Source: Candidatus Woesearchaeota archaeon (lineage in GTDB: Archaea; Nanobdellota; Nanobdellia; SCGC-AAA011-G17; PNOQ01). From it: a DNA stretch of 64,000 nucleotides. How positions within the stretch are numbered: position 1 is the first letter of the stretch; every line of letters begins with the position of its first letter. Position numbers and translations under genes: made by a program. Shown piece after piece: positions 1 through 64,000 of this stretch. The stretch is from positions 1,498-65,497 of the forward strand of contig CAYFNK010000002.1 of assembly GCA_964344555.1 (NCBI GenBank), read 5' to 3'. A model generated the notes under the pieces. The model searched no databases, was not told the DNA's origin, and saw only the letters and a program-made list of their open reading frames with translations.

Positions 1-1362
1 GTTACTGAAACTGGAAGAGAAGTTATTGTCTCTCCAAACCATACGTTAATTGTATTAGATGAGAATAAACTAGAGCCTAAAGAAGTAGAGTCAATATATT
101 ATTTGAGAGGAGATGAAAAACTACCTGCAATAAATAGTTTACCAATAATAGATCTTAAGCAGGATAAAATAGATATACTTGATTATATTGATCCTGAAGG
201 TGTTGTTAATAATAATGGTGTTCTAAAAATTGTTAATAATTCAAATAATTGGAAGATTCAGCAAGGATTATCAAGAAAATTAAAAATAACTAAAGATTTT
301 GCTTATTTTTTAGGAGTTTATTGTGCAGAGGGATCATTATATGGAAATAATGAAATTATAATTACAAATAGTGATAATAAAGTTATGAAAAGAATAATTA
401 ATTATACTTCTTCTTTAGACTTGTATTCTGGTCAAAAAATAAATAAAAATAGTTTAAGAGTATATAACAAAATATTATTAAAATTTCTTAAATCAGTATC
501 TGGTAAACCAAACGATTCCATTTCTGTAAAGGGAAAGTTATCTAGAAAGAAAAAAGTTCCAGAATTTATTTTTGGATGGAATAAAGAATTGATTGGTGAA
601 TTCTTAAGGGGTTGTTTTGATGGAGATGGGTTTCCTGGAAAAAATGTTCTCCAATATACTTCTACTTCAAAAAGATTAATTAGTGGAATAATCAAATTAC
701 TTGAAATGCTTGGAATAAGATGGTATTTAAGAGAAGTTAGGAGTACAAATTCTTATGACTTGACTATAAGTCCAAAATCTTATGAGTTATTCTCCAAATA
801 TGTAAGTTTTGAAATTGATAGGAAAAGGAAAAGATTAGATAATCTTATTACTGATTTTAATAAGAAAAAAAATCATCCGGAATTTTTAGATAATATTAAA
901 GTATCTAAAAAACTATCTTCTAAGATTAGGGATAAATTTGAAGAATCATTAATTAAAAATAATGTAAAAAAATATTTTTGTAATTTGTGTAATTTAAATG
1001 TTAAAAAGACTAGTTATAATAGAGGAAGATTGAGATTTTATTGTAGAAATTGTTCTAAAGTTTTTTATGAAAATGATGTAATTTGTAAAAATATAAAAAA
1101 ACACATAAATTATGATGAAAAGGGGAGATTTGTTAAAAATTCAATTCCTTGGAATAAATCAAAAATAAATAAAAAATTAAGTTTTGATAAATTTAGAAAT
1201 CACTTAGATAGAAATAATATAAATTATTCTTTACATGATTCGGTGAAATGGGATTCGATTAAATCTATAGAAAAAATAAATTATGATGATTATGTTTATG
1301 ATTTTTGTGTCCCTGGAGTTGAGAACTTTGCTGCAGGAGTTGGAGGAATAATTACGCATAAC
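1..1362 (+). mobile_element. Intein (N-terminal splice junction lies left of the window) carrying a LAGLIDADG homing-endonuclease domain and a CxxC..CxxC zinc ribbon
   Basis: LAGLIDADG-type motifs FLGVYCAEGS (about 301-340) and FLRGCFDGDGF (about 601-633). Zinc ribbon CNLC..CRNC at 979-1053. Canonical C-terminal splicing blocks VYDFCVPGVENFAAGVGGIITHN are followed by a +1 Ser at 1363. Confidence 0.85.
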
Positions 1363-3240
1363 TCTGCTAGTTTTGCTGGGCAACAAGCAACGTATCTTAA
1401 TATTAAGGGACAAGATAATGTAGTTCAAGCAGTACACCAATGTTGGGCATCCCTTTATACTGCAAGAGCTATTTATTATAGAGAAACTAATAATTTTGAG
1501 CATGCAAAAGTATACATTGCAGTTGTTGTTCAGAAAATGGTTAATTCTGAGAAGTCTGGTGTTATGTTTACTATTGATCCTGTCACTAATGACGAAAACA
1601 AAGTTATAATTGAGGCTGGTTTTGGATTAGGGGATGCAATTGTTTCTGGAGCCATATCTCCGAATAGATATGTTGTTGACAAAAATAATTGGGCCATTAT
1701 GGATAAAAAGATTCCAGGGCAAGATTGGATGTTTACAAGAGATATTAATACTGGAAGAACTAAAAAACAGGCGCTAAGTGATGATAAATCTAAGAAGCAA
1801 GTACTAAGTGACGGAGAAATTGTTGCTTTGGCCAAACTTTCTAGAAAAATAGAAAAACATTATGGAAATCCTCAAGATATAGAATATGCGGTAGAGGATA
1901 ATAGGTTATATATTGTTCAAACTAGGGCAGTAACTACTCAGAAAAAAGTTGAAGAAGTTAAGGAAGAAGTTAAGGAAGAGATTGAAGGAGAAGTTGTTTT
2001 AGAAGGACTATCTGCTTCTCCAGGGGTTGGTTCTGGTCCTGTTAAGATTGTTCATGGTTTAGAAGATTTGAATAAGATTGAGAAAGGAAATATACTAGTT
2101 ACTAAAATGACTAATCCCGATATGGTTCCTGCTATGGAAAGAGCTTCTGCTATTGTAACTGATGAAGGAGGAAGTACCTGCCATGCAGCTATAGTAAGTA
2201 GAGAGCTAGGTATTCCTGCTGTAGTTGGTACCGAAAAGGCTACACAAGTTCTGAAGGAGAATACTATTGTTAGTGTAGATGGTTCTTCTGGTAAGATTTA
2301 TTCTGGAAAGGTTGAAGTTGAAGAAAAAGAAGAAATAACAATTGAAGATGTAAATGTTGATACTGTTACTAAGATTAAAGTTAATGTCGATTTACCTCAG
2401 GCTTTGGAAAAGGCAAAATCTACTAATCCCGATGGAGTAGGTTTGGTAAGATTGGAATTTATGATTGCCGAAAAGGGAGTCCACCCTGCTAGGTATATTA
2501 GAGATGGAAGACAACAAGAGTATACTGATTTCTTAGTTTCTAGATTGAGAGACATTGCTCAAAGTTTTGAAGGAAAACCAGTTTGGATTAGAACTTCAGA
2601 TATCAGGAGTGATGAATATAGGGAGTTGGAAGGTGGAGATATAGATGAAAAGGAATCTAACCCTATGATGGGATGGCATGCTATTAGAAGAGGATTGGAT
2701 GAACAAGGAATATTAAAGGCTGAATTAAAGGCTGTAAAAAAGTTAAAAGAAGAAGGTTTGAATAATATTGCAGTTATGTTGCCGCTGATTACTCATGTCG
2801 AACAAGTTACTAGAACTAAAGATATAATGAGAGATATGAGTTTAGAATGTGATTTAGGAATAATGGTTGAAACTCCTGCAGCTGTTGAAATAATTGATGA
2901 GTTAGCTAGCACAGGAATAAAATTTGCAAGTATTGGGTCAAATGATTTGACGCAATTTGTTTTAGCAGTTGACAGAAATAATGCCAAGGTTCAAAGTTTG
3001 TATAATGAATTACATCCTGCTGTTTTGAAACAAATTAAAAGAGTTGTTAAGAGATGTAAGGAATTAGGTGTCGAATCCAGTATTTGTGGCCAGGCGGGTT
3101 CTAATCCTGAAATGGCTAAACAGTTAGTAAAATTTGGAATTGATTCTATTTCTGCCAATATTGATGCAGTTGGAAAGATTAAGAAAATAGTTGCTGAAGA
3201 AGAAAAAAAGATGTTATTAGATGCAGCTAGAAGAGAATGA
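1..3240 (+). CDS. ppsA: Phosphoenolpyruvate synthase (pyruvate, water dikinase), 5'-partial at window edge and interrupted by an intein
   Basis: The frame is open from base 1, so the TTG at 103 is not a real start. After the intein end (GGIITHN, Asn codon 1360-1362) the extein resumes SASFAGQQATYLNIKGQ..CWASLYTARAIYYR. Phosphohistidine swivel motif GGSTCHAAIVSRELGIPAVVG is present, as is the C-terminal PEP-utilizer barrel (IGSNDLTQF, CGQAGS). Confidence 0.9.
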   Translation, partial: VTETGREVIVSPNHTLIVLDENKLEPKEVESIYYLRGDEKLPAINSLPIIDLKQDKIDILDYIDPEGVVNNNGVLKIVNNSNNWKIQQGLSRKLKITKDFAYFLGVYCAEGSLYGNNEIIITNSDNKVMKRIINYTSSLDLYSGQKINKNSLRVYNKILLKFLKSVSGKPNDSISVKGKLSRKKKVPEFIFGWNKELIGEFLRGCFDGDGFPGKNVLQYTSTSKRLISGIIKLLEMLGIRWYLREVRSTNSYDLTISPKSYELFSKYVSFEIDRKRKRLDNLITDFNKKKNHPEFLDNIKVSKKLSSKIRDKFEESLIKNNVKKYFCNLCNLNVKKTSYNRGRLRFYCRNCSKVFYENDVICKNIKKHINYDEKGRFVKNSIPWNKSKINKKLSFDKFRNHLDRNNINYSLHDSVKWDSIKSIEKINYDDYVYDFCVPGVENFAAGVGGIITHNSASFAGQQATYLNIKGQDNVVQAVHQCWASLYTARAIYYRETNNFEHAKVYIAVVVQKMVNSEKSGVMFTIDPVTNDENKVIIEAGFGLGDAIVSGAISPNRYVVDKNNWAIMDKKIPGQDWMFTRDINTGRTKKQALSDDKSKKQVLSDGEIVALAKLSRKIEKHYGNPQDIEYAVEDNRLYIVQTRAVTTQKKVEEVKEEVKEEIEGEVVLEGLSASPGVGSGPVKIVHGLEDLNKIEKGNILVTKMTNPDMVPAMERASAIVTDEGGSTCHAAIVSRELGIPAVVGTEKATQVLKENTIVSVDGSSGKIYSGKVEVEEKEEITIEDVNVDTVTKIKVNVDLPQALEKAKSTNPDGVGLVRLEFMIAEKGVHPARYIRDGRQQEYTDFLVSRLRDIAQSFEGKPVWIRTSDIRSDEYRELEGGDIDEKESNPMMGWHAIRRGLDEQGILKAELKAVKKLKEEGLNNIAVMLPLITHVEQVTRTKDIMRDMSLECDLGIMVETPAAVEIIDELASTGIKFASIGSNDLTQFVLAVDRNNAKVQSLYNELHPAVLKQIKRVVKRCKELGVESSICGQAGSNPEMAKQLVKFGIDSISANIDAVGKIKKIVAEEEKKMLLDAARRE

Positions 3241-3356
3241 AAAAGTGTCCTAAGTGTAAATCTAAAAATATAACTTTACATATGGCAGGAATGTCTGGAA
3301 AGTATAAATGTAAAGACTGTTTTTATGTTGGTCCGTTAATTTTAGAAGAAGAGTAA
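3237..3356 (+). CDS. Small zinc-ribbon protein (39 aa), not in the ORF track
   Basis: Its ATG overlaps the ppsA stop as ATGA (3237-3240). Product MKKCPKCKSKNITLHMAGMSGKYKCKDCFYVGPLILEEE contains CPKC..CKDC. Confidence 0.5.
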   Translation: MKKCPKCKSKNITLHMAGMSGKYKCKDCFYVGPLILEEE

Positions 3357-3408
3357 TCTTGTCATAGACTATAAAAGAATTTATAAGCTGAAACAAAATT
3401 ATACGTGA

Positions 3409-5220
3409 ATGAGTAATTTATTTCCTTTTGATAATCATAGAGAGAGTCAAGATAGATTTATGAAAGTTGTAGAAACTGCATTAGAACATAAAAAAGATGT
3501 TTTAGCAGAAGTACCTACTGGAGTTGGAAAAACTGCTGCAGTATTAACTCCGGCATTAGAATATGCAATTAAACACAATAAAAAAGTACTATTTCTAACT
3601 TCTAAACATACTCACCATAATATTGCTATAGATACTTTGAAGAAAATAAAAAATAAACATAATATCAAACTTCAAGTTGCTGATTTCATTGGAAAAGTTT
3701 GGATGTGTGCCAGACAAGAGATAGATCCAAGAAATGCAAGTAATTTTAGAGATTATTGTAAACATCTGATTGAGAATAAAGATTGTAAATATTATGAAAA
3801 CTTTCATAATAAGTCTAATTTCTTTTCCAATAAATTATTAACGGATAATTTAAAGAAAAATCTTTATCATGTTGAAGAATTAATTAACGAATGTAGAAAT
3901 GCTAATGTTTGCCCTTATGAGGCAGCAAATAAACTTGCAAAAGAAGCAAAAGTTGTTATTGCAGATTATTTTCAAATGTTAGATTCTGGAATAAGACAAG
4001 CTTTCTTAAAAAAATTAAATGTTGAAATTGAAGATTGTATAATTATATGGGATGAGGCACATAATTTACCTTCTAGGGCCAGATCTTTGTTGAGTGACAC
4101 TCTAACTGAATTAGGTTTAGAAAGATGTTTGAACGAATCTGTCAAGTTTAATTTAGGATTGGATGAATCTGTACTTGAGATAAGGAATAAATTAGGTAAG
4201 TTAATGGATAAGTATAATGGGAATGAAGTTTTGATTAGAAAAGAAGAATTTGGAGATATTCATGAAGATTTTATTGAAGACCTTAGAGAAGCTTCTGAAG
4301 AAGTTTTAGAAAAACAACCTCTTAGTTCTCTTCGTTCTTTAGCAAATTTTTTACAACTCTGGAATGTAGATGGTAGAGAGTATTCTAGAATATTAAGTAA
4401 AAAGAAAACTAGGCTTGGAAAAGATATTATTTCTCTAGAAAAAAATTGTTTAGATCCTGCAGTTATTATGAAAGATGTTGTAGAGGGAGCTCATTCTAAT
4501 ATTTTTATGAGTGGAACGTTGTACCCATTAGATATGTATGAAAATATATTTAATTTGAAATTTCCTATGAAATTAGATTTCCAAAATCCCTATCCTAAAG
4601 AAAATAGATTAGATTTGGTTCTTCCATTGATTAGTACTAAATATAGTATGAGAAGCGAAGAAATGTATGAACGAATTGCTAAGCATTGTAGAAATCTTGT
4701 TAATGAAATTAAAGGTAATAAGATATTTTTCTTTCCCAGTTATGATATGTTAGCTAGAATTAGAGTTTTTTTTGATAATGAAATTATAGTAGAAGAACAA
4801 GGAATGGATAAACAAACTAAAGAAGCGTTGTTAAATAGATTTAGAATGTCAAGCAATAATGTATTGTTTGCAGTTAGTGCAGGAAGTTTTGGAGAAGGAG
4901 TAAATTTAGAGGGCGATGCTTTGTCGGGAGTTGTAATTGTAGGTATACCTTTTGCTAAGTTTGATCTAATCTCTAAAGAGTTAACTAGATATTACGATGA
5001 AAAGTTTAACAAGGGACAAGATTATGGTTATGTATTACCTGCTTTTACTAAAGTTTTACAGAATGCGGGAAGATGTATAAGAAGTGAGAAAGATAAGGGA
5101 GTTATTGTTTATCTAGATGAAAGATACGCATGGAATAATTATACTAAATATTTTCCTAGTTCTATAAAATTAAAAAGATCAGATAATTATGAATTAATTA
5201 GAACGTTTTTTAGTGACTAA
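3409..5220 (+). CDS. xpd: XPD/Rad3-family Fe-S DNA helicase
   Basis: Walker A VPTGVGKT and a DEAH box (WDEAHNL). Four Cys spaced as in the XPD Fe-S domain (WMCARQ, DYCKHL, KDCKYY, VCPYE). C-terminal helicase motifs AGRCIRS. Confidence 0.85.
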   Translation: MSNLFPFDNHRESQDRFMKVVETALEHKKDVLAEVPTGVGKTAAVLTPALEYAIKHNKKVLFLTSKHTHHNIAIDTLKKIKNKHNIKLQVADFIGKVWMCARQEIDPRNASNFRDYCKHLIENKDCKYYENFHNKSNFFSNKLLTDNLKKNLYHVEELINECRNANVCPYEAANKLAKEAKVVIADYFQMLDSGIRQAFLKKLNVEIEDCIIIWDEAHNLPSRARSLLSDTLTELGLERCLNESVKFNLGLDESVLEIRNKLGKLMDKYNGNEVLIRKEEFGDIHEDFIEDLREASEEVLEKQPLSSLRSLANFLQLWNVDGREYSRILSKKKTRLGKDIISLEKNCLDPAVIMKDVVEGAHSNIFMSGTLYPLDMYENIFNLKFPMKLDFQNPYPKENRLDLVLPLISTKYSMRSEEMYERIAKHCRNLVNEIKGNKIFFFPSYDMLARIRVFFDNEIIVEEQGMDKQTKEALLNRFRMSSNNVLFAVSAGSFGEGVNLEGDALSGVVIVGIPFAKFDLISKELTRYYDEKFNKGQDYGYVLPAFTKVLQNAGRCIRSEKDKGVIVYLDERYAWNNYTKYFPSSIKLKRSDNYELIRTFFSD

Positions 5221-5310
5221 TCACTGCGTAGTAGTTAAATTAGTAAGTTTTATAAACCCTTCGTGAAACCTATATTTTACAGAATATACTTTAAAACCTT
5301 GGGAGAAAAA

Positions 5311-6765
5311 ATGAAAAAAATATTGAAAAAAGTTGTTGTTCCTGTTACTGCAGGACTAATTGCTCTTAATGGAGCTAAATCACAAGATTCGCTAAACGTT
5401 TATCTTAATGTTGAACAAACTGATTCTACAAGTTTAGTTTTACCTGGTTCTACTACTATAAAAGAAGGTGAAAATTTGAAAAAAGATAGTAGTTTAAATA
5501 TGGAGTCAGATAGTGCTGGTTTTTCAGTTCAAGATACAACTATTTATGATACTTTAATAAATAGTGATAATATGCCTTTTCAAAGAGTTATTTCACCTAA
5601 AGATAGTTTGATCTCTAAGGGATATAAACTTGAAGCTTTAATTAAAGATAATTATGATAATAAAATCTCATTATCTGACAAAGATAAAATAATAATAAAT
5701 AAAGCTTATGAAACGATTACGGACAGTACAGGATCAAATAAATATGATCTTAGTCCAAGTACAGTTTCTAAATTATCTGAAATTAAAGATGCTATTGATT
5801 TAGAAGATGCTGTTGAAAATTTAAAAGAACATATTGGTGATGAAAAAAGTTTCAGAGATGATTCTAGGGAGGGAACCTTGACTACTTTACCAATAGTTTC
5901 GGAGTTATATGGTAGACTTAAGAATAAAAAATCAAAAAGTGAATTAACAGAAGGAGTTTTAGATAAAAGTAAAACCTATCTTAAAGATTTACATAAATCT
6001 ACTCTTAATTTCTTAGAAGAGGAGTATAGTGATGGGGTTTATGCTCCTGGACTAAGTAAATCTGCTAAGAATAATTTAGAAGAAACTCTTAATTACGGTA
6101 GCGGAATAGTTAAAGAATGCGATAAAATTTTAGGTTTGAAAACTAAAGTTCCTGAGATAGATCTTAAAGCTAAATCTCTTTTTAAGAAAAAAAAACCGTT
6201 CTATAATAAAGACATTAATATTGCAGTCTCAAAAGATGCAGATGCTATTAGTCTAGGTTATAATTACTTTTTAACGCCTAAGGTTGGTGTTGGTATTGAA
6301 GTATTTGATCAATTTGCAAATTTGTCTGAGGATTTTTACAAAGAAATAATTAACATAGAAGATATAACTAATCTTGGTACTTCTGAAGTTTATAGATTAA
6401 ATGATTTAGGTGAAGTTGCTAGAGCAGGTGTATTAGGAAATCTTGTTCTTAAGTATGGAAGATTAAGTGTTAATGGTGGAGCAGGTGTTGAGTTTTCATA
6501 CAAAAACCACACTAAAACCAATGGCCTTAGTCAATATGATACAGAAGGTAATACTTTGATTAATGCAGTTGATCCTTCAACAGTTACTAAAGTTCTTGAT
6601 AAAGATTTTATTTTTGGTCTTGGTTTAGATGTTGATTTAACTTCAAGACTTTCTTTGGGAGCTTATTCTAGGGTTAAACTAGATTCATTCAAAGAGGGGT
6701 TACCTAAAGATGCTGGCCTTGGATTAAGAGCTAGTTTCAAACTAGGTAAAGATAAAAGAAAATGA
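5311..6765 (+). CDS. Secreted protein with a beta-strand-rich, barrel-like C-terminal domain
   Basis: The ATG at 5311 is preceded by GGGAG and is preferred to the GTG at 5263. Signal-like N-terminus MKKILKKVVVPVTAGLIALNGAKS. The C-terminal roughly 170 aa has alternating hydrophobic strands (GVGIEVF, LVLKYGRLSVNGGAGVEFSY, FGLGLDVDL, LSLGAYSRVKL, GLGLRASFKL). Confidence 0.6.
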   Translation: MKKILKKVVVPVTAGLIALNGAKSQDSLNVYLNVEQTDSTSLVLPGSTTIKEGENLKKDSSLNMESDSAGFSVQDTTIYDTLINSDNMPFQRVISPKDSLISKGYKLEALIKDNYDNKISLSDKDKIIINKAYETITDSTGSNKYDLSPSTVSKLSEIKDAIDLEDAVENLKEHIGDEKSFRDDSREGTLTTLPIVSELYGRLKNKKSKSELTEGVLDKSKTYLKDLHKSTLNFLEEEYSDGVYAPGLSKSAKNNLEETLNYGSGIVKECDKILGLKTKVPEIDLKAKSLFKKKKPFYNKDINIAVSKDADAISLGYNYFLTPKVGVGIEVFDQFANLSEDFYKEIINIEDITNLGTSEVYRLNDLGEVARAGVLGNLVLKYGRLSVNGGAGVEFSYKNHTKTNGLSQYDTEGNTLINAVDPSTVTKVLDKDFIFGLGLDVDLTSRLSLGAYSRVKLDSFKEGLPKDAGLGLRASFKLGKDKRK

Positions 6766-8279
6766 AGAAGAAATTAGGGCTTTTATTTATATTAGCACTA
6801 CTAGTGTCTAGTATCTTTGCAGGTTTTGTTAGCGCCGCTATTGGTGTAACAAGTAATTGGGAAGATGGAAGTAATTCCTTGGAGTTAGAACAAGGAGAAG
6901 ATGCTCAATTTTTAGTTTGGTTTACTTCTACAACTCAAGAAATTAATTATGAAGTTAGACTATATGATTCAAATTGGAGTTATAATGTTATTAATTCAGA
7001 TAGTTTAAACGCTTATACATTTAATGATTATTTAAGTTTGGATACTTCTAATTTAGAAGGAGATTATACTCTTAGAGTTATGGCTAATGATGGTGTTAGC
7101 GGTTACGATTATGTTGATTTGTCTTTAACTGTTAATATTGAAGAGATTATAGAAGAAAATAATGCTCCAAGTACTCCTACTGGCTCTAGCTTGTCTGGAG
7201 ATGTTTATGTGGGAGATACATTATATGCTTATGGTGCCGGTAGTACTGATGTAGATGGAGATAGTATAGAGTACCAGTATAATTTTATGAGCTCAGGTTG
7301 GTCTTCAAGCAATAGTTTAATAATTACTCAAGATTTAGCTCATGATGAAATAACTGTTGATATTAGGGCTTTTGATGGAGAAGATTATTCTCCTTATGAA
7401 AGTTTGTACACTACTGTTTTGAATAGTTTACCAATTGGTCAAGATTATAGTTATGAGATTACTCTTGGAGAAACAGTTTCTGAAACTCTTTCTTCTAGTG
7501 ATTCAGACGGAGATAATTTAGTATATTCTATAGTTGATTTACCTCAAGCTTTTCTATTTACTTTTTATTCAACTGGAGAGTTTAGTTATGTTTCTTCATT
7601 TAGTGGAGAAGATAGCTTCACTTACAATGTTTATGATGGTTATGGATATTCAAGTACTTATACTGTTAGTATAACGATTAATGAGGATATTGATGGAAAT
7701 AGTGCTCCAGTTATAGACTCTATAAATGATCAAGAAGCTGTTTGTGAGAATACTTTTAATTTACAAGTTAATGCAAATGATGTAGATAATGATAATATTA
7801 CTTACTCTGATGATTCTGGATTGTTTGATATAGGTTCTGATGGTTTAATTTCTTTTATCCCTTTATGTTCTGACGAAGGAAGTCATTTAATTACAATAAC
7901 TGTTAGTGATGGCAATTTATCTGATACTGAAGAATTTAATTTGGTAATTACAGTTGAAGAAGATGAAGATGACGATACTTCTGATGATGATGAAGATGTT
8001 TTAAAAGAAGTAATGGTATATGGCGTTTGTAGTGACGATGGTAATGGGGATAATATCGGTGTTAGAATTGTTATACTTCATATGATGAATGATAATGGAG
8101 TTATAGTTTTCTCACAAACTACGGAACAAGAATGTTATATTGAAGGTTATGGAAATGTTGATGAAGTACAAGAGTATGTTCAACCAAGTACTTCAAATGT
8201 TGGAATTATTATTCTTACTGCCTTGATATTCTTAGGCATTACTAGTCCAATTATATCTTATTTATTTAGAAAGATTTAG
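6762..8279 (+). CDS. Cell-surface protein with cadherin-like acidic repeats and a C-terminal TM anchor
   Basis: ATGA overlap with the upstream gene. Signal peptide MKKKLGLLFILALLVSSIFAGFVSA. Repeated DxDxD-type motifs (DVDGDSIEY, DSDGDNLVYS, DVDNDNITYS), an acidic run EEDEDDDTSDDDED, and a C-terminal hydrophobic anchor VGIIILTALIFLGITSPIISYLF followed by RKI. Confidence 0.7.
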   Translation: MKKKLGLLFILALLVSSIFAGFVSAAIGVTSNWEDGSNSLELEQGEDAQFLVWFTSTTQEINYEVRLYDSNWSYNVINSDSLNAYTFNDYLSLDTSNLEGDYTLRVMANDGVSGYDYVDLSLTVNIEEIIEENNAPSTPTGSSLSGDVYVGDTLYAYGAGSTDVDGDSIEYQYNFMSSGWSSSNSLIITQDLAHDEITVDIRAFDGEDYSPYESLYTTVLNSLPIGQDYSYEITLGETVSETLSSSDSDGDNLVYSIVDLPQAFLFTFYSTGEFSYVSSFSGEDSFTYNVYDGYGYSSTYTVSITINEDIDGNSAPVIDSINDQEAVCENTFNLQVNANDVDNDNITYSDDSGLFDIGSDGLISFIPLCSDEGSHLITITVSDGNLSDTEEFNLVITVEEDEDDDTSDDDEDVLKEVMVYGVCSDDGNGDNIGVRIVILHMMNDNGVIVFSQTTEQECYIEGYGNVDEVQEYVQPSTSNVGIIILTALIFLGITSPIISYLFRKI

Positions 8280-8611
8280 TATTCGTATGGATCATCTAAA
8301 TCTAATTCTCCATCTTTATTTATGTAAGTATTAGTTAATTCTCTTATTTCTATTGTCGAATCTCCATTAGATAAAGTAGATACTATGTCTACGTTGTATC
8401 CAGTACATTTGCAAAACACACTCATTTCTTCTGCAAGATCTACTTTTATTCCTTTATCTGTGCACAAATCTGGATGATTTTTGTATGCTTGTATTATGTA
8501 CTCTCTGAAGTTCCTTCTAAAATCATCAGAAAGATCAGAATAAATGTGTTCATTAACTTTTATGGCTAATTTTCCATCAGAATCTAAACGCATTATGCTC
8601 TCCAACTTCAT
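8276..8611 (-). CDS. Hypothetical protein (111 aa)
   Basis: ORF only; no motif recognised. Confidence 0.4.
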   Translation of the reverse strand: MKLESIMRLDSDGKLAIKVNEHIYSDLSDDFRRNFREYIIQAYKNHPDLCTDKGIKVDLAEEMSVFCKCTGYNVDIVSTLSNGDSTIEIRELTNTYINKDGELDLDDPYEY

Positions 8612-8649
8612 TGGATGAACTATTAGTATTGTTTAACTTAAAAATATTA

Positions 8650-10425
8650 TTATAGTATTAACTCTAATTTATTTCCGTATAATCTTTTTAAACTTTCAAT
8701 TGTTTTTAGTTTCAAATTATTTTCTTTTAGAAGTTCTTTTGTTACTAATGTGTTTTCTAAATCGTTGATATTAGATTTTTCTAATTTTTCCATACTTCCA
8801 TCTTTTTTGAGTTTTGCTTTTCTTACGGATTTTCTTGTTTTACTATCTTCAACTATGAATATTGAATCATCTAGTAATATTATGTCTCCTCTTTTACTTC
8901 CTGCTTTAAATCTAATCTTTGCTTGTTCAATTCCTAAAAATTTCTTTCTTTGCATATGTTGATTTAATACTCTTACATATGTTCTTAATTGTCTTTTTAG
9001 TTTTTCAAGTTCTGATTTTGTTAATCTGTGTTTTTTGAAATCTTTCTTTGCTTTTTCAAATGAATTATAATCTTCTGCCAAGCTTTCAGGTAGTCCTTCT
9101 TGTTGACAGAATTTTCTCATTGCCAATGTAAAATTTGTTGATTTTATTTTCGCATCTGTTAGAACGTCTTTTGTAACTTTATTAACAGCGTCGCCGATTT
9201 TCTTGAAACTTTCTTTTTCTCTCTTTTTCTCTATTTGGTTGAATAGTTTTTTAATTCTTTTAAGATAATCTTCTACGTCTTTTAGTAATTTATCCACTTC
9301 TGCACCAGATATATTTTTGATTTTACCGTGTTCCATGTCTTTGAAGAATTTAATTATTCTTTCTAGAGTGTTTACATATTTTTGTTCTAGAATTTTTTCT
9401 TTCTTTACAAATATTTCTTCTAAGAGTTTAACTGTCTCTTTCGGAGTTGGTGGTGCTATTCCGTGCAACATTAGAGCTGCTTGTGATGGGTTTAGTGTTG
9501 CGTAGTAAAGGTCTTCACCTGCAAGCATTAGAAGTTTTTTCTTTGCTCTATCTAGTAAACTTTCTCCTACGTTCATGTGCATTTCAATAGATTCTGGAGA
9601 AGGCTTTATTCTTCCCATTTTAAGCAATAGTCTCCAAGGACTGAATACTCCTCTGTCATATAGTGGAACTCCGTCCCTAAGGAATGTGAATATAACTGGA
9701 TGTGCATCTTTTACAGATTCCCAGAAATCAGTTAGAATGTAAGTTTGAACGTGGAATTGTTTTTTTACTCCTGTTATTGCACTAGCTTCGAAAGCCATAG
9801 TTTGAATTAATTGTCTAAGCTTTTCTTTTAGTTCTCCCCTTGTCATTCTTTTTACATCTGTGTCATCAACTACAATGTAAACATCTATATCATTTGATTT
9901 TTCTCCTCTGAATAATGATCCTGCAGCGATGTAACTAACTATGTATTTTTCAAATTTCTTTATGGTCATAGTTTTGTGAACTTCTGAAATCTTTAGTGCT
10001 GCTAAAAAGTCCATTGGATCATAAAGAATTCCTGAAATTGCCATTAATTGTAGAACCTCATATTTGCCGTCGAATAAAGATTCTTTAACTTCTGATACTA
10101 AGTTTATTTCCAACCATAAATTTTGATCTATAGAATTTGCTATTTTGATTAAGCTTGCTGAAGTTTTGTCTTTTAGTTTAAAATCTGGTGTTTTTTTTGA
10201 TTTAGAATCGTCAAGAACTATCAGTACATTGATTTTATTTTTCTCTTTTTCTATTTGTTCCTTTGGCAAGCCCCTTAATTCTTCAGGATTTATCTTTTTA
10301 GGTGGAAGTAAGGCTATTCCCAGTAAATCTTTTTTGTAAGATTTGATTGCTAAATTTTTGAATTTTTCTAGCTTTTTTTCAAATTCTTTTTGATTTTTAG
10401 TTTTTGAAGAATTCTCTTTGTTCAT
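8650..10425 (-). CDS. Polbeta-type nucleotidyltransferase-domain protein with a long Lys/Glu-rich helical C-terminus
   Basis: NTase signature GSLFRGEKSNDIDVYIVVDD. A preceding NTase-like segment (INVLIVLDD) looks degenerate. The C-terminal roughly 200 aa is charged and coiled-coil-like. Confidence 0.6.
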   Translation of the reverse strand: MNKENSSKTKNQKEFEKKLEKFKNLAIKSYKKDLLGIALLPPKKINPEELRGLPKEQIEKEKNKINVLIVLDDSKSKKTPDFKLKDKTSASLIKIANSIDQNLWLEINLVSEVKESLFDGKYEVLQLMAISGILYDPMDFLAALKISEVHKTMTIKKFEKYIVSYIAAGSLFRGEKSNDIDVYIVVDDTDVKRMTRGELKEKLRQLIQTMAFEASAITGVKKQFHVQTYILTDFWESVKDAHPVIFTFLRDGVPLYDRGVFSPWRLLLKMGRIKPSPESIEMHMNVGESLLDRAKKKLLMLAGEDLYYATLNPSQAALMLHGIAPPTPKETVKLLEEIFVKKEKILEQKYVNTLERIIKFFKDMEHGKIKNISGAEVDKLLKDVEDYLKRIKKLFNQIEKKREKESFKKIGDAVNKVTKDVLTDAKIKSTNFTLAMRKFCQQEGLPESLAEDYNSFEKAKKDFKKHRLTKSELEKLKRQLRTYVRVLNQHMQRKKFLGIEQAKIRFKAGSKRGDIILLDDSIFIVEDSKTRKSVRKAKLKKDGSMEKLEKSNINDLENTLVTKELLKENNLKLKTIESLKRLYGNKLELIL

Positions 10426-10514
10426 GTTCTAAATCGGGTTGATTTAATATATAAAGGTTTTCATGAAAGATATAGAAACTTTTTTAAAAAGATTATCGTC
10501 TATGAATCTATTAT

Positions 10515-10586
10515 GAGCCTGTGGCGTAGTGGTAGCGCATCGCCCTTACAAGGCGGGGGTCGCCGGTTCGAATCCGGTCGGGCTCA
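10515..10586 (+). tRNA. tRNA-Val (anticodon UAC)
   Basis: A 72-nt cloverleaf folded by hand. Acceptor GAGCCTG/CGGGCTC, D stem GCGT/GCGC, anticodon stem TCGCC/GGCGG with loop CTTACAA, T arm GCCGG-TTCGAAT-CCGGT, discriminator A. No encoded CCA. It is a GC-rich island in AT-rich DNA. Confidence 0.9.
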
Positions 10587-10589
10587 TAT

Positions 10590-11519
10590 TCAATTACAAA
10601 CATACTTAGAATACAAACTTAAAGCTTCTTTTTTTGTTTTTGATTTTATCATTACTTTATCTTTAAAGAAAGTCATATCTTTGTAAATGAATGATTTTCC
10701 TAAGTCTTTTCCTTTATATTTTTGTTTTAGTTTGTTATACTTAAAATCTCCATAAATTAGATAAGTATCTCTTCCACAAAATGAGATTATCTTTTGTTTT
10801 TTCTTTCCTGTTAGATATTCAAATTGTTTGTTACATGCAGGACAGTTCTTATTTTTCTTTACTTTTATTTTATCCAATGAATTATTTGTTAAATTCACAA
10901 AAATTAGATCTTTTTCATAATCTTGTTTTGTTAATATCTTTATTGCCTCACTCACCTGTAAAGATGAAACTAAAGTTGATGCAGAATTCATAACTCCAGA
11001 AGTTTCACAGGTTTCTAGATTTGATGCTTCTATTACAAAACATCTTAAACATGTCTTTTCAGGTATGGAATTGAAAATGTATCCTGAATTTCTAATTACC
11101 GCAGAATAAATCCATGGGATATTTTCTTTTATTGAATATTCGTTGATTAGAAATCTAGTTTTTAAATTATCCGTACAGTCTAATATAATATCTGCCTTAA
11201 GTAAGTTAATATTGTTTTCATCTAGATTATCAAAATATGATTTAACTTTAACTTTAGAATTTATTTTTTTCAAGTATTTTTCTACTACTTCTGCCTTTGG
11301 TTTGTTAACATCTTTTTCTGTAAATAAGTGTTGTCTTTGTAGATTTGATTCTTCTATGTAATCTCTATCTATTAGAATTAGATTACTAACTCCTGCTCTT
11401 GTTAAAAGCTCTGCAGAAGAAGATCCAGTTGCTCCTAAACCTACTATTGCAACTGTGGAATTAATTAGTTTTTCTTGATTTTCCTTTCCTAAAACCTTTT
11501 CTTGTCTTGAATATCTCAT
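10590..11519 (-). CDS. ubaA: E1-like ubiquitin-like-protein activating enzyme (ThiF/MoeB/UbaA family)
   Basis: N-terminal RYSRQ, nucleotide-binding VGLGATGSSSAELLTRAGV, DCTDNLKTRFLIN, and zinc-binding pairs CLRC and CPAC. There is an extra C-terminal extension of about 80 aa. Confidence 0.8.
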   Translation of the reverse strand: MRYSRQEKVLGKENQEKLINSTVAIVGLGATGSSSAELLTRAGVSNLILIDRDYIEESNLQRQHLFTEKDVNKPKAEVVEKYLKKINSKVKVKSYFDNLDENNINLLKADIILDCTDNLKTRFLINEYSIKENIPWIYSAVIRNSGYIFNSIPEKTCLRCFVIEASNLETCETSGVMNSASTLVSSLQVSEAIKILTKQDYEKDLIFVNLTNNSLDKIKVKKNKNCPACNKQFEYLTGKKKQKIISFCGRDTYLIYGDFKYNKLKQKYKGKDLGKSFIYKDMTFFKDKVMIKSKTKKEALSLYSKYVCN

Positions 11520-11754
11520 AGGTTTTTGTTGAATGTAAACGCTTTAAAATCTTACTTTTTCTATTATTTTTGTTTTTTTGGAAGAAAAAGATGTACAATA
11601 TTGGTAAAATACCTATAGATTGAATAATAATCATTGATGCAAACCATATTCTTTGTTTATTTCTAGCTGCTCTCCATAATCCCCAAGATTTCCAGGGTAA
11701 AGCCCAAGCAATCGCTAGAATTATCCAAAATGTCTTCCAATCTAAATTTATCAT
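11461..11754 (-). CDS. Small membrane protein (2 TM) with a basic tail
   Basis: Hydrophobic segments WIILAIAWALPW and ASMIIIQSIGILPILYIFFF, plus motif LWRAARNKQRIWF. The 3' end overlaps the E1 gene start by 59 nt. Confidence 0.45.
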   Translation of the reverse strand: MINLDWKTFWIILAIAWALPWKSWGLWRAARNKQRIWFASMIIIQSIGILPILYIFFFQKNKNNRKSKILKRLHSTKTYEIFKTRKGFRKGKSRKTN

Positions 11755-11792
11755 AAGTATTTTTTAAAATTTAGTTTTAAATAATTTACTAA

Positions 11793-11987
11793 TTAACCTC
11801 CAGAAATAACTGATAAGAACTTTACTTTATCTTTATCTTTTAGTTTTGAATCTTCTATTGCAATTTCATTATTTATTGTTACCAAGAATTCATTTAAACT
11901 AATATTTAGTTTTTCAGCTAATTCTTTGACTGTATCAGCTTCTACTTCGTGATTTTCATTTGTTCTTTCATTAAGTACTTTTATCAT
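11793..11987 (-). CDS. Small archaeal ubiquitin-like modifier / sulfur carrier (ThiS/MoaD fold, SAMP/TtuB-like)
   Basis: A 64-aa protein ending ..FLSVISGG directly before the stop (C-terminal diglycine). It sits in an operon with the PP-loop thiolase and the E1. Confidence 0.75.
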   Translation of the reverse strand: MIKVLNERTNENHEVEADTVKELAEKLNISLNEFLVTINNEIAIEDSKLKDKDKVKFLSVISGG

Positions 11988-12219
11988 TGTTTCTGTATGG
12001 CGTTACTTTATTGCATTTATAACATTCATATAATTCTAGTATATTATCCATTTTGCTTTTATGCATTAAATACATATTTGGAGTTAAACATTTTTCACAT
12101 TCTTTTATTTCCTTACCATCTAAAAATTTTTCTATTGTTTTCTCTAACATTCCTTGTTCTTTTAATTTATCTAAAACTTCTTCTTTTAATTCTTCTTTAA
12201 GTTGATATTTTTTATCCAT
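11971..12219 (-). CDS. Small zinc-ribbon protein (82 aa)
   Basis: CEKC..CYKC pairs. It overlaps the ncsA stop by 8 nt and the SAMP start by 17 nt, so it lies tightly within the operon. Confidence 0.5.
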   Translation of the reverse strand: MDKKYQLKEELKEEVLDKLKEQGMLEKTIEKFLDGKEIKECEKCLTPNMYLMHKSKMDNILELYECYKCNKVTPYRNNDKST

Positions 12220-13135
12220 TTTTTATCTTTTCAGCATAAATACAAGTTTGACATTTTTCTTTTGATGTTGGTTCTCCACAAATCTCACATTCATTTATCC
12301 CTTTGTTTTCTTTTGAGTATTTTTCTTTTAACTCTGGAAGTATTTCTAAGAATGAGTTTACTATTCCGTGTTTTGATCCTGAGTAAATCTCTTCCATCTG
12401 ATTTATGAAGTTTCTCATCTTAGACCTGTAATTTAAGTGTGAGTACGGGCATTCGTTAAAATCTGTAGAAAGTTTGTTTAGATAAGCGTAAGTCATAACT
12501 TCTTTCTCTGTTACAAAATATAAAGGTTTAATTCTTCTTATGAAGTTTTTATTATCTGATAATCCAGTTATTGGTCCTAATCTTGCTGAGATTGTTAAGT
12601 TATTTCTAAATTGATTCATTAAGATTGTTTGAGATTCATCATCTAGATTATGTCCTGTTGCTAGTTTGTTTATCTTTAATTCTTTAGCTTTTGAGTTTAG
12701 TAAGTATCTTCTGAAAACCCCGCAAATGCTACAAGGTATTGTGTCTGTTTTTTTTACTATTGAATCTAACTTTTTGCCGAATGTTTCTTTGTAAGATGCT
12801 ATGTGTAAATCTATGTTGTTTTCTTTACAGTATTTTTTTGCAAAAGTTAATGTTTTGTCCCTATATCCTTTAATTCCTTCGTCAATCGTTATTGCTACTA
12901 GTTTTGTTGTTCTTTGTTGTTTTGCTAATTGATTTAATATATGTAGTGTAGTTAGAGAGTCTTTTCCACCAGATAAGGCTACTCCGACTATATCTCCCTT
13001 TTTGAATAATTTATGAGTTCTAATTGTTTTCTTTACTTTTTTCTCAAAATAAGAAATAAAACATTTTTTACAGAGAGTTATGTGGCTATTTGTGAGTTTA
13101 ATTACAGGTTTTTCTTTACATTTCTTACATGTCAT
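12212..13135 (-). CDS. ncsA: tRNA 2-thiolation PP-loop ATPase (NcsA/Ctu1/TtuA family)
   Basis: PP-loop ALSGGKDS. N-terminal zinc finger CKKC..CKKC and C-terminal CEIC..CQTC. Also GHNLDDE. Confidence 0.85.
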   Translation of the reverse strand: MTCKKCKEKPVIKLTNSHITLCKKCFISYFEKKVKKTIRTHKLFKKGDIVGVALSGGKDSLTTLHILNQLAKQQRTTKLVAITIDEGIKGYRDKTLTFAKKYCKENNIDLHIASYKETFGKKLDSIVKKTDTIPCSICGVFRRYLLNSKAKELKINKLATGHNLDDESQTILMNQFRNNLTISARLGPITGLSDNKNFIRRIKPLYFVTEKEVMTYAYLNKLSTDFNECPYSHLNYRSKMRNFINQMEEIYSGSKHGIVNSFLEILPELKEKYSKENKGINECEICGEPTSKEKCQTCIYAEKIKNG

Positions 13136-13247
13136 AAGAAAATGGCCTAAAAATTGGCTTATAAAAGTTACTAAATGTTAGTTTATCTTGACAACTTGTC
13201 ATAGACCAGGATATAGTATTTAAAGAAGAGATACTATATTTTTCTGT

Positions 13248-14478
13248 ATGGAAGACTATTCCGTTTTATTAGAAGATAATTTTAGAAAAGATTTTTTGAA
13301 AAAAGCCATTAAAATTAAAGGCAGTCAATTTAAATTAGCATCTTATCTTAATTCTAAATTAGAAAGAAGAATTATAAGAGAAAATGTGAAAGATTGGTTA
13401 AATGGAAAACATTTCAATGGATGGGACATACTAATGCCCATTTCTGTGTTAAAAGAAATATGTCTGCTAAACAAAATTAGTATTGATAAGGTACTAGGTA
13501 ATGCTATAAAATACAACCCTTCTTGGAAAAATCCTGGAAAGAAGAAATTCCTTGTAAAGAATAATGGAACAATTATTTTAAAAAAGAATAATAAACTGTT
13601 TATAGACCTAGCTTCGATTCTTCCTGCTAAATCTCTGGAATCTCAAAGATCTAGAAAGGAACTTCCTCTATTCTGCAAAATTAGGGAGAATAATATTTTT
13701 CTTTGGTCAGAAGCTTGTTGGAAGAAATCAAAGATAGAACTAAGGCGTTATATAGAATTAAACGATCTTTTTTTCAAAGGTTGCGCCATATATTTGGGTG
13801 AAGGAACTACAAAAACAAAAGGTGCTTCTAATATATCAATAAGTTTTGGAAATTCTGAACCTTCAATAAATAACTTGTTTCTTAAATGGTTAGATCTCTT
13901 TTTGATTAATTATACTCCAAAGTATGAGATTGAATATAATGGCAAATGTGAAGATAAGACTAAAATAGAAGGATATTGGAAACTAAATATTTGTAAATTA
14001 ATAGATAAAATAAATATAAGGGAAAGAGTAAATTATGGTAGCAGGCTAGTAAATAATAGAGGAGTTTTAAAAATAAGAGTAAATTCTACCGTTCTGAAAG
14101 CATTTGTTATTAAATTACTTAATGTTTCAAAAACAATTGTATTAGATAATAAAGAATGGCGTATTTCTTATTTGAAAGGCTTATTGGCTTCTGAGGTCAG
14201 TTCCAGATAAAAGATTATATGACGTAACTGTTGGTGTCTTAGATAAAAACGAGAGATATTTTATTAAAAGATTATTAAGGAAACTTAATTTAAAATTTTG
14301 TGATGGAAAGAATCAATTACATATAACTCATTGGGATTCTTTTTGTAATCTAATTAATTATGATGCTTTTGAAATTCCTCACGAAAATGGTTTTTCCAAA
14401 AAAACTAGATTTTTGGAAGGATTTATGAACCGTTCAAAGACTAAAACTATTTGGAATTATAATTCCTTGGAAACATAG
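13248..14478 (+). pseudogene. Free-standing LAGLIDADG-type homing endonuclease-like gene, apparently split by a frameshift near 14196
   Basis: Frame 1 (13248-14210) carries FFKGCAIYLGEGT and ends in YLKGLLASE-VSSR*. The adjacent frame is open from 14197 to the stop at 14476-14478 and reads SVPDKRLYDVTVGVLDKNERYFIKRLLRKLNLKF.., which would restore a second ..GLLASE(G)SV.. dodecapeptide motif. Confidence 0.55.
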
Positions 14479-15845
14479 GGTCCTTCTAGTTTGTAACCGA
14501 GGTTATAATAGTACTCTCTAACTCCTATTCCAGATATTACTACAATTTTATTACAATCATTTTCTTTAGCAATTTTCTCTGCTTCTAACATTAATTTTTT
14601 ACCTAGTCCATTGTGTTGTGATTCTTTTTTTGATTCATCTTCTAATGGGACTTGCTGCCCGTAAACATGAAGTTCTCTAACAATCAGAGTTTTATCAGTA
14701 ATTTCTTTTCTGTGTGGCTTGTAAGGAATTCTTAATCTGCATAAGCCTAGTAAGTAGTCTTGACTTTCGTAAGATAAGAAGAATTCTTTTCCATTGCTTG
14801 CATCGTATTTTAGAACTTTTAATTCAGGTTTATCTTCTGAATTTAATTTTGATAATCCAACTTCCCTGCATCTTATACATTTACATTTTAAACCAAGCTC
14901 TTTCATTTTTTGGTTTAATTCTACTCTCGTGTTTGATCTAATCTTTCCAGTTTTGATATCTTTATGGTCGAATTGTCTCATTATTCTCATAATTCTACAG
15001 TATTCTGGAACTTCGTTTTTTAATCTACAAATTAAATCAATCATTTCTTCTTCTGTATAAAGTTTGAACTCTCCTTTTAGATATTGTCTGTACATTGGAG
15101 TATCTTCCATTAATTGTAGGGGGTAAATCTTTAATTGGTCTGGTTTAAAATCTTGATTTGAAAATAATTCTTTGAAAACTTCTAAATCTCTTTTTGGAGT
15201 TGAACCAGGTAAACCTGGCATCATATGATAACCAACTTTAAATCCGGAATCTTTTAGTAATTTTGTAGATTTTATTACGTCTTTTAGAGTATGTCCTCTG
15301 TTTATTCTTTTATACACTGAGTTGTCTAAGTGTTGTACTCCTAATTCTACTCTTGTACAACCAAAATCTAACATTCTGTCAATATGTTCCTCAAATGCCC
15401 AATCTGGTTTCGTTTCTATACACAATGCTACACATCTATGTTTTGCGGTTTCGTTTAGCTTCTTTGCTTCTTCTAATGTTTCTGACTCTTTTTCATTTAA
15501 ACCATCAAAAACTTTTTTTATAAATTCATATTGATAATCTTCAGGATATGCTAGGAATGTTCCTCCAAGAATTATAATTTCTATTTTACTTACAGGATGA
15601 CCCATATTCTTGAAACCTCTTAATCTAGCTTCAATCTGCTTTAATGGATCAAATTGTAAAGACATTGCTCTCATAATTGCAGGACTTTTGGTAGTATAAC
15701 TATTTGGAGTCCCTGCCTTTACTCCTCCTGGACAATATGTACATCTTCCGTGAGGACATGCATAGGGTTTACAAACTACTGTAAGAGGTGTAACTCCTGA
15801 TTTTGTTCTTATAGGTTTTTTAATTCCAGTTAAATTTTGTGTCAT
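14457..15845 (-). CDS. elp3: Elp3-family radical-SAM/GNAT tRNA U34 carboxymethyl-forming enzyme
   Basis: Radical-SAM cluster motif CPHGRCTYCPGG. Central Elp3 region (ELGVQ, GYHMMPGLPG). C-terminal GNAT motif QHNGLGKKLMLEAEKIA. Confidence 0.9.
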   Translation of the reverse strand: MTQNLTGIKKPIRTKSGVTPLTVVCKPYACPHGRCTYCPGGVKAGTPNSYTTKSPAIMRAMSLQFDPLKQIEARLRGFKNMGHPVSKIEIIILGGTFLAYPEDYQYEFIKKVFDGLNEKESETLEEAKKLNETAKHRCVALCIETKPDWAFEEHIDRMLDFGCTRVELGVQHLDNSVYKRINRGHTLKDVIKSTKLLKDSGFKVGYHMMPGLPGSTPKRDLEVFKELFSNQDFKPDQLKIYPLQLMEDTPMYRQYLKGEFKLYTEEEMIDLICRLKNEVPEYCRIMRIMRQFDHKDIKTGKIRSNTRVELNQKMKELGLKCKCIRCREVGLSKLNSEDKPELKVLKYDASNGKEFFLSYESQDYLLGLCRLRIPYKPHRKEITDKTLIVRELHVYGQQVPLEDESKKESQHNGLGKKLMLEAEKIAKENDCNKIVVISGIGVREYYYNLGYKLEGPYVSKEL

Positions 15846-15901
15846 TCTTCTAATAGAAATCCCGAGATAACGTTTTTAAATATAACGAATTAGGTTATTT
15901 T

Positions 15902-16516
15902 ATGAAAAACCAAGCTAATATTTGGAATTCTTTGGCTGAACAATGGAATAAATTTAAACCTAAACCTTTTCCTCAAACAGTATATTATTTATCTAGAACT
16001 TGGAAGAAAGGCAAGATTTTGGATATTGGTTGTGGAAATGGACGTAATTTAATTCCTTTTGCTGAAAAAGACTTTAGTTGTGAAGCTACAGATTTCAGCA
16101 TTAGTATGATTAAAAATGCTAAAGCTAAATTTAAGAAATTAGGTTTGAAAGGAAAGTTTCATGTCTCTAATATGACTAAGCTATCCTTTAAAGATAATAG
16201 TTTTGACTATTTGATTTGTGTTGCTTCCTTTCATCATTTGAATAAATTTGATCAAAAAAAAGCTTTGAAAGAGTTTAAACGTATTTTGAAACCAAAGGGT
16301 AAGATGTATATTACATCTTGGAATAAATGGCAAAATAAATTCTTATTTGGAAAGAAAGAAATTTTTGTTCCTTGGAAAGTAAAAGACAAAACCTATCAAA
16401 GATATTATTATTTATTCAATTATTTTGAATTTAAAAATTTGTTAAGGAAACATTTTGAGATTGAAAATTCTAAAGGTATTTTTGGAAAGAATATAGAAGT
16501 TATTGTTTCTGCATAA
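15902..16516 (+). CDS. Class I SAM-dependent methyltransferase, Trm9-like
   Basis: SAM motif ILDIGCGNGRN. It follows the Trm9 pattern from memory: FDYLICVASFHHL..ALKEFKRILKPKGKMYITSW..EIFVPW..QRYYYLF. It is divergent from elp3. Confidence 0.6.
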   Translation: MKNQANIWNSLAEQWNKFKPKPFPQTVYYLSRTWKKGKILDIGCGNGRNLIPFAEKDFSCEATDFSISMIKNAKAKFKKLGLKGKFHVSNMTKLSFKDNSFDYLICVASFHHLNKFDQKKALKEFKRILKPKGKMYITSWNKWQNKFLFGKKEIFVPWKVKDKTYQRYYYLFNYFEFKNLLRKHFEIENSKGIFGKNIEVIVSA

Positions 16517-16532
16517 TTTTCTTTTGTTAGGT

Positions 16533-16901
16533 TCATAAATTCTTAAACATAACTAAGCTCCCGATTACTCCAACAATATACCAACCTAATGAAACGAAAA
16601 TAGTTGTATAGAATAGTGTGTCATCAAAGCTATATGGAATGTTAGTGGAAAATACCCCATTAGCCATAGCTAAAGTGAATAATACTGCACCTGTTCCTGC
16701 AGTTAATAAGAAGAATTTCAGGTATCCTTTTGCTTCATATATTGGGGTCCAAATAATAAGCAAGAGTCCGAATAGAAAATAGAAGAATAAAGGAATAAAA
16801 AACATGAACCTTCCAATGTATGCAAACGCAAATATTAAGATAAAGGCTACAATTGTGCCCCATATTACTTTTTTTAGATTATGTGCTTGTTTTCTTCCCA
16901 T
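16533..16901 (-). CDS. Integral membrane protein (about 4 TM)
   Basis: Four hydrophobic segments; no motif recognised. Confidence 0.5.
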   Translation of the reverse strand: MGRKQAHNLKKVIWGTIVAFILIFAFAYIGRFMFFIPLFFYFLFGLLLIIWTPIYEAKGYLKFFLLTAGTGAVLFTLAMANGVFSTNIPYSFDDTLFYTTIFVSLGWYIVGVIGSLVMFKNL

Positions 16902-16902
16902 C

Positions 16903-17658
16903 TTAATTTAGAATAATTCTAATTGGACAATGATCAGAGCCCATAACTTTTGATAATATATCTGATTTCTTTATATTCTTCACGAATCTTTTTGAAACCC
17001 CAAAGTAATCTATACGCCAACCAACGTTTCTTGATCTTGCACTGAATCTATAGCTCCAATAAGTGTATTGTTCTGGTTTGTTGTTAAATTCTCTGAAAGA
17101 ATCTATAAAACCTGAGTCAAATATTTTACTAATTCCTCTTATTTCTGGTTCTGTATAGCCTGCAGTTTTATTGTAGTTTGACTTTGGATGAGTTAAATCA
17201 ATGGGTTTGTGAGCTACATTCATATCTCCACAAAATATTACTGGTTTTTTCTTGTCTAATTTTTTTAAGTATGCTAGAAAATCTTTGTTCCAAGTAATTC
17301 TATATTTTAATCTTTTAAGCTCTTGTCCTGAATTTGGAGTATAAACATTTACCAAGTAGAATTTTTCTAATTCCAAAGTTATTACTCTTCCTTCGTTGTC
17401 ATGTTCTTTTTTTCCTATTCCATAGTTTACTGATTTTGGTCCTTCTTTAGAAAATATTGCAGTTCCAGAATATCCTTTTTTCTCTGCAGCATTCCAAAAA
17501 TGATGTTCGTATTCTGAAAGCATTTCATCTACTTGATCTGGATGTGCTTTTGTTTCTTGAATACAAAGAATATCTGGTTTTTCTTTTTTTACAAAATCTT
17601 TGAAACCTTTCTTAACTATTGCCCTAATCCCATTAACGTTCCAAGAAACTATCTTCAT
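16903..17658 (-). CDS. xth: Exodeoxyribonuclease III (AP endonuclease, Xth family)
   Basis: MKIVSWNVNGIRA, CIQETK, GDMNVAH, SDHCP. The start at 17658 is preferred because it forms an ATGA overlap with the upstream micro-ORF. Confidence 0.85.
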   Translation of the reverse strand: MKIVSWNVNGIRAIVKKGFKDFVKKEKPDILCIQETKAHPDQVDEMLSEYEHHFWNAAEKKGYSGTAIFSKEGPKSVNYGIGKKEHDNEGRVITLELEKFYLVNVYTPNSGQELKRLKYRITWNKDFLAYLKKLDKKKPVIFCGDMNVAHKPIDLTHPKSNYNKTAGYTEPEIRGISKIFDSGFIDSFREFNNKPEQYTYWSYRFSARSRNVGWRIDYFGVSKRFVKNIKKSDILSKVMGSDHCPIRIILN

Positions 17659-17798
17659 TGTGCTAACCATCTAATTGCATAACCAACTGAATTAATAGTT
17701 GTTTCTGATTTGTATAAAGCTATTGTAAATGCTAGAACTAGAATTAACATTATAAGTATAAATCTTACTTTTCTATCAACTATTATGTGCGGGTGCAT
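17655..17798 (-). CDS. Small membrane protein (47 aa), not in the ORF track
   Basis: MHPHIIVDRKVRFILIMLILVLAFTIALYK.. with one TM. Its stop overlaps the xth ATG as ATGA. Confidence 0.4.
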   Translation of the reverse strand: MHPHIIVDRKVRFILIMLILVLAFTIALYKSETTINSVGYAIRWLAQ

Positions 17799-17827
17799 AG
17801 GTTGACCTTAAAATTTCTAGTATTTAA

Positions 17828-18556
17828 TTATTTCTTTAATTTATTTACCATGTGGTAAGAGATGAATATTAAAGGTAAGCTAACCAATTGTCCCCAGGTA
17901 AATCCAAAGATGTAAGTATCTATTACTCTTAGGTATTCTACAAAAAATCTTAGAGTTGAATAAAGTAAGACAAATAACCAGAAGATAAATCCTCTTTTGT
18001 GTTTCTTTAAGTTATATGTTTTAAATAAAACTATGAAAATGAATAGATTTTTTAGAGATTCATAAATCTGAGTTGGATGTCTTTTTCCTTCTACTCCAGG
18101 AAATTCAACAGCCCACGGTAAGGTAGTTATTGGCCCGTAAAATTCTGCGTTTAGGAAATTTCCTATTCTTCCTAGAGATAAAGCTAATGCTAGAGGTACC
18201 ACTAATATGTCTGCAAAATCATAGAAATGAATGTTTTTTTTCTTGCAATAGTATGATGTTGCTATAACTGCTCCTAGAAATCCACCATGAAAAACCATGC
18301 CTCCGTTCCATACTGCAAGGATTTGATATAAATTTTGAGAGTAAAATTCCCAGTTACCTAGGACATGAGCTAGTCTTCCACCAATGATTGAAAATGGAAT
18401 TAAATATATGAAAAAATCTTGCATATCTTCTTCTGAAATGTTTCTAGACTTAGCTAAGATTGGAGTAAACCAATATGCAAATAAGAATCCAACGGCATAG
18501 AATATTCCGTACCATCTAACTGAAAAACTTCCTATTTGAAAAGCTATCGGGTCCAT
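17828..18556 (-). CDS. lgt: Prolipoprotein diacylglyceryl transferase
   Basis: Lgt motifs RWYGIFYAVG, GGMVFHGGFLGAV, LGRIGNFLNAEFYG, RHPTQIYES. Confidence 0.85.
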   Translation of the reverse strand: MDPIAFQIGSFSVRWYGIFYAVGFLFAYWFTPILAKSRNISEEDMQDFFIYLIPFSIIGGRLAHVLGNWEFYSQNLYQILAVWNGGMVFHGGFLGAVIATSYYCKKKNIHFYDFADILVVPLALALSLGRIGNFLNAEFYGPITTLPWAVEFPGVEGKRHPTQIYESLKNLFIFIVLFKTYNLKKHKRGFIFWLFVLLYSTLRFFVEYLRVIDTYIFGFTWGQLVSLPLIFISYHMVNKLKK

Positions 18557-19059
18557 AGTTTCTTGATTTTTTTGTTATTAATAAGAATTGTGCTTATGGT
18601 TGCGATTATTCCTGTGATTATTACGAACATGCTTTTGAAATATTCTAGGGGGTAATCTTGGATCAGTTTTGAATCAGATGGAAGTAGCCAATTTGTTGAA
18701 TCAAATGAAAGTATATGGAAATAGTGGAAAAATGTTTGGAAGAAAATTGCAAAGAAGACAAATAATCCTACAAATAGTAAACCTAAATATCCTGAAGTTT
18801 GTAACACTTTGTTATCTGGTTTTAATAAGGTAATTATGAAAAGGAAAAATAAACCAAGTTTTAGACTTACAAACGACAAATCTTTTACTTCTTGCATATG
18901 TACTTTTTCTTTTTCTGTGTACTCGTCTGAAAGTTCTTCTCCTTTGTAAAAGAAATTTTTTAGATTTTCATCTTTGTGAATTTCAACTAAGAATACTAAA
19001 TTTATTGCTAGAATTACGATTAATAGAGATATAAGGAATGAAGTTATTTGTTTTTTCAT
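18544..19059 (-). CDS. DUF1461 (TIGR01906)-like membrane protein, the family of lipoprotein intramolecular transacylase Lit
   Basis: An N-terminal TM, then EKVHMQEVKDL (family E..HM.DVK.L pattern from memory), then three TM and FHYFHILSFDSTNWLLPSDSKLIQDYPLEYF. It overlaps lgt by 13 nt. Confidence 0.5.
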   Translation of the reverse strand: MKKQITSFLISLLIVILAINLVFLVEIHKDENLKNFFYKGEELSDEYTEKEKVHMQEVKDLSFVSLKLGLFFLFIITLLKPDNKVLQTSGYLGLLFVGLFVFFAIFFQTFFHYFHILSFDSTNWLLPSDSKLIQDYPLEYFKSMFVIITGIIATISTILINNKKIKKLWTR

Positions 19060-19077
19060 TAAGTAAAATTAGAAAGT

Positions 19078-19623
19078 TTAGGTTATAATTTTTTCTGTTT
19101 TTATGAATTTAAGTATTTCTTGTCTAACCTCTTCTATATCTAAATTTGTTGTGTCTAGAACCAAATCGTATTGTAATTCGTTCATACAGTCTACATTGTA
19201 ATATTGGCTGTATCTTGTTTTGTCTGATTTTTCTCTTTCTATTAAAGATGCTATTGAGTCTCCAATATCTCTGAATTTTTCTTCAGTTCTTTCGTCGTTG
19301 TAAACTCTTTCCGCCCTTGTTCTTAGGTGTGCTTTTAAGAAAATTTTTATTGAATCTGGTATGAAATAATAACTTAGTCTTCCGTCTATTATGAAGTTGT
19401 TTTCTTTTTTAGCTAGTTCTTTTTGATATTCGTCTACTTGTTTGTCTGTAAAATCCCTCTTTTCCCCCAGTTCGTTTAATTCTGCTAGAGTGATATTTCT
19501 ATTCTGTGCCATTTTTCTTCTTAAATCTCCCATTGAATAATGTTTTAGATTTAGAGACTGAGCTAGTTCTTTTGCTACACTGCTCTTTCCTGAGCCTGCT
19601 TGACCAGAAATTGAGATTATCAT
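19078..19623 (-). CDS. cmk: Cytidylate kinase (archaeal type)
   Basis: P-loop ISGQAGSGKSS, with length and layout matching archaeal CMP kinases. Confidence 0.7.
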   Translation of the reverse strand: MIISISGQAGSGKSSVAKELAQSLNLKHYSMGDLRRKMAQNRNITLAELNELGEKRDFTDKQVDEYQKELAKKENNFIIDGRLSYYFIPDSIKIFLKAHLRTRAERVYNDERTEEKFRDIGDSIASLIEREKSDKTRYSQYYNVDCMNELQYDLVLDTTNLDIEEVRQEILKFIKTEKIIT

Positions 19624-19686
19624 TGAATTGATTAATTTGATTTTGATTTAAAAAAATTTATATAGTGAATTTTTATTCTTTCTTTT

Positions 19687-19965
19687 ATGGATAAAATAAC
19701 TAAAGAGAAGTTAGAGAAGTATTTTTCTTTTACCGGGGAAGCTTACGACATGGCTAAGAAGAATATTGGTAATGAGAAATATGCTGAAGATTTCTTAGAT
19801 ATGATCTCTAGATATATCTCTGATGCTAAGCATTTTTATGAAAAAGGAGATTTTGTTAATGCATTTGCAGCTTTGAATTATGCTCATGGTTGGTTAGACG
19901 CTGGAGCACGTGCAGAAATCTTTGATGTTCATGATTCTAGATTGTTTACTGTTGATGGAACTTAG
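19687..19965 (+). CDS. DUF357-like small archaeal protein
   Basis: AKHFYEKGDFVNAFAALNYAHGWLDAG matches the DUF357 pattern as I recall it. Confidence 0.5.
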   Translation: MDKITKEKLEKYFSFTGEAYDMAKKNIGNEKYAEDFLDMISRYISDAKHFYEKGDFVNAFAALNYAHGWLDAGARAEIFDVHDSRLFTVDGT

Positions 19966-20506
19966 GGTACCAATCTGCTAACAATCTATCTATCTTCATG
20001 TGAAATAAATCTAAATCTTTATTATTATTTACAACTATGTCTGCCATTCCTGTAACAATATGTAATTGTTGGTCTGTAATTACTTCACTTTGTTCTAATC
20101 TTTCTTTTTGTATAAACTCTTCAAAAGTTATTGGATCTCCTTTTCTTCCTCTTTGAACTAATCTATCGAATCTAGATTCGACTGGAGCAATAACATTCAC
20201 TAAAACAAAATCCTTTCTTTCTTTTAGTTTTAGAACTTCTTCTTTGTTTCTTATTGATGTTAAAACATAATCTTTGTTATCTTTAACTTTTTTTAGAACC
20301 CTATTTGCTAATTCTGAAGGACCATGTTTTCTTCTAATTTCATTTCCCATACCTATGAGGTTCTTTCTTGTTCCCATTTTTTTCTTTTTCTTTAATTCTT
20401 TTCTAATCTCATCTGATAGAGATAGATGTGAGAATCCTTCACTTTCTAGAAACTTAGCAAATTCGTCCTTTCCAGAACCATAATAGCCTGTTACTCCAAA
20501 TATCAT
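19946..20506 (-). CDS. P-loop nucleotide kinase (UPF0200 / dephospho-CoA-kinase-like)
   Basis: P-loop GVTGYYGSGKDE. The overall layout resembles the archaeal UPF0200 family. Confidence 0.55.
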   Translation of the reverse strand: MIFGVTGYYGSGKDEFAKFLESEGFSHLSLSDEIRKELKKKKKMGTRKNLIGMGNEIRRKHGPSELANRVLKKVKDNKDYVLTSIRNKEEVLKLKERKDFVLVNVIAPVESRFDRLVQRGRKGDPITFEEFIQKERLEQSEVITDQQLHIVTGMADIVVNNNKDLDLFHMKIDRLLADWYPKFHQQ

Positions 20507-20588
20507 AAAATTGTGAATTCAATAAAGCTTAAAAAAATAACTAAATTAAAGTAAATTTTAAAAATAGTAAATTTCAGGTTTAATTTTA

Positions 20589-21257
20589 ATGAAAAAGGTG
20601 GTAATAAGTTTAGGTGGTTCTGTTATAGTTCCTGATAAGGTGGACTATAATTATCTTTTGAAATTTAAAAAAACTGTTTCTGGATTTTATAGAAAGAATA
20701 AACTTGTAATTATTACAGGTGGTGGAAGTACCGCTAGAAACTATATGGATCTAAAGAAATTTGATTACAAAACTAAAAGTTTAATTGGTATTGCTTCCAC
20801 TAAGCTAAATGCTAGATTAGTTTCTGGAGTATTTGGTAAGAAAGAAAATATTCCGGATAGGGTGAAGGATGTGAAAAAAGCTTTGAAAAAATCTAATCTT
20901 GTTATTTGTGGTGCTTTAGGAATGAAACCTCATAGTACTACTGACGGTAATGCAGCAGAAATAGCCGATGCAATAAATGCAGATTTGTTTATAAATATGA
21001 CAAATATCAAAGGGCTTTATGATAAGCATCCTGGAAGGTATAAAAGTGCAAATTATATTCCCAAAATTTCTTTTAGTGATTTTAAGAAACTAGCTAGTAA
21101 GATTAAATTTAAGGCTGGTCAACACTTTGTTCTTGATCAATTGGCTGCTAAATTAATTGCTAAAAATAAAGTTAAAACTGTAATTATTAGTCAGAGTTTG
21201 GCTAACTTGAAAAAGGTGTTACAAGGCAAAAAGTTTATAGGGACTACTATTAATTAA
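20589..21257 (+). CDS. pyrH: UMP kinase (archaeal amino-acid-kinase fold)
   Basis: KVVISLGGSV, ITGGGSTAR, TTDGNAAEIA. Its 222 aa is typical for archaeal PyrH. Confidence 0.8.
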   Translation: MKKVVISLGGSVIVPDKVDYNYLLKFKKTVSGFYRKNKLVIITGGGSTARNYMDLKKFDYKTKSLIGIASTKLNARLVSGVFGKKENIPDRVKDVKKALKKSNLVICGALGMKPHSTTDGNAAEIADAINADLFINMTNIKGLYDKHPGRYKSANYIPKISFSDFKKLASKIKFKAGQHFVLDQLAAKLIAKNKVKTVIISQSLANLKKVLQGKKFIGTTIN

Positions 21258-21262
21258 TTTTT

Positions 21263-21754
21263 ATGATAATTACTGTTACAGGTTCGGTGGGTTCAGGTAA
21301 AACTACTATTGCTAAGAAACTATCTAAGGCTTTGAAGTTTAAGTATGTAGATGTTAATCTTTTAATTAAAAAAAATAAGATTCATGAAGAATATGATAGG
21401 ACAAATAAATGCTATGTTGTTGATACTGAAAAACTAAACAAGTTTTTGATTGAATTGATTGTAGATAATGAAAATTTAATTCTTGATTCTCATCTAAGTC
21501 ATTACTTGCCTGAAAAATATGTTGATCTTTGTATTGTTACTTTGTGTGATATAGAAGTTCTTGGTAAAAGATTAAAGAAAAGAAAATATTCTAAAAGTAA
21601 AGTTGCTGATAATTTGGAGGCTGAAATATTTAGGGCCTGTTTGTTTGAGGCTAAAAAGAATAAACATAAGGTTTTAGTAATAGATACTTCTGAAAAGTTT
21701 GATATTAAGAATGTTGTAAATTATATTAAAAAAGCGCCTAAGAAATTAAATTAA
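21263..21754 (+). CDS. Adenylate kinase isoenzyme 6 / Fap7-like NTPase
   Basis: P-loop VTGSVGSGKTT and DSHLSHYLP. About 160 aa, as for AK6. Confidence 0.65.
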   Translation: MIITVTGSVGSGKTTIAKKLSKALKFKYVDVNLLIKKNKIHEEYDRTNKCYVVDTEKLNKFLIELIVDNENLILDSHLSHYLPEKYVDLCIVTLCDIEVLGKRLKKRKYSKSKVADNLEAEIFRACLFEAKKNKHKVLVIDTSEKFDIKNVVNYIKKAPKKLN

Positions 21755-21829
21755 AGATCCGAAAACCTAAAATCTAACTTCAAAGGCAGTATAATACTTA
21801 CACAACTACTATATAAATATTATTACACT

Positions 21830-22141
21830 TTAGAGTATACAAGATTCTGCGGTCAATCTGCCATCAATCGGTCCATAAGAAGTAACTCTTATTTTTCCAA
21901 AATCATAGTAATTTGTCGAATAACCTCTGAATAATTCTCTCTCTCCATCTATCTTAATCACGGCTAAATTTCTTTCTTCAACTTCTAATTGCATACTGTG
22001 TCTTTCAACCTCTTGGGGCGGGATGTTTATATCTAATAAAAGTTCTTCACATCCTCTCGGAGAAAATTGCTCTCCCCCTCTTAGAAAATATAGAAATATT
22101 GCTAAAACAATTACAATTAGAATCCATGCTTGTTTTTTCAT
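21830..22141 (-). CDS. Small membrane-anchored/secreted protein
   Basis: N-terminal TM AWILIVIVLAIFLYFL; no motif recognised. Confidence 0.45.
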   Translation of the reverse strand: MKKQAWILIVIVLAIFLYFLRGGEQFSPRGCEELLLDINIPPQEVERHSMQLEVEERNLAVIKIDGERELFRGYSTNYYDFGKIRVTSYGPIDGRLTAESCIL

Positions 22142-22215
22142 GGTATTTTATTTGTTGACAAGTTTAAAAGTTTTATTATAATAATCTTTAAATAATAGAA
22201 TATCTTAGTATTTGT

Positions 22216-22407
22216 ATGAAATGGAGATTATTCATAGGTGAAGCCGTAGTTTGGATTTTGTTTGCATACTATGCTTTGTTTAGTATAAAAAACGAAGTGA
22301 ATCTATGGACTAGTGCTGTGATTTTGGTAGCATTATGTTATCTGGCCTTTTACTTATGTCCTTGGTTTAGAGAAACTGCTGCATACAAGAAAATGATGAA
22401 AGCTTAG
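22216..22407 (+). CDS. Small membrane protein (2 TM)
   Basis: Two hydrophobic helices; ORF only. Confidence 0.4.
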   Translation: MKWRLFIGEAVVWILFAYYALFSIKNEVNLWTSAVILVALCYLAFYLCPWFRETAAYKKMMKA

Positions 22408-22441
22408 TTAGTTTTTTAAACTAAGTTAATAAATTATTTCT

Positions 22442-22933
22442 ATGAAACAGCTAGTCTTATCTCAAGATAAAATATTTGAAAATAAATTAGATATCAAAAC
22501 TGAGAAAGTTAATATCATTAGTTCTAGTCCTTCTAAGTTAAGGCAAGATATTCAGAAATGTGATGGATTAGTTGTTATTCAAGGTGGAGATGAAAAAATC
22601 AATAGATTAGCTGTTGAAAACAGAAAAGTTGATATTTTGTTGAGTCCTGAAAAGAATAATAAGAAAGATTTCATGTTTTTTAGAAATTCTGGGCTAAATC
22701 AAGTACTTTGTAAGCTTGCAAAAAAGAATAATGTTGCAATTGGATTTAATTTTCTTGATGTTTTGAACTCAGAAGGAAGAGAAAGGTCAAAGATATTAGG
22801 AAGAATGGCTCAAAATGTTAGATTATGTAGGAAATACAAGGTGAAAATGGTGTTTTCTAGCTTTGCAAAAAACAAGTTTGAATTGAGAAATGAAACTATT
22901 TTAGTCAGTTTTGCTAAAATCTTGAGATTTTAG
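22442..22933 (+). CDS. rnp3: RNase P protein component 3 (Rpp30), short form
   Basis: VDILLSPE, GLNQVLCKLAKKNNVAIGFNF, KYKVKMVFSSFA..ELR. It occupies the expected position in the exosome superoperon. Confidence 0.7.
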   Translation: MKQLVLSQDKIFENKLDIKTEKVNIISSSPSKLRQDIQKCDGLVVIQGGDEKINRLAVENRKVDILLSPEKNNKKDFMFFRNSGLNQVLCKLAKKNNVAIGFNFLDVLNSEGRERSKILGRMAQNVRLCRKYKVKMVFSSFAKNKFELRNETILVSFAKILRF

Positions 22934-22981
22934 TGGAAAGTTTTATATATTTTCTAGTTCATATGTTTAATTTTACCTAAA

Positions 22982-23485
22982 ATGTATGAAGATATTAAAG
23001 TTAATTTTGTAAAACCTATGCTTGTTCTTAAAATAAGAGAAACCTACAAGGCTCCTTATCATAAAAACAAGTTTCTTTCAGTAAGTAAGATAAATTGTGC
23101 CAGTATTCCAGATTTTAAGAAATTTATGCATCAGTATATTGGAAATTGGTCAAGCGGTAGTTATGATCTTCAATTTGTGTATAAAGAAGGAACTTATTCT
23201 CAGAATACGATATATTCTACCTTGATTAGAATAGATGTTAGAGAAGGAAAGGTTGTGAAGATTTGGAAAAGTTCTCCATATACTAAGAAAGAATATCCTC
23301 TTTGGGGAGTATTCAAGGAATTTAGAGCTAAAAGAAAGGCTGCTAAAAAAACTGTTAAGAAGAATCCTAAGAAAAAGAAAGTTGTTAAGAAAAAACCAGT
23401 GAAGAAGAAGACGGTTAAGAAGAAAATAGATAAGAAAAAAGTAATGAAGAAGCCGAAGAAGAAACCAGCTAAGAAGAAAAAATAA
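22982..23485 (+). CDS. Hypothetical protein with a roughly 50-aa Lys-rich tail
   Basis: The globular N-terminal roughly 115 aa has no motif I recognise. The tail is KRKAAKKTVKKNPKKKKVVKKKPVKKKTVKKKIDKKKVMKKPKKKPAKKKK. Confidence 0.55.
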   Translation: MYEDIKVNFVKPMLVLKIRETYKAPYHKNKFLSVSKINCASIPDFKKFMHQYIGNWSSGSYDLQFVYKEGTYSQNTIYSTLIRIDVREGKVVKIWKSSPYTKKEYPLWGVFKEFRAKRKAAKKTVKKNPKKKKVVKKKPVKKKTVKKKIDKKKVMKKPKKKPAKKKK

Positions 23486-23556
23486 ATAGAAACTTTTATA
23501 AAAAAGAATTAATTTTAAAATATTGTCGAGAGAGATAGGAGTTATCTTCTCAAGGT

Positions 23557-23898
23557 TTGAATATGAAGCCTTTATTACCAAGTTTACGAGAAAAAAAACG
23601 TTATGTTGTCTTTGAAATTGTAGGTAATAAGATTGATAAGAAGAAAGCAGAAAAGGAAATAAATTCCAATTTACTTAAATTTCTTGGAGAATTGGGTGTT
23701 TCAAGAGCAAATATCAAAATAATTGGTGATTCTTGGAAGAACAATAAAGGTGTTATTAGAGTAAAAGTTAAATACTTGGATGAACTGAAAATGTCATTAG
23801 GATTGATTAAAAAACTAAATAACAAAAAAGTAATAGTTAATGTTATTGGTGTTTCAGGAATATTAAAAAAAGCAAAAAGTAAATTTATGGAGGGATAA
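23557..23898 (+). CDS. rnp2: RNase P protein component 2 (Pop5)
   Basis: LREKKRYVVFEIVG at the N-terminus and about 113 aa, in the position upstream of psmA. Confidence 0.7.
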   Translation: MNMKPLLPSLREKKRYVVFEIVGNKIDKKKAEKEINSNLLKFLGELGVSRANIKIIGDSWKNNKGVIRVKVKYLDELKMSLGLIKKLNNKKVIVNVIGVSGILKKAKSKFMEG

Positions 23899-23901
23899 AT
23901 T

Positions 23902-24624
23902 ATGCAACAAAATAATGCTGCTACTCATCAAATGATGGGTTATGATAGATCTAGTATGTTTAGTCCAGATGGGAGACTTCTACAAGTAGAATATGCTAAG
24001 AAAACTGTAAAACAAGGTACTTCTATAATTGGAATATCTTGTAAGGAAGGAGTTTTACTTCTTGCAGATAGAAGGGCAATAGATAAATTAATGGTTGTAA
24101 ATAATATTGAAAAAGTATTTCAAATAGATGATCATATCGCTTCTGCTGCTGCAGGCATTGTTAGTGATGGCAGAATTTTAATTGAAAAAGCTCAATTACT
24201 AGCTCAACAACATAGAGTTACTTATGATAGTGCAATAGATGTTTCTACTTTGGTTAAAGAAATATGTAATTTGAAACAAGCATATACTCAATATGGTGGA
24301 GCTAGACCTTTTGGAGTATCATTATTAGTTATTGGGGTGGATTCAAGACCAAAGTTGTTCTTAACAGATCCTACAGGGATACAATGGGAATACAAGGCTA
24401 CTGCTATTGGAGAATATGAGGATGAATTAAAGGAGATATTAGCAAAAAATTATAAAGAAACTCTTGGATTAGAAGATTCTACTAGTTTGGCTTTGAAGTC
24501 TTTGAAATCTGTTCTTGGTAAAAATTTTAGTATTGATAAACTTGATGGTGGATACATTATGTTAAAAGATAAGAAATTTACTAAGGTTTCAAAAGAGTTT
24601 TTAAAAAAATGTCTTAGAAAATGA
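23902..24624 (+). CDS. psmA: Proteasome subunit alpha
   Basis: [19 protein letters not shown] signature, with the remainder typical of the alpha subunit. Confidence 0.9.
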
Positions 24625-25316
24625 GCGACGTATCATCATCTGTAATTGCAAGATTAAAGAAACAAGATAATGTATTTGAAATTCTGGTAGATTGTGAGAA
24701 AGCAATGGAATTTAGAGCAGGTAATGCTTCTTTAGATGACACTGTTGTGACTACGGATGTATTCAAAGATATTAAAAAAGGAGAACATGCCTCAGAGCAT
24801 GATCTCGGAAAAATATTTGGAACAACTGACAATAGAAAGATTTCTGAAACTATTTTGAAAGATGGAGAAGTACAACTAACTACTGAATATAAAAATAAGT
24901 TAAGAGAGCAAAAGAAAAAACAAGTAATTAATCTTATATCTAGAAATTCTGTTGATCCAAAAACTAACTTGCCACATCCTCCGCAAAGAATTGAAAATGC
25001 TTTGGAAGAAGCAAAAGTAAATATACATGAATTCAAGAATGCAGATGAACAAGTAAAAGATATCGTGAAACAAATCACAGAAATCTTACCAATAAAGTAT
25101 GAAATAAAAGTGCTTTCTATAAAGATCCCTGCAGAGGTTACTGGCCAAAGTTATCCTATTTTGAAGAGATTTGGAAACATTCTTAAAGAGGACTGGCTTA
25201 ACGATGGTTCATTAAATGTTACTGCAGAGGTTCCAGCTGGACTACAAAATGAGTTGTTTGATAAACTCAACAGTTTGGCACATGGTAAGATAGAAGTTAT
25301 AGAAGTTACAAAATAA
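24621..25316 (+). CDS. SBDS/Sdo1 ribosome maturation protein
   Basis: [18 protein letters not shown]-terminal FYSH domain. ATGA overlap with psmA. Confidence 0.8.
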
Positions 25317-25330
25317 GGAGAAAAAATAAA

Positions 25331-26017
25331 ATGAGTAAAGTATTAGCAAAAGAAGGTTCTATAGTAGTACCTGGAGAAGATTTGGCTAACGGCATGGATT
25401 ATTTGCCTGGTAGGGGTACATATAGAGAAGGAGAGGATATAGTATCTTCAATAGTCGGTCTATTTAGAGTAGACGGTAGACTTACTAAGGTTATACCTCT
25501 TTCTGGAAAATATCAACCAAAAAGAAATGATATGGTTATTGGAAAAGTAGTAGATATTATGACTGGTGGTTGGAGAGTAGATATAGGCCACATGTTTAAT
25601 GCAGGAATATCTCTTAAAGAAGGTTCAAGAGATTTTATTCCTAATGATGCAAATCTGAGAGATTACTTTGATTGTGGAGACATGATTGTTGGTAAGATTG
25701 TTAACATGAAGGGTCCAAAAATAATTGATATTTCAATGACTATGCCTGGGTGTAGAAAATTAAACGGTGGAAGAATAATTAAAGTTGAGTCTTCTAGAGT
25801 TCCAAGAATTATAGGAAAAGAAGGAAGCATGATAACTATGATTAAAGAAGCTACTGACTGTAATATAACTGTAGGTCAAAATGGTTTAGTATGGATTTCT
25901 GGATCAGATGCTGAGAAAGAGCATAAAGCGGTTAATGCAGTAAAGAAAGTAAATGATGAAGCACCTTCTGAAGGACTAACAGATAAGATAAAGAAGTTTT
26001 TGGGAGGAAAGAAATAA
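25331..26017 (+). CDS. rrp4: Exosome complex RNA-binding protein Rrp4 (S1 + KH)
   Basis: VVPGEDL N-terminal domain, S1 (GKVVDIMTGGWRVDIG), KH (RIIGKEGSMITMIKE). Confidence 0.85.
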   Translation: MSKVLAKEGSIVVPGEDLANGMDYLPGRGTYREGEDIVSSIVGLFRVDGRLTKVIPLSGKYQPKRNDMVIGKVVDIMTGGWRVDIGHMFNAGISLKEGSRDFIPNDANLRDYFDCGDMIVGKIVNMKGPKIIDISMTMPGCRKLNGGRIIKVESSRVPRIIGKEGSMITMIKEATDCNITVGQNGLVWISGSDAEKEHKAVNAVKKVNDEAPSEGLTDKIKKFLGGKK

Positions 26018-26018
26018 A

Positions 26019-26714
26019 ATGGCATACAAGAAAAGATTTGACGGTAGAAAATTTGATGAAGTTAGAGAATTAGAAGCTAAAGTTGGTGTCATAAAGAGAG
26101 CTGATGGGAGTGCAATGTTTAAAATGGGAAAAACTGTTGCTATAGCTGCTGTTTATGGTCCTAGAGATTTATTTCCTAGTTTTTTACAAAATCCTTCTAA
26201 GGCAACACTAAAATGCGTATATGATCTTTTGAGTTTCTCAGTAGATGATAGAAAAAGACCAGGACCTTCAAGAAGAAGTAGTGAAGTTTCTTTGGTTATA
26301 AAAAATTCTTTGGAAACTTCTCTTGACTTGACTAAGTATCCTCTAGCTGGAATAGACATATATGTTTACATAACTCAAGCAGACGCAGGAACAAGAACTG
26401 CAAGTATTAATGCTGCTGCTTTAGCATTAGCTGATGCAGGAATACCAATGAAAGATTTGGTTGCTTCCGTTGCAGTTGGAAAAGTTGCTGATAAAGTCTG
26501 CGTAGATTTAGATAAATCTGAAGAAGACCATTCTGAAGGAGCAACGGACATGCCTGTGGCAATGATGCCTAAAACTGGTAAAGTAACTTTGCTTCAATTG
26601 GATGGTAATATGAGCCAAAAAGAAATAGCTGAAGCTTTAGAAATGGCTAAGAAAACTTGTAAAGAGATTAATAAAGTACAGGTAAAGGCTCTTAAAGAGA
26701 AATATAGGAAGTGA
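26019..26714 (+). CDS. rrp41: Exosome complex exonuclease Rrp41 (RNase PH fold)
   Basis: RFDGRKFDEVR, ADGSAMFKMGKTVAIAAVYGP, TQADAGTRTASINAA. Confidence 0.9.
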   Translation: MAYKKRFDGRKFDEVRELEAKVGVIKRADGSAMFKMGKTVAIAAVYGPRDLFPSFLQNPSKATLKCVYDLLSFSVDDRKRPGPSRRSSEVSLVIKNSLETSLDLTKYPLAGIDIYVYITQADAGTRTASINAAALALADAGIPMKDLVASVAVGKVADKVCVDLDKSEEDHSEGATDMPVAMMPKTGKVTLLQLDGNMSQKEIAEALEMAKKTCKEINKVQVKALKEKYRK

Positions 26715-27484
26715 ATAAGATGACAGATTATATTAAAACATTAATTGAAAAAGACACAAGAATTGATGGTAGAAAACTGAATGAGTATAGAAAACCTGTA
26801 AAAATTGAATACGGAGTTTCTAACAAGGCTGAAGGTTCTGCTAAGGCAATAATTGGAGATACTGAAGTTATTGCTGGTGTAAAGATGAAAGTTGGAGAAC
26901 CTTATTCGGATAATCCTGACGAGGGAACTTTGATTACTACAGCAGAATTGTTACCTTTATCTTCCCCAGAATATTTGCCTGGTCCGCCTAAGGAAAATGC
27001 TATAGAGTTGGCTAGAATAATTGATAGAGGAGTAAGAGAGTCTAAGATGATTGATATGAAGAAACTTTGTATCAGAAAAGGAGAATTGGTGTGGACTTTG
27101 TTCTTAGATATATATACTATCAATGATGACGGTAATTTAATTGATGCTGCTGCTTTGGCTGCTTTGGCTGCCTTGAAGTCTGCAGTATTACCTAAGTTAA
27201 AAGATGATCAAGTTGTTTATGGAGAATTTACAAAGACTAAATTACCTTTAACTATAATTCCGGTTACTTCAACGATAGTTAAAATTGGAGATAAGCTAAT
27301 GGTAGATCCTTGTTTGGATGAAGAAGATTCCATGCAGACTAGATTAAGTGTTGCTGTTTCAGAAAAGGGAAATGTACATGCAATGCAACTTGGTGAAACC
27401 GGTGGTTTGACTTCAAAAGAAGTTGATGAAGCTATAGGTATGGCTAAAAAAACAACTGAAGTTTTGAGAAAGGCATTAAAATGA
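26711..27484 (+). CDS. rrp42: Exosome complex component Rrp42
   Basis: RIDGRKLNEYR, EGSAKAIIGDTEVIAGV, DDGNLIDAAALAALAAL. It overlaps rrp41 by 4 nt. Confidence 0.9.
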   Translation: MNKMTDYIKTLIEKDTRIDGRKLNEYRKPVKIEYGVSNKAEGSAKAIIGDTEVIAGVKMKVGEPYSDNPDEGTLITTAELLPLSSPEYLPGPPKENAIELARIIDRGVRESKMIDMKKLCIRKGELVWTLFLDIYTINDDGNLIDAAALAALAALKSAVLPKLKDDQVVYGEFTKTKLPLTIIPVTSTIVKIGDKLMVDPCLDEEDSMQTRLSVAVSEKGNVHAMQLGETGGLTSKEVDEAIGMAKKTTEVLRKALK

Positions 27485-27672
27485 ATTTAACACAATATGA
27501 AAAAGCAAGAATAATTGGCGCTAGATCATTACAAATAGCTATGGGTGCTCCTATTTTAGTTAAACTTAGCAAAAAAGATTATGAAAAGATAAATTATAAT
27601 CCAATAAAAATAGCTAAGAAAGAATTAGATGAAGGAGTTTTGCCTATTACTATTAAAAAACCTATGCCTTAG
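27481..27672 (+). CDS. rpoK: DNA-directed RNA polymerase subunit K (Rpo6)
   Basis: LTQYEKARIIGARSLQIAMGAPILV. It overlaps rrp42 by 4 nt. Confidence 0.85.
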   Translation: MNLTQYEKARIIGARSLQIAMGAPILVKLSKKDYEKINYNPIKIAKKELDEGVLPITIKKPMP

Positions 27673-27797
27673 ATGTTAAAATGGAACTTAAAAGTTGAAT
27701 TATATATGATCCAGGTTCAAGTAAGTGCGCTATAACCGGCACTAAACCTTTTGAGCTTAATTTATCTGAAGTTTGTAGAAAAGACTTTGATGAGTAT

Positions 27798-28025
27798 TTG
27801 GCAAATAAACATTCTTTAGAAAAAGGATTATATAAACTTGTAGATGTTGTTTCTGATGTAAATGAATTTTGTGAAAAAACAGATTATAGAGTAAATATTC
27901 AATCTTTAAATGAAAAAAATGACTATGGACTTACTGGTTGTGAAAAAATTATAATAAATGAGATTGTACCAAGACCAATTAGACATATTTACGATATTGA
28001 AAATTTGTTAGATCCTTTCTCCTAG
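27798..28025 (+). CDS. Hypothetical protein, possibly 5'-truncated
   Basis: TTG start. The frame stays open upstream to 27699 with no ATG, GTG or TTG. Confidence 0.3.
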   Translation: MANKHSLEKGLYKLVDVVSDVNEFCEKTDYRVNIQSLNEKNDYGLTGCEKIIINEIVPRPIRHIYDIENLLDPFS

Positions 28026-28982
28026 AATTTCTTTTTTCCTTCTTGGAAATTTAATTTTTGTTTGTTCTACTTCTGGTTTCTTTGTATTCTTTCCATCAAA
28101 TAAACTTGGTTGTTGAATTTCTCCATTAGTTTTTGGTTCTTGTTCTACTGTATCTCTGTAACAAGATTGGTTGTGTAAGCAGTATCTACAATGGTTTCCT
28201 CTTCTAATACTAAAATCTCCACTATCTATTGCTTTTTGAGATCTATCTATCGCGTCTGTTAATTCTCTGTAGTTTGTGTTGTTTCTGTGAGCTCTGAACG
28301 TTTCTCCAGTCAGCATGTGATGATGTTCTACAATTATGTCTTCTAGAATATAGGATTTTTTTGCTCTTTCTAGCTGTTCACCAGTCATCCCTATTTCTTT
28401 TCTGAATTTTTCATTTTGTTTAGCTATGGATGTAACTGCTAATGCATAAATTGTAAATTGATGATTTGTATGTAAATGGATGTCTGGACTTTCTTCTGAT
28501 TCATGAGGCTTTCTATATCCAGATTTGTGATCTCTTATAACTAAGTCCTTTCTTATTTCATCTATGAATCCTGTGTATAGTCTACCCTCTAAATGGAATT
28601 GAAACGGATATTCTGCAAATATTGGAGGTTCTTCTTTTGAATACTTTTCATATAGAGTTTTACAAACTTCTCCTATCATATGTTTTAATCTATAAGGCTC
28701 TGTATCGTCTTTCCATTTTATTTCTTGACCCCTTACTTTCCCAGTATTTATATTAAATCTTTGCCACGTTGCCATTGCTGCATTGGCAAATGATTCTGCT
28801 GACTTGTATTTTGGAGTTCCATCCTTTTTGTAAAATTTTTCTGCTTTTTTGTGTAAGAGAATTCCTGCTGCCATTACTCCTATGCTTGGAAATTTTTCCT
28901 TAGAAAGATATTGATAATAATAAGCTTTTTTGCAAATTTCTATTTTGTCTAATCTTGATGCGCTCCAAAAAATTGGTTTCAT
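28008..28982 (-). CDS. PD-(D/E)xK nuclease of the Cas4/RecB-exonuclease type with a 4-Cys cluster
   Basis: GFIDEIRKDLVIRDHKSG (D..DxK core) and QFTIYALAV (QhxxY). One N-terminal Cys (EICKK) plus C-terminal CRYCLHNQSC, giving the C..CxxCx5C pattern. Confidence 0.65.
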   Translation of the reverse strand: MKPIFWSASRLDKIEICKKAYYYQYLSKEKFPSIGVMAAGILLHKKAEKFYKKDGTPKYKSAESFANAAMATWQRFNINTGKVRGQEIKWKDDTEPYRLKHMIGEVCKTLYEKYSKEEPPIFAEYPFQFHLEGRLYTGFIDEIRKDLVIRDHKSGYRKPHESEESPDIHLHTNHQFTIYALAVTSIAKQNEKFRKEIGMTGEQLERAKKSYILEDIIVEHHHMLTGETFRAHRNNTNYRELTDAIDRSQKAIDSGDFSIRRGNHCRYCLHNQSCYRDTVEQEPKTNGEIQQPSLFDGKNTKKPEVEQTKIKFPRRKKEILGERI

Positions 28983-29008
28983 AAAAAAAGAGAATTGAAA
29001 TTAACTTA

Positions 29009-29317
29009 TTAATTTATTGGGGTTATGTCTATTGAGCTTATTACTCCTAGATTTGTTATATCTAGATTGAATGAGTTTCTCCCTAAGATAAGATTTTCTT
29101 CTAATGTTTTTGTATTTTCAGAACCAATAATATCTATCTCTACTTTCATATTTTTAAATTCGTTATCTATTAAAACTGAAAGTAAGTTTTCTTCTGTGTT
29201 GAACTCATAAGTTATCATTCCAGTAGTTCCTACATTCATTTTATTTGAAGTTGTTAGAACCATCAATAGTAAGAATAAAGATACTATAATTAATATTACT
29301 CCTACTGTTTTTTTCAT
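29009..29317 (-). CDS. Small secreted/membrane-anchored protein
   Basis: N-terminal TM VGVILIIVSLFLLLMVL; ORF only. Confidence 0.4.
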   Translation of the reverse strand: MKKTVGVILIIVSLFLLLMVLTTSNKMNVGTTGMITYEFNTEENLLSVLIDNEFKNMKVEIDIIGSENTKTLEENLILGRNSFNLDITNLGVISSIDITPIN

Positions 29318-29544
29318 TTTAGCATTATGTGGACAAACTTTGTATCGAAGCCTTTATCATAGGCTCTTAGTAAGTCTCCTGAGTCTATGTAAAAGGATAA
29401 ATCTATTTCCTTGGATTCTAGATGGTATATATATCTCCATCTATTAAAGAGCTTGTATCTGTGCTCTTCATCTACCCCTTCATAGACTCCTCGTCCATTG
29501 ATTAAGTCTACTAGTTTTTTTGGTTTTTTCAAGGCTGTGCCCAT
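29314..29544 (-). CDS. Hypothetical protein (76 aa)
   Basis: A 4-nt overlap with the downstream ORF; no motif recognised. Confidence 0.4.
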   Translation of the reverse strand: MGTALKKPKKLVDLINGRGVYEGVDEEHRYKLFNRWRYIYHLESKEIDLSFYIDSGDLLRAYDKGFDTKFVHIMLK

Positions 29545-29602
29545 TGTTTCCTCTAGTAAGTATTTGTTACTTAGGAGTAATAATTTTGTCTTATAAGAGT
29601 TT

Positions 29603-29731
29603 CTATTTGTAGCCTAGATAACCCAACATAAACCCTTCTTCTTCCGCTGAAATTTCATCATTTTCTTCCAACTCGTCCAAAAACATTTCATCGTAAATGT
29701 CTTTTTCTTCCAAAAGGTTTTCTTCTTGCAT
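29603..29731 (-). CDS. Small acidic protein (42 aa) with DEISAEEEGFMLGY motif, not in the ORF track
   Basis: MQEENLLEEKDIYDEMFLDELEENDEISAEEEGFMLGYLGYK. A GAGGTGG Shine-Dalgarno-like sequence lies 7 nt upstream. A paralog sits at 47833-47976. Confidence 0.5.
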   Translation of the reverse strand: MQEENLLEEKDIYDEMFLDELEENDEISAEEEGFMLGYLGYK

Positions 29732-29960
29732 ATTTTTCCACCTCGTTAGTTTTAACCTTTGAAATAGAAAATTGATTAGAACCTAAAATATGATAGAACA
29801 TCTCCCTACTCATCATAAATTTAGGCCCTGAACCAAAAATCTATAATGCGCAAGGTTTATTTGTTGTGAATCTCACTAGTAAGATCTTAGAAATTACATT
29901 TCCCATCTTAATAGTTTGACTCATTATTCTATTTATAGTATAACTTCTATATAAATATTA

Positions 29961-30167
29961 TTATTGTCTATTCTTTAATTCTTTTGGTAAATTTAGATAA
30001 TCTTCTAAAGTTATTTCTAAAGTGCAATTAGAATCTATATTATAATTTTTAATTTCTTTGTTAGTATTTATGTAGTTTGTTAGTTCTTCCGGATTTTGAA
30101 AATGTTTAACTGCTAAGAACTCATCTTCTTCTTTTAAATACCAATCTCCTTTGTAAGAATTATTCAT
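29961..30167 (-). CDS. Hypothetical protein (68 aa)
   Basis: ORF only. Confidence 0.35.
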   Translation of the reverse strand: MNNSYKGDWYLKEEDEFLAVKHFQNPEELTNYINTNKEIKNYNIDSNCTLEITLEDYLNLPKELKNRQ

Positions 30168-30201
30168 AATTTTAAGTAATAGAATTAATATTTAAAATTT
30201 A

Positions 30202-30591
30202 TTAAAGAAAGAATAGCTCGTAAAGAGCCCATAGTAAAAGTATTACCCAAATTGTTGTTGATAACCATGCTCTTTTTAATATTCCCTTTCGTTTGTATAC
30301 TTTTTCTGCAAAAGCAAGTATATCTTTACTATATGGGGCTATTCCGGCTAACATAATTGCTGATAAGAAGAACATAACTGCAAATATTTGTACAATTGAC
30401 ATAACTTGTAATAGATAATATAATGATCCTGCTGCTAAAACTAAACCTATTATTTCCATCCAACAAGAACTATACATTGGTTTTACAACTTCTTTGAACC
30501 AAATCCTTGGATTCTTGAAAATTACTAAAACTTTTATTATGGTTAGAGCTATGATAATAAATGCTAGTGTTTCTATAGCTGTAAATGCCAT
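30202..30591 (-). CDS. Integral membrane protein (4 TM)
   Basis: Four hydrophobic helices; no motif recognised. Confidence 0.5.
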   Translation of the reverse strand: MAFTAIETLAFIIIALTIIKVLVIFKNPRIWFKEVVKPMYSSCWMEIIGLVLAAGSLYYLLQVMSIVQIFAVMFFLSAIMLAGIAPYSKDILAFAEKVYKRKGILKRAWLSTTIWVILLLWALYELFFL

Positions 30592-30669
30592 GAGTAATTT
30601 TTATTTTAGAAATATATAAATCTTTCTTTCAAAATATTAATAAAGTTTAACTTTATCCTATTTCATAAG

Positions 30670-30960
30670 ATGGTAAGAATTATAGATAAAAGTTTAGATG
30701 AAAAATTGAGACATGAAAATTTTGATAAATTTATTGATGTTGCTGCAGAAGTTACTGGACAAGATCCAGCTTTTATGAGAGAAAATTCAGTTTTTGATCA
30801 TTCTTTTTTGATATATTCTAAAGGTATGCACGTATATCCTGGAGAAAAAGAAGTTGTAGTTTATGGTGATGAAAACTTTGATGTTGCTAAAACTTTGGCT
30901 GAAAGATATGAAACTATGACTAATGAAGAATTTACCTTAACTAAGAAGTATAAAGTATAG
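30670..30960 (+). CDS. Hypothetical protein (96 aa)
   Basis: ORF only. Confidence 0.4.
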   Translation: MVRIIDKSLDEKLRHENFDKFIDVAAEVTGQDPAFMRENSVFDHSFLIYSKGMHVYPGEKEVVVYGDENFDVAKTLAERYETMTNEEFTLTKKYKV

Positions 30961-30970
30961 GACGAGTTAT

Positions 30971-31174
30971 ATGAATCTTGATGACGAAGTTAAAAGATAT
31001 ACTTTCTATGCCGATATGTGTAATATGTATGAAAGTAGAATAAGATACTACAAGGAAAATGTTGGTAAGAGAACAGAATTTGATACAGAAATAAGTGAAA
31101 ATTTAATAGAAACTTTTGAAAGGGGTTATGAATCTTTTAAGGAGAGACATAAATATCTTAGACCAAAAGATTAA
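30971..31174 (+). CDS. Hypothetical protein (67 aa); its last 31 nt lie in a 65-bp direct repeat
   Basis: ORF only. The C-terminal ..ERHKYLRPKD is duplicated at 34227-34259. Confidence 0.4.
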   Translation: MNLDDEVKRYTFYADMCNMYESRIRYYKENVGKRTEFDTEISENLIETFERGYESFKERHKYLRPKD

Positions 31175-31208
31175 TTATTCAAGTTTGCTGTTGTATCATT
31201 TTCAGATA
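31144..31208. repeat. 65-bp perfect direct repeat, copy 1
   Basis: gagacataaatatcttagaccaaaagattaattattcaagtttgctgttgtatcattttcagata is identical base for base to 34227-34291. Confidence 0.95.
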
Positions 31209-31295
31209 CTACCTATTTTATGATTTCACCAACTCAAATTCTAGAAAAGTTTAATAATCTTATCTTCAATTTAATTTTAACAAGGCTAATAGATA

Positions 31296-31610
31296 ATGGC
31301 AAAAGTAAAAAAAATAGAAGTGCTATCCTTTACAAAATTGCATACTGTACTTGGGGCACTTATAGGTTTGATTCTTGGAATATTATATTCGTTTGGAGGA
31401 TTATTAATTGATACATTAGTAACCCTTGGCTGGATAACGTCCCAAGAGACGCCAGGTTTAAGTTATGGTACGGTACTCGCATTTGGAGCCCTCATAGGTA
31501 TGCCAATTATTTTTGCATTGTTTGGGCTTATAATAGGATTCATTGAAGCCCTTCTTTATAATCTATTTGCAAGATGGTTTGGTGGAATAAAAATAAATTT
31601 TAAACAATAG
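31296..31610 (+). CDS. Small membrane protein (3 TM)
   Basis: Gly-rich hydrophobic helices. Preferred over the overlapping 31220-31411 ORF. Confidence 0.5.
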   Translation: MAKVKKIEVLSFTKLHTVLGALIGLILGILYSFGGLLIDTLVTLGWITSQETPGLSYGTVLAFGALIGMPIIFALFGLIIGFIEALLYNLFARWFGGIKINFKQ

Positions 31611-31826
31611 TGTGTAACGGCCGACTTAAAAAACTTTGAATTTTTCGGATGAACCAAATAGCTCCCTTTAACGTTACAATGTAACTGAAAGGAAAGCCTT
31701 ATATATAGTCCTTGAGGCCTAAACTTAGAGTATTATTTATTAGATGAGAGAGAGCATTTGAATCACCATTTCGCTTTTTCTAAAAAATATTATAATATTA
31801 CAAATTAACATGAGGTATAAAATAAA

Positions 31827-33125
31827 ATGTTTAATGAATTAGGGTTAAGTAAAGAACTATTTTCTTCAATAGAGAATTTGAAGTTTACTGAACCTACAGA
31901 AATACAAAAGAAAGCAATTCCGCATATTGTGAAAGGAAAGGATGTTATTGGAGCGTCAGCAACTGGATCTGGTAAAACTTTGGCTTTTGGTTGTGGGATT
32001 GTAGAGAATACATTACCAAGAAATGGTTTACAGTCTTTGGTTTTAGTTCCAACTAGAGAGTTAGCTGAACAAGTAAAAGATTCTTTAGATCAATTAACCT
32101 ATGGTAAAAATATAGAAGTTATTGCTGTTTATGGGGGAGTTTCAATCAATCCCCAAATTAGGAAACTACGTAAATCTGAAGTTGTTGTTGCAACTCCTGG
32201 AAGATTGTTAGACCATTTAGACAGAAAGACTGTTGATCTTTCTAATGTTAGTATATTAGTTATGGATGAAGCAGATAGAATGTTTGATATGGGTTTTATT
32301 GAGGATGTTGAAAAAATTATACAAAAATGTCCTGAAAAGAAACAGTCTTTGTTTTTTTCAGCAACACTTTCAAGTGAAATAAATTACTTGTCTAAGAAAT
32401 ATATGACAGATCCTGTTGTTGTTTCTGCAGTAAAACATGTTGATCCAAGTAAGTTGAAGCAAGTTTACTACGATATTTCAAAGAATAAGAAATTGAGTTT
32501 GATTATTCATTTGTTGAAGAAGGATAAAGGTGGACAAGCCATGGTTTTCTGTAATACTAGAAGAACCACTGATTTTGTGGTTAAGAATCTGAAGAATTAT
32601 GGAATTAAGGCTACATCTCTTCATGGAGGACTAACTCAGAATAGAAGAACCGGCGTTATAAAATCTTTTGATCGTGGAGAAATATTTGCTTTGGTTTGTA
32701 CTGATGTTGCAGCTAGAGGACTACACATAGATAATGTTTCTCACGTTTATAATTATGAGATTCCTTTAGATTCAAAAGATTATGTCCATAGAATTGGTAG
32801 AACTGCAAGAGCAGGTGAAGAAGGAGAAGCTATTAACTTATTATCTAATAATGATTTTGATAATTTTTCAAGAGTTATGAATGATCATCGTGATTTTAAG
32901 ATTACTAAGGTTGAAACTCCTCTGTTGGAAGATGTGAAAGCAGTTAAGGTTGAGAGAAAGTTTAAAGGTAAGCCTTCTTTTAGAAAAAAATCTTTTGGTA
33001 AACTGTCTTTTAATGGTAAGAAACCTTTTAGAAAGTTTAATGGTAAACCTAATTGGAAAAAGAAGAGTAATGGAAATAGATTTTCTGGACCTAAAAGAAA
33101 TTCTCCTAGAGTTGTAGCTTATTAG
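31827..33125 (+). CDS. DEAD-box ATP-dependent RNA helicase with a basic C-terminal tail
   Basis: Q motif (FTEPTEIQ), ATGSGKT, DEAD, SAT, HRIGRTARAG. A GAGGT sequence lies upstream of the ATG. Confidence 0.9.
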   Translation: MFNELGLSKELFSSIENLKFTEPTEIQKKAIPHIVKGKDVIGASATGSGKTLAFGCGIVENTLPRNGLQSLVLVPTRELAEQVKDSLDQLTYGKNIEVIAVYGGVSINPQIRKLRKSEVVVATPGRLLDHLDRKTVDLSNVSILVMDEADRMFDMGFIEDVEKIIQKCPEKKQSLFFSATLSSEINYLSKKYMTDPVVVSAVKHVDPSKLKQVYYDISKNKKLSLIIHLLKKDKGGQAMVFCNTRRTTDFVVKNLKNYGIKATSLHGGLTQNRRTGVIKSFDRGEIFALVCTDVAARGLHIDNVSHVYNYEIPLDSKDYVHRIGRTARAGEEGEAINLLSNNDFDNFSRVMNDHRDFKITKVETPLLEDVKAVKVERKFKGKPSFRKKSFGKLSFNGKKPFRKFNGKPNWKKKSNGNRFSGPKRNSPRVVAY

Positions 33126-33442
33126 TTAAGAATCTCTAAGAATAGAGGGCCGTCTGTTCCTCTTTCTGTATTTTTTATCTTTTCTACATAAGGTTTGGTT
33201 TGATTTAATTTGTAAAGTTGAGTTAGTAAATCACTTATTTTTTCTTTTTTTGACCATGCTTTGTATTTGTGTGGAATTTTGTCTAGGTTTCCTTCTCTTT
33301 TTATTTTAGCGTATAATCCTCTGTTTGCTTTTTGCAATTGCCCCCTAGTAAGATTATAGTAATGTCTGTTGTAAATATCTAGGCCGCAAGTATAGTCCGG
33401 ATTGTCTTTAACTTTTGACCACTTGATTTTGTTTTCTAACAT
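33122..33442 (-). CDS. Hypothetical protein (106 aa)
   Basis: ORF only. Confidence 0.4.
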   Translation of the reverse strand: MLENKIKWSKVKDNPDYTCGLDIYNRHYYNLTRGQLQKANRGLYAKIKREGNLDKIPHKYKAWSKKEKISDLLTQLYKLNQTKPYVEKIKNTERGTDGPLFLEILN

Positions 33443-33479
33443 GTTAAAAATAGCTTGAATTATAGTATATAAATTTTAT

Positions 33480-34052
33480 TTATTTTAATTTCTTTATTTT
33501 ATTATATCTAAAACAACTTTGTTCATGATCATTAACTAGGCCTGCTGCTTGTAAAAATGCATAAATAATTGTCGTACCAACAAAGTTCATTCCTCTTTTC
33601 TTTAGATCTGTAGATATTGAATCTGATAATTTAGTACTTGTTGGAAGATCTTTCATTTCTTTGATGTTATTTTGTATTGGTTTGTTATTAATGTATTTCC
33701 AAAGATATTTGTCGAAACTTCCAAATTCCTTTTGAATTTCTATGAATACTTTAGCGTTTTTTATTGCTGAATTTATTTTTAGTTTGTTTCTTATTATTCC
33801 TTTGTTGTTTAATAGTTCTTTTACTTTGTTTTTGTTGTATTTTGATACTTTATTTACGTTGAAATTGTCAAATGCTTTTCTGTAATTTTCTCTTTTCTTT
33901 AAAACAGTAAGCCAAGATAAACCTGCTTGTGCCCCCTCAAGAATTAACATTTCAAAAAATAGTCTGTCGTCATTAACAGGAACTCCCCATTCTTTATCGT
34001 GATAAGATTTGTAGAGATCTCCTTCATTAGTTACCCATTCACAACGATTCAT
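33480..34052 (-). CDS. tag: DNA-3-methyladenine glycosylase I
   Basis: RCEWV, YHDKEWGVPVNDDRLFFEMLILEGAQAGLSWLTVLKKRENYRKAF. Confidence 0.85.
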   Translation of the reverse strand: MNRCEWVTNEGDLYKSYHDKEWGVPVNDDRLFFEMLILEGAQAGLSWLTVLKKRENYRKAFDNFNVNKVSKYNKNKVKELLNNKGIIRNKLKINSAIKNAKVFIEIQKEFGSFDKYLWKYINNKPIQNNIKEMKDLPTSTKLSDSISTDLKKRGMNFVGTTIIYAFLQAAGLVNDHEQSCFRYNKIKKLK

Positions 34053-34226
34053 GATTAAGTTTACTTAGAATTGTTTAAAAGATTACCTAAAAGAATATTT
34101 CTCTTAATACCCAAGCAGCTATTACAAACCAGATTATCCAGTCAAACATTATTTTTGCGTTTGGATTTTTTCCTTTGAATTGACCAATGTATGTTTTCAT
34201 TACTTTTGGATAATGTGTAAGAGTAT

Positions 34227-34291
34227 GAGACATAAATATCTTAGACCAAAAGATTAATTATTCAAGTTTGCTGTTGTATCATTTTCAGATA
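34227..34291. repeat. 65-bp perfect direct repeat, copy 2
   Basis: Identical to 31144-31208. The flanks diverge immediately on both sides. Confidence 0.95.
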
Positions 34292-34342
34292 GATTTTTAA
34301 ATATAATAATCATCCATTAAATATACAAAAATTAAAAATACA

Positions 34343-34585
34343 ATGCATTGGATAAGAATTTTTAGACCAAAATCAGCAATAGTTATTACTTTAGCTGGAA
34401 TTCCATTTGCGACACTTTTCTTTTGGTTCTATGTATTTGGTATGTGTTTCAGTTGCGTAGGAGATTGTTCAATTTGTTTCACTTTAGAAAAATTTATTAC
34501 AATTATGTTAATAATCTCCTTATTAATTTATGGATATCTCTTTATTTGCCTTATTGTACGTTTAATTTATAGAAAGAGTAAATAA
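34343..34585 (+). CDS. Small Cys-containing membrane protein (80 aa)
   Basis: Three hydrophobic segments and a CFSCVGDCSIC cluster; ORF only. Confidence 0.4.
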   Translation: MHWIRIFRPKSAIVITLAGIPFATLFFWFYVFGMCFSCVGDCSICFTLEKFITIMLIISLLIYGYLFICLIVRLIYRKSK

Positions 34586-34619
34586 GATTTTACCTAGGAG
34601 CATCAGCCTGCCTTTCAAT

Positions 34620-36671
34620 CTATCCAATAAAACTTACATGGTTTTTCTTATTCAACTTTATTATATTCTCAACAAAAGATTCTATCTTATTCTCATGACT
34701 AACTAATATTACTTGTTTTATATCTAAAGATTCTAATACTATTCTTAATCTATCCAACTGGGCTTCTGAAAAACCATCTGTAGGTTCATCTAGAATAATT
34801 AAATCCTTAGTTCTAATAGAAGTCATCAGATTATTAATAACTTGATTTAAAGCTAAACGATAAGCTAAAGCAGCAGCAGTCTTCTCTCCACCAGATAAAT
34901 GTAAGTAATCAATATCATAACCATTTTGTTCTATAACTGGAGTAAAACTTTCATCTATCCTAATCTTCAACAACTCATTATCAATAAGAATATCAAACCA
35001 ATCTCTAAATAACTTATCAAAGTCAGAAAACGCCTTCAACATTATCTTCTTCTCAATTACTTCCATCAAATTAACAAATTCTTTCTCTAAAAAGAACTGT
35101 AAATCTATTAATTTAACAATATTTAGTTTAATTCTTTCCTTCTTTATTATTTCCTTATCTAAAGAGTTAACAAATTCCTTATTAGAACTTATATCTCTTT
35201 CAAAACCAACTTTTTCTGATTCTATTTTTCTTAATTCTTCTAGTAAACTATCTAGTTCTAGTTTTAATTTAGAATAAACTTCATTTAGATTATTAAATTC
35301 TAGAACTTCCTTGTTTAAAGATTCTAATTCTAGTTTTAAGTTTTCAACTTCTTTGGAGATTAAGACATTTTCTTCTTCTAGTTTTGCTTTTCTTAACTTT
35401 TTTTCTTCAAATGACTTCAACTTTAATTTTATTAATTCGATTTCTCTTTCTTTTTCCCTAAGTGCTTCTAATTCTTTATTTAAGTTTTCTAAGCTTTCTT
35501 CTTTTAATTGTAAACCTGAACTAAAATTCTTCAAATTATTTTCTGCTTCTAAAACTATCTTATCTTGTTCAGAAAAAACTCCTGATTTGTATTCATCTCC
35601 AACTAGTTGCTTACAAGTAGGACAAACATCTAAGTTGTGAAATTTTCCTTTAATATCTTTAGCGTGTTCAATTTTAATTTCATAAGTTCTAATTGTGTTT
35701 TTTATTGCGTCTAGTTTTTTAGTTGAACTAGAAATCTCTTCTTTTTTGGATTCAATTTGTTTAATTAATTCTTCAGAATTTGGAACTTCTTTGATTTCTG
35801 TATTTTTTATTTCTTCTTCTAAATTGTTAGCTTCATTCTTATTCCTTTCAATTTGAGATAAGTTTGATTCTAGTTTAGTATTTTTAACAGAAATTTTTGT
35901 TTTTATTTCATTTAGTTTTGTTATCTTGTCTTCAATTAACTTAATCTCTTCTTTTTTAGAATTAATTTTCTTATTAGATTCTTCATGTAATGGTAAAATC
36001 TTAGATAAGGATTCTTCTAAGTTTTTTATTTTAGTTAAAAACTCTTCTTTAGAACTTTTCTTTTCTTCTAAATCAGAGACCCTTCCTGTAAATTCTTTAA
36101 CTTTTAATTTTATCTTAGAAACAAAAAACTTTGTGTTATTAATTATTGTTTTATACTTTTCAATTCCAAAAACTCTTCTTAGAATGTCTAACCTTTCTGA
36201 AGGATTTTCTAGTAAAATATGTTTCATCTCTTCTTGAGGAGTATAAACTGTATATCTGTAGATTAAATCTTTACTTTTAGTTAGAACTTCTTGTGGGTAA
36301 TTTAGTAGGTTTATTATTTCTTGTTTTAGTTCTACTGTGCTTAGATCTTTTCTTTCTCCATCTATTTCTATATGTCCTGCATCTTGAGCTATTGATTTTT
36401 TTCCTCTTGAGAGATTTCTTTGAATTCTTATGTTTTTGTTTTTTATTTCGAAGTTTAGTTCTACTGAACCTTTATCTTCTCCATTTCTTAGTAAAGAGGC
36501 TCCTGAGAGATTTGTTCTTCTTGTTCCAAATAGTGCAAATTCTGTAGCTAGTAGAATTGTTGATTTACCTGACCCTATGTCTCCGCTTAGTAAGGTAGAA
36601 CCAGTTGGGAAGTTAATTTCTGCGTTTTCATAACTTCTTATGTTGTTTAGTTTGATAGTCTTAAGTAGCAT
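34620..36671 (-). CDS. rad50: DNA double-strand break repair ATPase Rad50 (short coiled coil)
   Basis: Walker A GDIGSGKST, long Lys/Glu coiled coil, zinc hook CPTC, signature LSGGEK, Walker B LIILDEPT. Confidence 0.9.
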   Translation of the reverse strand: MLLKTIKLNNIRSYENAEINFPTGSTLLSGDIGSGKSTILLATEFALFGTRRTNLSGASLLRNGEDKGSVELNFEIKNKNIRIQRNLSRGKKSIAQDAGHIEIDGERKDLSTVELKQEIINLLNYPQEVLTKSKDLIYRYTVYTPQEEMKHILLENPSERLDILRRVFGIEKYKTIINNTKFFVSKIKLKVKEFTGRVSDLEEKKSSKEEFLTKIKNLEESLSKILPLHEESNKKINSKKEEIKLIEDKITKLNEIKTKISVKNTKLESNLSQIERNKNEANNLEEEIKNTEIKEVPNSEELIKQIESKKEEISSSTKKLDAIKNTIRTYEIKIEHAKDIKGKFHNLDVCPTCKQLVGDEYKSGVFSEQDKIVLEAENNLKNFSSGLQLKEESLENLNKELEALREKEREIELIKLKLKSFEEKKLRKAKLEEENVLISKEVENLKLELESLNKEVLEFNNLNEVYSKLKLELDSLLEELRKIESEKVGFERDISSNKEFVNSLDKEIIKKERIKLNIVKLIDLQFFLEKEFVNLMEVIEKKIMLKAFSDFDKLFRDWFDILIDNELLKIRIDESFTPVIEQNGYDIDYLHLSGGEKTAAALAYRLALNQVINNLMTSIRTKDLIILDEPTDGFSEAQLDRLRIVLESLDIKQVILVSHENKIESFVENIIKLNKKNHVSFIG

Positions 36672-36721
36672 GTAAGGTAGAATGATAGAAAGTATTTATT
36701 GTTTTTGTTAGAATAGTTAGT

Positions 36722-36729
36722 TTTATATA
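36722..36729 (+). promoter_or_regulatory. Putative TATA box for the precursor-peptide operon
   Basis: TTTATATA lies 42 nt upstream of the ATG at 36771. An AGAGGG ribosome-binding-like sequence is at 36760-36765. Confidence 0.3.
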
Positions 36730-36770
36730 TTTTGACTACGTTATTAACTAAAACTCCAAGAGGGAATAAA

Positions 36771-37010
36771 ATGGGCGATATGTACAAAAATTCTGCGTCA
36801 AAGTACAATAGTCTGAAAGACAATGAAAAGGAGATTCTTGGGATGAGTTCGGTGATTGAAAATGCACCTTATGAACTTATGAAAGATTACAAACTTGCTT
36901 TAAGTGGAGATTCTACTGGACAATCTAGTAGTAGTAGCCATAGTAGTAATTCTAGTAGCAGTAGTGCTTCAGGTGCAACTAGTAGCAAAAATCTCGAAGA
37001 CAAATTATAA
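36771..37010 (+). CDS. Candidate RiPP precursor peptide (79 aa) with a Ser-rich, Cys-free C-terminal core
   Basis: The ATG at 36771 is preferred over the TTG at 36732. Product MGDMYKNSASKYNSLKDNEKEILGMSSVIENAPYELMKDYKLALSGD-STGQSSSSSHSSNSSSSSASGATSS-KNLEDKL. It lies immediately upstream of YcaO. Confidence 0.6.
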   Translation: MGDMYKNSASKYNSLKDNEKEILGMSSVIENAPYELMKDYKLALSGDSTGQSSSSSHSSNSSSSSASGATSSKNLEDKL

Positions 37011-37042
37011 ATTTTAAAAGAGAGGTGTCTTAATTAAACAAA

Positions 37043-38281
37043 ATGACCCTCTCCAAAATTTTGAAAAGTTTAGAAAATATTGATTTAGTTGGAGATATTC
37101 ATGAGATATTTATGATAACTGATGAACCGAAAATACCAAATTATTTGTGTTATCCTAGCAAAAAATTTTCTAAAACATATAAATTAGATGATTCATTTGG
37201 GCAAGGTTTTGATTATAATTCTACTAAATCTAAGATTAAATCTGTTGGAGAATGTTTAGAAAGGCTTTGTTTGTACAATATAGGAGATAAACCTTTTGTT
37301 AAATCTAAATACGATCCAAATGATAAATTGTTTGTAGATCCTTCTATATTTTATTGCTATTCTTCTTCTCAGGATAAAAATAAGGAACAAACTTTAGAAA
37401 AAATAAGAAATAGTAAATTTAGGTGGTCTAAAGTTAAGAGACTTAATTCTGATGAAGAAAAATTTATTCCCGCTCAACTTATTTATTTAGATCCTATTTT
37501 TGATGATGAATTCCCAATAAGAAAAGAGAGAATTAGTACGGGTGCGGCGTTTGGTAAAACTGGAACAGAATTTGCATTTGAGGGGGGACTTATGGAATCT
37601 TTAGAAAGAGATGCAACTATGGGAGCTTATATTACTAAAAGAAGTATAAAGAGGATTTACAATCTTCCAAAAAAACTTGAAAATATGGTAGATTATCTAA
37701 GGAGATATCAGTTGGATGCAAATATATTTGATATTACTACTGATTTAAATGTTCCTAGCATTATGACTATTGTTTTAGATAAGACTGGAATTGGTGCAGC
37801 AGTGAATATTGGATCAAGGGCATCTACAAACTATTTTGATGCTATTGAAAAATCAATTCTAGAATCGATACATTGTAGAAGATCTAGTAGATTAATGAAG
37901 AAATTCCAATTTCCAAGTAAACTGCCTTCTGAAAATGAAATAGATTGTATGGACAATAGATTTTACTATTGGTATTCTAAAAATAGAATTAAAGACCTTG
38001 ATTTTTGGTTAAATACTTCTGAAAAAATTGATTATAAAAAATTAATTAGAAAAAATATAGATTTAAATTCTACGATTAATAACTTAGTTAAAGAAAACTA
38101 TAACATATTTGTTGGAGATTTAAGTTTACCGCAAATTAAAGATGAAGGTTTTGAAACAATTAAAGTGATAATCCCAGAATTGCATCCCCTATACCTTGAT
38201 GAAAATGCAAAATCGCTATACTCCAACCATTATGGAGAAATACTTGAAGACAAGGGCCTTAAACCCCATCCACTAACTTAA
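37043..38281 (+). CDS. YcaO-family cyclodehydratase (SagD/McbD-like)
   Basis: SKIKSVGECLERL, ISTGAAFGKTGTEFAFEGGLMESLERDATMG, and a Pro-containing C-terminus ..LKPHPLT. GAGGTG lies upstream. Confidence 0.75.
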   Translation: MTLSKILKSLENIDLVGDIHEIFMITDEPKIPNYLCYPSKKFSKTYKLDDSFGQGFDYNSTKSKIKSVGECLERLCLYNIGDKPFVKSKYDPNDKLFVDPSIFYCYSSSQDKNKEQTLEKIRNSKFRWSKVKRLNSDEEKFIPAQLIYLDPIFDDEFPIRKERISTGAAFGKTGTEFAFEGGLMESLERDATMGAYITKRSIKRIYNLPKKLENMVDYLRRYQLDANIFDITTDLNVPSIMTIVLDKTGIGAAVNIGSRASTNYFDAIEKSILESIHCRRSSRLMKKFQFPSKLPSENEIDCMDNRFYYWYSKNRIKDLDFWLNTSEKIDYKKLIRKNIDLNSTINNLVKENYNIFVGDLSLPQIKDEGFETIKVIIPELHPLYLDENAKSLYSNHYGEILEDKGLKPHPLT

Positions 38282-38282
38282 A

Positions 38283-38996
38283 ATGTTAAAAGATATAAAA
38301 AAATTTTATGAAAAAGTAAAGCTAAATAAAGCTACTGAAGATATTTCTATAGAAGTTCCATTGTCTTATGTACATGTTTTTCATAAAGAATATGAGAGGT
38401 TACCTTTTATAAATCTCCCAGAATTAGATAAGGATGGAGAATTTGAAACCCTGTTAGAATTACGTAAGTCAACTAGGCAATTTTCAGATAAACCTCTTAG
38501 TCTTAAAGACGTATCTAAAATACTTGGTTCTTGTAGAATTGTTGATGAAAAAAGAGTTCCAGAAAAAAGAACATATCCTTCCGGCGGGGCGAGATTTCCG
38601 GTTGAATTATATCTTATGTCTTATAACATTGAAGATCTAGAAAGTGGTGCTTATCACTATAACTTTAAGAAAAAAGGACTAGAATTACTTTTAGAAAAAA
38701 ATCTTGATAATAAAAAAAGAGAATTAATATCTCCTTACTTAGATAATCCTGCCGCTACAATAATTTTTACTTCCTCTATTCCTCGATCTGAAATAAAATA
38801 TGGAAATAGGGCATATCCTTACTCACTTATAGAAGCAGGACATATGGGTCAAAATATTCATTTAGCTTGTGCAGAAAAAGGAATTGGTTCTTGTTCAATT
38901 AGTGGTTTTGTTGATACAACAGTTAATAAACTTCTAGATCTAATTGAAGATGAGATCCTTTTGTATAGTATTAGTGTAAGGTGGGAAAAAATATGA
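38283..38996 (+). CDS. SagB-type FMN-dependent azoline dehydrogenase (nitroreductase fold)
   Basis: RKSTRQFSD, TYPSGGARFPVELYL, Lys-Tyr motif in EIKYGNRAYPY, EAGHMGQNIHLA. The start is 1 nt after the YcaO stop. Confidence 0.75.
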   Translation: MLKDIKKFYEKVKLNKATEDISIEVPLSYVHVFHKEYERLPFINLPELDKDGEFETLLELRKSTRQFSDKPLSLKDVSKILGSCRIVDEKRVPEKRTYPSGGARFPVELYLMSYNIEDLESGAYHYNFKKKGLELLLEKNLDNKKRELISPYLDNPAATIIFTSSIPRSEIKYGNRAYPYSLIEAGHMGQNIHLACAEKGIGSCSISGFVDTTVNKLLDLIEDEILLYSISVRWEKI

Positions 38997-39775
38997 GGGA
39001 AAAATTAGAGTATAATATCTCTTTATTTATGGATAGTCCATTAAATGAGAAGTATATTGAGAATACTATTAAAAAAATTAATTATGATAAAGAAATTGGA
39101 TTTGCAGGTTTTAAGAATAAAGAAGGTTTGAAACAGTTTCTTAATTTCTCAGTTTTTGGTAAAGATAGTAATAGTGAACATATTATCCCTGATTTAAATG
39201 AGATATCCAAGATAATTGGTAAAACTCTAGAGTTATGTTCGAAGTTTATCTCAACTAAAATAAATATTTTTGTGTTCTCAACAGTTGATAAATTTACAAT
39301 ATCTAAACTCGGAGGAGTTTCTGGTTATTCCCCTTGGAAAAATACAATTTTATTAAATATTAGTGAAGGTGAGAATTTAGAGAAAGCAATAAAAGAAACA
39401 CTTGTTCACGAGTTGGCTCATGCAATATCTCTTAATAATATTAAAGTTGAAAAGTTAAAGGAATCCCTTATATTTGAAGGTATAGCTGAAAACTTTAAAG
39501 AAGAAATAGTCAAAGAAGAAAATGTGATTTCAATAAAGCCGCTCTCTGAGAAAAGATCTTTTGAAATTCTTAAAGATTTAAATGGTAAACTTGATAATTA
39601 TGATTCTGATCTTTATAGAGAATTATTTTTTGGTACTGGAAAATATCCTTTGTGGACAGGGTATTCAATTGGATATTACTTAGTTAAAAAATATCTAGAA
39701 AACTTGGAAGTTGTGAACTGGAGTGATATATTTAAGACAGATTTATCTGAAATCTTTGATAAAGTAATTATTTAA
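38993..39775 (+). CDS. HExxH zinc metalloprotease-like protein (DUF2268-like)
   Basis: TLVHELAHAI with downstream FEGIAENF. The ATG at 38993 overlaps the SagB-like stop as ATGA and is preferred to the GTG at 38981. Confidence 0.55.
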   Translation: MREKLEYNISLFMDSPLNEKYIENTIKKINYDKEIGFAGFKNKEGLKQFLNFSVFGKDSNSEHIIPDLNEISKIIGKTLELCSKFISTKINIFVFSTVDKFTISKLGGVSGYSPWKNTILLNISEGENLEKAIKETLVHELAHAISLNNIKVEKLKESLIFEGIAENFKEEIVKEENVISIKPLSEKRSFEILKDLNGKLDNYDSDLYRELFFGTGKYPLWTGYSIGYYLVKKYLENLEVVNWSDIFKTDLSEIFDKVII

Positions 39776-39950
39776 TATACTTTTTTATAGCTCCAGGAGT
39801 GTTGTTCAATCTGCTATAACAATACCCATGTTCTGTTTTAGCTTCCTCACTTATTTTTTTCTCTAAAGGGCTATTTGTTTTAATTTCTTTTCTATGGAAA
39901 TAATTTAAATATTTATCTAATAATTCTTTAAGTTTATATTTCATACTCAT
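39768..39950 (-). CDS. Hypothetical protein (60 aa)
   Basis: ORF only; downstream of mre11 on the same strand. Confidence 0.3.
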   Translation of the reverse strand: MSMKYKLKELLDKYLNYFHRKEIKTNSPLEKKISEEAKTEHGYCYSRLNNTPGAIKKYIK

Positions 39951-39987
39951 AAATTTGTAAGTTGTTAGAAACTTAATAATCTTTTGA

Positions 39988-41208
39988 TTAATCCCAAATA
40001 TCCTCCAAACTCAAACTTTTAATCAGATTCTTCTCTAATCTCTTCTCAAAATCGGCATTCTTCTCACCTTCTAATTTTTCTTCTGCTAAAACTTCTTTCA
40101 AATCAGATAAACTTTCTTTAGTAAACTCTAACTTGGAATCTTGCTTAGAAAATTCTTCAATTAAACTCTCTTCAACTTTATCAATGTCTGTAGACTCAAT
40201 CTCTAGTTCTTGTATCTCTTTAGTTTGTAACTTATTAGTATTCTTCAAAACAATATAAGCATCGTCTAACTTATCAAAAATCTCATTAGAATTAATATCT
40301 GAAACTTTTCCACTAAATAAACTACCTTTAATTCTTAAAGTAACAATTTTATCCTTAGAATCTAATTTATTTACTTCTTGAATAATAAATTCTTCTGCTT
40401 CTGATGATGTTTTTCCATCAACATTTAATTTCACTTTCTCAACTTTCTTTGGTTCAATAAATTCGTATCTTAATCTTGTAATTTTATTATTTTGAACTTC
40501 AACAATGTAAAAACCTCCACCGCCAAATTTCTCTAACTCCATAAAATTATTCGGAAAAGTAGCTCCTGGATAAGTAACTAAACCAAACCCTTCTGGATTT
40601 GAATCAAAAACAACGTGAGGATGTCCTCCAGCATAATAATCAAAACCTTTTGGAAATTTATCTAAATCTATGCCTTCAACCATTTCCATTCCTTGAGGTT
40701 TATATTCATTAATAATGTGATGAAATAAAAATATCTTGAAACCTTCTTCTGCTTCTAAATTAGTCTTATCTAGAATATCATAGTCTAATCTTTCCAAACC
40801 TTTTGCCTTTCCATATAGGCCAGTTAGTTTGGCTCCAGTTTTATCTGTTGTAAACTTTAATTTTAAAGAATCTTCACTTCTTTCAATTTTCATAACATTT
40901 GTAACTAGTCCAGAATTTTCAAAAACGTCTATCATAGTTTTCCCAGAAGGACTAAAATCATGACTTCCAGGAATTATGTAACATTCTATCTCCCTATCTT
41001 TTAATTTTTTAAGAATTGAACTAACTTCTTTGATTAAATCTATATTTGGTAATGCGGTATTAAACAAATCTCCAGCAATAAGAACAAATGCAACATTTTC
41101 TTCTATACACTTATCTATTCCTCTCTTAAAGGACTCTGTACTCACTATATTGAGCTTTTCTTCTTTCCATCCACCTATGTGTACATCAGAGAAGTGTGCA
41201 AATTTCAT
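39988..41208 (-). CDS. mre11: DNA double-strand break repair nuclease Mre11
   Basis: Calcineurin-like phosphoesterase motifs FAHFSDVHIG, AGDLFN, PGSHD, GGHPH. Acidic C-terminal region. Confidence 0.85.
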   Translation of the reverse strand: MKFAHFSDVHIGGWKEEKLNIVSTESFKRGIDKCIEENVAFVLIAGDLFNTALPNIDLIKEVSSILKKLKDREIECYIIPGSHDFSPSGKTMIDVFENSGLVTNVMKIERSEDSLKLKFTTDKTGAKLTGLYGKAKGLERLDYDILDKTNLEAEEGFKIFLFHHIINEYKPQGMEMVEGIDLDKFPKGFDYYAGGHPHVVFDSNPEGFGLVTYPGATFPNNFMELEKFGGGGFYIVEVQNNKITRLRYEFIEPKKVEKVKLNVDGKTSSEAEEFIIQEVNKLDSKDKIVTLRIKGSLFSGKVSDINSNEIFDKLDDAYIVLKNTNKLQTKEIQELEIESTDIDKVEESLIEEFSKQDSKLEFTKESLSDLKEVLAEEKLEGEKNADFEKRLEKNLIKSLSLEDIWD

Positions 41209-41232
41209 GAAGAAAGGAATGAAGAATTAATA

Positions 41233-41640
41233 TTAAAGGTTTCTAAAACTTTCTTGTTTTCTAATCCAAGGTAATTTAGATTCTTCGGTAATTTGTTTTA
41301 CTATTTCTCTTGAATATTTTTCTTTATTTGCTATGTAATCTAAAATGTTTATATCTTTTATTACTTCATATTGTAATATTTTTTGTGCTGCCTTATATTT
41401 TGCTGTTTTGTTCTTTAAAATTCCAAATTTACAAAGGGTTTTTGTTATGAAATTATTCCCAACCCTTCTTACTAAACTTTCTGCTGATTTAATATCTTTT
41501 GAATAATCTTGTAGGTAATTATGGTATCTTTTTTTGAATTTATTATCTTCATATTCTAAAATTATATCATCTGGTTTAATATAACCAAGATCTAGATTCT
41601 TGTATTTCAATGGCCCCATTCCTTCTACATAAACTACCAT
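41233..41640 (-). CDS. Hypothetical protein (135 aa)
   Basis: ORF only. Confidence 0.4.
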   Translation of the reverse strand: MVVYVEGMGPLKYKNLDLGYIKPDDIILEYEDNKFKKRYHNYLQDYSKDIKSAESLVRRVGNNFITKTLCKFGILKNKTAKYKAAQKILQYEVIKDINILDYIANKEKYSREIVKQITEESKLPWIRKQESFRNL

Positions 41641-41691
41641 ATTATTCTTGGTTCAATAAGACTTAAATAAGTTATCTAATTATATTCATTT

Positions 41692-41931
41692 ATGATAAAT
41701 TTAATTGATTTCTTTAGGAAAGAGAAACCTAAGAATATAATTTATGATCCTTGCTGTAACAATTGCGAATATGGACAAAGAGAATATTCTATGTTTGATG
41801 AAATTTCTCCCACTGGAATTAGATGTGAATTTGGCATAGAAAACAATCGTGAATTTGATTATTTATGTGATTTGTATAAGAAAGATAAACTATTTATTGC
41901 ATATAATAAAAGTTTAGAGAGTAGTATGTAA
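41692..41931 (+). CDS. Hypothetical Cys-containing protein (79 aa)
   Basis: CCNNC..C..C residues; ORF only. Confidence 0.35.
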   Translation: MINLIDFFRKEKPKNIIYDPCCNNCEYGQREYSMFDEISPTGIRCEFGIENNREFDYLCDLYKKDKLFIAYNKSLESSM

Positions 41932-42283
41932 TTATACTTGCTACTGCTCCTAGTAAAACTCCTTTGATTATAAACTTCTTATCTTGTTTCAAATAAATAG
42001 TTGATCCAAGTAATAACACCCAAATGAAGCTAGCAAATATTGTAAAATCTCGCACGTTGTAAAATAAAACACTAAAGACTAAGACGACTATACTTCTTGC
42101 TAAATGTAGATTTGATTTTACAAACAAACTTACTAAAGTTATTATTACTAGACTTAATAGTAGTTGGTATGTGTAAAGCATGTACTCTCCAATTAGAGAT
42201 CTAGCCATTGCTAAAAAGAAAAAAGGAAGACCTCCTAGAGCTAATAAATCTCTAGAGATCTCTTTAATTAATTCTTTTTTCAT
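41894..42283 (-). CDS. Integral membrane protein (4 TM)
   Basis: Hydrophobic helices; no motif recognised. Confidence 0.45.
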   Translation of the reverse strand: MKKELIKEISRDLLALGGLPFFFLAMARSLIGEYMLYTYQLLLSLVIITLVSLFVKSNLHLARSIVVLVFSVLFYNVRDFTIFASFIWVLLLGSTIYLKQDKKFIIKGVLLGAVASIITYYSLNFYYMQ

Positions 42284-42318
42284 AGGTTATTTTTGGAGGA
42301 GGAGTTTAAAAGTTTTTT

Positions 42319-42489
42319 CTATCCTGTTAGAAAGTTTACCATATCTAACATCTCTGATCTAATTTGACGTCTTGCGGAGTCATAGCATTCGCCACACACA
42401 GGAACTCCGGAGTTGTCATACGTATAGAATAGTCCGTTACATCTGTTGCAATGGATCTCTCTCCCGACAAAAAGTTCTTCTTCATACAT
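42319..42489 (-). CDS. Small zinc-ribbon protein (56 aa), not in the ORF track
   Basis: MYEEELFVGREIHCNRCNGLFYTYDNSGVPVCGECYDSARRQ.. with CNRC..CGEC. The patch is locally GC-richer. It explains the region better than the plus-strand ORFs 42180-42362 and 42372-42563. Confidence 0.45.
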   Translation of the reverse strand: MYEEELFVGREIHCNRCNGLFYTYDNSGVPVCGECYDSARRQIRSEMLDMVNFLTG

Positions 42490-42597
42490 ATTATTTAACC
42501 CCCTTGTTATATTATAGATGGAGATTGATTAATATATACTTAATCGATATAGAATATATGTAATATATTTTTTATTTAAAAAGAAAAGAAAAAGAAG

Positions 42598-43611
42598 TTA
42601 TACGCCGCAAGCTGCGACGTTTGCACTTCCAGTTGTACTCCAACCAAATCCTGGACCTGGTTGTCCTGCTTCTAACTGAGTGTTACACTCTTCAGGAGCT
42701 TCGTTGAATGCACCACATATGGTGTTTAGTAAAGTTATAGAATCTCTACCAGTTTGAACTTTTTGTCCATTAATAACTAGTGTTGGTGATCCTCCAACTC
42801 CATATTTCTCGTTATCCTCTTTATGAATATCAAATAACGGGAATCTTCCATTCAACCATGAAGATGTATCTTCTAAGTTTGCTATAACGTTGTATTCTTG
42901 ATCAACTCTGTTATAACACTCAGATAGGGCAGTAGTGTCTATTCCAACTTCTGCATCACATCTATCACTGTCTCCATCTTCAAGGAAACATGTCATGTAA
43001 TCTAAGAATTTATCTTCTTGTTCTTCTTGTATACAATACTGTCTAAGTTGTTCTTCAACTTCTCCTTGAGTAGGGTGCATTGCATAGTACACAAACTTAA
43101 AGTCTAAATCTATCATTTCACCTAATAGATAAGCTACAGGTAAGATTCCTTTTTCCATTTGAGTACCATAAGGACAGTGACTCATAACAAATAATTCCAC
43201 TTCAGGTTTATCTGATTTAGGAACTTCAGGTGAAGCCTGTGGTTGTTGTCCGGTTGCAGCACCTGTAACCTCAGTCATAGGAATTGCATTTAGAAACATT
43301 AAGCTTGCATCTTGATTTACATATATTGGAGTTTCTTGTCCTTGTACATTAACCGATAATACATATAAACCATTCTCAGTAGTCACATCATTCAATGTTG
43401 CTGTGGCTTGTCCTTGTAACAAACCAGTATTTATGAAATTTAAAGCTTGCTCGCCTACCTCGTCATTTGATAATGCTCCAAAACCAACATTTCCTCCTGT
43501 TGTTAATGAACCTATTAGAAGTAAACCTAGAACAAAACTATAAATTTTCCATTTATTTAATCTTTTTTTAGGCATAGCAGGTTTGTTTTCTGCTTGCTTG
43601 TTTTCTTCCAT
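42598..43611 (-). CDS. Membrane-anchored thioredoxin-fold (DsbA-like) protein with a CPYG active-site variant
   Basis: N-terminal TM IYSFVLGLLLIGSL. FVMSHCPYGTQ sits where CxxC is expected, and GGSPTLVINGQ is the cis-Pro loop region. Confidence 0.55.
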   Translation of the reverse strand: MEENKQAENKPAMPKKRLNKWKIYSFVLGLLLIGSLTTGGNVGFGALSNDEVGEQALNFINTGLLQGQATATLNDVTTENGLYVLSVNVQGQETPIYVNQDASLMFLNAIPMTEVTGAATGQQPQASPEVPKSDKPEVELFVMSHCPYGTQMEKGILPVAYLLGEMIDLDFKFVYYAMHPTQGEVEEQLRQYCIQEEQEDKFLDYMTCFLEDGDSDRCDAEVGIDTTALSECYNRVDQEYNVIANLEDTSSWLNGRFPLFDIHKEDNEKYGVGGSPTLVINGQKVQTGRDSITLLNTICGAFNEAPEECNTQLEAGQPGPGFGWSTTGSANVAACGV

Positions 43612-43669
43612 TAATATCCCTCCAAGTATATCTATAAAATTATCTTCTATCGTGATATCGTTTTCTTAT

Positions 43670-43831
43670 TTAAAACTTTTTATTCAGTTTAGGTAGAACT
43701 TTGTAAGCAAAAAGAGCTCCAATAATCATAATTCCCCAAAAAATTGTAGTTTCTATAACTTGAAATACAAATAGTATGAAATTTGCTATTACTATAAATA
43801 TTAGAAACCAACTAAATCCTTTTGTTTTCAT
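43670..43831 (-). CDS. Small membrane protein (53 aa), not in the ORF track
   Basis: MKTKGFSWFLIFIVIANFILFVFQVIETTIFWGIMIIGALFAYK... Its ATG overlaps the RNase J stop as ATGA. Confidence 0.4.
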   Translation of the reverse strand: MKTKGFSWFLIFIVIANFILFVFQVIETTIFWGIMIIGALFAYKVLPKLNKKF

Positions 43832-45171
43832 TTTAGAACTGTTTTCTTTCCGTTGTTAAGGAATTGTAAGTGTTTTTCTGTTTTGTATCCTAGTAAATTA
43901 GCTAAATCTTCTATGTGCCCTGTAACTCTTTCTTTGTCTCCGTGTCCAGGAATTACAACTTCTGGCTTAACCATTCCTATAAGATCCCTTATATCTTCTC
44001 TGGAACCATGTCCTGAAACGTGAATGTCTTTGAATATTCTTACCCCTCTTCCTGCTAATCCAGATTCTAATTTAGCTCTGTTTTCAATGTTTGGTTCAAC
44101 AGGAATTGTTTTACATGAAAATATTACATGATCGTCATGTTCAAATTTAAAAGGTAGCTTTCTATCACCAATTCTTGTCAAGATAGCATTTGGTTCTGCC
44201 TGACTTCCTGTGCATACTACCATGTATTTGTCTTTGTTTTTTTCTATTTGATGTAGTTTTTTTTCAACTTGTCTGGCATAAGTCATTATTTCTACATCTT
44301 TGCTTAGGTTTACTAGGCCTACTGCCTCTGCAGCTTTAACATATTTGTTTAATGATCTTCCTAAGAATACGATCTTTCTATTAAGTTTTTTTCCAAATTC
44401 AACCATGCTTCTTAACCTTGCTATATGGCTTGCAAAACTTGTAACAAACATTGCATGGCCTTCATTGTCTGCTCCAAACATTACATCTTTTAACATTTCT
44501 TTAGCTACTGATTCAGAAGGAGTTTTCATTGCTTTACTAGAATAAAGGGAATCTACAATTACTGCCTTTACATTTCCCTGTTTCCCAAGCTGTCTTAATC
44601 TTTTGTAATCTGGTTTTCCTCCCATTGTTGGTTGATTATCTAATTTGAAATCGTTTGTGTATAGAACAATTCCGTCAGGAGTGTGAATCGCTAGGCTTGC
44701 GGTATCTAATGTGGAATGAGTCATTCTTATGAATTCAACTTTGATATTTTTAGAAGCATTATATGTAGTACTTGTTTTTTTTGATATTAACTTATTTGAG
44801 AATCTTAGTTTTTCATCTTTTGCTAGAGTTTTTATTACTTCTATTGTATATGGTGTTCCTACTATTGGTGCTTTGTAATGATTTTCTAAATAAGGTATTG
44901 CTCCAACATGATCTAAGTGACAATGAGAAGGAATTATTGCTTTTACTTTATCTCTTAATGAACTAAGAACTGTATCATCTGGTATTGCCCCTATTTTTTG
45001 TAGACCTTTTGGAGTAAGATTTCTTCTGTCTCCTCCTCCTTCTTCAAAACCAACTAAACTTGGTAAGTGAAATCCACAATCTAGAATTACTGCTTCGTCA
45101 TTGTATTTGACAACGGTCATGTTTTTTCCTACTTCATCATAACCGCCAATTCCAATTATTTCTAAAGACAT
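43828..45171 (-). CDS. rnj: Ribonuclease J (archaeal beta-CASP metallo-beta-lactamase)
   Basis: HCHLDHVGA (HxHxDH) and a beta-CASP region. Its 447 aa is typical of archaeal RNase J. Confidence 0.8.
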   Translation of the reverse strand: MSLEIIGIGGYDEVGKNMTVVKYNDEAVILDCGFHLPSLVGFEEGGGDRRNLTPKGLQKIGAIPDDTVLSSLRDKVKAIIPSHCHLDHVGAIPYLENHYKAPIVGTPYTIEVIKTLAKDEKLRFSNKLISKKTSTTYNASKNIKVEFIRMTHSTLDTASLAIHTPDGIVLYTNDFKLDNQPTMGGKPDYKRLRQLGKQGNVKAVIVDSLYSSKAMKTPSESVAKEMLKDVMFGADNEGHAMFVTSFASHIARLRSMVEFGKKLNRKIVFLGRSLNKYVKAAEAVGLVNLSKDVEIMTYARQVEKKLHQIEKNKDKYMVVCTGSQAEPNAILTRIGDRKLPFKFEHDDHVIFSCKTIPVEPNIENRAKLESGLAGRGVRIFKDIHVSGHGSREDIRDLIGMVKPEVVIPGHGDKERVTGHIEDLANLLGYKTEKHLQFLNNGKKTVLK

Positions 45172-45216
45172 GAAAAAGAATTAATTTAGTTCTTTTATAT
45201 AGTTTTCTCTAAAATT

Positions 45217-46548
45217 TTATGGTCCGCCTTCGCCGCCACCGTCTCCTCCTCCAGAGTCGCCTCCATAGTCACCTTCGCTGCTATCTCCGCCACCATAATC
45301 TCCTCCGCTGTCACCACTGTAATCTCCATCGTAATCCTCGCTGTAATCTCCTCCGTCATGATCTCCCTCATAGTCTTCACCACTATATCCTTCATCATAA
45401 TAATCATCATATTCCGGTGAGTATTCTTCACCGTAATATTCACCTTCTTGAGGGTATTCTACTTCTGGAGAATATTCTCCCTCATAGTAATCATCTTCGT
45501 AGTAGTCATCTTCATAATAAGGGTAATCTCCTTCATTATAGTATCCGTTTTCTGGATAATACTCATTTTCTCCAGGATAATAACCATCATATCCATTATC
45601 ATAGTCTCCATAATAATCTTGATAGTAATCTTCTGGATGTTCATAATATTCTCCAGGTCCTCCTCCTGGATTGTACATTCCGTAATCTCCATAATATTCA
45701 TCGTAGTGATCATAATCGTCGAAATGACATTGGCAATTTCCTCCTGAGAAATCCCAGGCTCCACCTTGCTCACTACAACTTTCTGCACATTCTCTTTCTA
45801 GTTCTTTTGTTTCTGCATATCTTTCTTCGTAACTTTCAGAATGATCTTGATCCATAGCTGAATCATAACATCTCAATCTTTCTTCTGAATTTTGAATTCC
45901 TCTACAATGAGCTCCAAATCCCATATTTGGTCCACCAAATCCAATATCTTCCATCATTCTTTTACATTCTACTTCGTCTGCTTTGAATTCTCCAGTTAAT
46001 CCAGCATCAATGCATTCTTTAGGTGCATGCCTTTCAAACATTATTTTTTCACATTCACGAGGATCAGATAATCCTGCGCATTCTTCTGGAGCATGTACAT
46101 CAAACATTATTCTTTCACATTCTCTGTGTGCTTGATGTTCGCTTTTGAAATATATTTCTCCTCTGTCTAGAGCAGCAATACATTCTGATGGAGCGTGTTC
46201 TCTAAACATAATCAACATACATTCTTCCATGCTTACTCCTTCACATTCTTCTGGAGCATACATGTCATAATGTGCCTCTCCATACATCATTTCAACTTCT
46301 TCTAAAACGTGTTGTAGATGTTCAGGCAATAAATCCATTGGATCTTCTTGATCCATCTCTTCACAGGCATCTTCATTTCCAGCCATACATTCTACTGCCA
46401 GTGGAGCCATCACTTCACATTTTTTAGAAAATGATGTAATTGATATCTTATCACATTCACATTCTGCAGGATCTTGGAAACAATTAGACATAACCTCAAA
46501 GAATTCTTTAGCTTCCTCTTCTTGTTCTTCAGTTAATTCCGAATACAT
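45217..46548 (-). CDS. Extremely acidic protein with a Cys-repeat domain and a Tyr/Asp/Glu/Gly low-complexity tail; probably the C-terminal part of a larger secreted protein
   Basis: Three full ECxxIMFxxHAPxEC-type units (residues 109-178), preceded by a partial MYAPEEC (residues 96-102). From residue 276 onward the composition is almost only Y, D, E, G, P and S. The frame stays open 63 codons upstream of the ATG, to 46737, with no start codon. Confidence 0.6.
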   Translation of the reverse strand: MYSELTEEQEEEAKEFFEVMSNCFQDPAECECDKISITSFSKKCEVMAPLAVECMAGNEDACEEMDQEDPMDLLPEHLQHVLEEVEMMYGEAHYDMYAPEECEGVSMEECMLIMFREHAPSECIAALDRGEIYFKSEHQAHRECERIMFDVHAPEECAGLSDPRECEKIMFERHAPKECIDAGLTGEFKADEVECKRMMEDIGFGGPNMGFGAHCRGIQNSEERLRCYDSAMDQDHSESYEERYAETKELERECAESCSEQGGAWDFSGGNCQCHFDDYDHYDEYYGDYGMYNPGGGPGEYYEHPEDYYQDYYGDYDNGYDGYYPGENEYYPENGYYNEGDYPYYEDDYYEDDYYEGEYSPEVEYPQEGEYYGEEYSPEYDDYYDEGYSGEDYEGDHDGGDYSEDYDGDYSGDSGGDYGGGDSSEGDYGGDSGGGDGGGEGGP

Positions 46549-46711
46549 TTCTCTATGCCATTCTGGAGAATCTTCTGTAGTTTTACAGGTCCTGGCATAT
46601 TGTATTGGATCTAATTGTGCTAAATTATTACATAGGTCTTTTATCTGTACGGCTATTTTTGCAGCTAGGGCAATATTTTCTTCTGTTTCTTCATGTTCTT
46701 CAACTCTTTCT

Positions 46712-47176
46712 TTAATAATCAGACCACTCTTCTCCTTCTAAATCTAATCCTTCTAAAACTTCTGTTATTGCCTTGCTACTTTCTCTTGCTCTTCTCTCAA
46801 TATCTGGAGTTACTTCTTTTTCTAATAATTTTCCATATTCATTTGTTTTTTCAAGTGCCTTTTCTGCAGATTCTACATCTCCTGCTTCAACCATCTCTCT
46901 AAACTCTTGTACTTTTTCTTCTTTTGCTGCTATGGCTCTTTCAGGATTATCTCCAACTAAAATTCCTTCAAAGAAATCATCTACCGCGTAAAGCGGACTA
47001 TCTGGTGTTAGTCCAGCAGTCTCTTGCAATTTTACTTCACCAATATCTTCAAAAACATCTATCTCTTTTTCAGCTTCCACTAACCCTTCTGTCTCCGGAG
47101 TAGAAGTTTCTTCTTGAGCTAAAACATTAGAAATAAATAAAATTGCAAAAATAAGTAATAATATGCCTCTTTTCAT
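46712..47176 (-). CDS. Signal-peptide-bearing acidic protein (154 aa); probably the N-terminal part of the downstream acidic protein
   Basis: Signal peptide MKRGILLLIFAILFISNVLAQEE and a TPDSPLYAVDDFFE motif. The stop at 46712-46714 lies inside the open upstream extension of the next ORF (46712-46737 overlap, frames offset by 1). Confidence 0.6.
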   Translation of the reverse strand: MKRGILLLIFAILFISNVLAQEETSTPETEGLVEAEKEIDVFEDIGEVKLQETAGLTPDSPLYAVDDFFEGILVGDNPERAIAAKEEKVQEFREMVEAGDVESAEKALEKTNEYGKLLEKEVTPDIERRARESSKAITEVLEGLDLEGEEWSDY

Positions 47177-47228
47177 AGTTAATTTTTTAGATTTAGAGTA
47201 TAAAAAGATAACTATAGTTAAATTTATA

Positions 47229-47426
47229 ATGAAAAAGAAACAAGTTAAAATTATGTGGCAAATATTTCGACTATTGGGTGGAATTGTTTTGATAATTCTT
47301 GGTGCTATTGGAATAGTTACTCCTTTGATTCCAGGGATATTATTAATTCTTGCAGGAATTAGTTTAATATTACATATAACTATTAGAAAATCATGGAGTG
47401 TTTTTAAGAACAGAGTTTTACGCTAA
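47229..47426 (+). CDS. Small membrane protein (2 TM)
   Basis: The ATG at 47229 (MKKKQVKIMW..) is preferred to 47163. Two hydrophobic helices. Confidence 0.45.
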   Translation: MKKKQVKIMWQIFRLLGGIVLIILGAIGIVTPLIPGILLILAGISLILHITIRKSWSVFKNRVLR

Positions 47427-47754
47427 TTTTATCTCCTATTTTTATGTCTTTTTTTTGTTTTAATTCTAGGACATAGCTTGAAGATTTTTTTGATGAGATT
47501 ACTGGCATGAATGGATAGGCATTTTTGATATCTACTATTTCTAATTCTGAATTTAACCAGGCTATTTGTAATGGAAAAAATACAAAGAACATATGAATTG
47601 AAGTATTTCTTGAATCTAAAATTATTGAATCATATTCTTTGGAGAAATTGAACATGAACCCTTTTGCTTTAGAAAAAAATCCGCTACATAACTTAGACTT
47701 CTCAGATATCAAGTTGTCGCCCACATAAATCTTGTAAAACATATTAAATTTCAT
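47404..47754 (-). CDS. DUF192-like protein
   Basis: KAKGFMF, IHMFFVFFPLQIAWLNSELEIVDIKNAYPF, YVLELK fit the DUF192 pattern from memory. Confidence 0.5.
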   Translation of the reverse strand: MKFNMFYKIYVGDNLISEKSKLCSGFFSKAKGFMFNFSKEYDSIILDSRNTSIHMFFVFFPLQIAWLNSELEIVDIKNAYPFMPVISSKKSSSYVLELKQKKDIKIGDKISVKLCS

Positions 47755-47832
47755 GAAATATTTACTTTTTAAATCTTATATTTTCTTGAGTATAGAAAGG
47801 TTTTTATATGGTATTTTTTGCGTTAATTAAAA

Positions 47833-47976
47833 ATGGACGAATATAATGAAAATAATCTTGAAGAGGACGTCTATAGTGAAGAAGGTAGAGAATCTGCAGT
47901 TGAAGATGATGAGATTTCTGCTGAAGAAGATGGCTTCATGAAAGGTTATGACGAAGATTACGAAAAAAATAACTAA
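47833..47976 (+). CDS. Small acidic protein (47 aa) with DEISAEEDGFMKGY motif, not in the ORF track
   Basis: MDEYNENNLEEDVYSEEGRESAVEDDEISAEEDGFMKGYDEDYEKNN; a paralog of 29603-29731. Confidence 0.5.
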   Translation: MDEYNENNLEEDVYSEEGRESAVEDDEISAEEDGFMKGYDEDYEKNN

Positions 47977-48021
47977 CGTCTAATTGCTTTTAATTTCTTA
48001 AGGGGAACTCTCTCAAAATTT

Positions 48022-48621
48022 TTATTCTTCTGCAAAGTCTTCTAAAGAATATTTGAATTCTTTTTCAGATTTGATTAATTTTTTTGCAAGTAAGTATTCT
48101 CTTGCTAGAACATAAAATATTAATCCTAAACTTTTTTTCCCTTTATTATTACATGCAACAACTAAATCTAAATTTTTACATTCATTGTTTGTATCACAAA
48201 GTCCAATAACTGGGACTCCAAGTTTTGATGCATCTGTAACTGCATTCTTATCCGGAATTGGATCACAAACTATAACTAGTTTTTTTTCTGTGAAATCTTC
48301 TAGTTCCACATTTGTTAATCTTCCAGGTTGATATCTTCCTGTGATTGTGTCGATGCCAGTTATTTTTGAGAATTGTTTTACTGGTTTGAATCCATTTTCT
48401 CTTCTACAAACTACTACTATTTCACTTGGTTCATATTGTGAGATTATTTTCGTAGCTAAGTTTAATCTCTTATCTATTTCTTCTACATTTAATATTGATA
48501 ATCCGTCTGGCCTTATTTTGTAAATAAACTTAGACATAAATTTAGTTCTGAATTTATTCCCGATATGTAAACCTGATTTTAGATAATCATCCAATTGAAC
48601 TAGTAATTCTTGTTCTGCCAT
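48022..48621 (-). CDS. rps2: 30S ribosomal protein uS2
   Basis: LLVQLDDYLKSGLHIGNKFRTKFMSKFIYKIRPDGLSILNV. The ATG at 48621 (MAEQELL) is preferred to the TTG at 48636. TATA-like ttataaataa (minus strand) is at 48643-48652. Confidence 0.9.
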   Translation of the reverse strand: MAEQELLVQLDDYLKSGLHIGNKFRTKFMSKFIYKIRPDGLSILNVEEIDKRLNLATKIISQYEPSEIVVVCRRENGFKPVKQFSKITGIDTITGRYQPGRLTNVELEDFTEKKLVIVCDPIPDKNAVTDASKLGVPVIGLCDTNNECKNLDLVVACNNKGKKSLGLIFYVLAREYLLAKKLIKSEKEFKYSLEDFAEE

Positions 48622-48668
48622 GTTAGATATCGTCAATTTGAATTATTTATAAGCTTTTCCAATCAGAA

Positions 48669-48685
48669 GGCTTTGTAAATTAAGT
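48669..48685. repeat. Left terminal inverted repeat
   Basis: ggctttgtaaattaagt, preceded by the TSD caatcagaa at 48660-48668. Confidence 0.85.
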
Positions 48686-48746
48686 AGCGTTTGTAAAAAA
48701 AGTCAGATGAGATAGCATTCTAAAACAGTTATATCCTCTATAATAT

Positions 48747-48887
48747 TTATTTCGTCTTCTTCAACTTCTCTTTTAACGCTTCCTCAAGAAAAGAGGATAA
48801 ATCAATATTATGTCCAGCACAATAAACTTTCACCTCTGTCCAGAGTTTGGGGTCAACTCTAAAGCTCTTTGTTATCTTTTCAGCCAT
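48747..48887 (-). CDS. Ribbon-helix-helix (CopG/Arc-like) protein (46 aa), not in the ORF track
   Basis: MAEKITKSFRVDPKLWTEVKVYCAGHNIDLSSFLEEALKEKLKKTK shows a strand-helix-helix pattern. Confidence 0.5.
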   Translation of the reverse strand: MAEKITKSFRVDPKLWTEVKVYCAGHNIDLSSFLEEALKEKLKKTK

Positions 48888-48987
48888 AGTATTAATATAT
48901 TAAAGTAGTATTTAAAGATATATATAATGCAGTATAATAATGTTTATATAGTAGTAATGTATTAAAGTAGTAAGGTAATAAGATAAA

Positions 48988-49395
48988 ATGAACCAACAAA
49001 TAGACATAAGGAAATTAAGCAGAGAAGAACGAGGAAAGTTAATCTTTCAGCGAGGCAGAATAGCAAAGAAAGACAACTTTTGGGTAGTCGGCTCTCAAAC
49101 TTCTTTCAAAGCATATAAAGTAAGAATAGACAAGGAAAATCCTGTTTGTTCCTGTCCTGATTGTGAGTTAAGGAAAAAGAAATGCAAACATATCTATGCA
49201 GTTGAATATTACATTAAAAAACAAATAGATGAAGAAGGAAAGATTACAACAACAAAAGGAGTAAGAGTAACCTATAAACAAGATTGGAAAGCATACGACA
49301 CAGCACAGACAAATGAGAAATTAATCTTTATGAGGTTGTTAAAGGATTTATCCAATTCAGTGTCACGCCAGAATATTCTTGGAAGTCAACCATAA
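48988..49395 (+). CDS. SWIM zinc-finger protein (135 aa), possibly a transposase-derived N-terminal fragment
   Basis: CxCxnCxH signature in CSCPDCELRKKKCKHIYAV. No catalytic domain follows. Confidence 0.6.
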   Translation: MNQQIDIRKLSREERGKLIFQRGRIAKKDNFWVVGSQTSFKAYKVRIDKENPVCSCPDCELRKKKCKHIYAVEYYIKKQIDEEGKITTTKGVRVTYKQDWKAYDTAQTNEKLIFMRLLKDLSNSVSRQNILGSQP

Positions 49396-49532
49396 TATAC
49401 AAGATTTATAAGACAATAGAGTTAAAGTTTAGAGATATTAAACCCCAAGATGGCATAGGGGAAACACTTGTTGAGAATAGGTTAAAGAGACAAAATGCAG
49501 AAAAATGGATTACTGAAATACCTGATTTAACC

Positions 49533-49919
49533 TTGGCACTTGAGGATTATGAAAAAAATCTAGAGAGATTTATAGAATTATCTAAAGAAAAAAATAGCAC
49601 TCTTATATTTATGACTCAACCCTATCTTTATAAGGAGAATATGTCTGCTAAAGAAGATGCGAGTCTTTGGATGACTTATGATTTTGGAGATATTTATTAT
49701 CCTACAGAAACGATGATATACTCAATGGAAGAGTTTAATAAGAAACTACTTAAGGTATGTGAAAGTAATAAGGACATTTATTGTATTGACCTTGAAAAAA
49801 AAGTTCCAAAAACATTTAATTATATCTATGATGATATGCACTTTAATGAAAATGGAGCGAGATTTGTAGCTGAAGAAATCTCGTTATTTATGAAAGAAAA
49901 TATGGACGAATTTGAATAA
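49533..49919 (+). pseudogene. SGNH/GDSL-hydrolase C-terminal fragment (5'-truncated)
   Basis: Block V DDMHFNENGARFVAEEI is present. The N-terminal GDS and GxND blocks are absent. The frame is open upstream to 49317, overlapping the SWIM ORF, without a start codon. Confidence 0.5.
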
Positions 49920-49964
49920 ATATATCGTTACAATTTTCTGTAAAAAAAGTAAGTCAATTTAATG

Positions 49965-49981
49965 ACTTAATTTACAAAGCC
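49965..49981. repeat. Right terminal inverted repeat
   Basis: acttaatttacaaagcc, followed by the TSD caatcagaa at 49982-49990. Confidence 0.85.
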
Positions 49982-50022
49982 CAATCAGAAAATGTAATAA
50001 GCTTAAATAAACTACTAATTTT

Positions 50023-50154
50023 ATGGATTTAGAGGAAAAAGTTCTTGAAGAAGGATTAAAACATATTGAAGAAGCACATTTAGAACCTATTGAAGATGAA
50101 TATGAGACAAGAATAAAAGAAAGTGAAAGAGATTTTGAAAATATGTATTATTGA
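50023..50154 (+). CDS. Small acidic ORF (43 aa), not in the ORF track
   Basis: MDLEEKVLEEGLKHIEEAHLEPIEDEYETRIKESERDFENMYY; ORF only. Confidence 0.25.
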   Translation: MDLEEKVLEEGLKHIEEAHLEPIEDEYETRIKESERDFENMYY

Positions 50155-50165
50155 TCCTTTACTCT

Positions 50166-51047
50166 TTATTTACGAACATGTTTAAATTTTTCAGAACAAT
50201 ATTCTATTATTTTGTCTTCTACTTTTATTCCTGAAGCTTCTCTGAATGCTATGAAATTTGGACTTCTGTTGCATTCTAAAATGTAAAGTTGTCCTTTTCT
50301 TGTTTCTGCAACATCTACTCCATAGATATCTCCTTTATGATTTTTTACAGAATCTAGTGCAAAGTTTTCTATCTTTTCATTTCTTAGATATTCAAAATTT
50401 GATCCTAGTGTTGCGTTTTTAATTAGTGAATCTGTTCTTTTTTTACAAACTCCAAGACTTTCTTCTCCTAAAATAAGAACCCTGTATTCCTCTTTAATTG
50501 GAATATATTCTTGTATTATTACGTCAGTAAGATTTTGATTTGTGTATCCTTTCAAATCATTTTTATCTAGTATAATATTTACGCCTTGTCCTTCCTTTCC
50601 TTCATTAGGTTTTATAACAAATGGAAACTCCCAAGTGTCTGCTATCTTCTCCATATTCTCGTCAAATCTAGGAAGATACACTGTCCTTGGATAATTCAAG
50701 CTGTCTCTTCTTTGTAATTGAGAAAGATACTTGTTTAACGGAAATACTAAACTTTCTGCCGGATCTACAGTTACTTTCCCATTTACTTCCATAGATTTTA
50801 CAAGCTCATATATTGATCTTTCTGCCCCTCTTGTTCTTCTAGTTAACAAAACATCATAATCTAAAAGATTTTTATCTTCATATTCTAAATCTAAGAATCC
50901 ATTATTCATATCATACCTTACTTTTGTTGGATCGACTAGTAAAGTTTCTAGTCCTTTTTTTCTTGAAGATTTTACAATTAATCTGTCTGTTTCGTGAAGA
51001 TCAATATTCTTTGCCAAATGACTTGTTGTTAACGCTAATTTTCTCAT
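50166..51047 (-). CDS. ATP-grasp ligase, RimK/LysX-like
   Basis: FPFVIKPNEGKEGQGV, YRVLILGEE, YGVDVAETRKGQLYILECNRSPNF. Confidence 0.7.
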   Translation of the reverse strand: MRKLALTTSHLAKNIDLHETDRLIVKSSRKKGLETLLVDPTKVRYDMNNGFLDLEYEDKNLLDYDVLLTRRTRGAERSIYELVKSMEVNGKVTVDPAESLVFPLNKYLSQLQRRDSLNYPRTVYLPRFDENMEKIADTWEFPFVIKPNEGKEGQGVNIILDKNDLKGYTNQNLTDVIIQEYIPIKEEYRVLILGEESLGVCKKRTDSLIKNATLGSNFEYLRNEKIENFALDSVKNHKGDIYGVDVAETRKGQLYILECNRSPNFIAFREASGIKVEDKIIEYCSEKFKHVRK

Positions 51048-51129
51048 GAAAAGGGAAATTTGATAAAACTTTTAAAACTATTTACTTCAGTTTAATAGTA
51101 TATTTAAATTACGTTAGACTTTCTTAGTT

Positions 51130-51831
51130 ATGATTATAGATTCCCATGCACATGTTGGTTATGAAACTAGAACACAGTATCAAAAACCTAAAGATCTTCT
51201 TAGAATTATGGATGCTTCGGGAATAGATAAATCGGTAGTTTTCCCTTTTGGTCCGGAATTTTCTAAGAATCAATCTTATTCTAGAATAAATGAAGCAATG
51301 GCTAGTTTGTTGTCAAATAAAAGATTTATTCCCTTTGGAAGAATTAATCAGTTATCAAAAGATATGTTTTCTGAGGCAGAAAATATTTCTTCACTTGGTC
51401 TTAAGGGAATAAAGATCCATACACATAGGGAATCTATTAAGTGGTATGGCCCTTTGTTTAGAAAAATGGATAAGTTTGATCTTCCCTTAATTATTCATAC
51501 TGGAAATAATTACAATTCTGATGTGAGACATCTTAGAAATATGCCTTTTTCTAATCCAATAATCATAGCGCATGGAGGAAAAGATAGATTTCTAGACGCT
51601 GTAGAACTAGTAAACTCAAGCAGTAATATTTATATAGAGACCTCTCTTCTCTCGCTCCGAAGAACTCAGGTATTAATCAAAAAAATAAAGGATAAGTCTA
51701 AAATACTTTTTGGTTCTGACTCTCCTTTCCATCATCCTGAGCTTGAGTCAAAAAAGATAAGATATGCGTGTAGTGACAAGTATCTCGTTGAAGATATACT
51801 TGGAAATAATATCAAGAAAATACTAAAATGA
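51130..51831 (+). CDS. Metal-dependent amidohydrolase (TIM-barrel, COG2159-like)
   Basis: IIDSHAHVG, IKIHTH, IIAHGG, GSDSPF. Confidence 0.65.
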   Translation: MIIDSHAHVGYETRTQYQKPKDLLRIMDASGIDKSVVFPFGPEFSKNQSYSRINEAMASLLSNKRFIPFGRINQLSKDMFSEAENISSLGLKGIKIHTHRESIKWYGPLFRKMDKFDLPLIIHTGNNYNSDVRHLRNMPFSNPIIIAHGGKDRFLDAVELVNSSSNIYIETSLLSLRRTQVLIKKIKDKSKILFGSDSPFHHPELESKKIRYACSDKYLVEDILGNNIKKILK

Positions 51832-52880
51832 GTGAAGAGAAAAAATACAAGGTACTTTATGTATGTAGGGACAGAAATCTTGAAGATCCTAGTACCTCTA
51901 CTGAGTTAAATTTGATTTATGCAGCTTATGCAGAAGGAAATGACGTTTCTATATTAGACCCACACGACTTTTATGTGAAGAGTGGAGAATTATATGGGAT
52001 TACAAAGAGACCAAATGCTGAAAAGATAAATAGTTTGGAAACTTATGCAGGATATTTGGAAAATGAAAAATATACTCTTTTTGAAGCTTCTCCTCTGAAT
52101 AATTTCGATATTGTTTTTTCTAGAGTTGCATATAGAGATAATGGTCCTGAAGAAAAACAAAGTTTTGATACTACTCTTAATTATCTTTCTATATTGAAAA
52201 CTTTGAATCCTAATATTGCCTTCATGAATGACCCTGATGGAATAATAAAAAGTGGATCTAAACTTTATGATACTTTAATATTTAATGATTTAATGCCAGA
52301 AACACACATCACAAAAGATTCTAATAGATTGAGAAAAATTATCAGAGAAGCAAATGCTGAAGGGACCGGATTAATTGGTAAGCCTACTGATGGAATGGGA
52401 GGTAGTTCTGTAATGCCTTTGCCTAAGAAGAATTATGGTGTTTTTGCAGACTTGTTGATACAGCACTATGAAAATGCTATAATTCAACACAGTATAAACG
52501 GCATTGATAGAAGATTATTTTTATTAGATGGAGAGATTTTAGCTGCGTATAAAAAAACTCCTTCTGAAGGGGACAGTAGAGCTAATGTTACTTCTGGGGC
52601 TACTATTGAAAACTATGCTCTTCAAAAAGTTGACAGAGATATTGTATCAAATATAAAAGACAAAATAGCAAGAGATGGGCTTTATTTTTGTGGACTGGAT
52701 GTTATGGGTCCTGAAGAAGAAGGAAATTTAGAAAATACTAAACTTTTGGAATTGAATGTTAGATGTCCTTCTGGTATAGCTTATTTGGATCATGCATTAA
52801 AAGAAGATGCTGCTTCTAAGATAATAAAGTCTGCAGAAAATAAATATGAACTTTTAAATTCTCCTAAAGAAAAAGCTTAA
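51828..52880 (+). CDS. ATP-grasp ligase, glutathione-synthetase (GshB)-like
   Basis: LIGKPTDGMGGSSV, DRRLFLLDGEILAAYKKTPSEGDSRANVTSGA, GLDVMGP..LLELNVRCPSG. ATGA overlap with the amidohydrolase. Confidence 0.65.
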   Translation: MSEEKKYKVLYVCRDRNLEDPSTSTELNLIYAAYAEGNDVSILDPHDFYVKSGELYGITKRPNAEKINSLETYAGYLENEKYTLFEASPLNNFDIVFSRVAYRDNGPEEKQSFDTTLNYLSILKTLNPNIAFMNDPDGIIKSGSKLYDTLIFNDLMPETHITKDSNRLRKIIREANAEGTGLIGKPTDGMGGSSVMPLPKKNYGVFADLLIQHYENAIIQHSINGIDRRLFLLDGEILAAYKKTPSEGDSRANVTSGATIENYALQKVDRDIVSNIKDKIARDGLYFCGLDVMGPEEEGNLENTKLLELNVRCPSGIAYLDHALKEDAASKIIKSAENKYELLNSPKEKA

Positions 52881-52904
52881 AAATTGAAAAACAACCACTA
52901 AAAT

Positions 52905-53306
52905 ATGGAGTATCACTATGTATTGAACAGGCCGTGGATTTCTTGCGGTAATGATGGAATACTAGAAGATTATGCAGGATTTATTACAGATACTGAGATT
53001 AAGGACAAATATAATTTTCTTGAAAGAATTTCTGGTGCAATAGGTTTAAATCACAAAGTTTCTGAAGAAAAAAATAAGATTTATAGTGAAATTATGAGAA
53101 CCTTTTATGATACAATATCCTCGTTTGAGGACATAGATTTATCTTTTTATGGACAGGAAGCAGATTCTATAGATATAGAGGCCAGAAACAATAGAAGGGC
53201 TCGTGAAAAATTAGGGTATTTTAATGAAGAATTAGATAACAATCTTTCAAATATTTTACATAAACATAATTATCATTTAAAACTAGATGGAAATTTTCTT
53301 GGTTAA
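52905..53306 (+). CDS. Hypothetical protein (133 aa)
   Basis: ORF only. Confidence 0.4.
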   Translation: MEYHYVLNRPWISCGNDGILEDYAGFITDTEIKDKYNFLERISGAIGLNHKVSEEKNKIYSEIMRTFYDTISSFEDIDLSFYGQEADSIDIEARNNRRAREKLGYFNEELDNNLSNILHKHNYHLKLDGNFLG

Positions 53307-54499
53307 ACTCCTAGTTTAATTTGTGCTTCTATTTTCCTTAGTTCTTTTAGTTTTGCGACTCTTTCTTTACCATAAATTCCACATTTTATCATTGGAATTT
53401 CTAAGCCTATTGCTAAATGTGATATTGATGCATCTAAAGTTTCTCCAGATCTGTGAGATATTATTGGATATAGATTATTTTTCTTTAGTTCATCAACGAA
53501 TTTCTTAGTTTCAATTAAGCTTCCAATTTGATTTGGTTTTACTATCGCTGCGTTTATTGATTTTTGTTTTATTGCTTTTTTTAATCTTTTTAGATTTGTC
53601 ACAGTTAGATCGTCTCCAGTAATTAAACACTTATTTTTGAATTTATTTGTTAGTTCTGCAAATCCAGAAAAATCTTCTTCGTGTAAAGCATCTTCAACAT
53701 AGTGTAGTTTATACTTCTCTATAAGGTCTGAAATATATTCTATTTGTCCTTTTTTTGTTAATTTTTTATTTTTCTCTTCTTTTGAAAAATTTTTGTAAAC
53801 ATAATGTTTTCCGTCCCAAAAACTTGATGCCGCTACATCTAAACCAAGATTAATTTTGAATCCAAATTCTCCTGAAACTTGTTTTGTAATTTCCTTCAAA
53901 ATATCTAGAACTTCAGTATTGCTTAGGTTTGGTGCCCATGCACCTTCATCTGTTAATTGATTCTTGAAACTTTGGTCCACTTCTTTTAATTTCTTTCTTA
54001 CTAATTCGTGAATTCTATTATTTGCTTCTATTGCTTGATCTAATTTTTTGGCACCAAATGGATAAACTAAAAATTCTTGAAAATCTGGCCCTCCTCCTTT
54101 AAAGTGTGCACCTCCTCCAATTACATTCCCTAGTGGTTTCGATATTCTTCTTGTTTTTTTATTGAATATTTTCCACAAAGTTCCAGTACTTTTTAGGATT
54201 GCATATTCCAACGCAACTACTGTATTTCCACCGTGTTTTTTCTTGTCTACTATCTCTTCTACTTTGTCTAATTCATTAAAATTCTTTATATTTAAACCTA
54301 TTAATTCCTTACAGCTTTTTAGAGAACTCACAGAATCACTTACAGTTCCAACAAAATCTTTTGCTTCATGTTTTCCCTTGCTTGCTCCAGAAGGTGCACT
54401 TGCTTCTCCCTTTCCAATATTTGATTTAACAATTACTTTGATTGTTTCCTCTCCACGAGAGTTTTTAATCTTCTTTGCTTTTACTTTTTTTAGTATCAT
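53303..54499 (-). CDS. eno: Enolase
   Basis: NSRGEETIKV, ASAPSGASKGKHEA, IISHRSGETLD. Confidence 0.85.
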   Translation of the reverse strand: MILKKVKAKKIKNSRGEETIKVIVKSNIGKGEASAPSGASKGKHEAKDFVGTVSDSVSSLKSCKELIGLNIKNFNELDKVEEIVDKKKHGGNTVVALEYAILKSTGTLWKIFNKKTRRISKPLGNVIGGGAHFKGGGPDFQEFLVYPFGAKKLDQAIEANNRIHELVRKKLKEVDQSFKNQLTDEGAWAPNLSNTEVLDILKEITKQVSGEFGFKINLGLDVAASSFWDGKHYVYKNFSKEEKNKKLTKKGQIEYISDLIEKYKLHYVEDALHEEDFSGFAELTNKFKNKCLITGDDLTVTNLKRLKKAIKQKSINAAIVKPNQIGSLIETKKFVDELKKNNLYPIISHRSGETLDASISHLAIGLEIPMIKCGIYGKERVAKLKELRKIEAQIKLGV

Positions 54500-54583
54500 T
54501 AGATTTCAAGCTTTTTTTACATTTTAAATAATTAATTATTTTACATAAGATAATTTTTTAAATGATAAACTAAGGTAAAACTT

Positions 54584-54844
54584 ATGGCAAAATATAAAAT
54601 AATTTTTGATAGAGAGGCCTGCATAGGTGCTCTATCTTGTAATGCTGTTGCATCTGAATTCTGGAAACTTGCAGAGGATGGAAAAGTTGACTTGAAAGAT
54701 GCTAAATTAAATGAAAAAACAGGCAAATATGAATTAATAATTGATGAAAAATATCTTAATGTGAATAAAGATGCAGAATCTGTTTGTCCTGTTTATGCTA
54801 TTAAGATTGAGAAAGTAAAAGATGATAGTGATAAAAAAGATTGA
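54584..54844 (+). CDS. Small ferredoxin (single Fe-S cluster type)
   Basis: DREACIGALSCNAV and the distal ESVCPVYAI. Confidence 0.7.
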   Translation: MAKYKIIFDREACIGALSCNAVASEFWKLAEDGKVDLKDAKLNEKTGKYELIIDEKYLNVNKDAESVCPVYAIKIEKVKDDSDKKD

Positions 54845-55088
54845 TGAAAACACTTTTTCTGTGAAAGTTAGTGAAGAGAATAGTTATACTGAACATAAAG
54901 TTAGTGTAGACAATAATTACTATATTAAGCTTACAGATGGAGAAATACCAAAAGAAGTCCTAATTGAGAAATCTTTTAAGTTTTTACTTGAGAGGGAACC
55001 TAAGGAAAGCATACTATTAAAATTTGATTTAAAGAGTATATCTGAATATTTTTATAACTATGAACACAAAATAAAGGAATATTTCTAA
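54822..55088 (+). CDS. Hypothetical conserved-looking protein (88 aa)
   Basis: KSFKFLLEREPKESILLKFDLKSISEYF. It overlaps the ferredoxin end by 23 nt, and the start is uncertain. Confidence 0.4.
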   Translation: MIVIKKIDENTFSVKVSEENSYTEHKVSVDNNYYIKLTDGEIPKEVLIEKSFKFLLEREPKESILLKFDLKSISEYFYNYEHKIKEYF

Positions 55089-55171
55089 GTAATATATGTT
55101 AATCTCTCAGATGTATATAATTAATAAGTTTTATATATATTCTGTAAACTACAAATTGTGGGGGATAGAAG

Positions 55172-56119
55172 TTGGTAAGTTATAGAAAATTAATAAAATT
55201 TGGAGAATCTTCATATGTTGTCTCTTTGCCTGTTGCATGGGTGAAAAAGAACAGTTTGAGTAAAGGAAGTACAATATTTGTTGACGAAAGTTCTTCAAGT
55301 GAACTCATTCTATCATTAGATAATTCTAGTAAAAGAGAGGGATATGAAGTAGTTATAGATCTGAAAAGTAAAGATAAACATCAAGTACATCGGGAGGTTA
55401 CTTCTGCGTATGTAAAGGGTGCAACTACTATAATCATCAAAGGAAATAAATTAAAAAGCAATTTCTCTGTAGTAAAAAATCTTCTTCATAATCTTATGGG
55501 GTTAGAAATAATGGAGCAAACTTCTTCCAAAATTGTTGCAAAAGATATATTATCTGTAGATACTTTGTCTATTGAAAATATTATTAGAAGAATAACAATA
55601 ATTACTGAATCTATGTTAGAAGATTCAAAAAAAATAACAAATAATTTTTCCAATTATAGAAATCTTAATAGTAGAGATGTTGAGGTTAATAGATTAGTGT
55701 TTCTTGTTCTGAGAATAATCAAAATGGGATTTAATAGTCCTGCTCTATCAAAGCAAATCAAGATGACTAATGAAGATCTTTTCAAAAATTGGAACATAGT
55801 AGATTTTCTTGAAGAAATAGCTGATGAAGCAAAGAGAATTAGTAGAATAATTCCACAATTGGATACTTCTGAATTAGAGAAAACTAAATTTAATGAAGTT
55901 TATGCTGAAATAGAGGATTTGTATAAAAAAGCAAAAAAAGCATATTACATGGACGATCAAAAATTAGCATTTGATGTGTCTTCTTATAAAACTAGTTTGG
56001 TTAAGAAATGTGATAGCCTTCTTGAAGAACATAATACTCCTCAAATGGCAAGAATGGTTGAGAGAATGAAAGCTATGATTGCAGGTATAAGAAATATTTC
56101 AAGAGTAATTTACCAATGA
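55172..56119 (+). CDS. AbrB/SpoVT-domain plus PhoU-domain regulator
   Basis: The N-terminal KLIKFGESSYVVSLPVAWVKKNSLSKGSTIFV is a swapped-hairpin AbrB-like domain. The remainder is helical and PhoU-like. Confidence 0.6.
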   Translation: MVSYRKLIKFGESSYVVSLPVAWVKKNSLSKGSTIFVDESSSSELILSLDNSSKREGYEVVIDLKSKDKHQVHREVTSAYVKGATTIIIKGNKLKSNFSVVKNLLHNLMGLEIMEQTSSKIVAKDILSVDTLSIENIIRRITIITESMLEDSKKITNNFSNYRNLNSRDVEVNRLVFLVLRIIKMGFNSPALSKQIKMTNEDLFKNWNIVDFLEEIADEAKRISRIIPQLDTSELEKTKFNEVYAEIEDLYKKAKKAYYMDDQKLAFDVSSYKTSLVKKCDSLLEEHNTPQMARMVERMKAMIAGIRNISRVIYQ

Positions 56120-57540
56120 AAAAGTTAAACAAAGACGAGAAACATTGTAAGGAAATAATTCAAGAATATTTTAATAAAAACAACTCTAAAAAGAAAGTAA
56201 AAAGTGTTAGAAGGGTTGCAATTTCAAAAGTGAAACCAACTCTTAAAAGAAAACTTTCCAAAGAAGAAGTTAGATCTAAAATAAATCCTGAAAGAAAAAG
56301 TAGCATAAGGGTATATGAAGTTAGTTTGAATGGTATGGTTCCTAAAGATTCTAAGATGTTGGTTGTAGGTAAGAAATATAAGAACGTATCTTCAGACCAT
56401 AGTAATAAAGGATTTCCTATGTTTGTAGAGGGAGAATCTCTAAAACTTTGTAATGAAGTGTATGGGAAAAGAGCCCCTTTAGACAAGTTATTCCCAGAAT
56501 TTTATGCTTACGATAGGGGAGTTTTATTTAAAGAATATATTAGTGGACAAAGTTTGACCAAAGTTATAAATCATGGAAATAAAAAAATAGAATCAACACT
56601 TTCCGAAATAGGTTCTCTTGAAAAAAAATTGAGTAGGGGAAATCTTAATTCTGAACAAGTGGCTAATCTTCTTATGAAAAAAAAGAGATTAGAAACCAAA
56701 GCAGATAACACTTTAGACAATTTGAAAGATTTGATGGTGGCAACCGTAGAAACCTTAGCAGACTTTCATGAGAGCGTTTATCATAGTGCCCCTAATAGAG
56801 AACAATCATATGTTATCAATAGATTGGAAAAACATAATTTTGCACAAGAGTTTGCAGATTTGTCTTTAGAATTATCTCGCCAAGCTGGTATCAATGGTGA
56901 AGATAAACAATGGTGGGTTGAGGTATTTAATGCATTTTATTCTTCTCCAGTTGCAGATTATTTAGGAAATTCCTCCCGATCCCACGTTAGGTTTTTGATT
57001 GGAGACTATTATTCTGATAATATTCTTGTTAATCTTGAGAAAGTAATAAACTCAGATAAGGGAGAGGTTATTGGGAATGCTCTTTCAAAAGTTTACAAAC
57101 AAGGTTATAAGAGAAGTAAAAAACCTTATAGTTCTTCGATGTTGTGGAAGAGAGCCCTTAGATTGTATGATTTAGGTAAATGTATAGAAGGACCTGTTGG
57201 GTTAGACCTTAGTGATTTGTTAAACATACCCTATCTTACAATAGGAGACAATTTTATTGATGCTTATTTGGATGTTTATAGAGAATTTTCAAATGGTCTG
57301 AGACCTAAAAAAGGAAAATTATACAAAGGACCATTAAGAAAATCTTTTGGTTATTGTTCTATTCCAAGATTGCTTAGATCTGCAGTGAATGAAAGTGTGG
57401 TAACCCACAAAAAGAAATATATCAATGCTCTTGAAGAAAATTTAGATAAATATAAGGGACTTAGTATGTTGGCACACAGGCTTAGAAACAGAGGATTATT
57501 CAGCGAAAGCAAATATGATGAATTAGAAAAATCTAGATAG
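56116..57540 (+). CDS. Hypothetical protein with a possible atypical kinase/phosphotransferase-like fold
   Basis: Weak matches only: FKEYISGQSL (hinge-like), LIGDYYSDNILVN (catalytic-loop-like) and LYDLGK (DFG-like). ATGA overlap with the PhoU-like gene. Confidence 0.3.
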   Translation: MKKLNKDEKHCKEIIQEYFNKNNSKKKVKSVRRVAISKVKPTLKRKLSKEEVRSKINPERKSSIRVYEVSLNGMVPKDSKMLVVGKKYKNVSSDHSNKGFPMFVEGESLKLCNEVYGKRAPLDKLFPEFYAYDRGVLFKEYISGQSLTKVINHGNKKIESTLSEIGSLEKKLSRGNLNSEQVANLLMKKKRLETKADNTLDNLKDLMVATVETLADFHESVYHSAPNREQSYVINRLEKHNFAQEFADLSLELSRQAGINGEDKQWWVEVFNAFYSSPVADYLGNSSRSHVRFLIGDYYSDNILVNLEKVINSDKGEVIGNALSKVYKQGYKRSKKPYSSSMLWKRALRLYDLGKCIEGPVGLDLSDLLNIPYLTIGDNFIDAYLDVYREFSNGLRPKKGKLYKGPLRKSFGYCSIPRLLRSAVNESVVTHKKKYINALEENLDKYKGLSMLAHRLRNRGLFSESKYDELEKSR

Positions 57541-57899
57541 TATTTCTTTATGTTTAAATCCTAATCTTAATTTACTTAGTTCTTCCTTTGAAAACCACTT
57601 TGTCTCTGAAACTTCATAATTATCTGGTTTTGGCTCTTTGTTCGTGTCTGCTTTGAATATATATAATTCTGCCTTCCAATTTATTGATGGAATTCTCTCT
57701 TCCATTGAAGTTATGTACTTTGGAGAAATTTTAATCCCTGTCTCTTCCTCTGTTTCTCTTTTTACAGTATCTAAAGGAGATTCTTTTTTATCAACGTGTC
57801 CTCCCGGAAGTACCCAATAATTTTTGTAAGGTGTATTTAATCTTTTTTCTAGAAGAACCTTATCCCTTTTTTTATTATTGCAGCAGTAGTTCTTTTCAT
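57523..57899 (-). pseudogene. NUDIX hydrolase split by a frameshift in an A7 run
   Basis: Nudix box GGHVDKKESPLDTVKRETEEETGI is in the frame ending at 57523. The only ATGs (57899, 57905) are in another frame, which stops at 57849-57851. One extra A in the run at 57867-57873 (T7 on the plus strand) joins them into a 125-aa protein. Confidence 0.7.
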
Positions 57900-57998
57900 A
57901 ATCATAATTTTAATTACAATCTTTAAAAAATTAGTGTTTGCGTTACATTAAGTTTAAATAAAAAATGTGATATCATAATATATTGAAGATGATAAAAT

Positions 57999-58322
57999 AT
58001 GGAACTTAGTGATTTTTTTTCTGATTTGGAACAAACTAAAATTTTGAGCCTAACAACTTTTGGCGCAATGACCGGAGCAATTGCTGGAGTAATGAATCTT
58101 GATGAACGTATTGAAAATAGTAAGAGAAAAATATTTTCTGAAAATAAAAAGATAGAAAAAGCTTCTGTTAAGATTATGACTTCTTCCCTTGCAGGAATAA
58201 CTTCTGTTAATTATGGTGGTTCTTTATTTTCTAATGTTGGAGAAGGAGCAACTTATACTATATTATTTAGACTTGGTTACGGGGCAGGATATCAGATTAC
58301 CAAAAGTTTCTATAATCGCTAA
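57999..58322 (+). CDS. Hypothetical protein (107 aa)
   Basis: ORF only; Gly-rich hydrophobic segments. Confidence 0.4.
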   Translation: MELSDFFSDLEQTKILSLTTFGAMTGAIAGVMNLDERIENSKRKIFSENKKIEKASVKIMTSSLAGITSVNYGGSLFSNVGEGATYTILFRLGYGAGYQITKSFYNR

Positions 58323-58334
58323 ATTTTTATATTT

Positions 58335-58628
58335 TTGTACTATATCAATTCTATGTCTCAGAAAATCAGTGTTTTTAAGATATCTTTGGACGAGTCCTTT
58401 TCTAATACTAACTATGCTATAGCCGTTGAAAATTATCTTGATATAATCTCAAAGGATCTTGGAGAGATTGCAAAACGTGCAGAAATAGTTTCTAGACAAA
58501 ATCCTTCAGATTATTCAATAGAATATAAAATTTCAAAAGATAAAATTCACAACTACCATTGTAGTAATTTGGATAAAAATGAAATAAAAACATTAGATAA
58601 GTATTTAGATAAACTGAAAGTTTTTTAA
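58335..58628 (+). CDS. Hypothetical protein (97 aa)
   Basis: ORF only. Confidence 0.4.
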   Translation: MYYINSMSQKISVFKISLDESFSNTNYAIAVENYLDIISKDLGEIAKRAEIVSRQNPSDYSIEYKISKDKIHNYHCSNLDKNEIKTLDKYLDKLKVF

Positions 58629-58651
58629 ATTGGTCAATCACCTCTTCTACT

Positions 58652-60139
58652 ATGGATTTACAAATCTTAGCTGAAAAATTACACCCACTAGAAAGAAAAG
58701 TTTTGAAAATTCTTAAGGATAAAACTAGTCTCGAAGAAATGGGGTCTAAGACTAAATTAAAAGAAGTAGAAATAACTAGGGCACTTCAGTGGTTGGAAAA
58801 TAAAAAAATTGTAAAAACTGAAAAATCTGAATCTGAAATTGTAATTTTAGGTAAAAATGGAGAAGATTATGTTGAAAATTCATTACCTGAGAGGAGATTT
58901 CTTGAAGCTCTTGAAAAAGAATCTTTAACACTAGACCAAATAAGGAAAAAAGGAATCAATAGAGAAGAATTGAATATTTCCTTAGGATTGTTGAAGAGAG
59001 AAGGAGCAATAGTTTTTGGTCTAAAAGGAAAATTGAAACTTACTAAAAAAGGAAAAGATTTGCTTAAAGAAAAATTTCCTGAAGAAGAATTTTTGGAAAA
59101 ACTTCCATTAAATTTAGATAAACTACGTGATTCTGATAAAAAAATATTTAACGATTTGAAGAAGAGAAAAGAATTAGTTGATGTTGATTCTAAGAAAATA
59201 ATAGTAGCAAAATTAACTAAACTTGGTAAGGACTTACTAAAAGTTAAAATTGATGAAACTTTGATTGAAAGTTTAGATAAAGATATGTTGAAATATGGGA
59301 AATGGAGAAATAAGAAATTTAGAAGATATGATGTTGAAGTTAACGTTCCTAAAATTTATCCTGGTAAAAGACATTTCATAAATGAATCAAAAGAGTATGC
59401 CAAACAAATTTGGTTAGATATGGGCTTCAAAGAAATGAGAGGTAGTTCAATTAATAGTTCTTTTTGGAATTTTGACGCCTTATTTGTTCCTCAAGACCAT
59501 CCTGCAAGGGAAATGCAAGATACTTTTTTCTTGAAAGGAACTGGAAAACTTCCAAAAGATATAGTTTCTAGAGTAAAAAAACAACATGAAGCTTCTTGGA
59601 AATATAGTTGGTCGGAAAAAGAAGCAGAAAAACTGGTTTTGAGAACTCATACTACTGTACTATCTGCTAAAACAATTGCTAAATTAAAAGAAGAAAATTT
59701 ACCTGCTAAGTTTTTTGCTATTGGAAGAAATTATAGAAACGAAGCTTTAGACTGGTCACACTTATTTGAATTCAATCAATCAGAGGGTATTGTTGTTGAT
59801 CCAAATGCTAATTTTAAACACTTGCTTGGATATCTAAAACAATTCTTTAAAAAAATGGGATATGGCAAGGTTAGATTTAGACCTGCATATTTTCCATATA
59901 CAGAACCAAGTGTAGAAATTGATGTTTATGTTACTGAAAGAAAAACTTGGGTAGAATTAGGAGGTGCTGGAATTTTTAGACCAGAAGTTGTAAAACCTTT
60001 ACTTGGAAAGGATATTCCAGTTTTAGCCTGGGGATTTGGTTTAGGAAGAATAGTCTCTCCTTATTATAATATTAAAGATTTAAGAGATTTTTACAAGAAC
60101 GATTTGAAACAATTGAAGGAGATGAAATCTAGAATATAA
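58652..60139 (+). CDS. pheS: Phenylalanine--tRNA ligase alpha subunit (archaeal type)
   Basis: N-terminal winged-helix repeats. Class II core FVPQDHPAREMQDTFF, LRTHTT, FAIGRNYRNE, GAGIFRPEV. Confidence 0.9.
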   Translation: MDLQILAEKLHPLERKVLKILKDKTSLEEMGSKTKLKEVEITRALQWLENKKIVKTEKSESEIVILGKNGEDYVENSLPERRFLEALEKESLTLDQIRKKGINREELNISLGLLKREGAIVFGLKGKLKLTKKGKDLLKEKFPEEEFLEKLPLNLDKLRDSDKKIFNDLKKRKELVDVDSKKIIVAKLTKLGKDLLKVKIDETLIESLDKDMLKYGKWRNKKFRRYDVEVNVPKIYPGKRHFINESKEYAKQIWLDMGFKEMRGSSINSSFWNFDALFVPQDHPAREMQDTFFLKGTGKLPKDIVSRVKKQHEASWKYSWSEKEAEKLVLRTHTTVLSAKTIAKLKEENLPAKFFAIGRNYRNEALDWSHLFEFNQSEGIVVDPNANFKHLLGYLKQFFKKMGYGKVRFRPAYFPYTEPSVEIDVYVTERKTWVELGGAGIFRPEVVKPLLGKDIPVLAWGFGLGRIVSPYYNIKDLRDFYKNDLKQLKEMKSRI

Positions 60140-60140
60140 A

Positions 60141-61745
60141 ATGCCAACAATCACTTTAGATAAAAAGGACTTATTACATCTCGTTGGAAAGAAATTATCA
60201 AATGAAAAACTAAAAGATAGAATTTCTATGCTGGGAACTGATTTAGAACAGGTTTCAGATAAAGAAATTACTGTTGAAATTTTTCCGAATAGACCAGACC
60301 TGTTATCTTCTGAAGGTTTTGCTAGGGCGTTGTCTTCTTTTGTTGGCGTTGAGAAGGGATTGAAGAAATATAAAGTGAATAAATCTAATTATGTAGTTAA
60401 TGTAGATAAGACTGTGAAAAACGTTAGACCTTATGCTGTTTGTGCAGTTGTAAAAAATGTTAAATTAAATGATGCGGCAATTGAATCCTTGATGCAAGTT
60501 CAAGAAAAACTACACACTACTCATGGAAGAAATAGAGAGAAAGCTTCTATTGGAGTTTATGATTTAGATACAATAAAATTCCCTTTAACTTATACTACTA
60601 AACCTGAAGATTTTGAGTTTACTGCTCTTGAAACTACTAAAGAACAGAGTTTATCTTTGATCTTAGAAAAACATCAAAAAGGTGCAGAGTTCAAACATCT
60701 ATTGGAAAAATTTGAAGAATATCCAATATGGTTAGATGCAAATAAACAAGTCTTGTCTATGCCTCCAATAATAAACTCCGAAGAAACAAGAGTTACTGAA
60801 AAAACTAAGAATCTGTTTGTTGATGTTACTGGGACTGATGAGCAAGCAGTTGAACAAGCTCTTAATATAATTGTTACTAGTCTTTCAGATAGAAATGGAA
60901 AAATTTATTCTGTTAAGGTAGGAAGTAAAACTTATCCAAATTTAGAACCTAAAAAGATTAAGATTAGTCCTTCTTATTTGAATAAAAGACTAGGATTGAA
61001 CTTAACTGAAAGAGAAATTTACACCTTATTACAAAAAATGGGAATTGACTATAAGAAACCTTATGTTTATGTTCCTTCTTATCGTACAGATATCCTTCAT
61101 GAAATAGATGTTGCCGAAGATGTCGGCATAGCCTATGGTTACGAAAATTTTGAACCTGAAATTCCTAATGTTGCAACTATTGCAGAAGAAAATAGTTTTG
61201 AGAAATTTAAAAATAAAATTGCTAATCTGTTAACTGGTTATGGTTTATTTGAAACTAATACGTATAATATTACTAACAAAGAGAATCAAACTAAGAAAAT
61301 GAGAGTTGATATGAATGTTGTTAGAATAGCAAACGCACTTAATGAAGAGTATGATGTTTTGAGAACTTGGATGGTTCCTAGTTTGTTAGATGTTTTGAAA
61401 AATAATAAACATCATGAATATCCCCAAAGAATATTTGAGATTGGATCTGTTTTTATACCTAAGGAAAAGTCAAGACTTGGAGTTCTCTTAACTCATAAGA
61501 ATACAAATTATACTGAGGCAAGACAAATCTTAGATTCATTATTTAGTTTACTTGACATTAATTATGAAATAAAAGAAACAGAACATGATTCATTTATTAC
61601 TGGAAGAGTTGCTAGAGTTTATGTGAAGGGAGAAGGAGTTGCATATATTGGAGAGTTACACCCTGAAGTTTTGGAAAACTTTGAATTAGAAATGCCTGTT
61701 GTTGGTTTTGAACTAAATTTATCTGATTTGTACAAACTTATTTGA
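60141..61745 (+). CDS. pheT: Phenylalanine--tRNA ligase beta subunit (archaeal type)
   Basis: B3/4 and B5 domain layout (IFPNRPDLLS, SYRTDILHEIDVAEDV). Directly follows pheS. Confidence 0.9.
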   Translation: MPTITLDKKDLLHLVGKKLSNEKLKDRISMLGTDLEQVSDKEITVEIFPNRPDLLSSEGFARALSSFVGVEKGLKKYKVNKSNYVVNVDKTVKNVRPYAVCAVVKNVKLNDAAIESLMQVQEKLHTTHGRNREKASIGVYDLDTIKFPLTYTTKPEDFEFTALETTKEQSLSLILEKHQKGAEFKHLLEKFEEYPIWLDANKQVLSMPPIINSEETRVTEKTKNLFVDVTGTDEQAVEQALNIIVTSLSDRNGKIYSVKVGSKTYPNLEPKKIKISPSYLNKRLGLNLTEREIYTLLQKMGIDYKKPYVYVPSYRTDILHEIDVAEDVGIAYGYENFEPEIPNVATIAEENSFEKFKNKIANLLTGYGLFETNTYNITNKENQTKKMRVDMNVVRIANALNEEYDVLRTWMVPSLLDVLKNNKHHEYPQRIFEIGSVFIPKEKSRLGVLLTHKNTNYTEARQILDSLFSLLDINYEIKETEHDSFITGRVARVYVKGEGVAYIGELHPEVLENFELEMPVVGFELNLSDLYKLI

Positions 61746-62679
61746 AAATACCATCTTTTGTAATCTCTAAGGTATTTTCTATTCTATTCTTTACTTCTTT
61801 TTTGTCAAATCTTATTCTTTTTTTCCCAAGATCTTGGTATGCTTCTTCAGAAAGATGATACATCCATAAAAAATATTGATAATTATCTTGAACTTCTATA
61901 AGATCTGTATCTGGTATTGAAACTAGGCCTTCTTCCTTGAAATATTCTAATCTTTCTACTGTGGAAGAAGGATAATTCTTGATAAAAGATTTTGTTTTGT
62001 TTTGATTTAGGTGCTTAATCACATTTCTTGTTAATTCTGTTTGAATATATCTCAATGGACCGTACTTGAAGGAACCTTGTCCTTTATTTGGATCGAAAAT
62101 TGCAATTCCGCTTTCTAAATCATAATGGATTTTGTTTTTTCCTCTGAATTTGTTCATACCTATTTCTGTTGATTTTTTGTATTCTTTCTTTCTTCCTTTT
62201 AATTTTTTGTTAATTCTTTTTTTAATATCCTTATCAGTTAATTCGCTCAATAAGTTATTAACAGTTTGATTATATAATTTTAATCTTCCACATAAGAGTT
62301 TAGAATCAATCATCCTACTTGGAAAAACTCTTTCTGGATCATTTTGATAATAACTCAGCATATCTCTTCCAATTATTTTAGTTTCTAAAGTATCAAATTT
62401 CTTACTTCTCTTTAATTTGTGGTTCAACTTATACATTGAAGGATAATGTCCATTCTTTGAATTCTTGACTAGAATTAATTCCACCGGAGACATTGGACCT
62501 TTTTCAAATCTTGCATCACTTCCTGTAATAAGAAATACATAGTCATCACAATTGGTGAACAGATCTGCTAGTCTTTCTGAAAGTAATTCATGAATCGTTT
62601 TATTATACCAATATATTTCCATATGATAATCTTTGTAATCTTTATTCTTTACTGGCCTAAATTTTGGTATTCTAATCAT
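61738..62679 (-). CDS. GlnD/DUF294-like nucleotidyltransferase-fold protein (possibly inactive)
   Basis: ITGSDARFEKGPMSPVELILV resembles GSxxRxE..SDxD, with the Asp pair replaced. Confidence 0.35.
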   Translation of the reverse strand: MIRIPKFRPVKNKDYKDYHMEIYWYNKTIHELLSERLADLFTNCDDYVFLITGSDARFEKGPMSPVELILVKNSKNGHYPSMYKLNHKLKRSKKFDTLETKIIGRDMLSYYQNDPERVFPSRMIDSKLLCGRLKLYNQTVNNLLSELTDKDIKKRINKKLKGRKKEYKKSTEIGMNKFRGKNKIHYDLESGIAIFDPNKGQGSFKYGPLRYIQTELTRNVIKHLNQNKTKSFIKNYPSSTVERLEYFKEEGLVSIPDTDLIEVQDNYQYFLWMYHLSEEAYQDLGKKRIRFDKKEVKNRIENTLEITKDGIFK

Positions 62680-62730
62680 AAAATTTGAGAAAAACTAAAC
62701 ACTTAAAAGGCTTATTTTATTGATTTCAGT

Positions 62731-62988
62731 ATGAATTATGACTTGGAATTGGAAAAAGTAGCGCAAAGTATAAAAAGTAATAGCGCTAAGACTGTTTGTA
62801 TACAATTTCCTGATGGTTTAAAGCCTGAGGCAGCTAAAGTTGCTAAAGGATTGAAGGAAAAAACTGACTCGGATATAATAATATGGGCGGGAGATTGTTA
62901 TGGTTCATGTGATACTCCATTAGGATTGAAGGATATTGGGGTAGACATGCTTGTTCAATTTGGTCATTCCGCATGGCCATTTTATTAG
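62731..62988 (+). pseudogene. dph2: Diphthamide synthase Dph2, N-terminal fragment only (85 aa)
   Basis: AKTVCIQFPDGLKPEA..WAGDCYGSCD..VDMLVQFGHSAW matches the first roughly 85 residues of archaeal Dph2 (about 330 aa), then stops. Confidence 0.6.
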
Positions 62989-62994
62989 GAAAAA

Positions 62995-64000
62995 ATGGAA
63001 AAAAAGAGGTTGATATTTACTTTAGCTTTATTTTCAATTATAATTATTAGTTCTTGTGCACCTGATTTAGCCCCTACTGCACCTAAGGTGAATCCTTGTT
63101 CCCTTTTTTTAGATATTACTCCTGGAGATTCTGATCTTAATGGGAGAGCGGATTTAAATGATGTGGCGGTTATGATTGAATATGTCTTAAAAAATGTGAA
63201 AATAACTGAACCTGACCAATCCTTATGTAATTCAGATATTAATGGAGATGGAGCTGTAAATCGTTTAGATTTGAGAGATTCTAAGAGAATTTATACTCAA
63301 GAATATGATATAGGCCGGCCAATTAGTTGTGAAGATTCTTTAATGGGAGATGGAAACGGAGATGGTACTGTAAATGTTCTTGATATTATCTTAACTATAG
63401 GCATAATTCTTGGCTCTGATCAAGCTACTGATCTTCAAGAATGTGTGCTCGATCTTAATGAAGATGCTATAATAGATATTCTCGATATTGTTCTTATGGT
63501 TAACCTTATTCTTGGTGAACCTCCTGAAGAAGAAATTCCTGGTTGTACAGACGAAACTGCTTGCAATTATAATATGGAAGCCAATGCAGATGATGGAAGT
63601 TGCACTTATGCAGAAGAATATTATGATTGCGATGGAAATTGTTTGAATGATGAAAATGAAGACGGAATTTGTGATGAATTAGAAGAAGTTGTTTCTGGTT
63701 GTACTGATCCTTTAGCAGATAATTATGATCTTGAAGCAGTTGAAGATGATGGAAGTTGTGAGTATACTGGAAGTGGAACTGTTGATGAGGACGGAGGAAC
63801 TGTTTCTGGTGAGACTGAAGGAGTATCTGTAGATATTCCTGGAGGGGCATTGGGAGAGGATGTTGAAATTACAGTTGAAGACGTTGAAGAAGAAACAGTT
63901 GCAGATGCACAATTACCTGAAGGAGAGTATACTTCTGCTAGTGATTATTATTCTTTTGAACCTCATGGACAGGAATTTGTTGAACTTGTAACAATATCTA
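62995..64000 (+). CDS. Lipobox-bearing secreted protein with dockerin-like repeats and GCTDxxAxNY..DDGSCxY modules, 3'-partial
   Basis: Open from the ATG at 62995 to the window end, and not in the ORF track. Signal plus lipobox MEKKRLIFTLALFSIIIISSC. Dockerin-like DLNGRADLNDV, DINGDGAVNRLDL, GDGNGDGTVNVLDI. Two GCTD..NY..DDGSC.Y units. Confidence 0.75.
   Translation, partial: MEKKRLIFTLALFSIIIISSCAPDLAPTAPKVNPCSLFLDITPGDSDLNGRADLNDVAVMIEYVLKNVKITEPDQSLCNSDINGDGAVNRLDLRDSKRIYTQEYDIGRPISCEDSLMGDGNGDGTVNVLDIILTIGIILGSDQATDLQECVLDLNEDAIIDILDIVLMVNLILGEPPEEEIPGCTDETACNYNMEANADDGSCTYAEEYYDCDGNCLNDENEDGICDELEEVVSGCTDPLADNYDLEAVEDDGSCEYTGSGTVDEDGGTVSGETEGVSVDIPGGALGEDVEITVEDVEEETVADAQLPEGEYTSASDYYSFEPHGQEFVELVTIS

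Follow-up and report, generated by a model that had tools for sequence, protein, structure and literature searches.

The stretch analysed here, 64,000 nucleotides of a Candidatus Woesearchaeota archaeon (hereafter the window), carries a cassette of four genes, all on the + strand, that encode a 79 amino acid peptide (36771-37010), a 412 amino acid YcaO protein (37043-38281), a 237 amino acid SagB-type dehydrogenase (38283-38996) and an HExxH protein of the DUF2268 family that is 260 amino acids long from its ATG (38993-39775). The coordinates bear out the spacings of 32 nt, 1 nt and an ATGA overlap given in the original prediction, as well as its protein sizes and classes, and every motif that it quoted is present: SVGECLERL, ISTGAAFG...GGLMESLERDA and the C-terminal KPHPLT in the YcaO protein, RKSTRQF, YPSGGARFPVELY, EIKYGNRAY and EAGHMGQN in the dehydrogenase, and VHELAHAI in the protease. 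The window is free of frameshifts, and the catalytic residues of the cassette enzymes are all intact. A mechanical ORF call begins the peptide gene at a TTG at 36732 and gives 92 amino acids, versus 79 from the ATG; the identical 79 amino acid gene was predicted independently by gene callers in three public assemblies of the same genome. The cluster start at 36722 that had been proposed is not the start of the peptide, whose ATG is at 36771, but coincides instead with the sequence TTTATATA (36722-36730, + strand), which stands about 45 nt 5' of that ATG and is a candidate for the operon's archaeal TATA box; a GAGGG lies 7 nt 5' of the same ATG. (A scan for sigma-70 promoters does not apply to archaea.) A 60 amino acid ORF on the - strand (39768-39950) lies between the cassette and mre11; it is also called in the public assemblies and matches no Pfam or NCBIfam family, and its membership in the cluster is doubtful.

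The cassette sits between mre11 (39988-41208, - strand, with a Metallophos domain) and rad50 (34620-36671, - strand, with AAA_23, SMC_N and SbcC Walker B domains), and splits what would be a single operon into upstream and downstream halves; mre11 is followed directly by rad50 in the loci L034, L036 and L041. In two close relatives (L035 and L045, 84-88% identical in DNA sequence) homology stops at the mre11 stop codon, the synteny breakpoint, with unrelated genes beyond, and the cassette was not found at this site. Given its absence there, the cassette is accessory, and in the window lineage it is inserted between mre11 and rad50. The genomic position of the cassette varies between loci, and its best YcaO relative is 57% identical, as against 84-93% for relatives of the PheRS-alpha protein. 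The latter is nearest to Woesearchaeota and Nanoarchaeota and the flanking genes are archaeal information processing genes, in agreement with the DPANN setting first proposed. The locus is a member of a large conserved DPANN family and not a one-off: the block recurs in more than 20 loci of Woese-, Pace-, Aenigm-, Micr- and Parvarchaeota and in one Bryobacterales contig. Of 25 loci, 24 have both a YcaO and a SagB gene; a DUF2268 gene is found in 14 of the 25 GTDB loci and also in L029 and L030. These three are the only protein families that recur across the 25.

No Pfam or NCBIfam model matches the 79 amino acid peptide. Small ORFs homologous to it adjoin YcaO in 19 distinct loci, so that the expected retention of such an ORF beside YcaO in relatives is what is seen. 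Alignment of these 19 precursors reveals a conserved 14 amino acid leader box, LLEMSxIENAPY, with a mean pairwise identity of 57%, in which the E is invariant and the I, N, A, P and Y are near-invariant; in the window it is EILGMSSVIENAPY (amino acids 21-34; 36831-36872, + strand), the presumed recognition sequence. Each locus has the strict form of the motif exactly once, in every case within the small ORF that adjoins the cluster, and the motif is found nowhere else in the six reading frames of 404 kb. Cys, Ser and Thr make up 42% of the residues after the motif versus 18% before it. From its composition and comparison with relatives the core is predicted to be SGDSTGQSSSSSHSSNSSSSSASGATSS (amino acids 45-72; 36903-36986, + strand; the bounds are approximate), which has 17 Ser, 2 Thr and no Cys. 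It is the sole Cys-free core among the 19, which are otherwise hypervariable and rich in Cys, Ser, Gly and Asn; cyclodehydratases generally handle Ser-only substrates less well. The C-terminal tail KNLEDKL (36987-37007, + strand) resembles a semi-conserved "follower", LE(D/E)K(V/L), that ends about 12 of the 19 precursors and has a counterpart (LESKVD) in the distant L021 peptide. A conserved leader joined to a hypervariable Cys/Ser/Thr-rich core is the standard RiPP signature and marks the ORF as a putative RiPP precursor; the precursor family is new.

The 412 amino acid protein matches the Pfam YcaO family (E = 6e-34), and its best NCBIfam model is the TOMM cyclodehydratase TIGR03604 (TOMM_cyclo_SagD; 144 bits, E = 5.7e-42), as had been predicted, although it misses the curated cutoff of 219.25 bits. 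The model for McrA thioamidation (TIGR03266, methanogenesis marker 1) gives 36 bits against a cutoff of 365. Profile matches among known structures are led by MusD, TruD and LynD, ahead of the Methanocaldococcus jannaschii protein MJ1094, and include McbD; these scores, and the lack of a linked TfuA gene, place the protein with the azoline-forming YcaOs. Its AlphaFold2 model (pLDDT 90) matches LynD, the top Foldseek hit, as well as McbD and YcaO structures, and the whole chain aligns as one YcaO domain, making it a single-domain enzyme. Residues E70/E73/R74, E162 and E185/E188/R189/D190 are invariant among 23 homologs, as are the acidic ATP/Mg motifs ExxER and ExxERD and, near the N-terminus, a TDEPK loop. 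In an alignment with LynD the ExxER motifs of the two proteins coincide. A C-terminal Pro-rich PxPxP was reportedly used by Dunbar et al. in 2014 as a criterion for azoline-forming YcaOs. Here the C-terminus, ...LKPHPLT (family consensus LKPHPxT, with L406, P408 and H409 invariant and K407 and P410 near-invariant), has PxP followed by a terminal Thr where PxPxP has its third Pro. Gene 37043-38281 is thus predicted, by sequence and modelled fold, to encode an ATP-dependent YcaO cyclodehydratase (D protein).

The next gene product (38283-38996) matches the Pfam Nitroreductase family (E = 1.5e-19) and scores 108 bits with the SagB-type model TIGR03605, above its curated cutoff of 78, in accord with the original prediction. 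Its structural matches are 3eo7, the thiazoline oxidase BmdC, McbC and CyaGox. The Lys-Tyr pair aligns with FKY of McbC and PKY of BmdC, and this pair, RxYPSxGxRxPxExY and EAGxxxQN are invariant among 24 homologs. It is very likely a SagB-type FMN-dependent azoline dehydrogenase (B protein).

The product of 38993-39775 belongs to DUF2268 (Pfam PF10026, E = 2e-26, 93 bits, cutoff 23.6), as suspected, and the HExxH residues H139, E140 and H143 and the downstream E166 are invariant among 32 DUF2268 homologs. Foldseek searches with its AlphaFold2 model (pLDDT 94) find lugdulysin (M30) and the catalytic domains of M1 aminopeptidases, all weak matches (best E = 1.4e-3, none at or below 1e-3, TM 0.43). 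The protein was also considered as an E1-like partner and rejected as such, since its model resembles zincin folds and not E1-like ones. It is predicted to be a YjaZ-like gluzincin metallopeptidase and is a candidate leader/follower peptidase. Its gene lies 3' of the SagB gene in most DPANN loci; distant relatives of the cassette have an M16 peptidase where DUF2268 would be, which fits a replaceable leader-peptidase role.

RiPP partner proteins are almost always encoded in the cluster, and to our knowledge no SagD/McbD-type enzyme characterised so far has more than very weak activity without its C or F partner. Neither a C protein (TIGR03603) nor an F protein (TIGR03882) nor a fused equivalent is found in the cluster, the family loci or the scanned window ORFs, and in none of the family loci is the cassette linked to a TfuA, a transporter or a partner of E1-like, ThiF-like or RRE type. 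No immunity gene is linked to the cluster, so the remark that neither a transporter nor an immunity gene is visible stands. The distant outgroup locus L025 serves as a positive control: it has a TIGR03882 partner directly upstream of YcaO (67 bits, cutoff 37), indicating that a genuine partner is readily detected where one is present. Among the scanned window ORFs the sole ThiF protein (10590-11519; Pfam ThiF, 214 bits) is a MoeB/ThiF/UbaA-type adenylyltransferase grouped with NcsA/TtuA and Elp3, the tRNA thiolation genes, 26 kb from the cluster. A leader-binding partner is present "in most cases" in LAP/TOMM clusters (PMC7136475). Because the usual E1-like or ThiF-like protein is absent, the self-containment of the azole pathway given in the original description is something that we can only infer. 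Judged by its gene content, the locus is a partner-less LAP/TOMM variant, of which we found no published description.

We conclude that the cassette is probably functional, as a minimal RiPP operon for a linear azol(in)e-peptide (LAP/TOMM type). The chemistry and order of steps would be as follows. The precursor would be translated with an N-terminal leader bearing the conserved box, and the single-domain YcaO would, at the cost of ATP, activate amides along the backbone of the Ser/Thr-rich core, cyclodehydrating Ser and Thr to (methyl)oxazolines with a loss of 18 Da each. The SagB-type flavoprotein would oxidise oxazolines to oxazoles (a further 2 Da each), and the DUF2268 zinc peptidase would then cleave off the leader and possibly also the LEDKL tail. 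Substrate recognition would fall to the YcaO/SagB pair itself, with no dedicated E1-like, ThiF-like or RRE partner; the invariant, clade-specific TDEPK loop of YcaO and a conserved N-terminal extension of SagB are candidate recognition surfaces. We suggest tentatively, as an idea with rather less than even chances, that the DPANN YcaO/SagB pair is a partner-independent azole synthetase that reads LLEMSxIENAPY directly, and that its products are possible effectors between symbiont and host or competitors. If so, azol(in)e-forming YcaOs would have a third mode of recognition, direct reading of the leader, in addition to E1-like and ThiF-like partners. Poly-azole products kept by genome-reduced, host-dependent archaea could therefore act on host or competitors, and might resemble streptolysin S (membrane-active) or microcin B17 (gyrase-targeting).

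The same genes could carry out another chemistry, making azolines only, a backbone amidine or macroamidine, or thioamides with free sulfide, with a structural or non-azole role for the SagB-like protein; we consider this unlikely. Bottromycin YcaOs, one of which forms a thiazoline and the other a macroamidine, act on a follower-peptide substrate and have no SagB dehydrogenase. YcaOs are versatile, and these bottromycin enzymes, BotC and BotCD, work on their RiPP precursor without a partner protein to yield an amidine and a thiazoline (PMC7136475), but we see no close sequence relationship between them and the window YcaO. The streptamidine YcaO, together with an essential flavin dehydrogenase, likewise makes an amidine and brings about no net oxidation (PMC8442711); that dehydrogenase, AmiE, has HY and is about 10% identical to McbC, whereas the window SagB exceeds its curated cutoff and has an invariant Lys-Tyr. 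The YcaO score below the SagD-family cutoff would leave room for other products, as would MusD, the best PDB sequence match, which was deposited as having "YcaO-mediated ATP-dependent peptidase activity". MJ1094, presumably a thioamide-forming enzyme, is also a good structural match, yet no TfuA is linked in any locus, the McrA-thioamidation model scores poorly, and the cores, enriched in Cys, Ser and Thr beside Gly and Asn, are like microcin B17-type substrates.

Slightly less probable still is a canonical azole pathway whose partner lies elsewhere, either an E1-like/RRE protein that has diverged past recognition or, in a second role, the housekeeping ThiF/UbaA-type E1 at 10590-11519, in which case the cluster would not be self-contained. 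The genome is visible only over 64 kb, several window ORFs have no family match, and cryptic partners do exist: in AmiB of streptamidine, only the predicted fold revealed the RRE and E1-like parts (PMC8442711). On the other hand, no third or fourth protein family besides DUF2268, modelled as a zincin, recurs over the 25 loci, the L025 partner was found easily, and the ThiF protein of the window, for all its clear family match, belongs to a tRNA-thiolation context. It is very improbable that there is no secreted product at all and that the locus is a decaying remnant or a conserved DPANN housekeeping system modifying a small or other protein, the adjacent ORF being incidental. The family is very widespread over DPANN lineages and its loci have neither transporter nor immunity gene, and YcaOs are known to modify McrA and ribosomal protein uL16 (PMC5589413, PMC13063428). 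A hypervariable core beside a conserved leader speaks against this, as do the patchy occurrence of the cassette (its YcaO relatives are far more distant than those of PheRS-alpha), its absence from the mre11 site of close relatives and differing position among loci, and its intact catalytic residues and reading frames.

A minimal LAP/TOMM operon, the reading we prefer, has several partial parallels. In the streptamidine (ami) cluster, too, a precursor is accompanied by a hydrolase, a flavin dehydrogenase and a YcaO of one domain whose C-terminus is Pro-rich (PMC8442711). The ami cluster differs in its cryptic E1-like/RRE partner AmiB, to which no recurring protein in the DPANN loci is similar, and in a dehydrogenase unlike McbC (HY) and an amidine product, versus the canonical SagB of the window (PMC8442711). 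The haloazolisin and thermoacidophisin clusters are archaeal TOMM clusters like ours (Cox et al. 2015, PMC4603692), and haloazolisin precursors mostly have Ser-rich cores, as does the window peptide (PMC4603692). Haloazolisins have fused cyclodehydratases with a divergent C-protein domain, in contrast to the single-domain DPANN YcaO, and the thermoacidophisin clusters encode C proteins as separate polypeptides, along with ABC transporters, neither of which the DPANN family has (PMC4603692). By these descriptions, the lack of a C protein and the DUF2268 peptidase set the DPANN family apart from both.

Microcin B17 (E. coli McbBCD/McbA) shares the YcaO (McbD), the SagB-type FMN dehydrogenase (McbC) and a Gly/Ser/Cys-rich core, and both window enzymes match the McbD and McbC chains of 6gos, with the Lys-Tyr aligned to McbC, although the sequences are only distantly alike, with 16% identity in the Foldseek alignment. 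The window cluster lacks the McbB-like E1-like, zinc-binding, leader-binding subunit and the McbEFG export and immunity genes. The microcin B17 leader is removed by the zinc-dependent peptidase TldD/E, a housekeeping enzyme, whereas the DUF2268 protein is encoded in the cluster. The streptolysin S (SagBCD) models for SagD (TIGR03604) and SagB (TIGR03605) score best for the window enzymes, SagD below its cutoff, and the precursor core is contiguous and Cys/Ser/Thr-rich in both systems; there is no SagC (TIGR03603) in the window, and the sag operons also have a CaaX-type protease (SagE) and the SagGHI ABC transporter, neither of which is in the window cluster. The window cluster has no macrocyclase or PatA/G-type protease of the cyanobactin kind. 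Nevertheless, the closest solved structures to its YcaO domain are MusD and the cyanobactin enzymes LynD/TruD/PatD; these heterocyclases are about 750-780 amino acids long, and the window protein matches only their C-terminal half, the N-terminal half being a fused E1-like domain with an RRE. We note that the DPANN leader box (L-L-E-M-S...) is loosely like LAELSEE, which we take to be the cyanobactin leader recognition sequence.

The cassette lies at 36.7–39.8 kb and contains four genes on the forward strand, an ORF for a 79-aa precursor peptide (36771–37010), a YcaO gene (412 aa; 37043–38281), a SagB-type dehydrogenase gene (237 aa; 38283–38996) and a DUF2268 gene (260 aa; 38993–39775), which are separated by 32 nt, 1 nt and then an ATGA overlap. 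The original prediction of four tightly spaced same-strand genes is thus borne out by the ORF coordinates and spacings, and all the sequence motifs it quoted are found in the encoded proteins. In three public assemblies of this genome (ENA PRJEB17505; contigs up to 146 kb), gene callers independently annotated all four genes, the 79-aa gene among them. A TTTATATA box at 36722–36730 and a GAGGG 7 nt 5' of the peptide ATG resemble the promoter and the ribosome-binding site of an archaeal gene. The stretch that separates the peptide gene from the YcaO gene was considered as an attenuator hairpin, but this was rejected, as its fold is no better than that of shuffled sequences (z = -0.7). A 60-aa ORF on the reverse strand (39768–39950) lies just downstream of mre11 and extends 8 nt into the end of the DUF2268 gene; it is also predicted by independent gene callers and matches no family.

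More than 120 database YcaOs, all about 405–415 aa long and named as Woese-, Pace- or Aenigmarchaeota or Nanoarchaeia, are 40–57% identical to that of the cassette. Among 25 loci from GTDB species representatives, YcaO adjoins SagB in 24 and DUF2268 is next in 14, and further metagenomic contigs, one of them marine (Tara Oceans), have the same arrangement. Every family locus with sufficient sequence has a small ORF on the same strand next to the cluster, directly upstream of YcaO in nearly all and downstream of DUF2268 in two (L011 and L012). In the encoded peptides, a leader box (consensus (E)LLE(M/L)S(S/P)xIENAPY) precedes a spacer of 10–20 residues, after which comes a hypervariable core with abundant Cys, Ser, Gly and Asn; in about two-thirds of the peptides an LE(D/E)K(V/L)-like tail follows. 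This pairing of a conserved leader and a hypervariable core is the textbook mark of a RiPP precursor, so the test set beforehand, that the small ORF be kept next to YcaO in relatives, came out in favour of the prediction. The strict leader motif is present once per locus and nowhere else in six reading frames of 404 kb, and the box offers a specific handle for genome mining; the precursor family has no counterpart among Pfam or NCBIfam models. The window core, SGDSTGQSSSSSHSSNSSSSSASGATSS, is the only Cys-free one among 19. The family extends to a 1.87-Mb Bryobacterales contig, and more distant versions are present in MAGs labelled Gammaproteobacteria, Chloroflexia and Nanobdellota. We note that the Bryobacterales locus (L016) lacks DUF2268 and encodes a 110-aa precursor (5432–5764) with the leader AIENASYVF and then four "LAASC" repeats, which by its sequence looks like a multi-core precursor.

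The YcaO protein, predicted as such from its motifs, matches Pfam YcaO with E = 6e-34, and its top NCBIfam model is TIGR03604 (SagD-family thiazole/oxazole maturase; 144 bits, E = 6e-42), though the curated cutoff of 219 bits is not reached; the McrA-thioamidation model gives only 36 bits. A PDB profile search with 23 YcaO homologues ranks the cyclodehydratases MusD, TruD and LynD first, then M. jannaschii MJ1094, then McbD. The acidic motifs ExxER and ExxERD are invariant among the homologues and align with their LynD counterparts, and the C-terminus LKPHPxT is almost invariant. Azoline-forming YcaOs carry a Pro-rich PxPxP motif, of which LKPHPxT is a shortened form. The AlphaFold2 model (pLDDT 90) superposes over its full length on the LynD YcaO domain, with no extra domain; because the whole chain aligns as a single YcaO domain, the model argues firmly against an additional RRE-like domain within it. 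An N-terminal (T/N)DEPK motif is retained in the YcaOs of four comparison loci (L019, L021, L022 and L024).

The assignment of the third gene as a SagB-type dehydrogenase also holds: its product scores 108 bits against TIGR03605, above the curated cutoff of 78, and its Lys-Tyr pair is invariant in 24 homologues and aligns with the pairs of McbC and BmdC. Its PDB relatives include BmdC (a thiazoline oxidase), McbC and CyaGox. The fourth protein matches Pfam DUF2268 (E = 2e-26), and among its homologues the HExxH motif is invariant, as is a Glu 23 residues past the second His. The top structural matches of its AlphaFold2 model (pLDDT 94) are M30 and M1 gluzincin peptidases, all weak (best E = 1.4e-3, TM 0.43). 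Because of the Pfam match, the invariant HExxH and Glu and these gluzincin matches, the protein is probably a zinc peptidase and not a hidden E1-like partner; a cryptic E1-like or RRE role, by analogy with AmiB of streptamidine, was rejected because the model resembles gluzincin peptidases only. No RiPP link for DUF2268 was found in the searchable literature, and the cassette would supply the first functional context for these "predicted proteases", as a candidate RiPP leader peptidase. In two distant relatives of the cluster an M16 (insulinase-type) peptidase stands in place of DUF2268 (L022, 4161–5459; L024, 3779–5095), which fits a modular, replaceable leader peptidase.

We consider it likely that the cassette is an azole-peptide pathway in which YcaO would cyclodehydrate core Ser/Thr residues in an ATP-dependent reaction, SagB would oxidise the products to oxazoles with FMN, and DUF2268 would cleave off the leader and perhaps the tail too, with the leader recognised by the enzymes themselves. 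The analysis establishes what the enzymes are, that their catalytic residues are intact and that the substrate is conserved; from these we infer the chemistry, the cleavage sites and the partner independence. A YcaO with a chemistry other than azole formation would be compatible with the shortfall against the SagD cutoff; it is unlikely, in view of the McrA-model score, the lack of a recurrent TfuA gene in the 25 loci and the adjoining SagB with its intact Lys-Tyr pair. That the system is non-RiPP, housekeeping or decayed is very improbable; the conserved leader boxes, hypervariable cores and invariant catalytic residues speak for a working RiPP system.

The apparent absence of a leader-binding partner bears on a further alternative. 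In canonical LAP clusters the YcaO is accompanied "in most cases" by a protein that binds the leader, either E1-like (C) or ThiF-like (F) (PMC7136475). No such partner is present in the cassette, and neither YcaO nor DUF2268 conceals such a domain. All-vs-all ORF clustering of the 25 loci gave only YcaO, SagB and DUF2268 as recurrent families; no TfuA, transporter, immunity gene or partner recurs, in line with the original remark that no transporter or immunity gene is visible (export of the product is presumed). Pfam and NCBIfam scans of approximately 45 window ORFs found no RRE/PqqD-like or SagC-like protein. The sole ThiF-family/E1-like protein among them, a MoeB/ThiF/UbaA-type E1 (10590–11519), is located beside NcsA/TtuA and Elp3; it was judged a tRNA-thiolation gene and most likely has nothing to do with the RiPP cluster. 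The positive control for this search is the most distant locus, L025 (Paceibacteria; 27% YcaO identity), where a SagC-type protein encoded directly upstream of YcaO (1393–2298) passes the cutoff of TIGR03882 ("TOMM precursor leader peptide-binding protein"). We judge a partner encoded at an unlinked site slightly less probable even than a different YcaO chemistry, and favour direct reading of the leader by the azole-forming enzymes.

The cassette splits the mre11-rad50 operon and lies on the strand opposite to both genes (rad50, 34620–36671; mre11, 39988–41208; both reverse). In three loci with about 50% Mre11 identity (L034, L036 and L041), mre11 and rad50 either adjoin or overlap. In two close relatives, whose mre11 DNA is 84–88% identical, homology to the window ends with the mre11 stop codon; the genes beyond it are unrelated and include neither rad50 nor the cassette. 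The site is a local rearrangement hotspot. The best YcaO relative is only 57% identical, whereas the PheRS-alpha database relatives are 84–93% identical; this contrast and the mre11-rad50 synteny together identify the cassette as accessory and patchily distributed. No meaningful direct or inverted repeats border it, no GC anomaly was found, and the search for virus-borne copies gave one weak, partial match. In one relative, toxin-antitoxin genes (PIN-domain, RHH-domain and ParE-type toxin) are immediately upstream of the precursor gene (L032, 4330–5584; L033, 225–679), a hint that in this genome, as well, the cassette sits in variable and accessory parts.

The neighbours of PheRS-alpha carry the names Woesearchaeota, Nanoarchaeota or Nanoarchaeia, and archaeal housekeeping genes surround the cassette (XPD, Elp3, proteasome, exosome, RNase J and an intein-containing PEP-utilising enzyme); the description of the host as a DPANN-like archaeon is therefore sound. 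DPANN archaea have among the smallest cellular genomes, and to our knowledge almost nothing is known of their chemistry. The RiPP cassette is present across Woese-, Pace-, Aenigm-, Micr- and Parvarchaeota, and its retention suggests a selectable role, which may lie in obligate interactions with hosts or competitors. It would operate like the B+D machinery of microcin B17 and streptolysin S, and it stands beside the archaeal haloazolisins and thermoacidophisins (PMC4603692); it differs from these systems in having no detected partner, a SagD score under the curated cutoff, a DUF2268 peptidase and an unmodelled precursor family. In the searchable literature, DPANN/Nanoarchaeota RiPP clusters appear only as global antiSMASH tallies (PMC12144867, PMC12153355), and neither searches on YcaO with DPANN phyla nor those on DUF2268 turned up a description of the YcaO/SagB/DUF2268 family. 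The interest of the cassette lies in a minimal, apparently partner-less azole system that is widely retained by genome-reduced archaea. If this reading is true, no smaller machinery for installing azoles would be known than this four-gene system of about 3 kb, whose YcaO has a single domain and lacks an RRE or E1-like partner, and the system would be a clean model of a YcaO that reads the leader alone, useful for RiPP engineering.

Several other window genes deserve mention. The tRNA-modification cluster at 10514–15845 comprises tRNA-Val(TAC) (10514–10587), the E1 gene, an NcsA/TtuA 2-thiolation enzyme (12212–13135) and Elp3 (14457–15845). The PEP-utilising enzyme (PEP synthase/PPDK type; 103–3240, forward) is interrupted by an intein that carries a homing-endonuclease domain of the LAGLIDADG type. 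A bacterial-type prolipoprotein diacylglyceryl transferase, Lgt (242 aa; 17828–18556, reverse), matches Pfam LGT with 247 bits and the NCBIfam equivalog TIGR00544 with 188.7 bits (cutoff 118.9), and was perhaps acquired from bacteria by this DPANN genome. Finally, a RimK-family ATP-grasp ligase (reverse), an amidohydrolase (forward) and a glutathione-synthetase-like ATP-grasp enzyme (forward) at 50166–52880 may form a small peptide- or cofactor-ligation module.

Follow-up and report, generated by a model that had tools for sequence, protein, structure and literature searches.

Peptides carrying azol(in)e heterocycles are made from ribosomal precursors by YcaO cyclodehydratases, which are normally studied as two-component enzymes. 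In TOMM/LAP azole-peptide gene clusters, a leader followed by a Gly/Ser/Cys-rich core is encoded directly upstream of a YcaO cyclodehydratase and a SagB/McbC-type FMN dehydrogenase with a Lys-Tyr motif, and the leader is removed by a metalloprotease. Azoline-forming YcaOs normally need an E1-like (McbB/SagC) or Ocin-ThiF partner, although the bottromycin YcaOs act without a partner protein on a substrate that carries a C-terminal follower element, making one thiazoline and a macroamidine in a cluster that has no SagB-type dehydrogenase of the kind described below (PMC8442711, PMC4603692). Ser is a poorer substrate than Cys for characterised cyclodehydratases. However, in telomestatin biosynthesis in Streptomyces, five consecutive Ser of the TlsC core CTTSSSSS become oxazoles through the YcaO TlsQ and the flavin oxidoreductase TlsP, showing that conversion of poly-Ser to poly-oxazole is feasible (PMC5469769). 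The product is a small macrocycle with one Cys-derived thiazoline, and its formation needs the additional essential proteins TlsO and TlsR and two peptidases. The cyanobactin heterocyclases LynD, TruD and MusD (PDB 4v1t, 4bs9, 7u58) are proteins of about 750-780 aa with RRE and E1-like domains at the N-terminus, and are accompanied by PatA/PatG-type proteases. The MusD pathway gives an oxazole-only product, muscoride. [quoted passage not shown]

In Archaea, the haloazolisins of Halobacteria were predicted in a 2015 bioinformatic census, which reported truncated fused C-D cyclodehydratases, precursors with mostly Ser-rich cores, and an unidentified leader-binding component, and which noted that stand-alone D-protein clusters are poorly known (PMC4603692). 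Their products are uncharacterised. No archaeal YcaO-derived peptide natural product has been characterised, and a 2025 survey of archaeal RiPPs still cites only the 2015 census for YcaO peptides (PMC12144867).

Here we report the analysis of a Ser-rich small ORF and its neighbours in a 64,000-nt stretch of DNA (hereafter the window) from a Candidatus Woesearchaeota archaeon. The ORF heads a compact gene set, comprising a predicted precursor peptide, a YcaO-domain protein, a SagB-type dehydrogenase and a DUF2268 zinc protease, which is widespread in DPANN archaea and seems undescribed. Like the TOMM/LAP clusters, the locus encodes a leader-core peptide next to a YcaO and a SagB-type dehydrogenase, but it has no E1-like or Ocin-ThiF partner in cis, its YcaO scores below the SagD family cutoff, its candidate protease belongs to DUF2268 and is encoded inside the cluster, the peptide has a conserved C-terminal follower, and the core of this member lacks Cys. 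It differs from telomestatin by the absence of any sequence relationship between the precursors, and from the bottromycin system by having both an N-terminal leader and a follower.

Composition of the Ser-rich ORF

The original prediction described a Cys-free, almost pure Ser core of 25 residues, flanked by a 47-aa leader-like region and a 7-aa charged follower, and this observation was confirmed exactly. Translation of the region 36732-37010 gave the 79-aa peptide MGDMYKNSASKYNSLKDNEKEILGMSSVIENAPYELMKDYKLALSGDSTGQSSSSSHSSNSSSSSASGATSSKNLEDKL, which has no Cys, and its residues 48-72, STGQSSSSSHSSNSSSSSASGATSS, contain 16 Ser and 2 Thr. Ser makes up 6.8% of residues in the long ORFs of the window, giving a binomial probability of 2e-13 per position for at least 16 Ser in 25, over about 18,000 positions scanned, and no other 25-aa stretch in the window reaches 16. 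Ser codons in the peptide are AGT (12), AGC (3), TCT (4), TCA (2) and TCG (1), or 68% AGY against 32% AGY in the long ORFs of the window, and 12 of 16 Ser codons in the 25-aa core are AGY. The description of this tract as microsatellite-like was overstated: Tandem Repeats Finder reports period 3 with only 64% matches and a score of 31, close to the minimum of 30 that we set, and the longest perfect run is (AGT)3. The features of the locus are listed in Table 1.

Table 1. Features of the precursor locus and its borders (window coordinates)
Feature	Position	Strand	Description
rad50	34620-36671	-	Archaeal-type; borders the cassette
Possible archaeal TATA box	36722-36729	+	TTTATATA, about 40 nt upstream of the precursor start codon; read by eye
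Shine-Dalgarno-like site	36760-36764	+	GAGGG, 6 nt upstream of the ATG; read by eye
Predicted precursor peptide gene	36771-37010	+	79 aa; ATG at 36771, stop at 37008-37010
Leader region	36771-36908	+	aa 1-46; conserved Tyr near the N-terminus, LxxSS; ends at conserved Gly46, a candidate cleavage site (inferred)
IENAPY motif	36855-36872	+	aa 29-34
Ser-rich core	36912-36986	+	aa 48-72
Position-conserved part of core	36918-36971	+	G50-S67, GQSSSSSHSSNSSSSSAS
C-terminal follower	36990-37007	+	NLEDKL, matching the family motif (S/G)LE(x)(K/R)(V/L/I)
YcaO-domain protein	37043-38281	+	412 aa, YcaO domain only; starts 32 nt after the precursor stop; GAGAGGTG about 15 nt upstream
SagB-type FMN dehydrogenase	38283-38996	+	237 aa; Lys172-Tyr173 motif
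DUF2268 zincin-type metalloprotease	38993-39775	+	260 aa from the ATG; a GTG start at 38981 is possible; candidate leader and/or follower peptidase
mre11	39988-41208	-	Archaeal-type; borders the cassette

Distribution of the cassette and of its precursor peptides

The four genes lie on one strand with 1-32-nt gaps or small overlaps, in the opposite orientation to the flanking rad50 and mre11. The window has about 28% GC. Rfam and tRNA scans showed only one tRNA-Val in the window and nothing near the locus. The YcaO has at least 175 homologues at E <= 1e-10, and those of its database relatives that carry names are from Woesearchaeota, Pacearchaeota, Aenigmarchaeota and Nanoarchaeia, which makes a DPANN archaeon the most likely host. 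Scans of genome and metagenome collections with a YcaO alignment, together with exact-protein look-ups, gave 36 close loci (individual loci are designated L with a number), and the cassette recurs in varying genomic contexts in dozens of DPANN archaeal contigs and a few bacterial ones. Only three protein families recur in the 36 loci, namely YcaO (35 loci), SagB (36) and DUF2268 (22). DUF2268 is missing from some related loci that have enough downstream sequence (L002/L093, L008, L165). No conserved partner, transporter or immunity gene was found beyond these three families, and no E1-like or Ocin-ThiF partner is conserved within about 5 kb in the 36 loci, although a partner encoded elsewhere in the genome is not excluded. 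The flanks are unrelated, and no other locus has rad50 or mre11 next to the cassette, which is thus a self-contained, mobile unit. A search for direct or inverted repeats at the cassette borders between rad50 and mre11 as insertion scars revealed only short AT-rich chance matches.

The original prediction had proposed a comparison of small ORFs upstream of orthologous YcaOs as a test, and its outcome was positive. A small ORF lies directly upstream of the YcaO in 26 of the related loci (in L092 it is downstream of DUF2268), giving with the window 28 distinct sequences, whereas the nine loci without one include contigs that end just upstream of the YcaO (L164, L172) or hold only part of the cassette (L096, L098, L105). 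These ORFs have a leader with the consensus xYx...LLExSS(V/I)IE(N/D)A(P/A/V)Y, a core rich in Ser, Gly, Cys and Thr, and usually a C-terminal (S/G)LEx(K/R)(V/L/I). In four alignments E30 is invariant, while S26 and Y34 are invariant within the sub-family that includes the window. Two loci carry two such genes in tandem (L170/L171).

A word-indexed search with the single precursor found only the peptide itself, and no Pfam or NCBIfam model matches it. The family became visible only through genomic context and then through profiles. A profile of the leaders recovered 20 database proteins, and a full profile search of 1.84 billion representative proteins found 77 clusters at E <= 1e-3, all but one of which are 53-117 aa long and nearly all of which carry the motif. 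All database copies that carry a name are called "hypothetical protein". The lack of a Pfam or NCBIfam match and the outcome of the word-indexed search would fit a fortuitous low-complexity reading frame, or a non-substrate small protein next to a YcaO/SagB pair that acts on something else. However, this possibility is effectively refuted by the conserved position upstream of the YcaO, the conserved leader and follower motifs, the tandem duplicates, an internal core duplication in one peptide (P0148; P numbers designate individual family peptides), the size of the family and the Shine-Dalgarno-like site. Thus the ORF is a genuine gene, and its interpretation as a precursor is well supported by comparative genomics.

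Literature searches on YcaO proteins in connection with DPANN archaea, Woesearchaeota and similar lineages, on DUF2268, on Ser-rich or polyoxazole peptides and on the project accession PRJEB17505 found no description of this family. In particular, we found no description of the DPANN cassette, its leader and follower motifs, the conserved Cys-free SSSHSSNSSSHSAS core, or a DUF2268 peptidase in a RiPP cluster, and DUF2268 is not mentioned in the 2023 review of RiPP leader peptidases (PMC10885120). Ser-rich archaeal cores, in contrast, have already been predicted for the haloazolisins. Neither the haloazolisin cores, nor the telomestatin precedent, nor the absence of a partner protein was noted in the original prediction.

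Predicted enzymes of the cassette

The YcaO-domain protein matches PF02624 at 6e-34. Its best-scoring NCBIfam model is the SagD family TIGR03604, at 144 bits, below the curated cutoff of 219.25. The canonical ATP/Mg-binding motifs are intact, with E70, E73 and R74 in GECLER and E185, E188, R189 and D190 in ESLERD invariant in 27 homologues, and the protein keeps a Pro-rich C-terminus, KPHPLT. The AF2 model (pLDDT 91.8) is a bare YcaO domain, for which the top Foldseek hits are LynD (1e-22, TM 0.71), MusD, the archaeal thioamide YcaOs including MjYcaO, and McbD. By sequence profile, the best matches to solved structures are MusD (3.6e-16), TruD, MJ1094, LynD and McbD. Its closest solved relatives by sequence and by fold are azoline-forming heterocyclases (MusD, TruD, LynD, McbD), followed by the thioamide YcaOs.

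The identity to the cyanobactin heterocyclases is only 17-18%, the alignment to MusD starts at MusD residue 397, the TM-score normalised to the target is only about 0.4, and the cassette contains no subtilisin-like or PatA/PatG-type protease genes. The cyanobactin-type N-terminal RRE and E1-like domains are absent, and the system is not a cyanobactin system. A haloazolisin assignment was rejected because the protein is not a truncated C-D fusion, the halobacterial YcaO loci in the scan (L032, L036) are only 21-25% identical, the hosts are DPANN lineages, and the leader motif and the DUF2268 protease also differ. A TfuA-associated thioamide-forming (McrA-type) assignment was likewise rejected, with a score of 36 bits against the TIGR03266 cutoff of 365 and no TfuA or other sulfur-transfer gene conserved nearby.

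The SagB-type dehydrogenase scores 108 bits against TIGR03605, above the cutoff of 78. It has PDB sequence hits to McbC, BmdC and CyaGox, its Lys-Tyr pair aligns with that of McbC, and K172 and Y173 are invariant in 27 of 27 orthologues. The third protein matches PF10026 (DUF2268) at 2e-26, and its H139-E140-x-x-H143 and E166 are invariant in 17 of 17 orthologues, whereas a search against PDB sequences gave no hit.

Proposed maturation pathway

The best reading, which we hold with moderate confidence, is that the ORF encodes the precursor of a minimal four-gene peptide-maturation cassette carried by a low-GC DPANN-type archaeon, and that the product is a linear azole-type peptide. In this view the YcaO recognises the conserved leader (LLxxSSVIENAPY) and/or the C-terminal LExK(L/V) element directly, because no partner is encoded in cis, and uses ATP to activate backbone amides so that the side-chain hydroxyls of core Ser/Thr attack and form oxazolines. 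The SagB-type flavoprotein would oxidise these to oxazoles, and the DUF2268 metalloprotease would trim the leader, probably after the conserved Gly46, and perhaps the follower as well. The analysis itself establishes the enzyme identities, the conserved catalytic motifs, the gene order precursor-YcaO-SagB(-DUF2268) recurring in 36 loci, and the conservation of the peptide family, whereas peptide recognition, heterocycle formation, oxidation, proteolysis and the partner independence of the YcaO are all inferred from sequence and from precedent.

The interpretation given in the original prediction was partly supported. It proposed an oxazol(in)e-only polyazole, unlike the Cys-containing cores of classical examples, and this remains plausible from the enzyme set: because the core has no Cys, any azoles formed would be (methyl)oxazol(in)es only. 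Probably only a subset of the 18 Ser/Thr is converted, and complete conversion is unlikely.

An alternative, which we consider less likely but still live, is that the peptide is the true substrate while the YcaO performs another backbone-amide activation, such as ATP-dependent cleavage of the follower as in MusD, amidine formation or thioamidation, or that only one or a few heterocycles are formed and most Ser residues act as a hydrophilic spacer. It is favoured by the lack of a partner, the SagD score below cutoff, the best PDB sequence match to MusD, the conserved C-terminal LExK(V/L) motif, which could be a removable recognition sequence, and the fixed His, Asn and Ala positions of the core, which suggest a defined structure and not a uniform polyazole. 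Follower cleavage could also be an additional role of the YcaO. Against this alternative, a SagB-type dehydrogenase with an intact Lys-Tyr motif, whose only known role is azoline-to-azole oxidation, is always adjacent in the 36 loci, the thioamidation model scores poorly and lacks its associated genes, and cores across the whole family are dominated by Ser, Cys, Thr and Gly, as in azole peptides.

Leader recognition may be built into the YcaO or SagB, which have an invariant N-terminal T-D-E-P-K motif and an invariant N-terminal F33/K35/Y37/E38/R39 motif, respectively, but this is speculation. A more far-reaching reading, possible but tentative, is that the system represents a previously undescribed RiPP class native mainly to DPANN archaea, in which a bare YcaO domain recognises the leader (SSVIENAPY) and/or the follower (LExKV) by itself, possibly through its invariant TDEPK(I/F)P motif, and together with SagB converts the Cys-free core into an oxazole-only linear polyazole, with the DUF2268 zincin acting as a new type of RiPP peptidase. 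This would be the first natural-product pathway assigned to these genome-reduced symbionts and a natural Ser-specialised, partner-free cyclodehydratase. A compact, partner-free YcaO/SagB pair working on Ser-only cores would be a useful minimal biocatalyst and would test how leader recognition can be built into the YcaO domain itself, and the conserved Cys-free core offers a concrete, synthesisable substrate. DPANN archaea have very small genomes and are thought to depend on hosts, and the wide retention of the cassette suggests that a modified peptide matters to their lifestyle.

Conservation of the Ser tract

Most family members have 1-4 Cys after the leader motif, as in GNGCKCKSSSSSSPCRASSLEFKVEKE and GTCNCASSKSSGGTCRALSLENSV, while about 16 of roughly 76 representative clusters, or about one fifth, have none, so that Cys-free cores are real and recurrent. 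The window belongs to a Cys-free or Cys-poor sub-family with the core G-x-S-x-S-S-S-H-S-S-N-S-S-S-(H/S)-S-A-S followed by (S/G)LE(D)K(L/I/V). Across 12 sequences, each representing a different cluster at 50% identity, G50, S54, S58, N60, S62 and S63 are invariant, and S52, S55, S59, S61, S65, A66 and S67 are at least 90% conserved. Three members that we checked (L167, L173, L174) are each followed by a YcaO 50-53% identical to that of the window, including two of the new sub-family members (50-51%).

The original prediction further suggested that the AGY tract could change length by slippage and so vary the core. This idea was not supported, and we regard it as very unlikely. In its favour, AGY codons are enriched, the Ser run of another sub-family (GNGCKCK-S(n)-PCRASSLEFKVEKE) differs by one residue among orthologues (for example, P0128 against P0124), and two of the 12 representatives carry a 3-aa insertion (P0158) or a 1-aa deletion (P0185). 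However, the other 10 of 12 have no indels in the core, with His, Asn and Ala fixed, and the repeat signal is weak. The identical protein occurs on 7 contigs, and the gene with 130 nt of flanks is base-identical in four separately assembled samples of one project, while the wider loci carry 1-3 mismatches elsewhere. The 90%-identity cluster of the precursor has a single member sequence. The codon class of individual Ser positions is also conserved in the window, L167, L173 and L174, as AGY-AGY-AGY-CAY-AGY-AGY-AAY-TCN-AGY-AGY, while synonymous third positions differ. Because switching between AGY and TCN requires passing through a non-Ser codon, this pattern indicates long-standing purifying selection on each Ser.

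Cys occurs sporadically at positions that are Ser in sister sequences (P0168, P0177, P0185), as expected if both residues serve as interchangeable cyclisation nucleophiles. A rough neighbour-joining tree of the YcaOs places Cys-free members (the window, L167) and Cys-bearing members (L165, L169) in one clade.

Genomic context of the YcaO cassette

The YcaO cassette splits rad50 and mre11, which usually form an adjacent gene pair in archaea. This context was shared by none of the 36 related loci, and no insertion scars were found. Elsewhere in the window, we found a perfect 65-nt direct repeat, whose copies are 3083 nt apart and bracket a DEAD-box helicase, a 106-aa ORF, a 3-methyladenine DNA glycosylase, and a 48-aa ORF. 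It could represent either a duplicated intergenic or promoter element, or the ends of an inserted segment. Several ORFs around mre11 had no Pfam match, while another one is a beta-CASP RNase J-like protein.

Features of the window and of related loci (designated L)
Sequence	Positions	Strand	Feature
Window	31144-31208		65-nt direct repeat, one copy
Window	34227-34291		65-nt direct repeat, other copy
Window	34620-41208	rad50 and mre11 -; cassette +	rad50, YcaO cassette, mre11
Window	37043-37140		YcaO residues 1-32
Window	38283-38420		SagB residues 1-45
Window	39768-39950, 41233-43611, 45217-46548	-	ORFs of 60, 135, 129, 337 and 443 aa
Window	43828-45171	-	beta-CASP RNase J-like protein
L008	5432-7952		Bryobacterales cassette (1.87-Mb contig)
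L092	3604-6719		Rearranged cassette
L164	3180-4919		Locus with the closest YcaO homologue
L170	776-1385		Tandem precursor genes
L171	5-614		Tandem precursor genes
L174	90-377		P0148, peptide with duplicated core

Variation of the cassette and its conserved motifs

The cassette also occurs in bacteria, as seen in L008, L095, and L002/L093. The Bryobacterales precursor in L008 keeps the IENASY leader but has a core of four LAASC repeats, whereas L095 has three LLAGC-like repeats. L002 is labelled Saccharibacteria and entry P0081 is labelled Patescibacteria. This bacterial occurrence suggests cross-domain transfer or mis-binning.

Some loci possess two tandem precursor genes with the same leader but different cores, and in P0148 the SSSHSSNSSS core is duplicated internally. 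In L092, sagB is located on the opposite strand upstream of the YcaO gene, and the precursor lies downstream of DUF2268. The contig of L164, which encodes the closest YcaO homologue (57% identity), has a LAGLIDADG endonuclease and a radical-SAM gene just downstream of the cassette, while its precursor is cut off by the contig end.

Both enzymes have invariant N-terminal motifs outside their catalytic domains, namely T26-D27-E28-P29-K30 in the YcaO and F33-K35-Y37-E38-R39 in SagB, which are candidates for leader binding or for YcaO-SagB contact.
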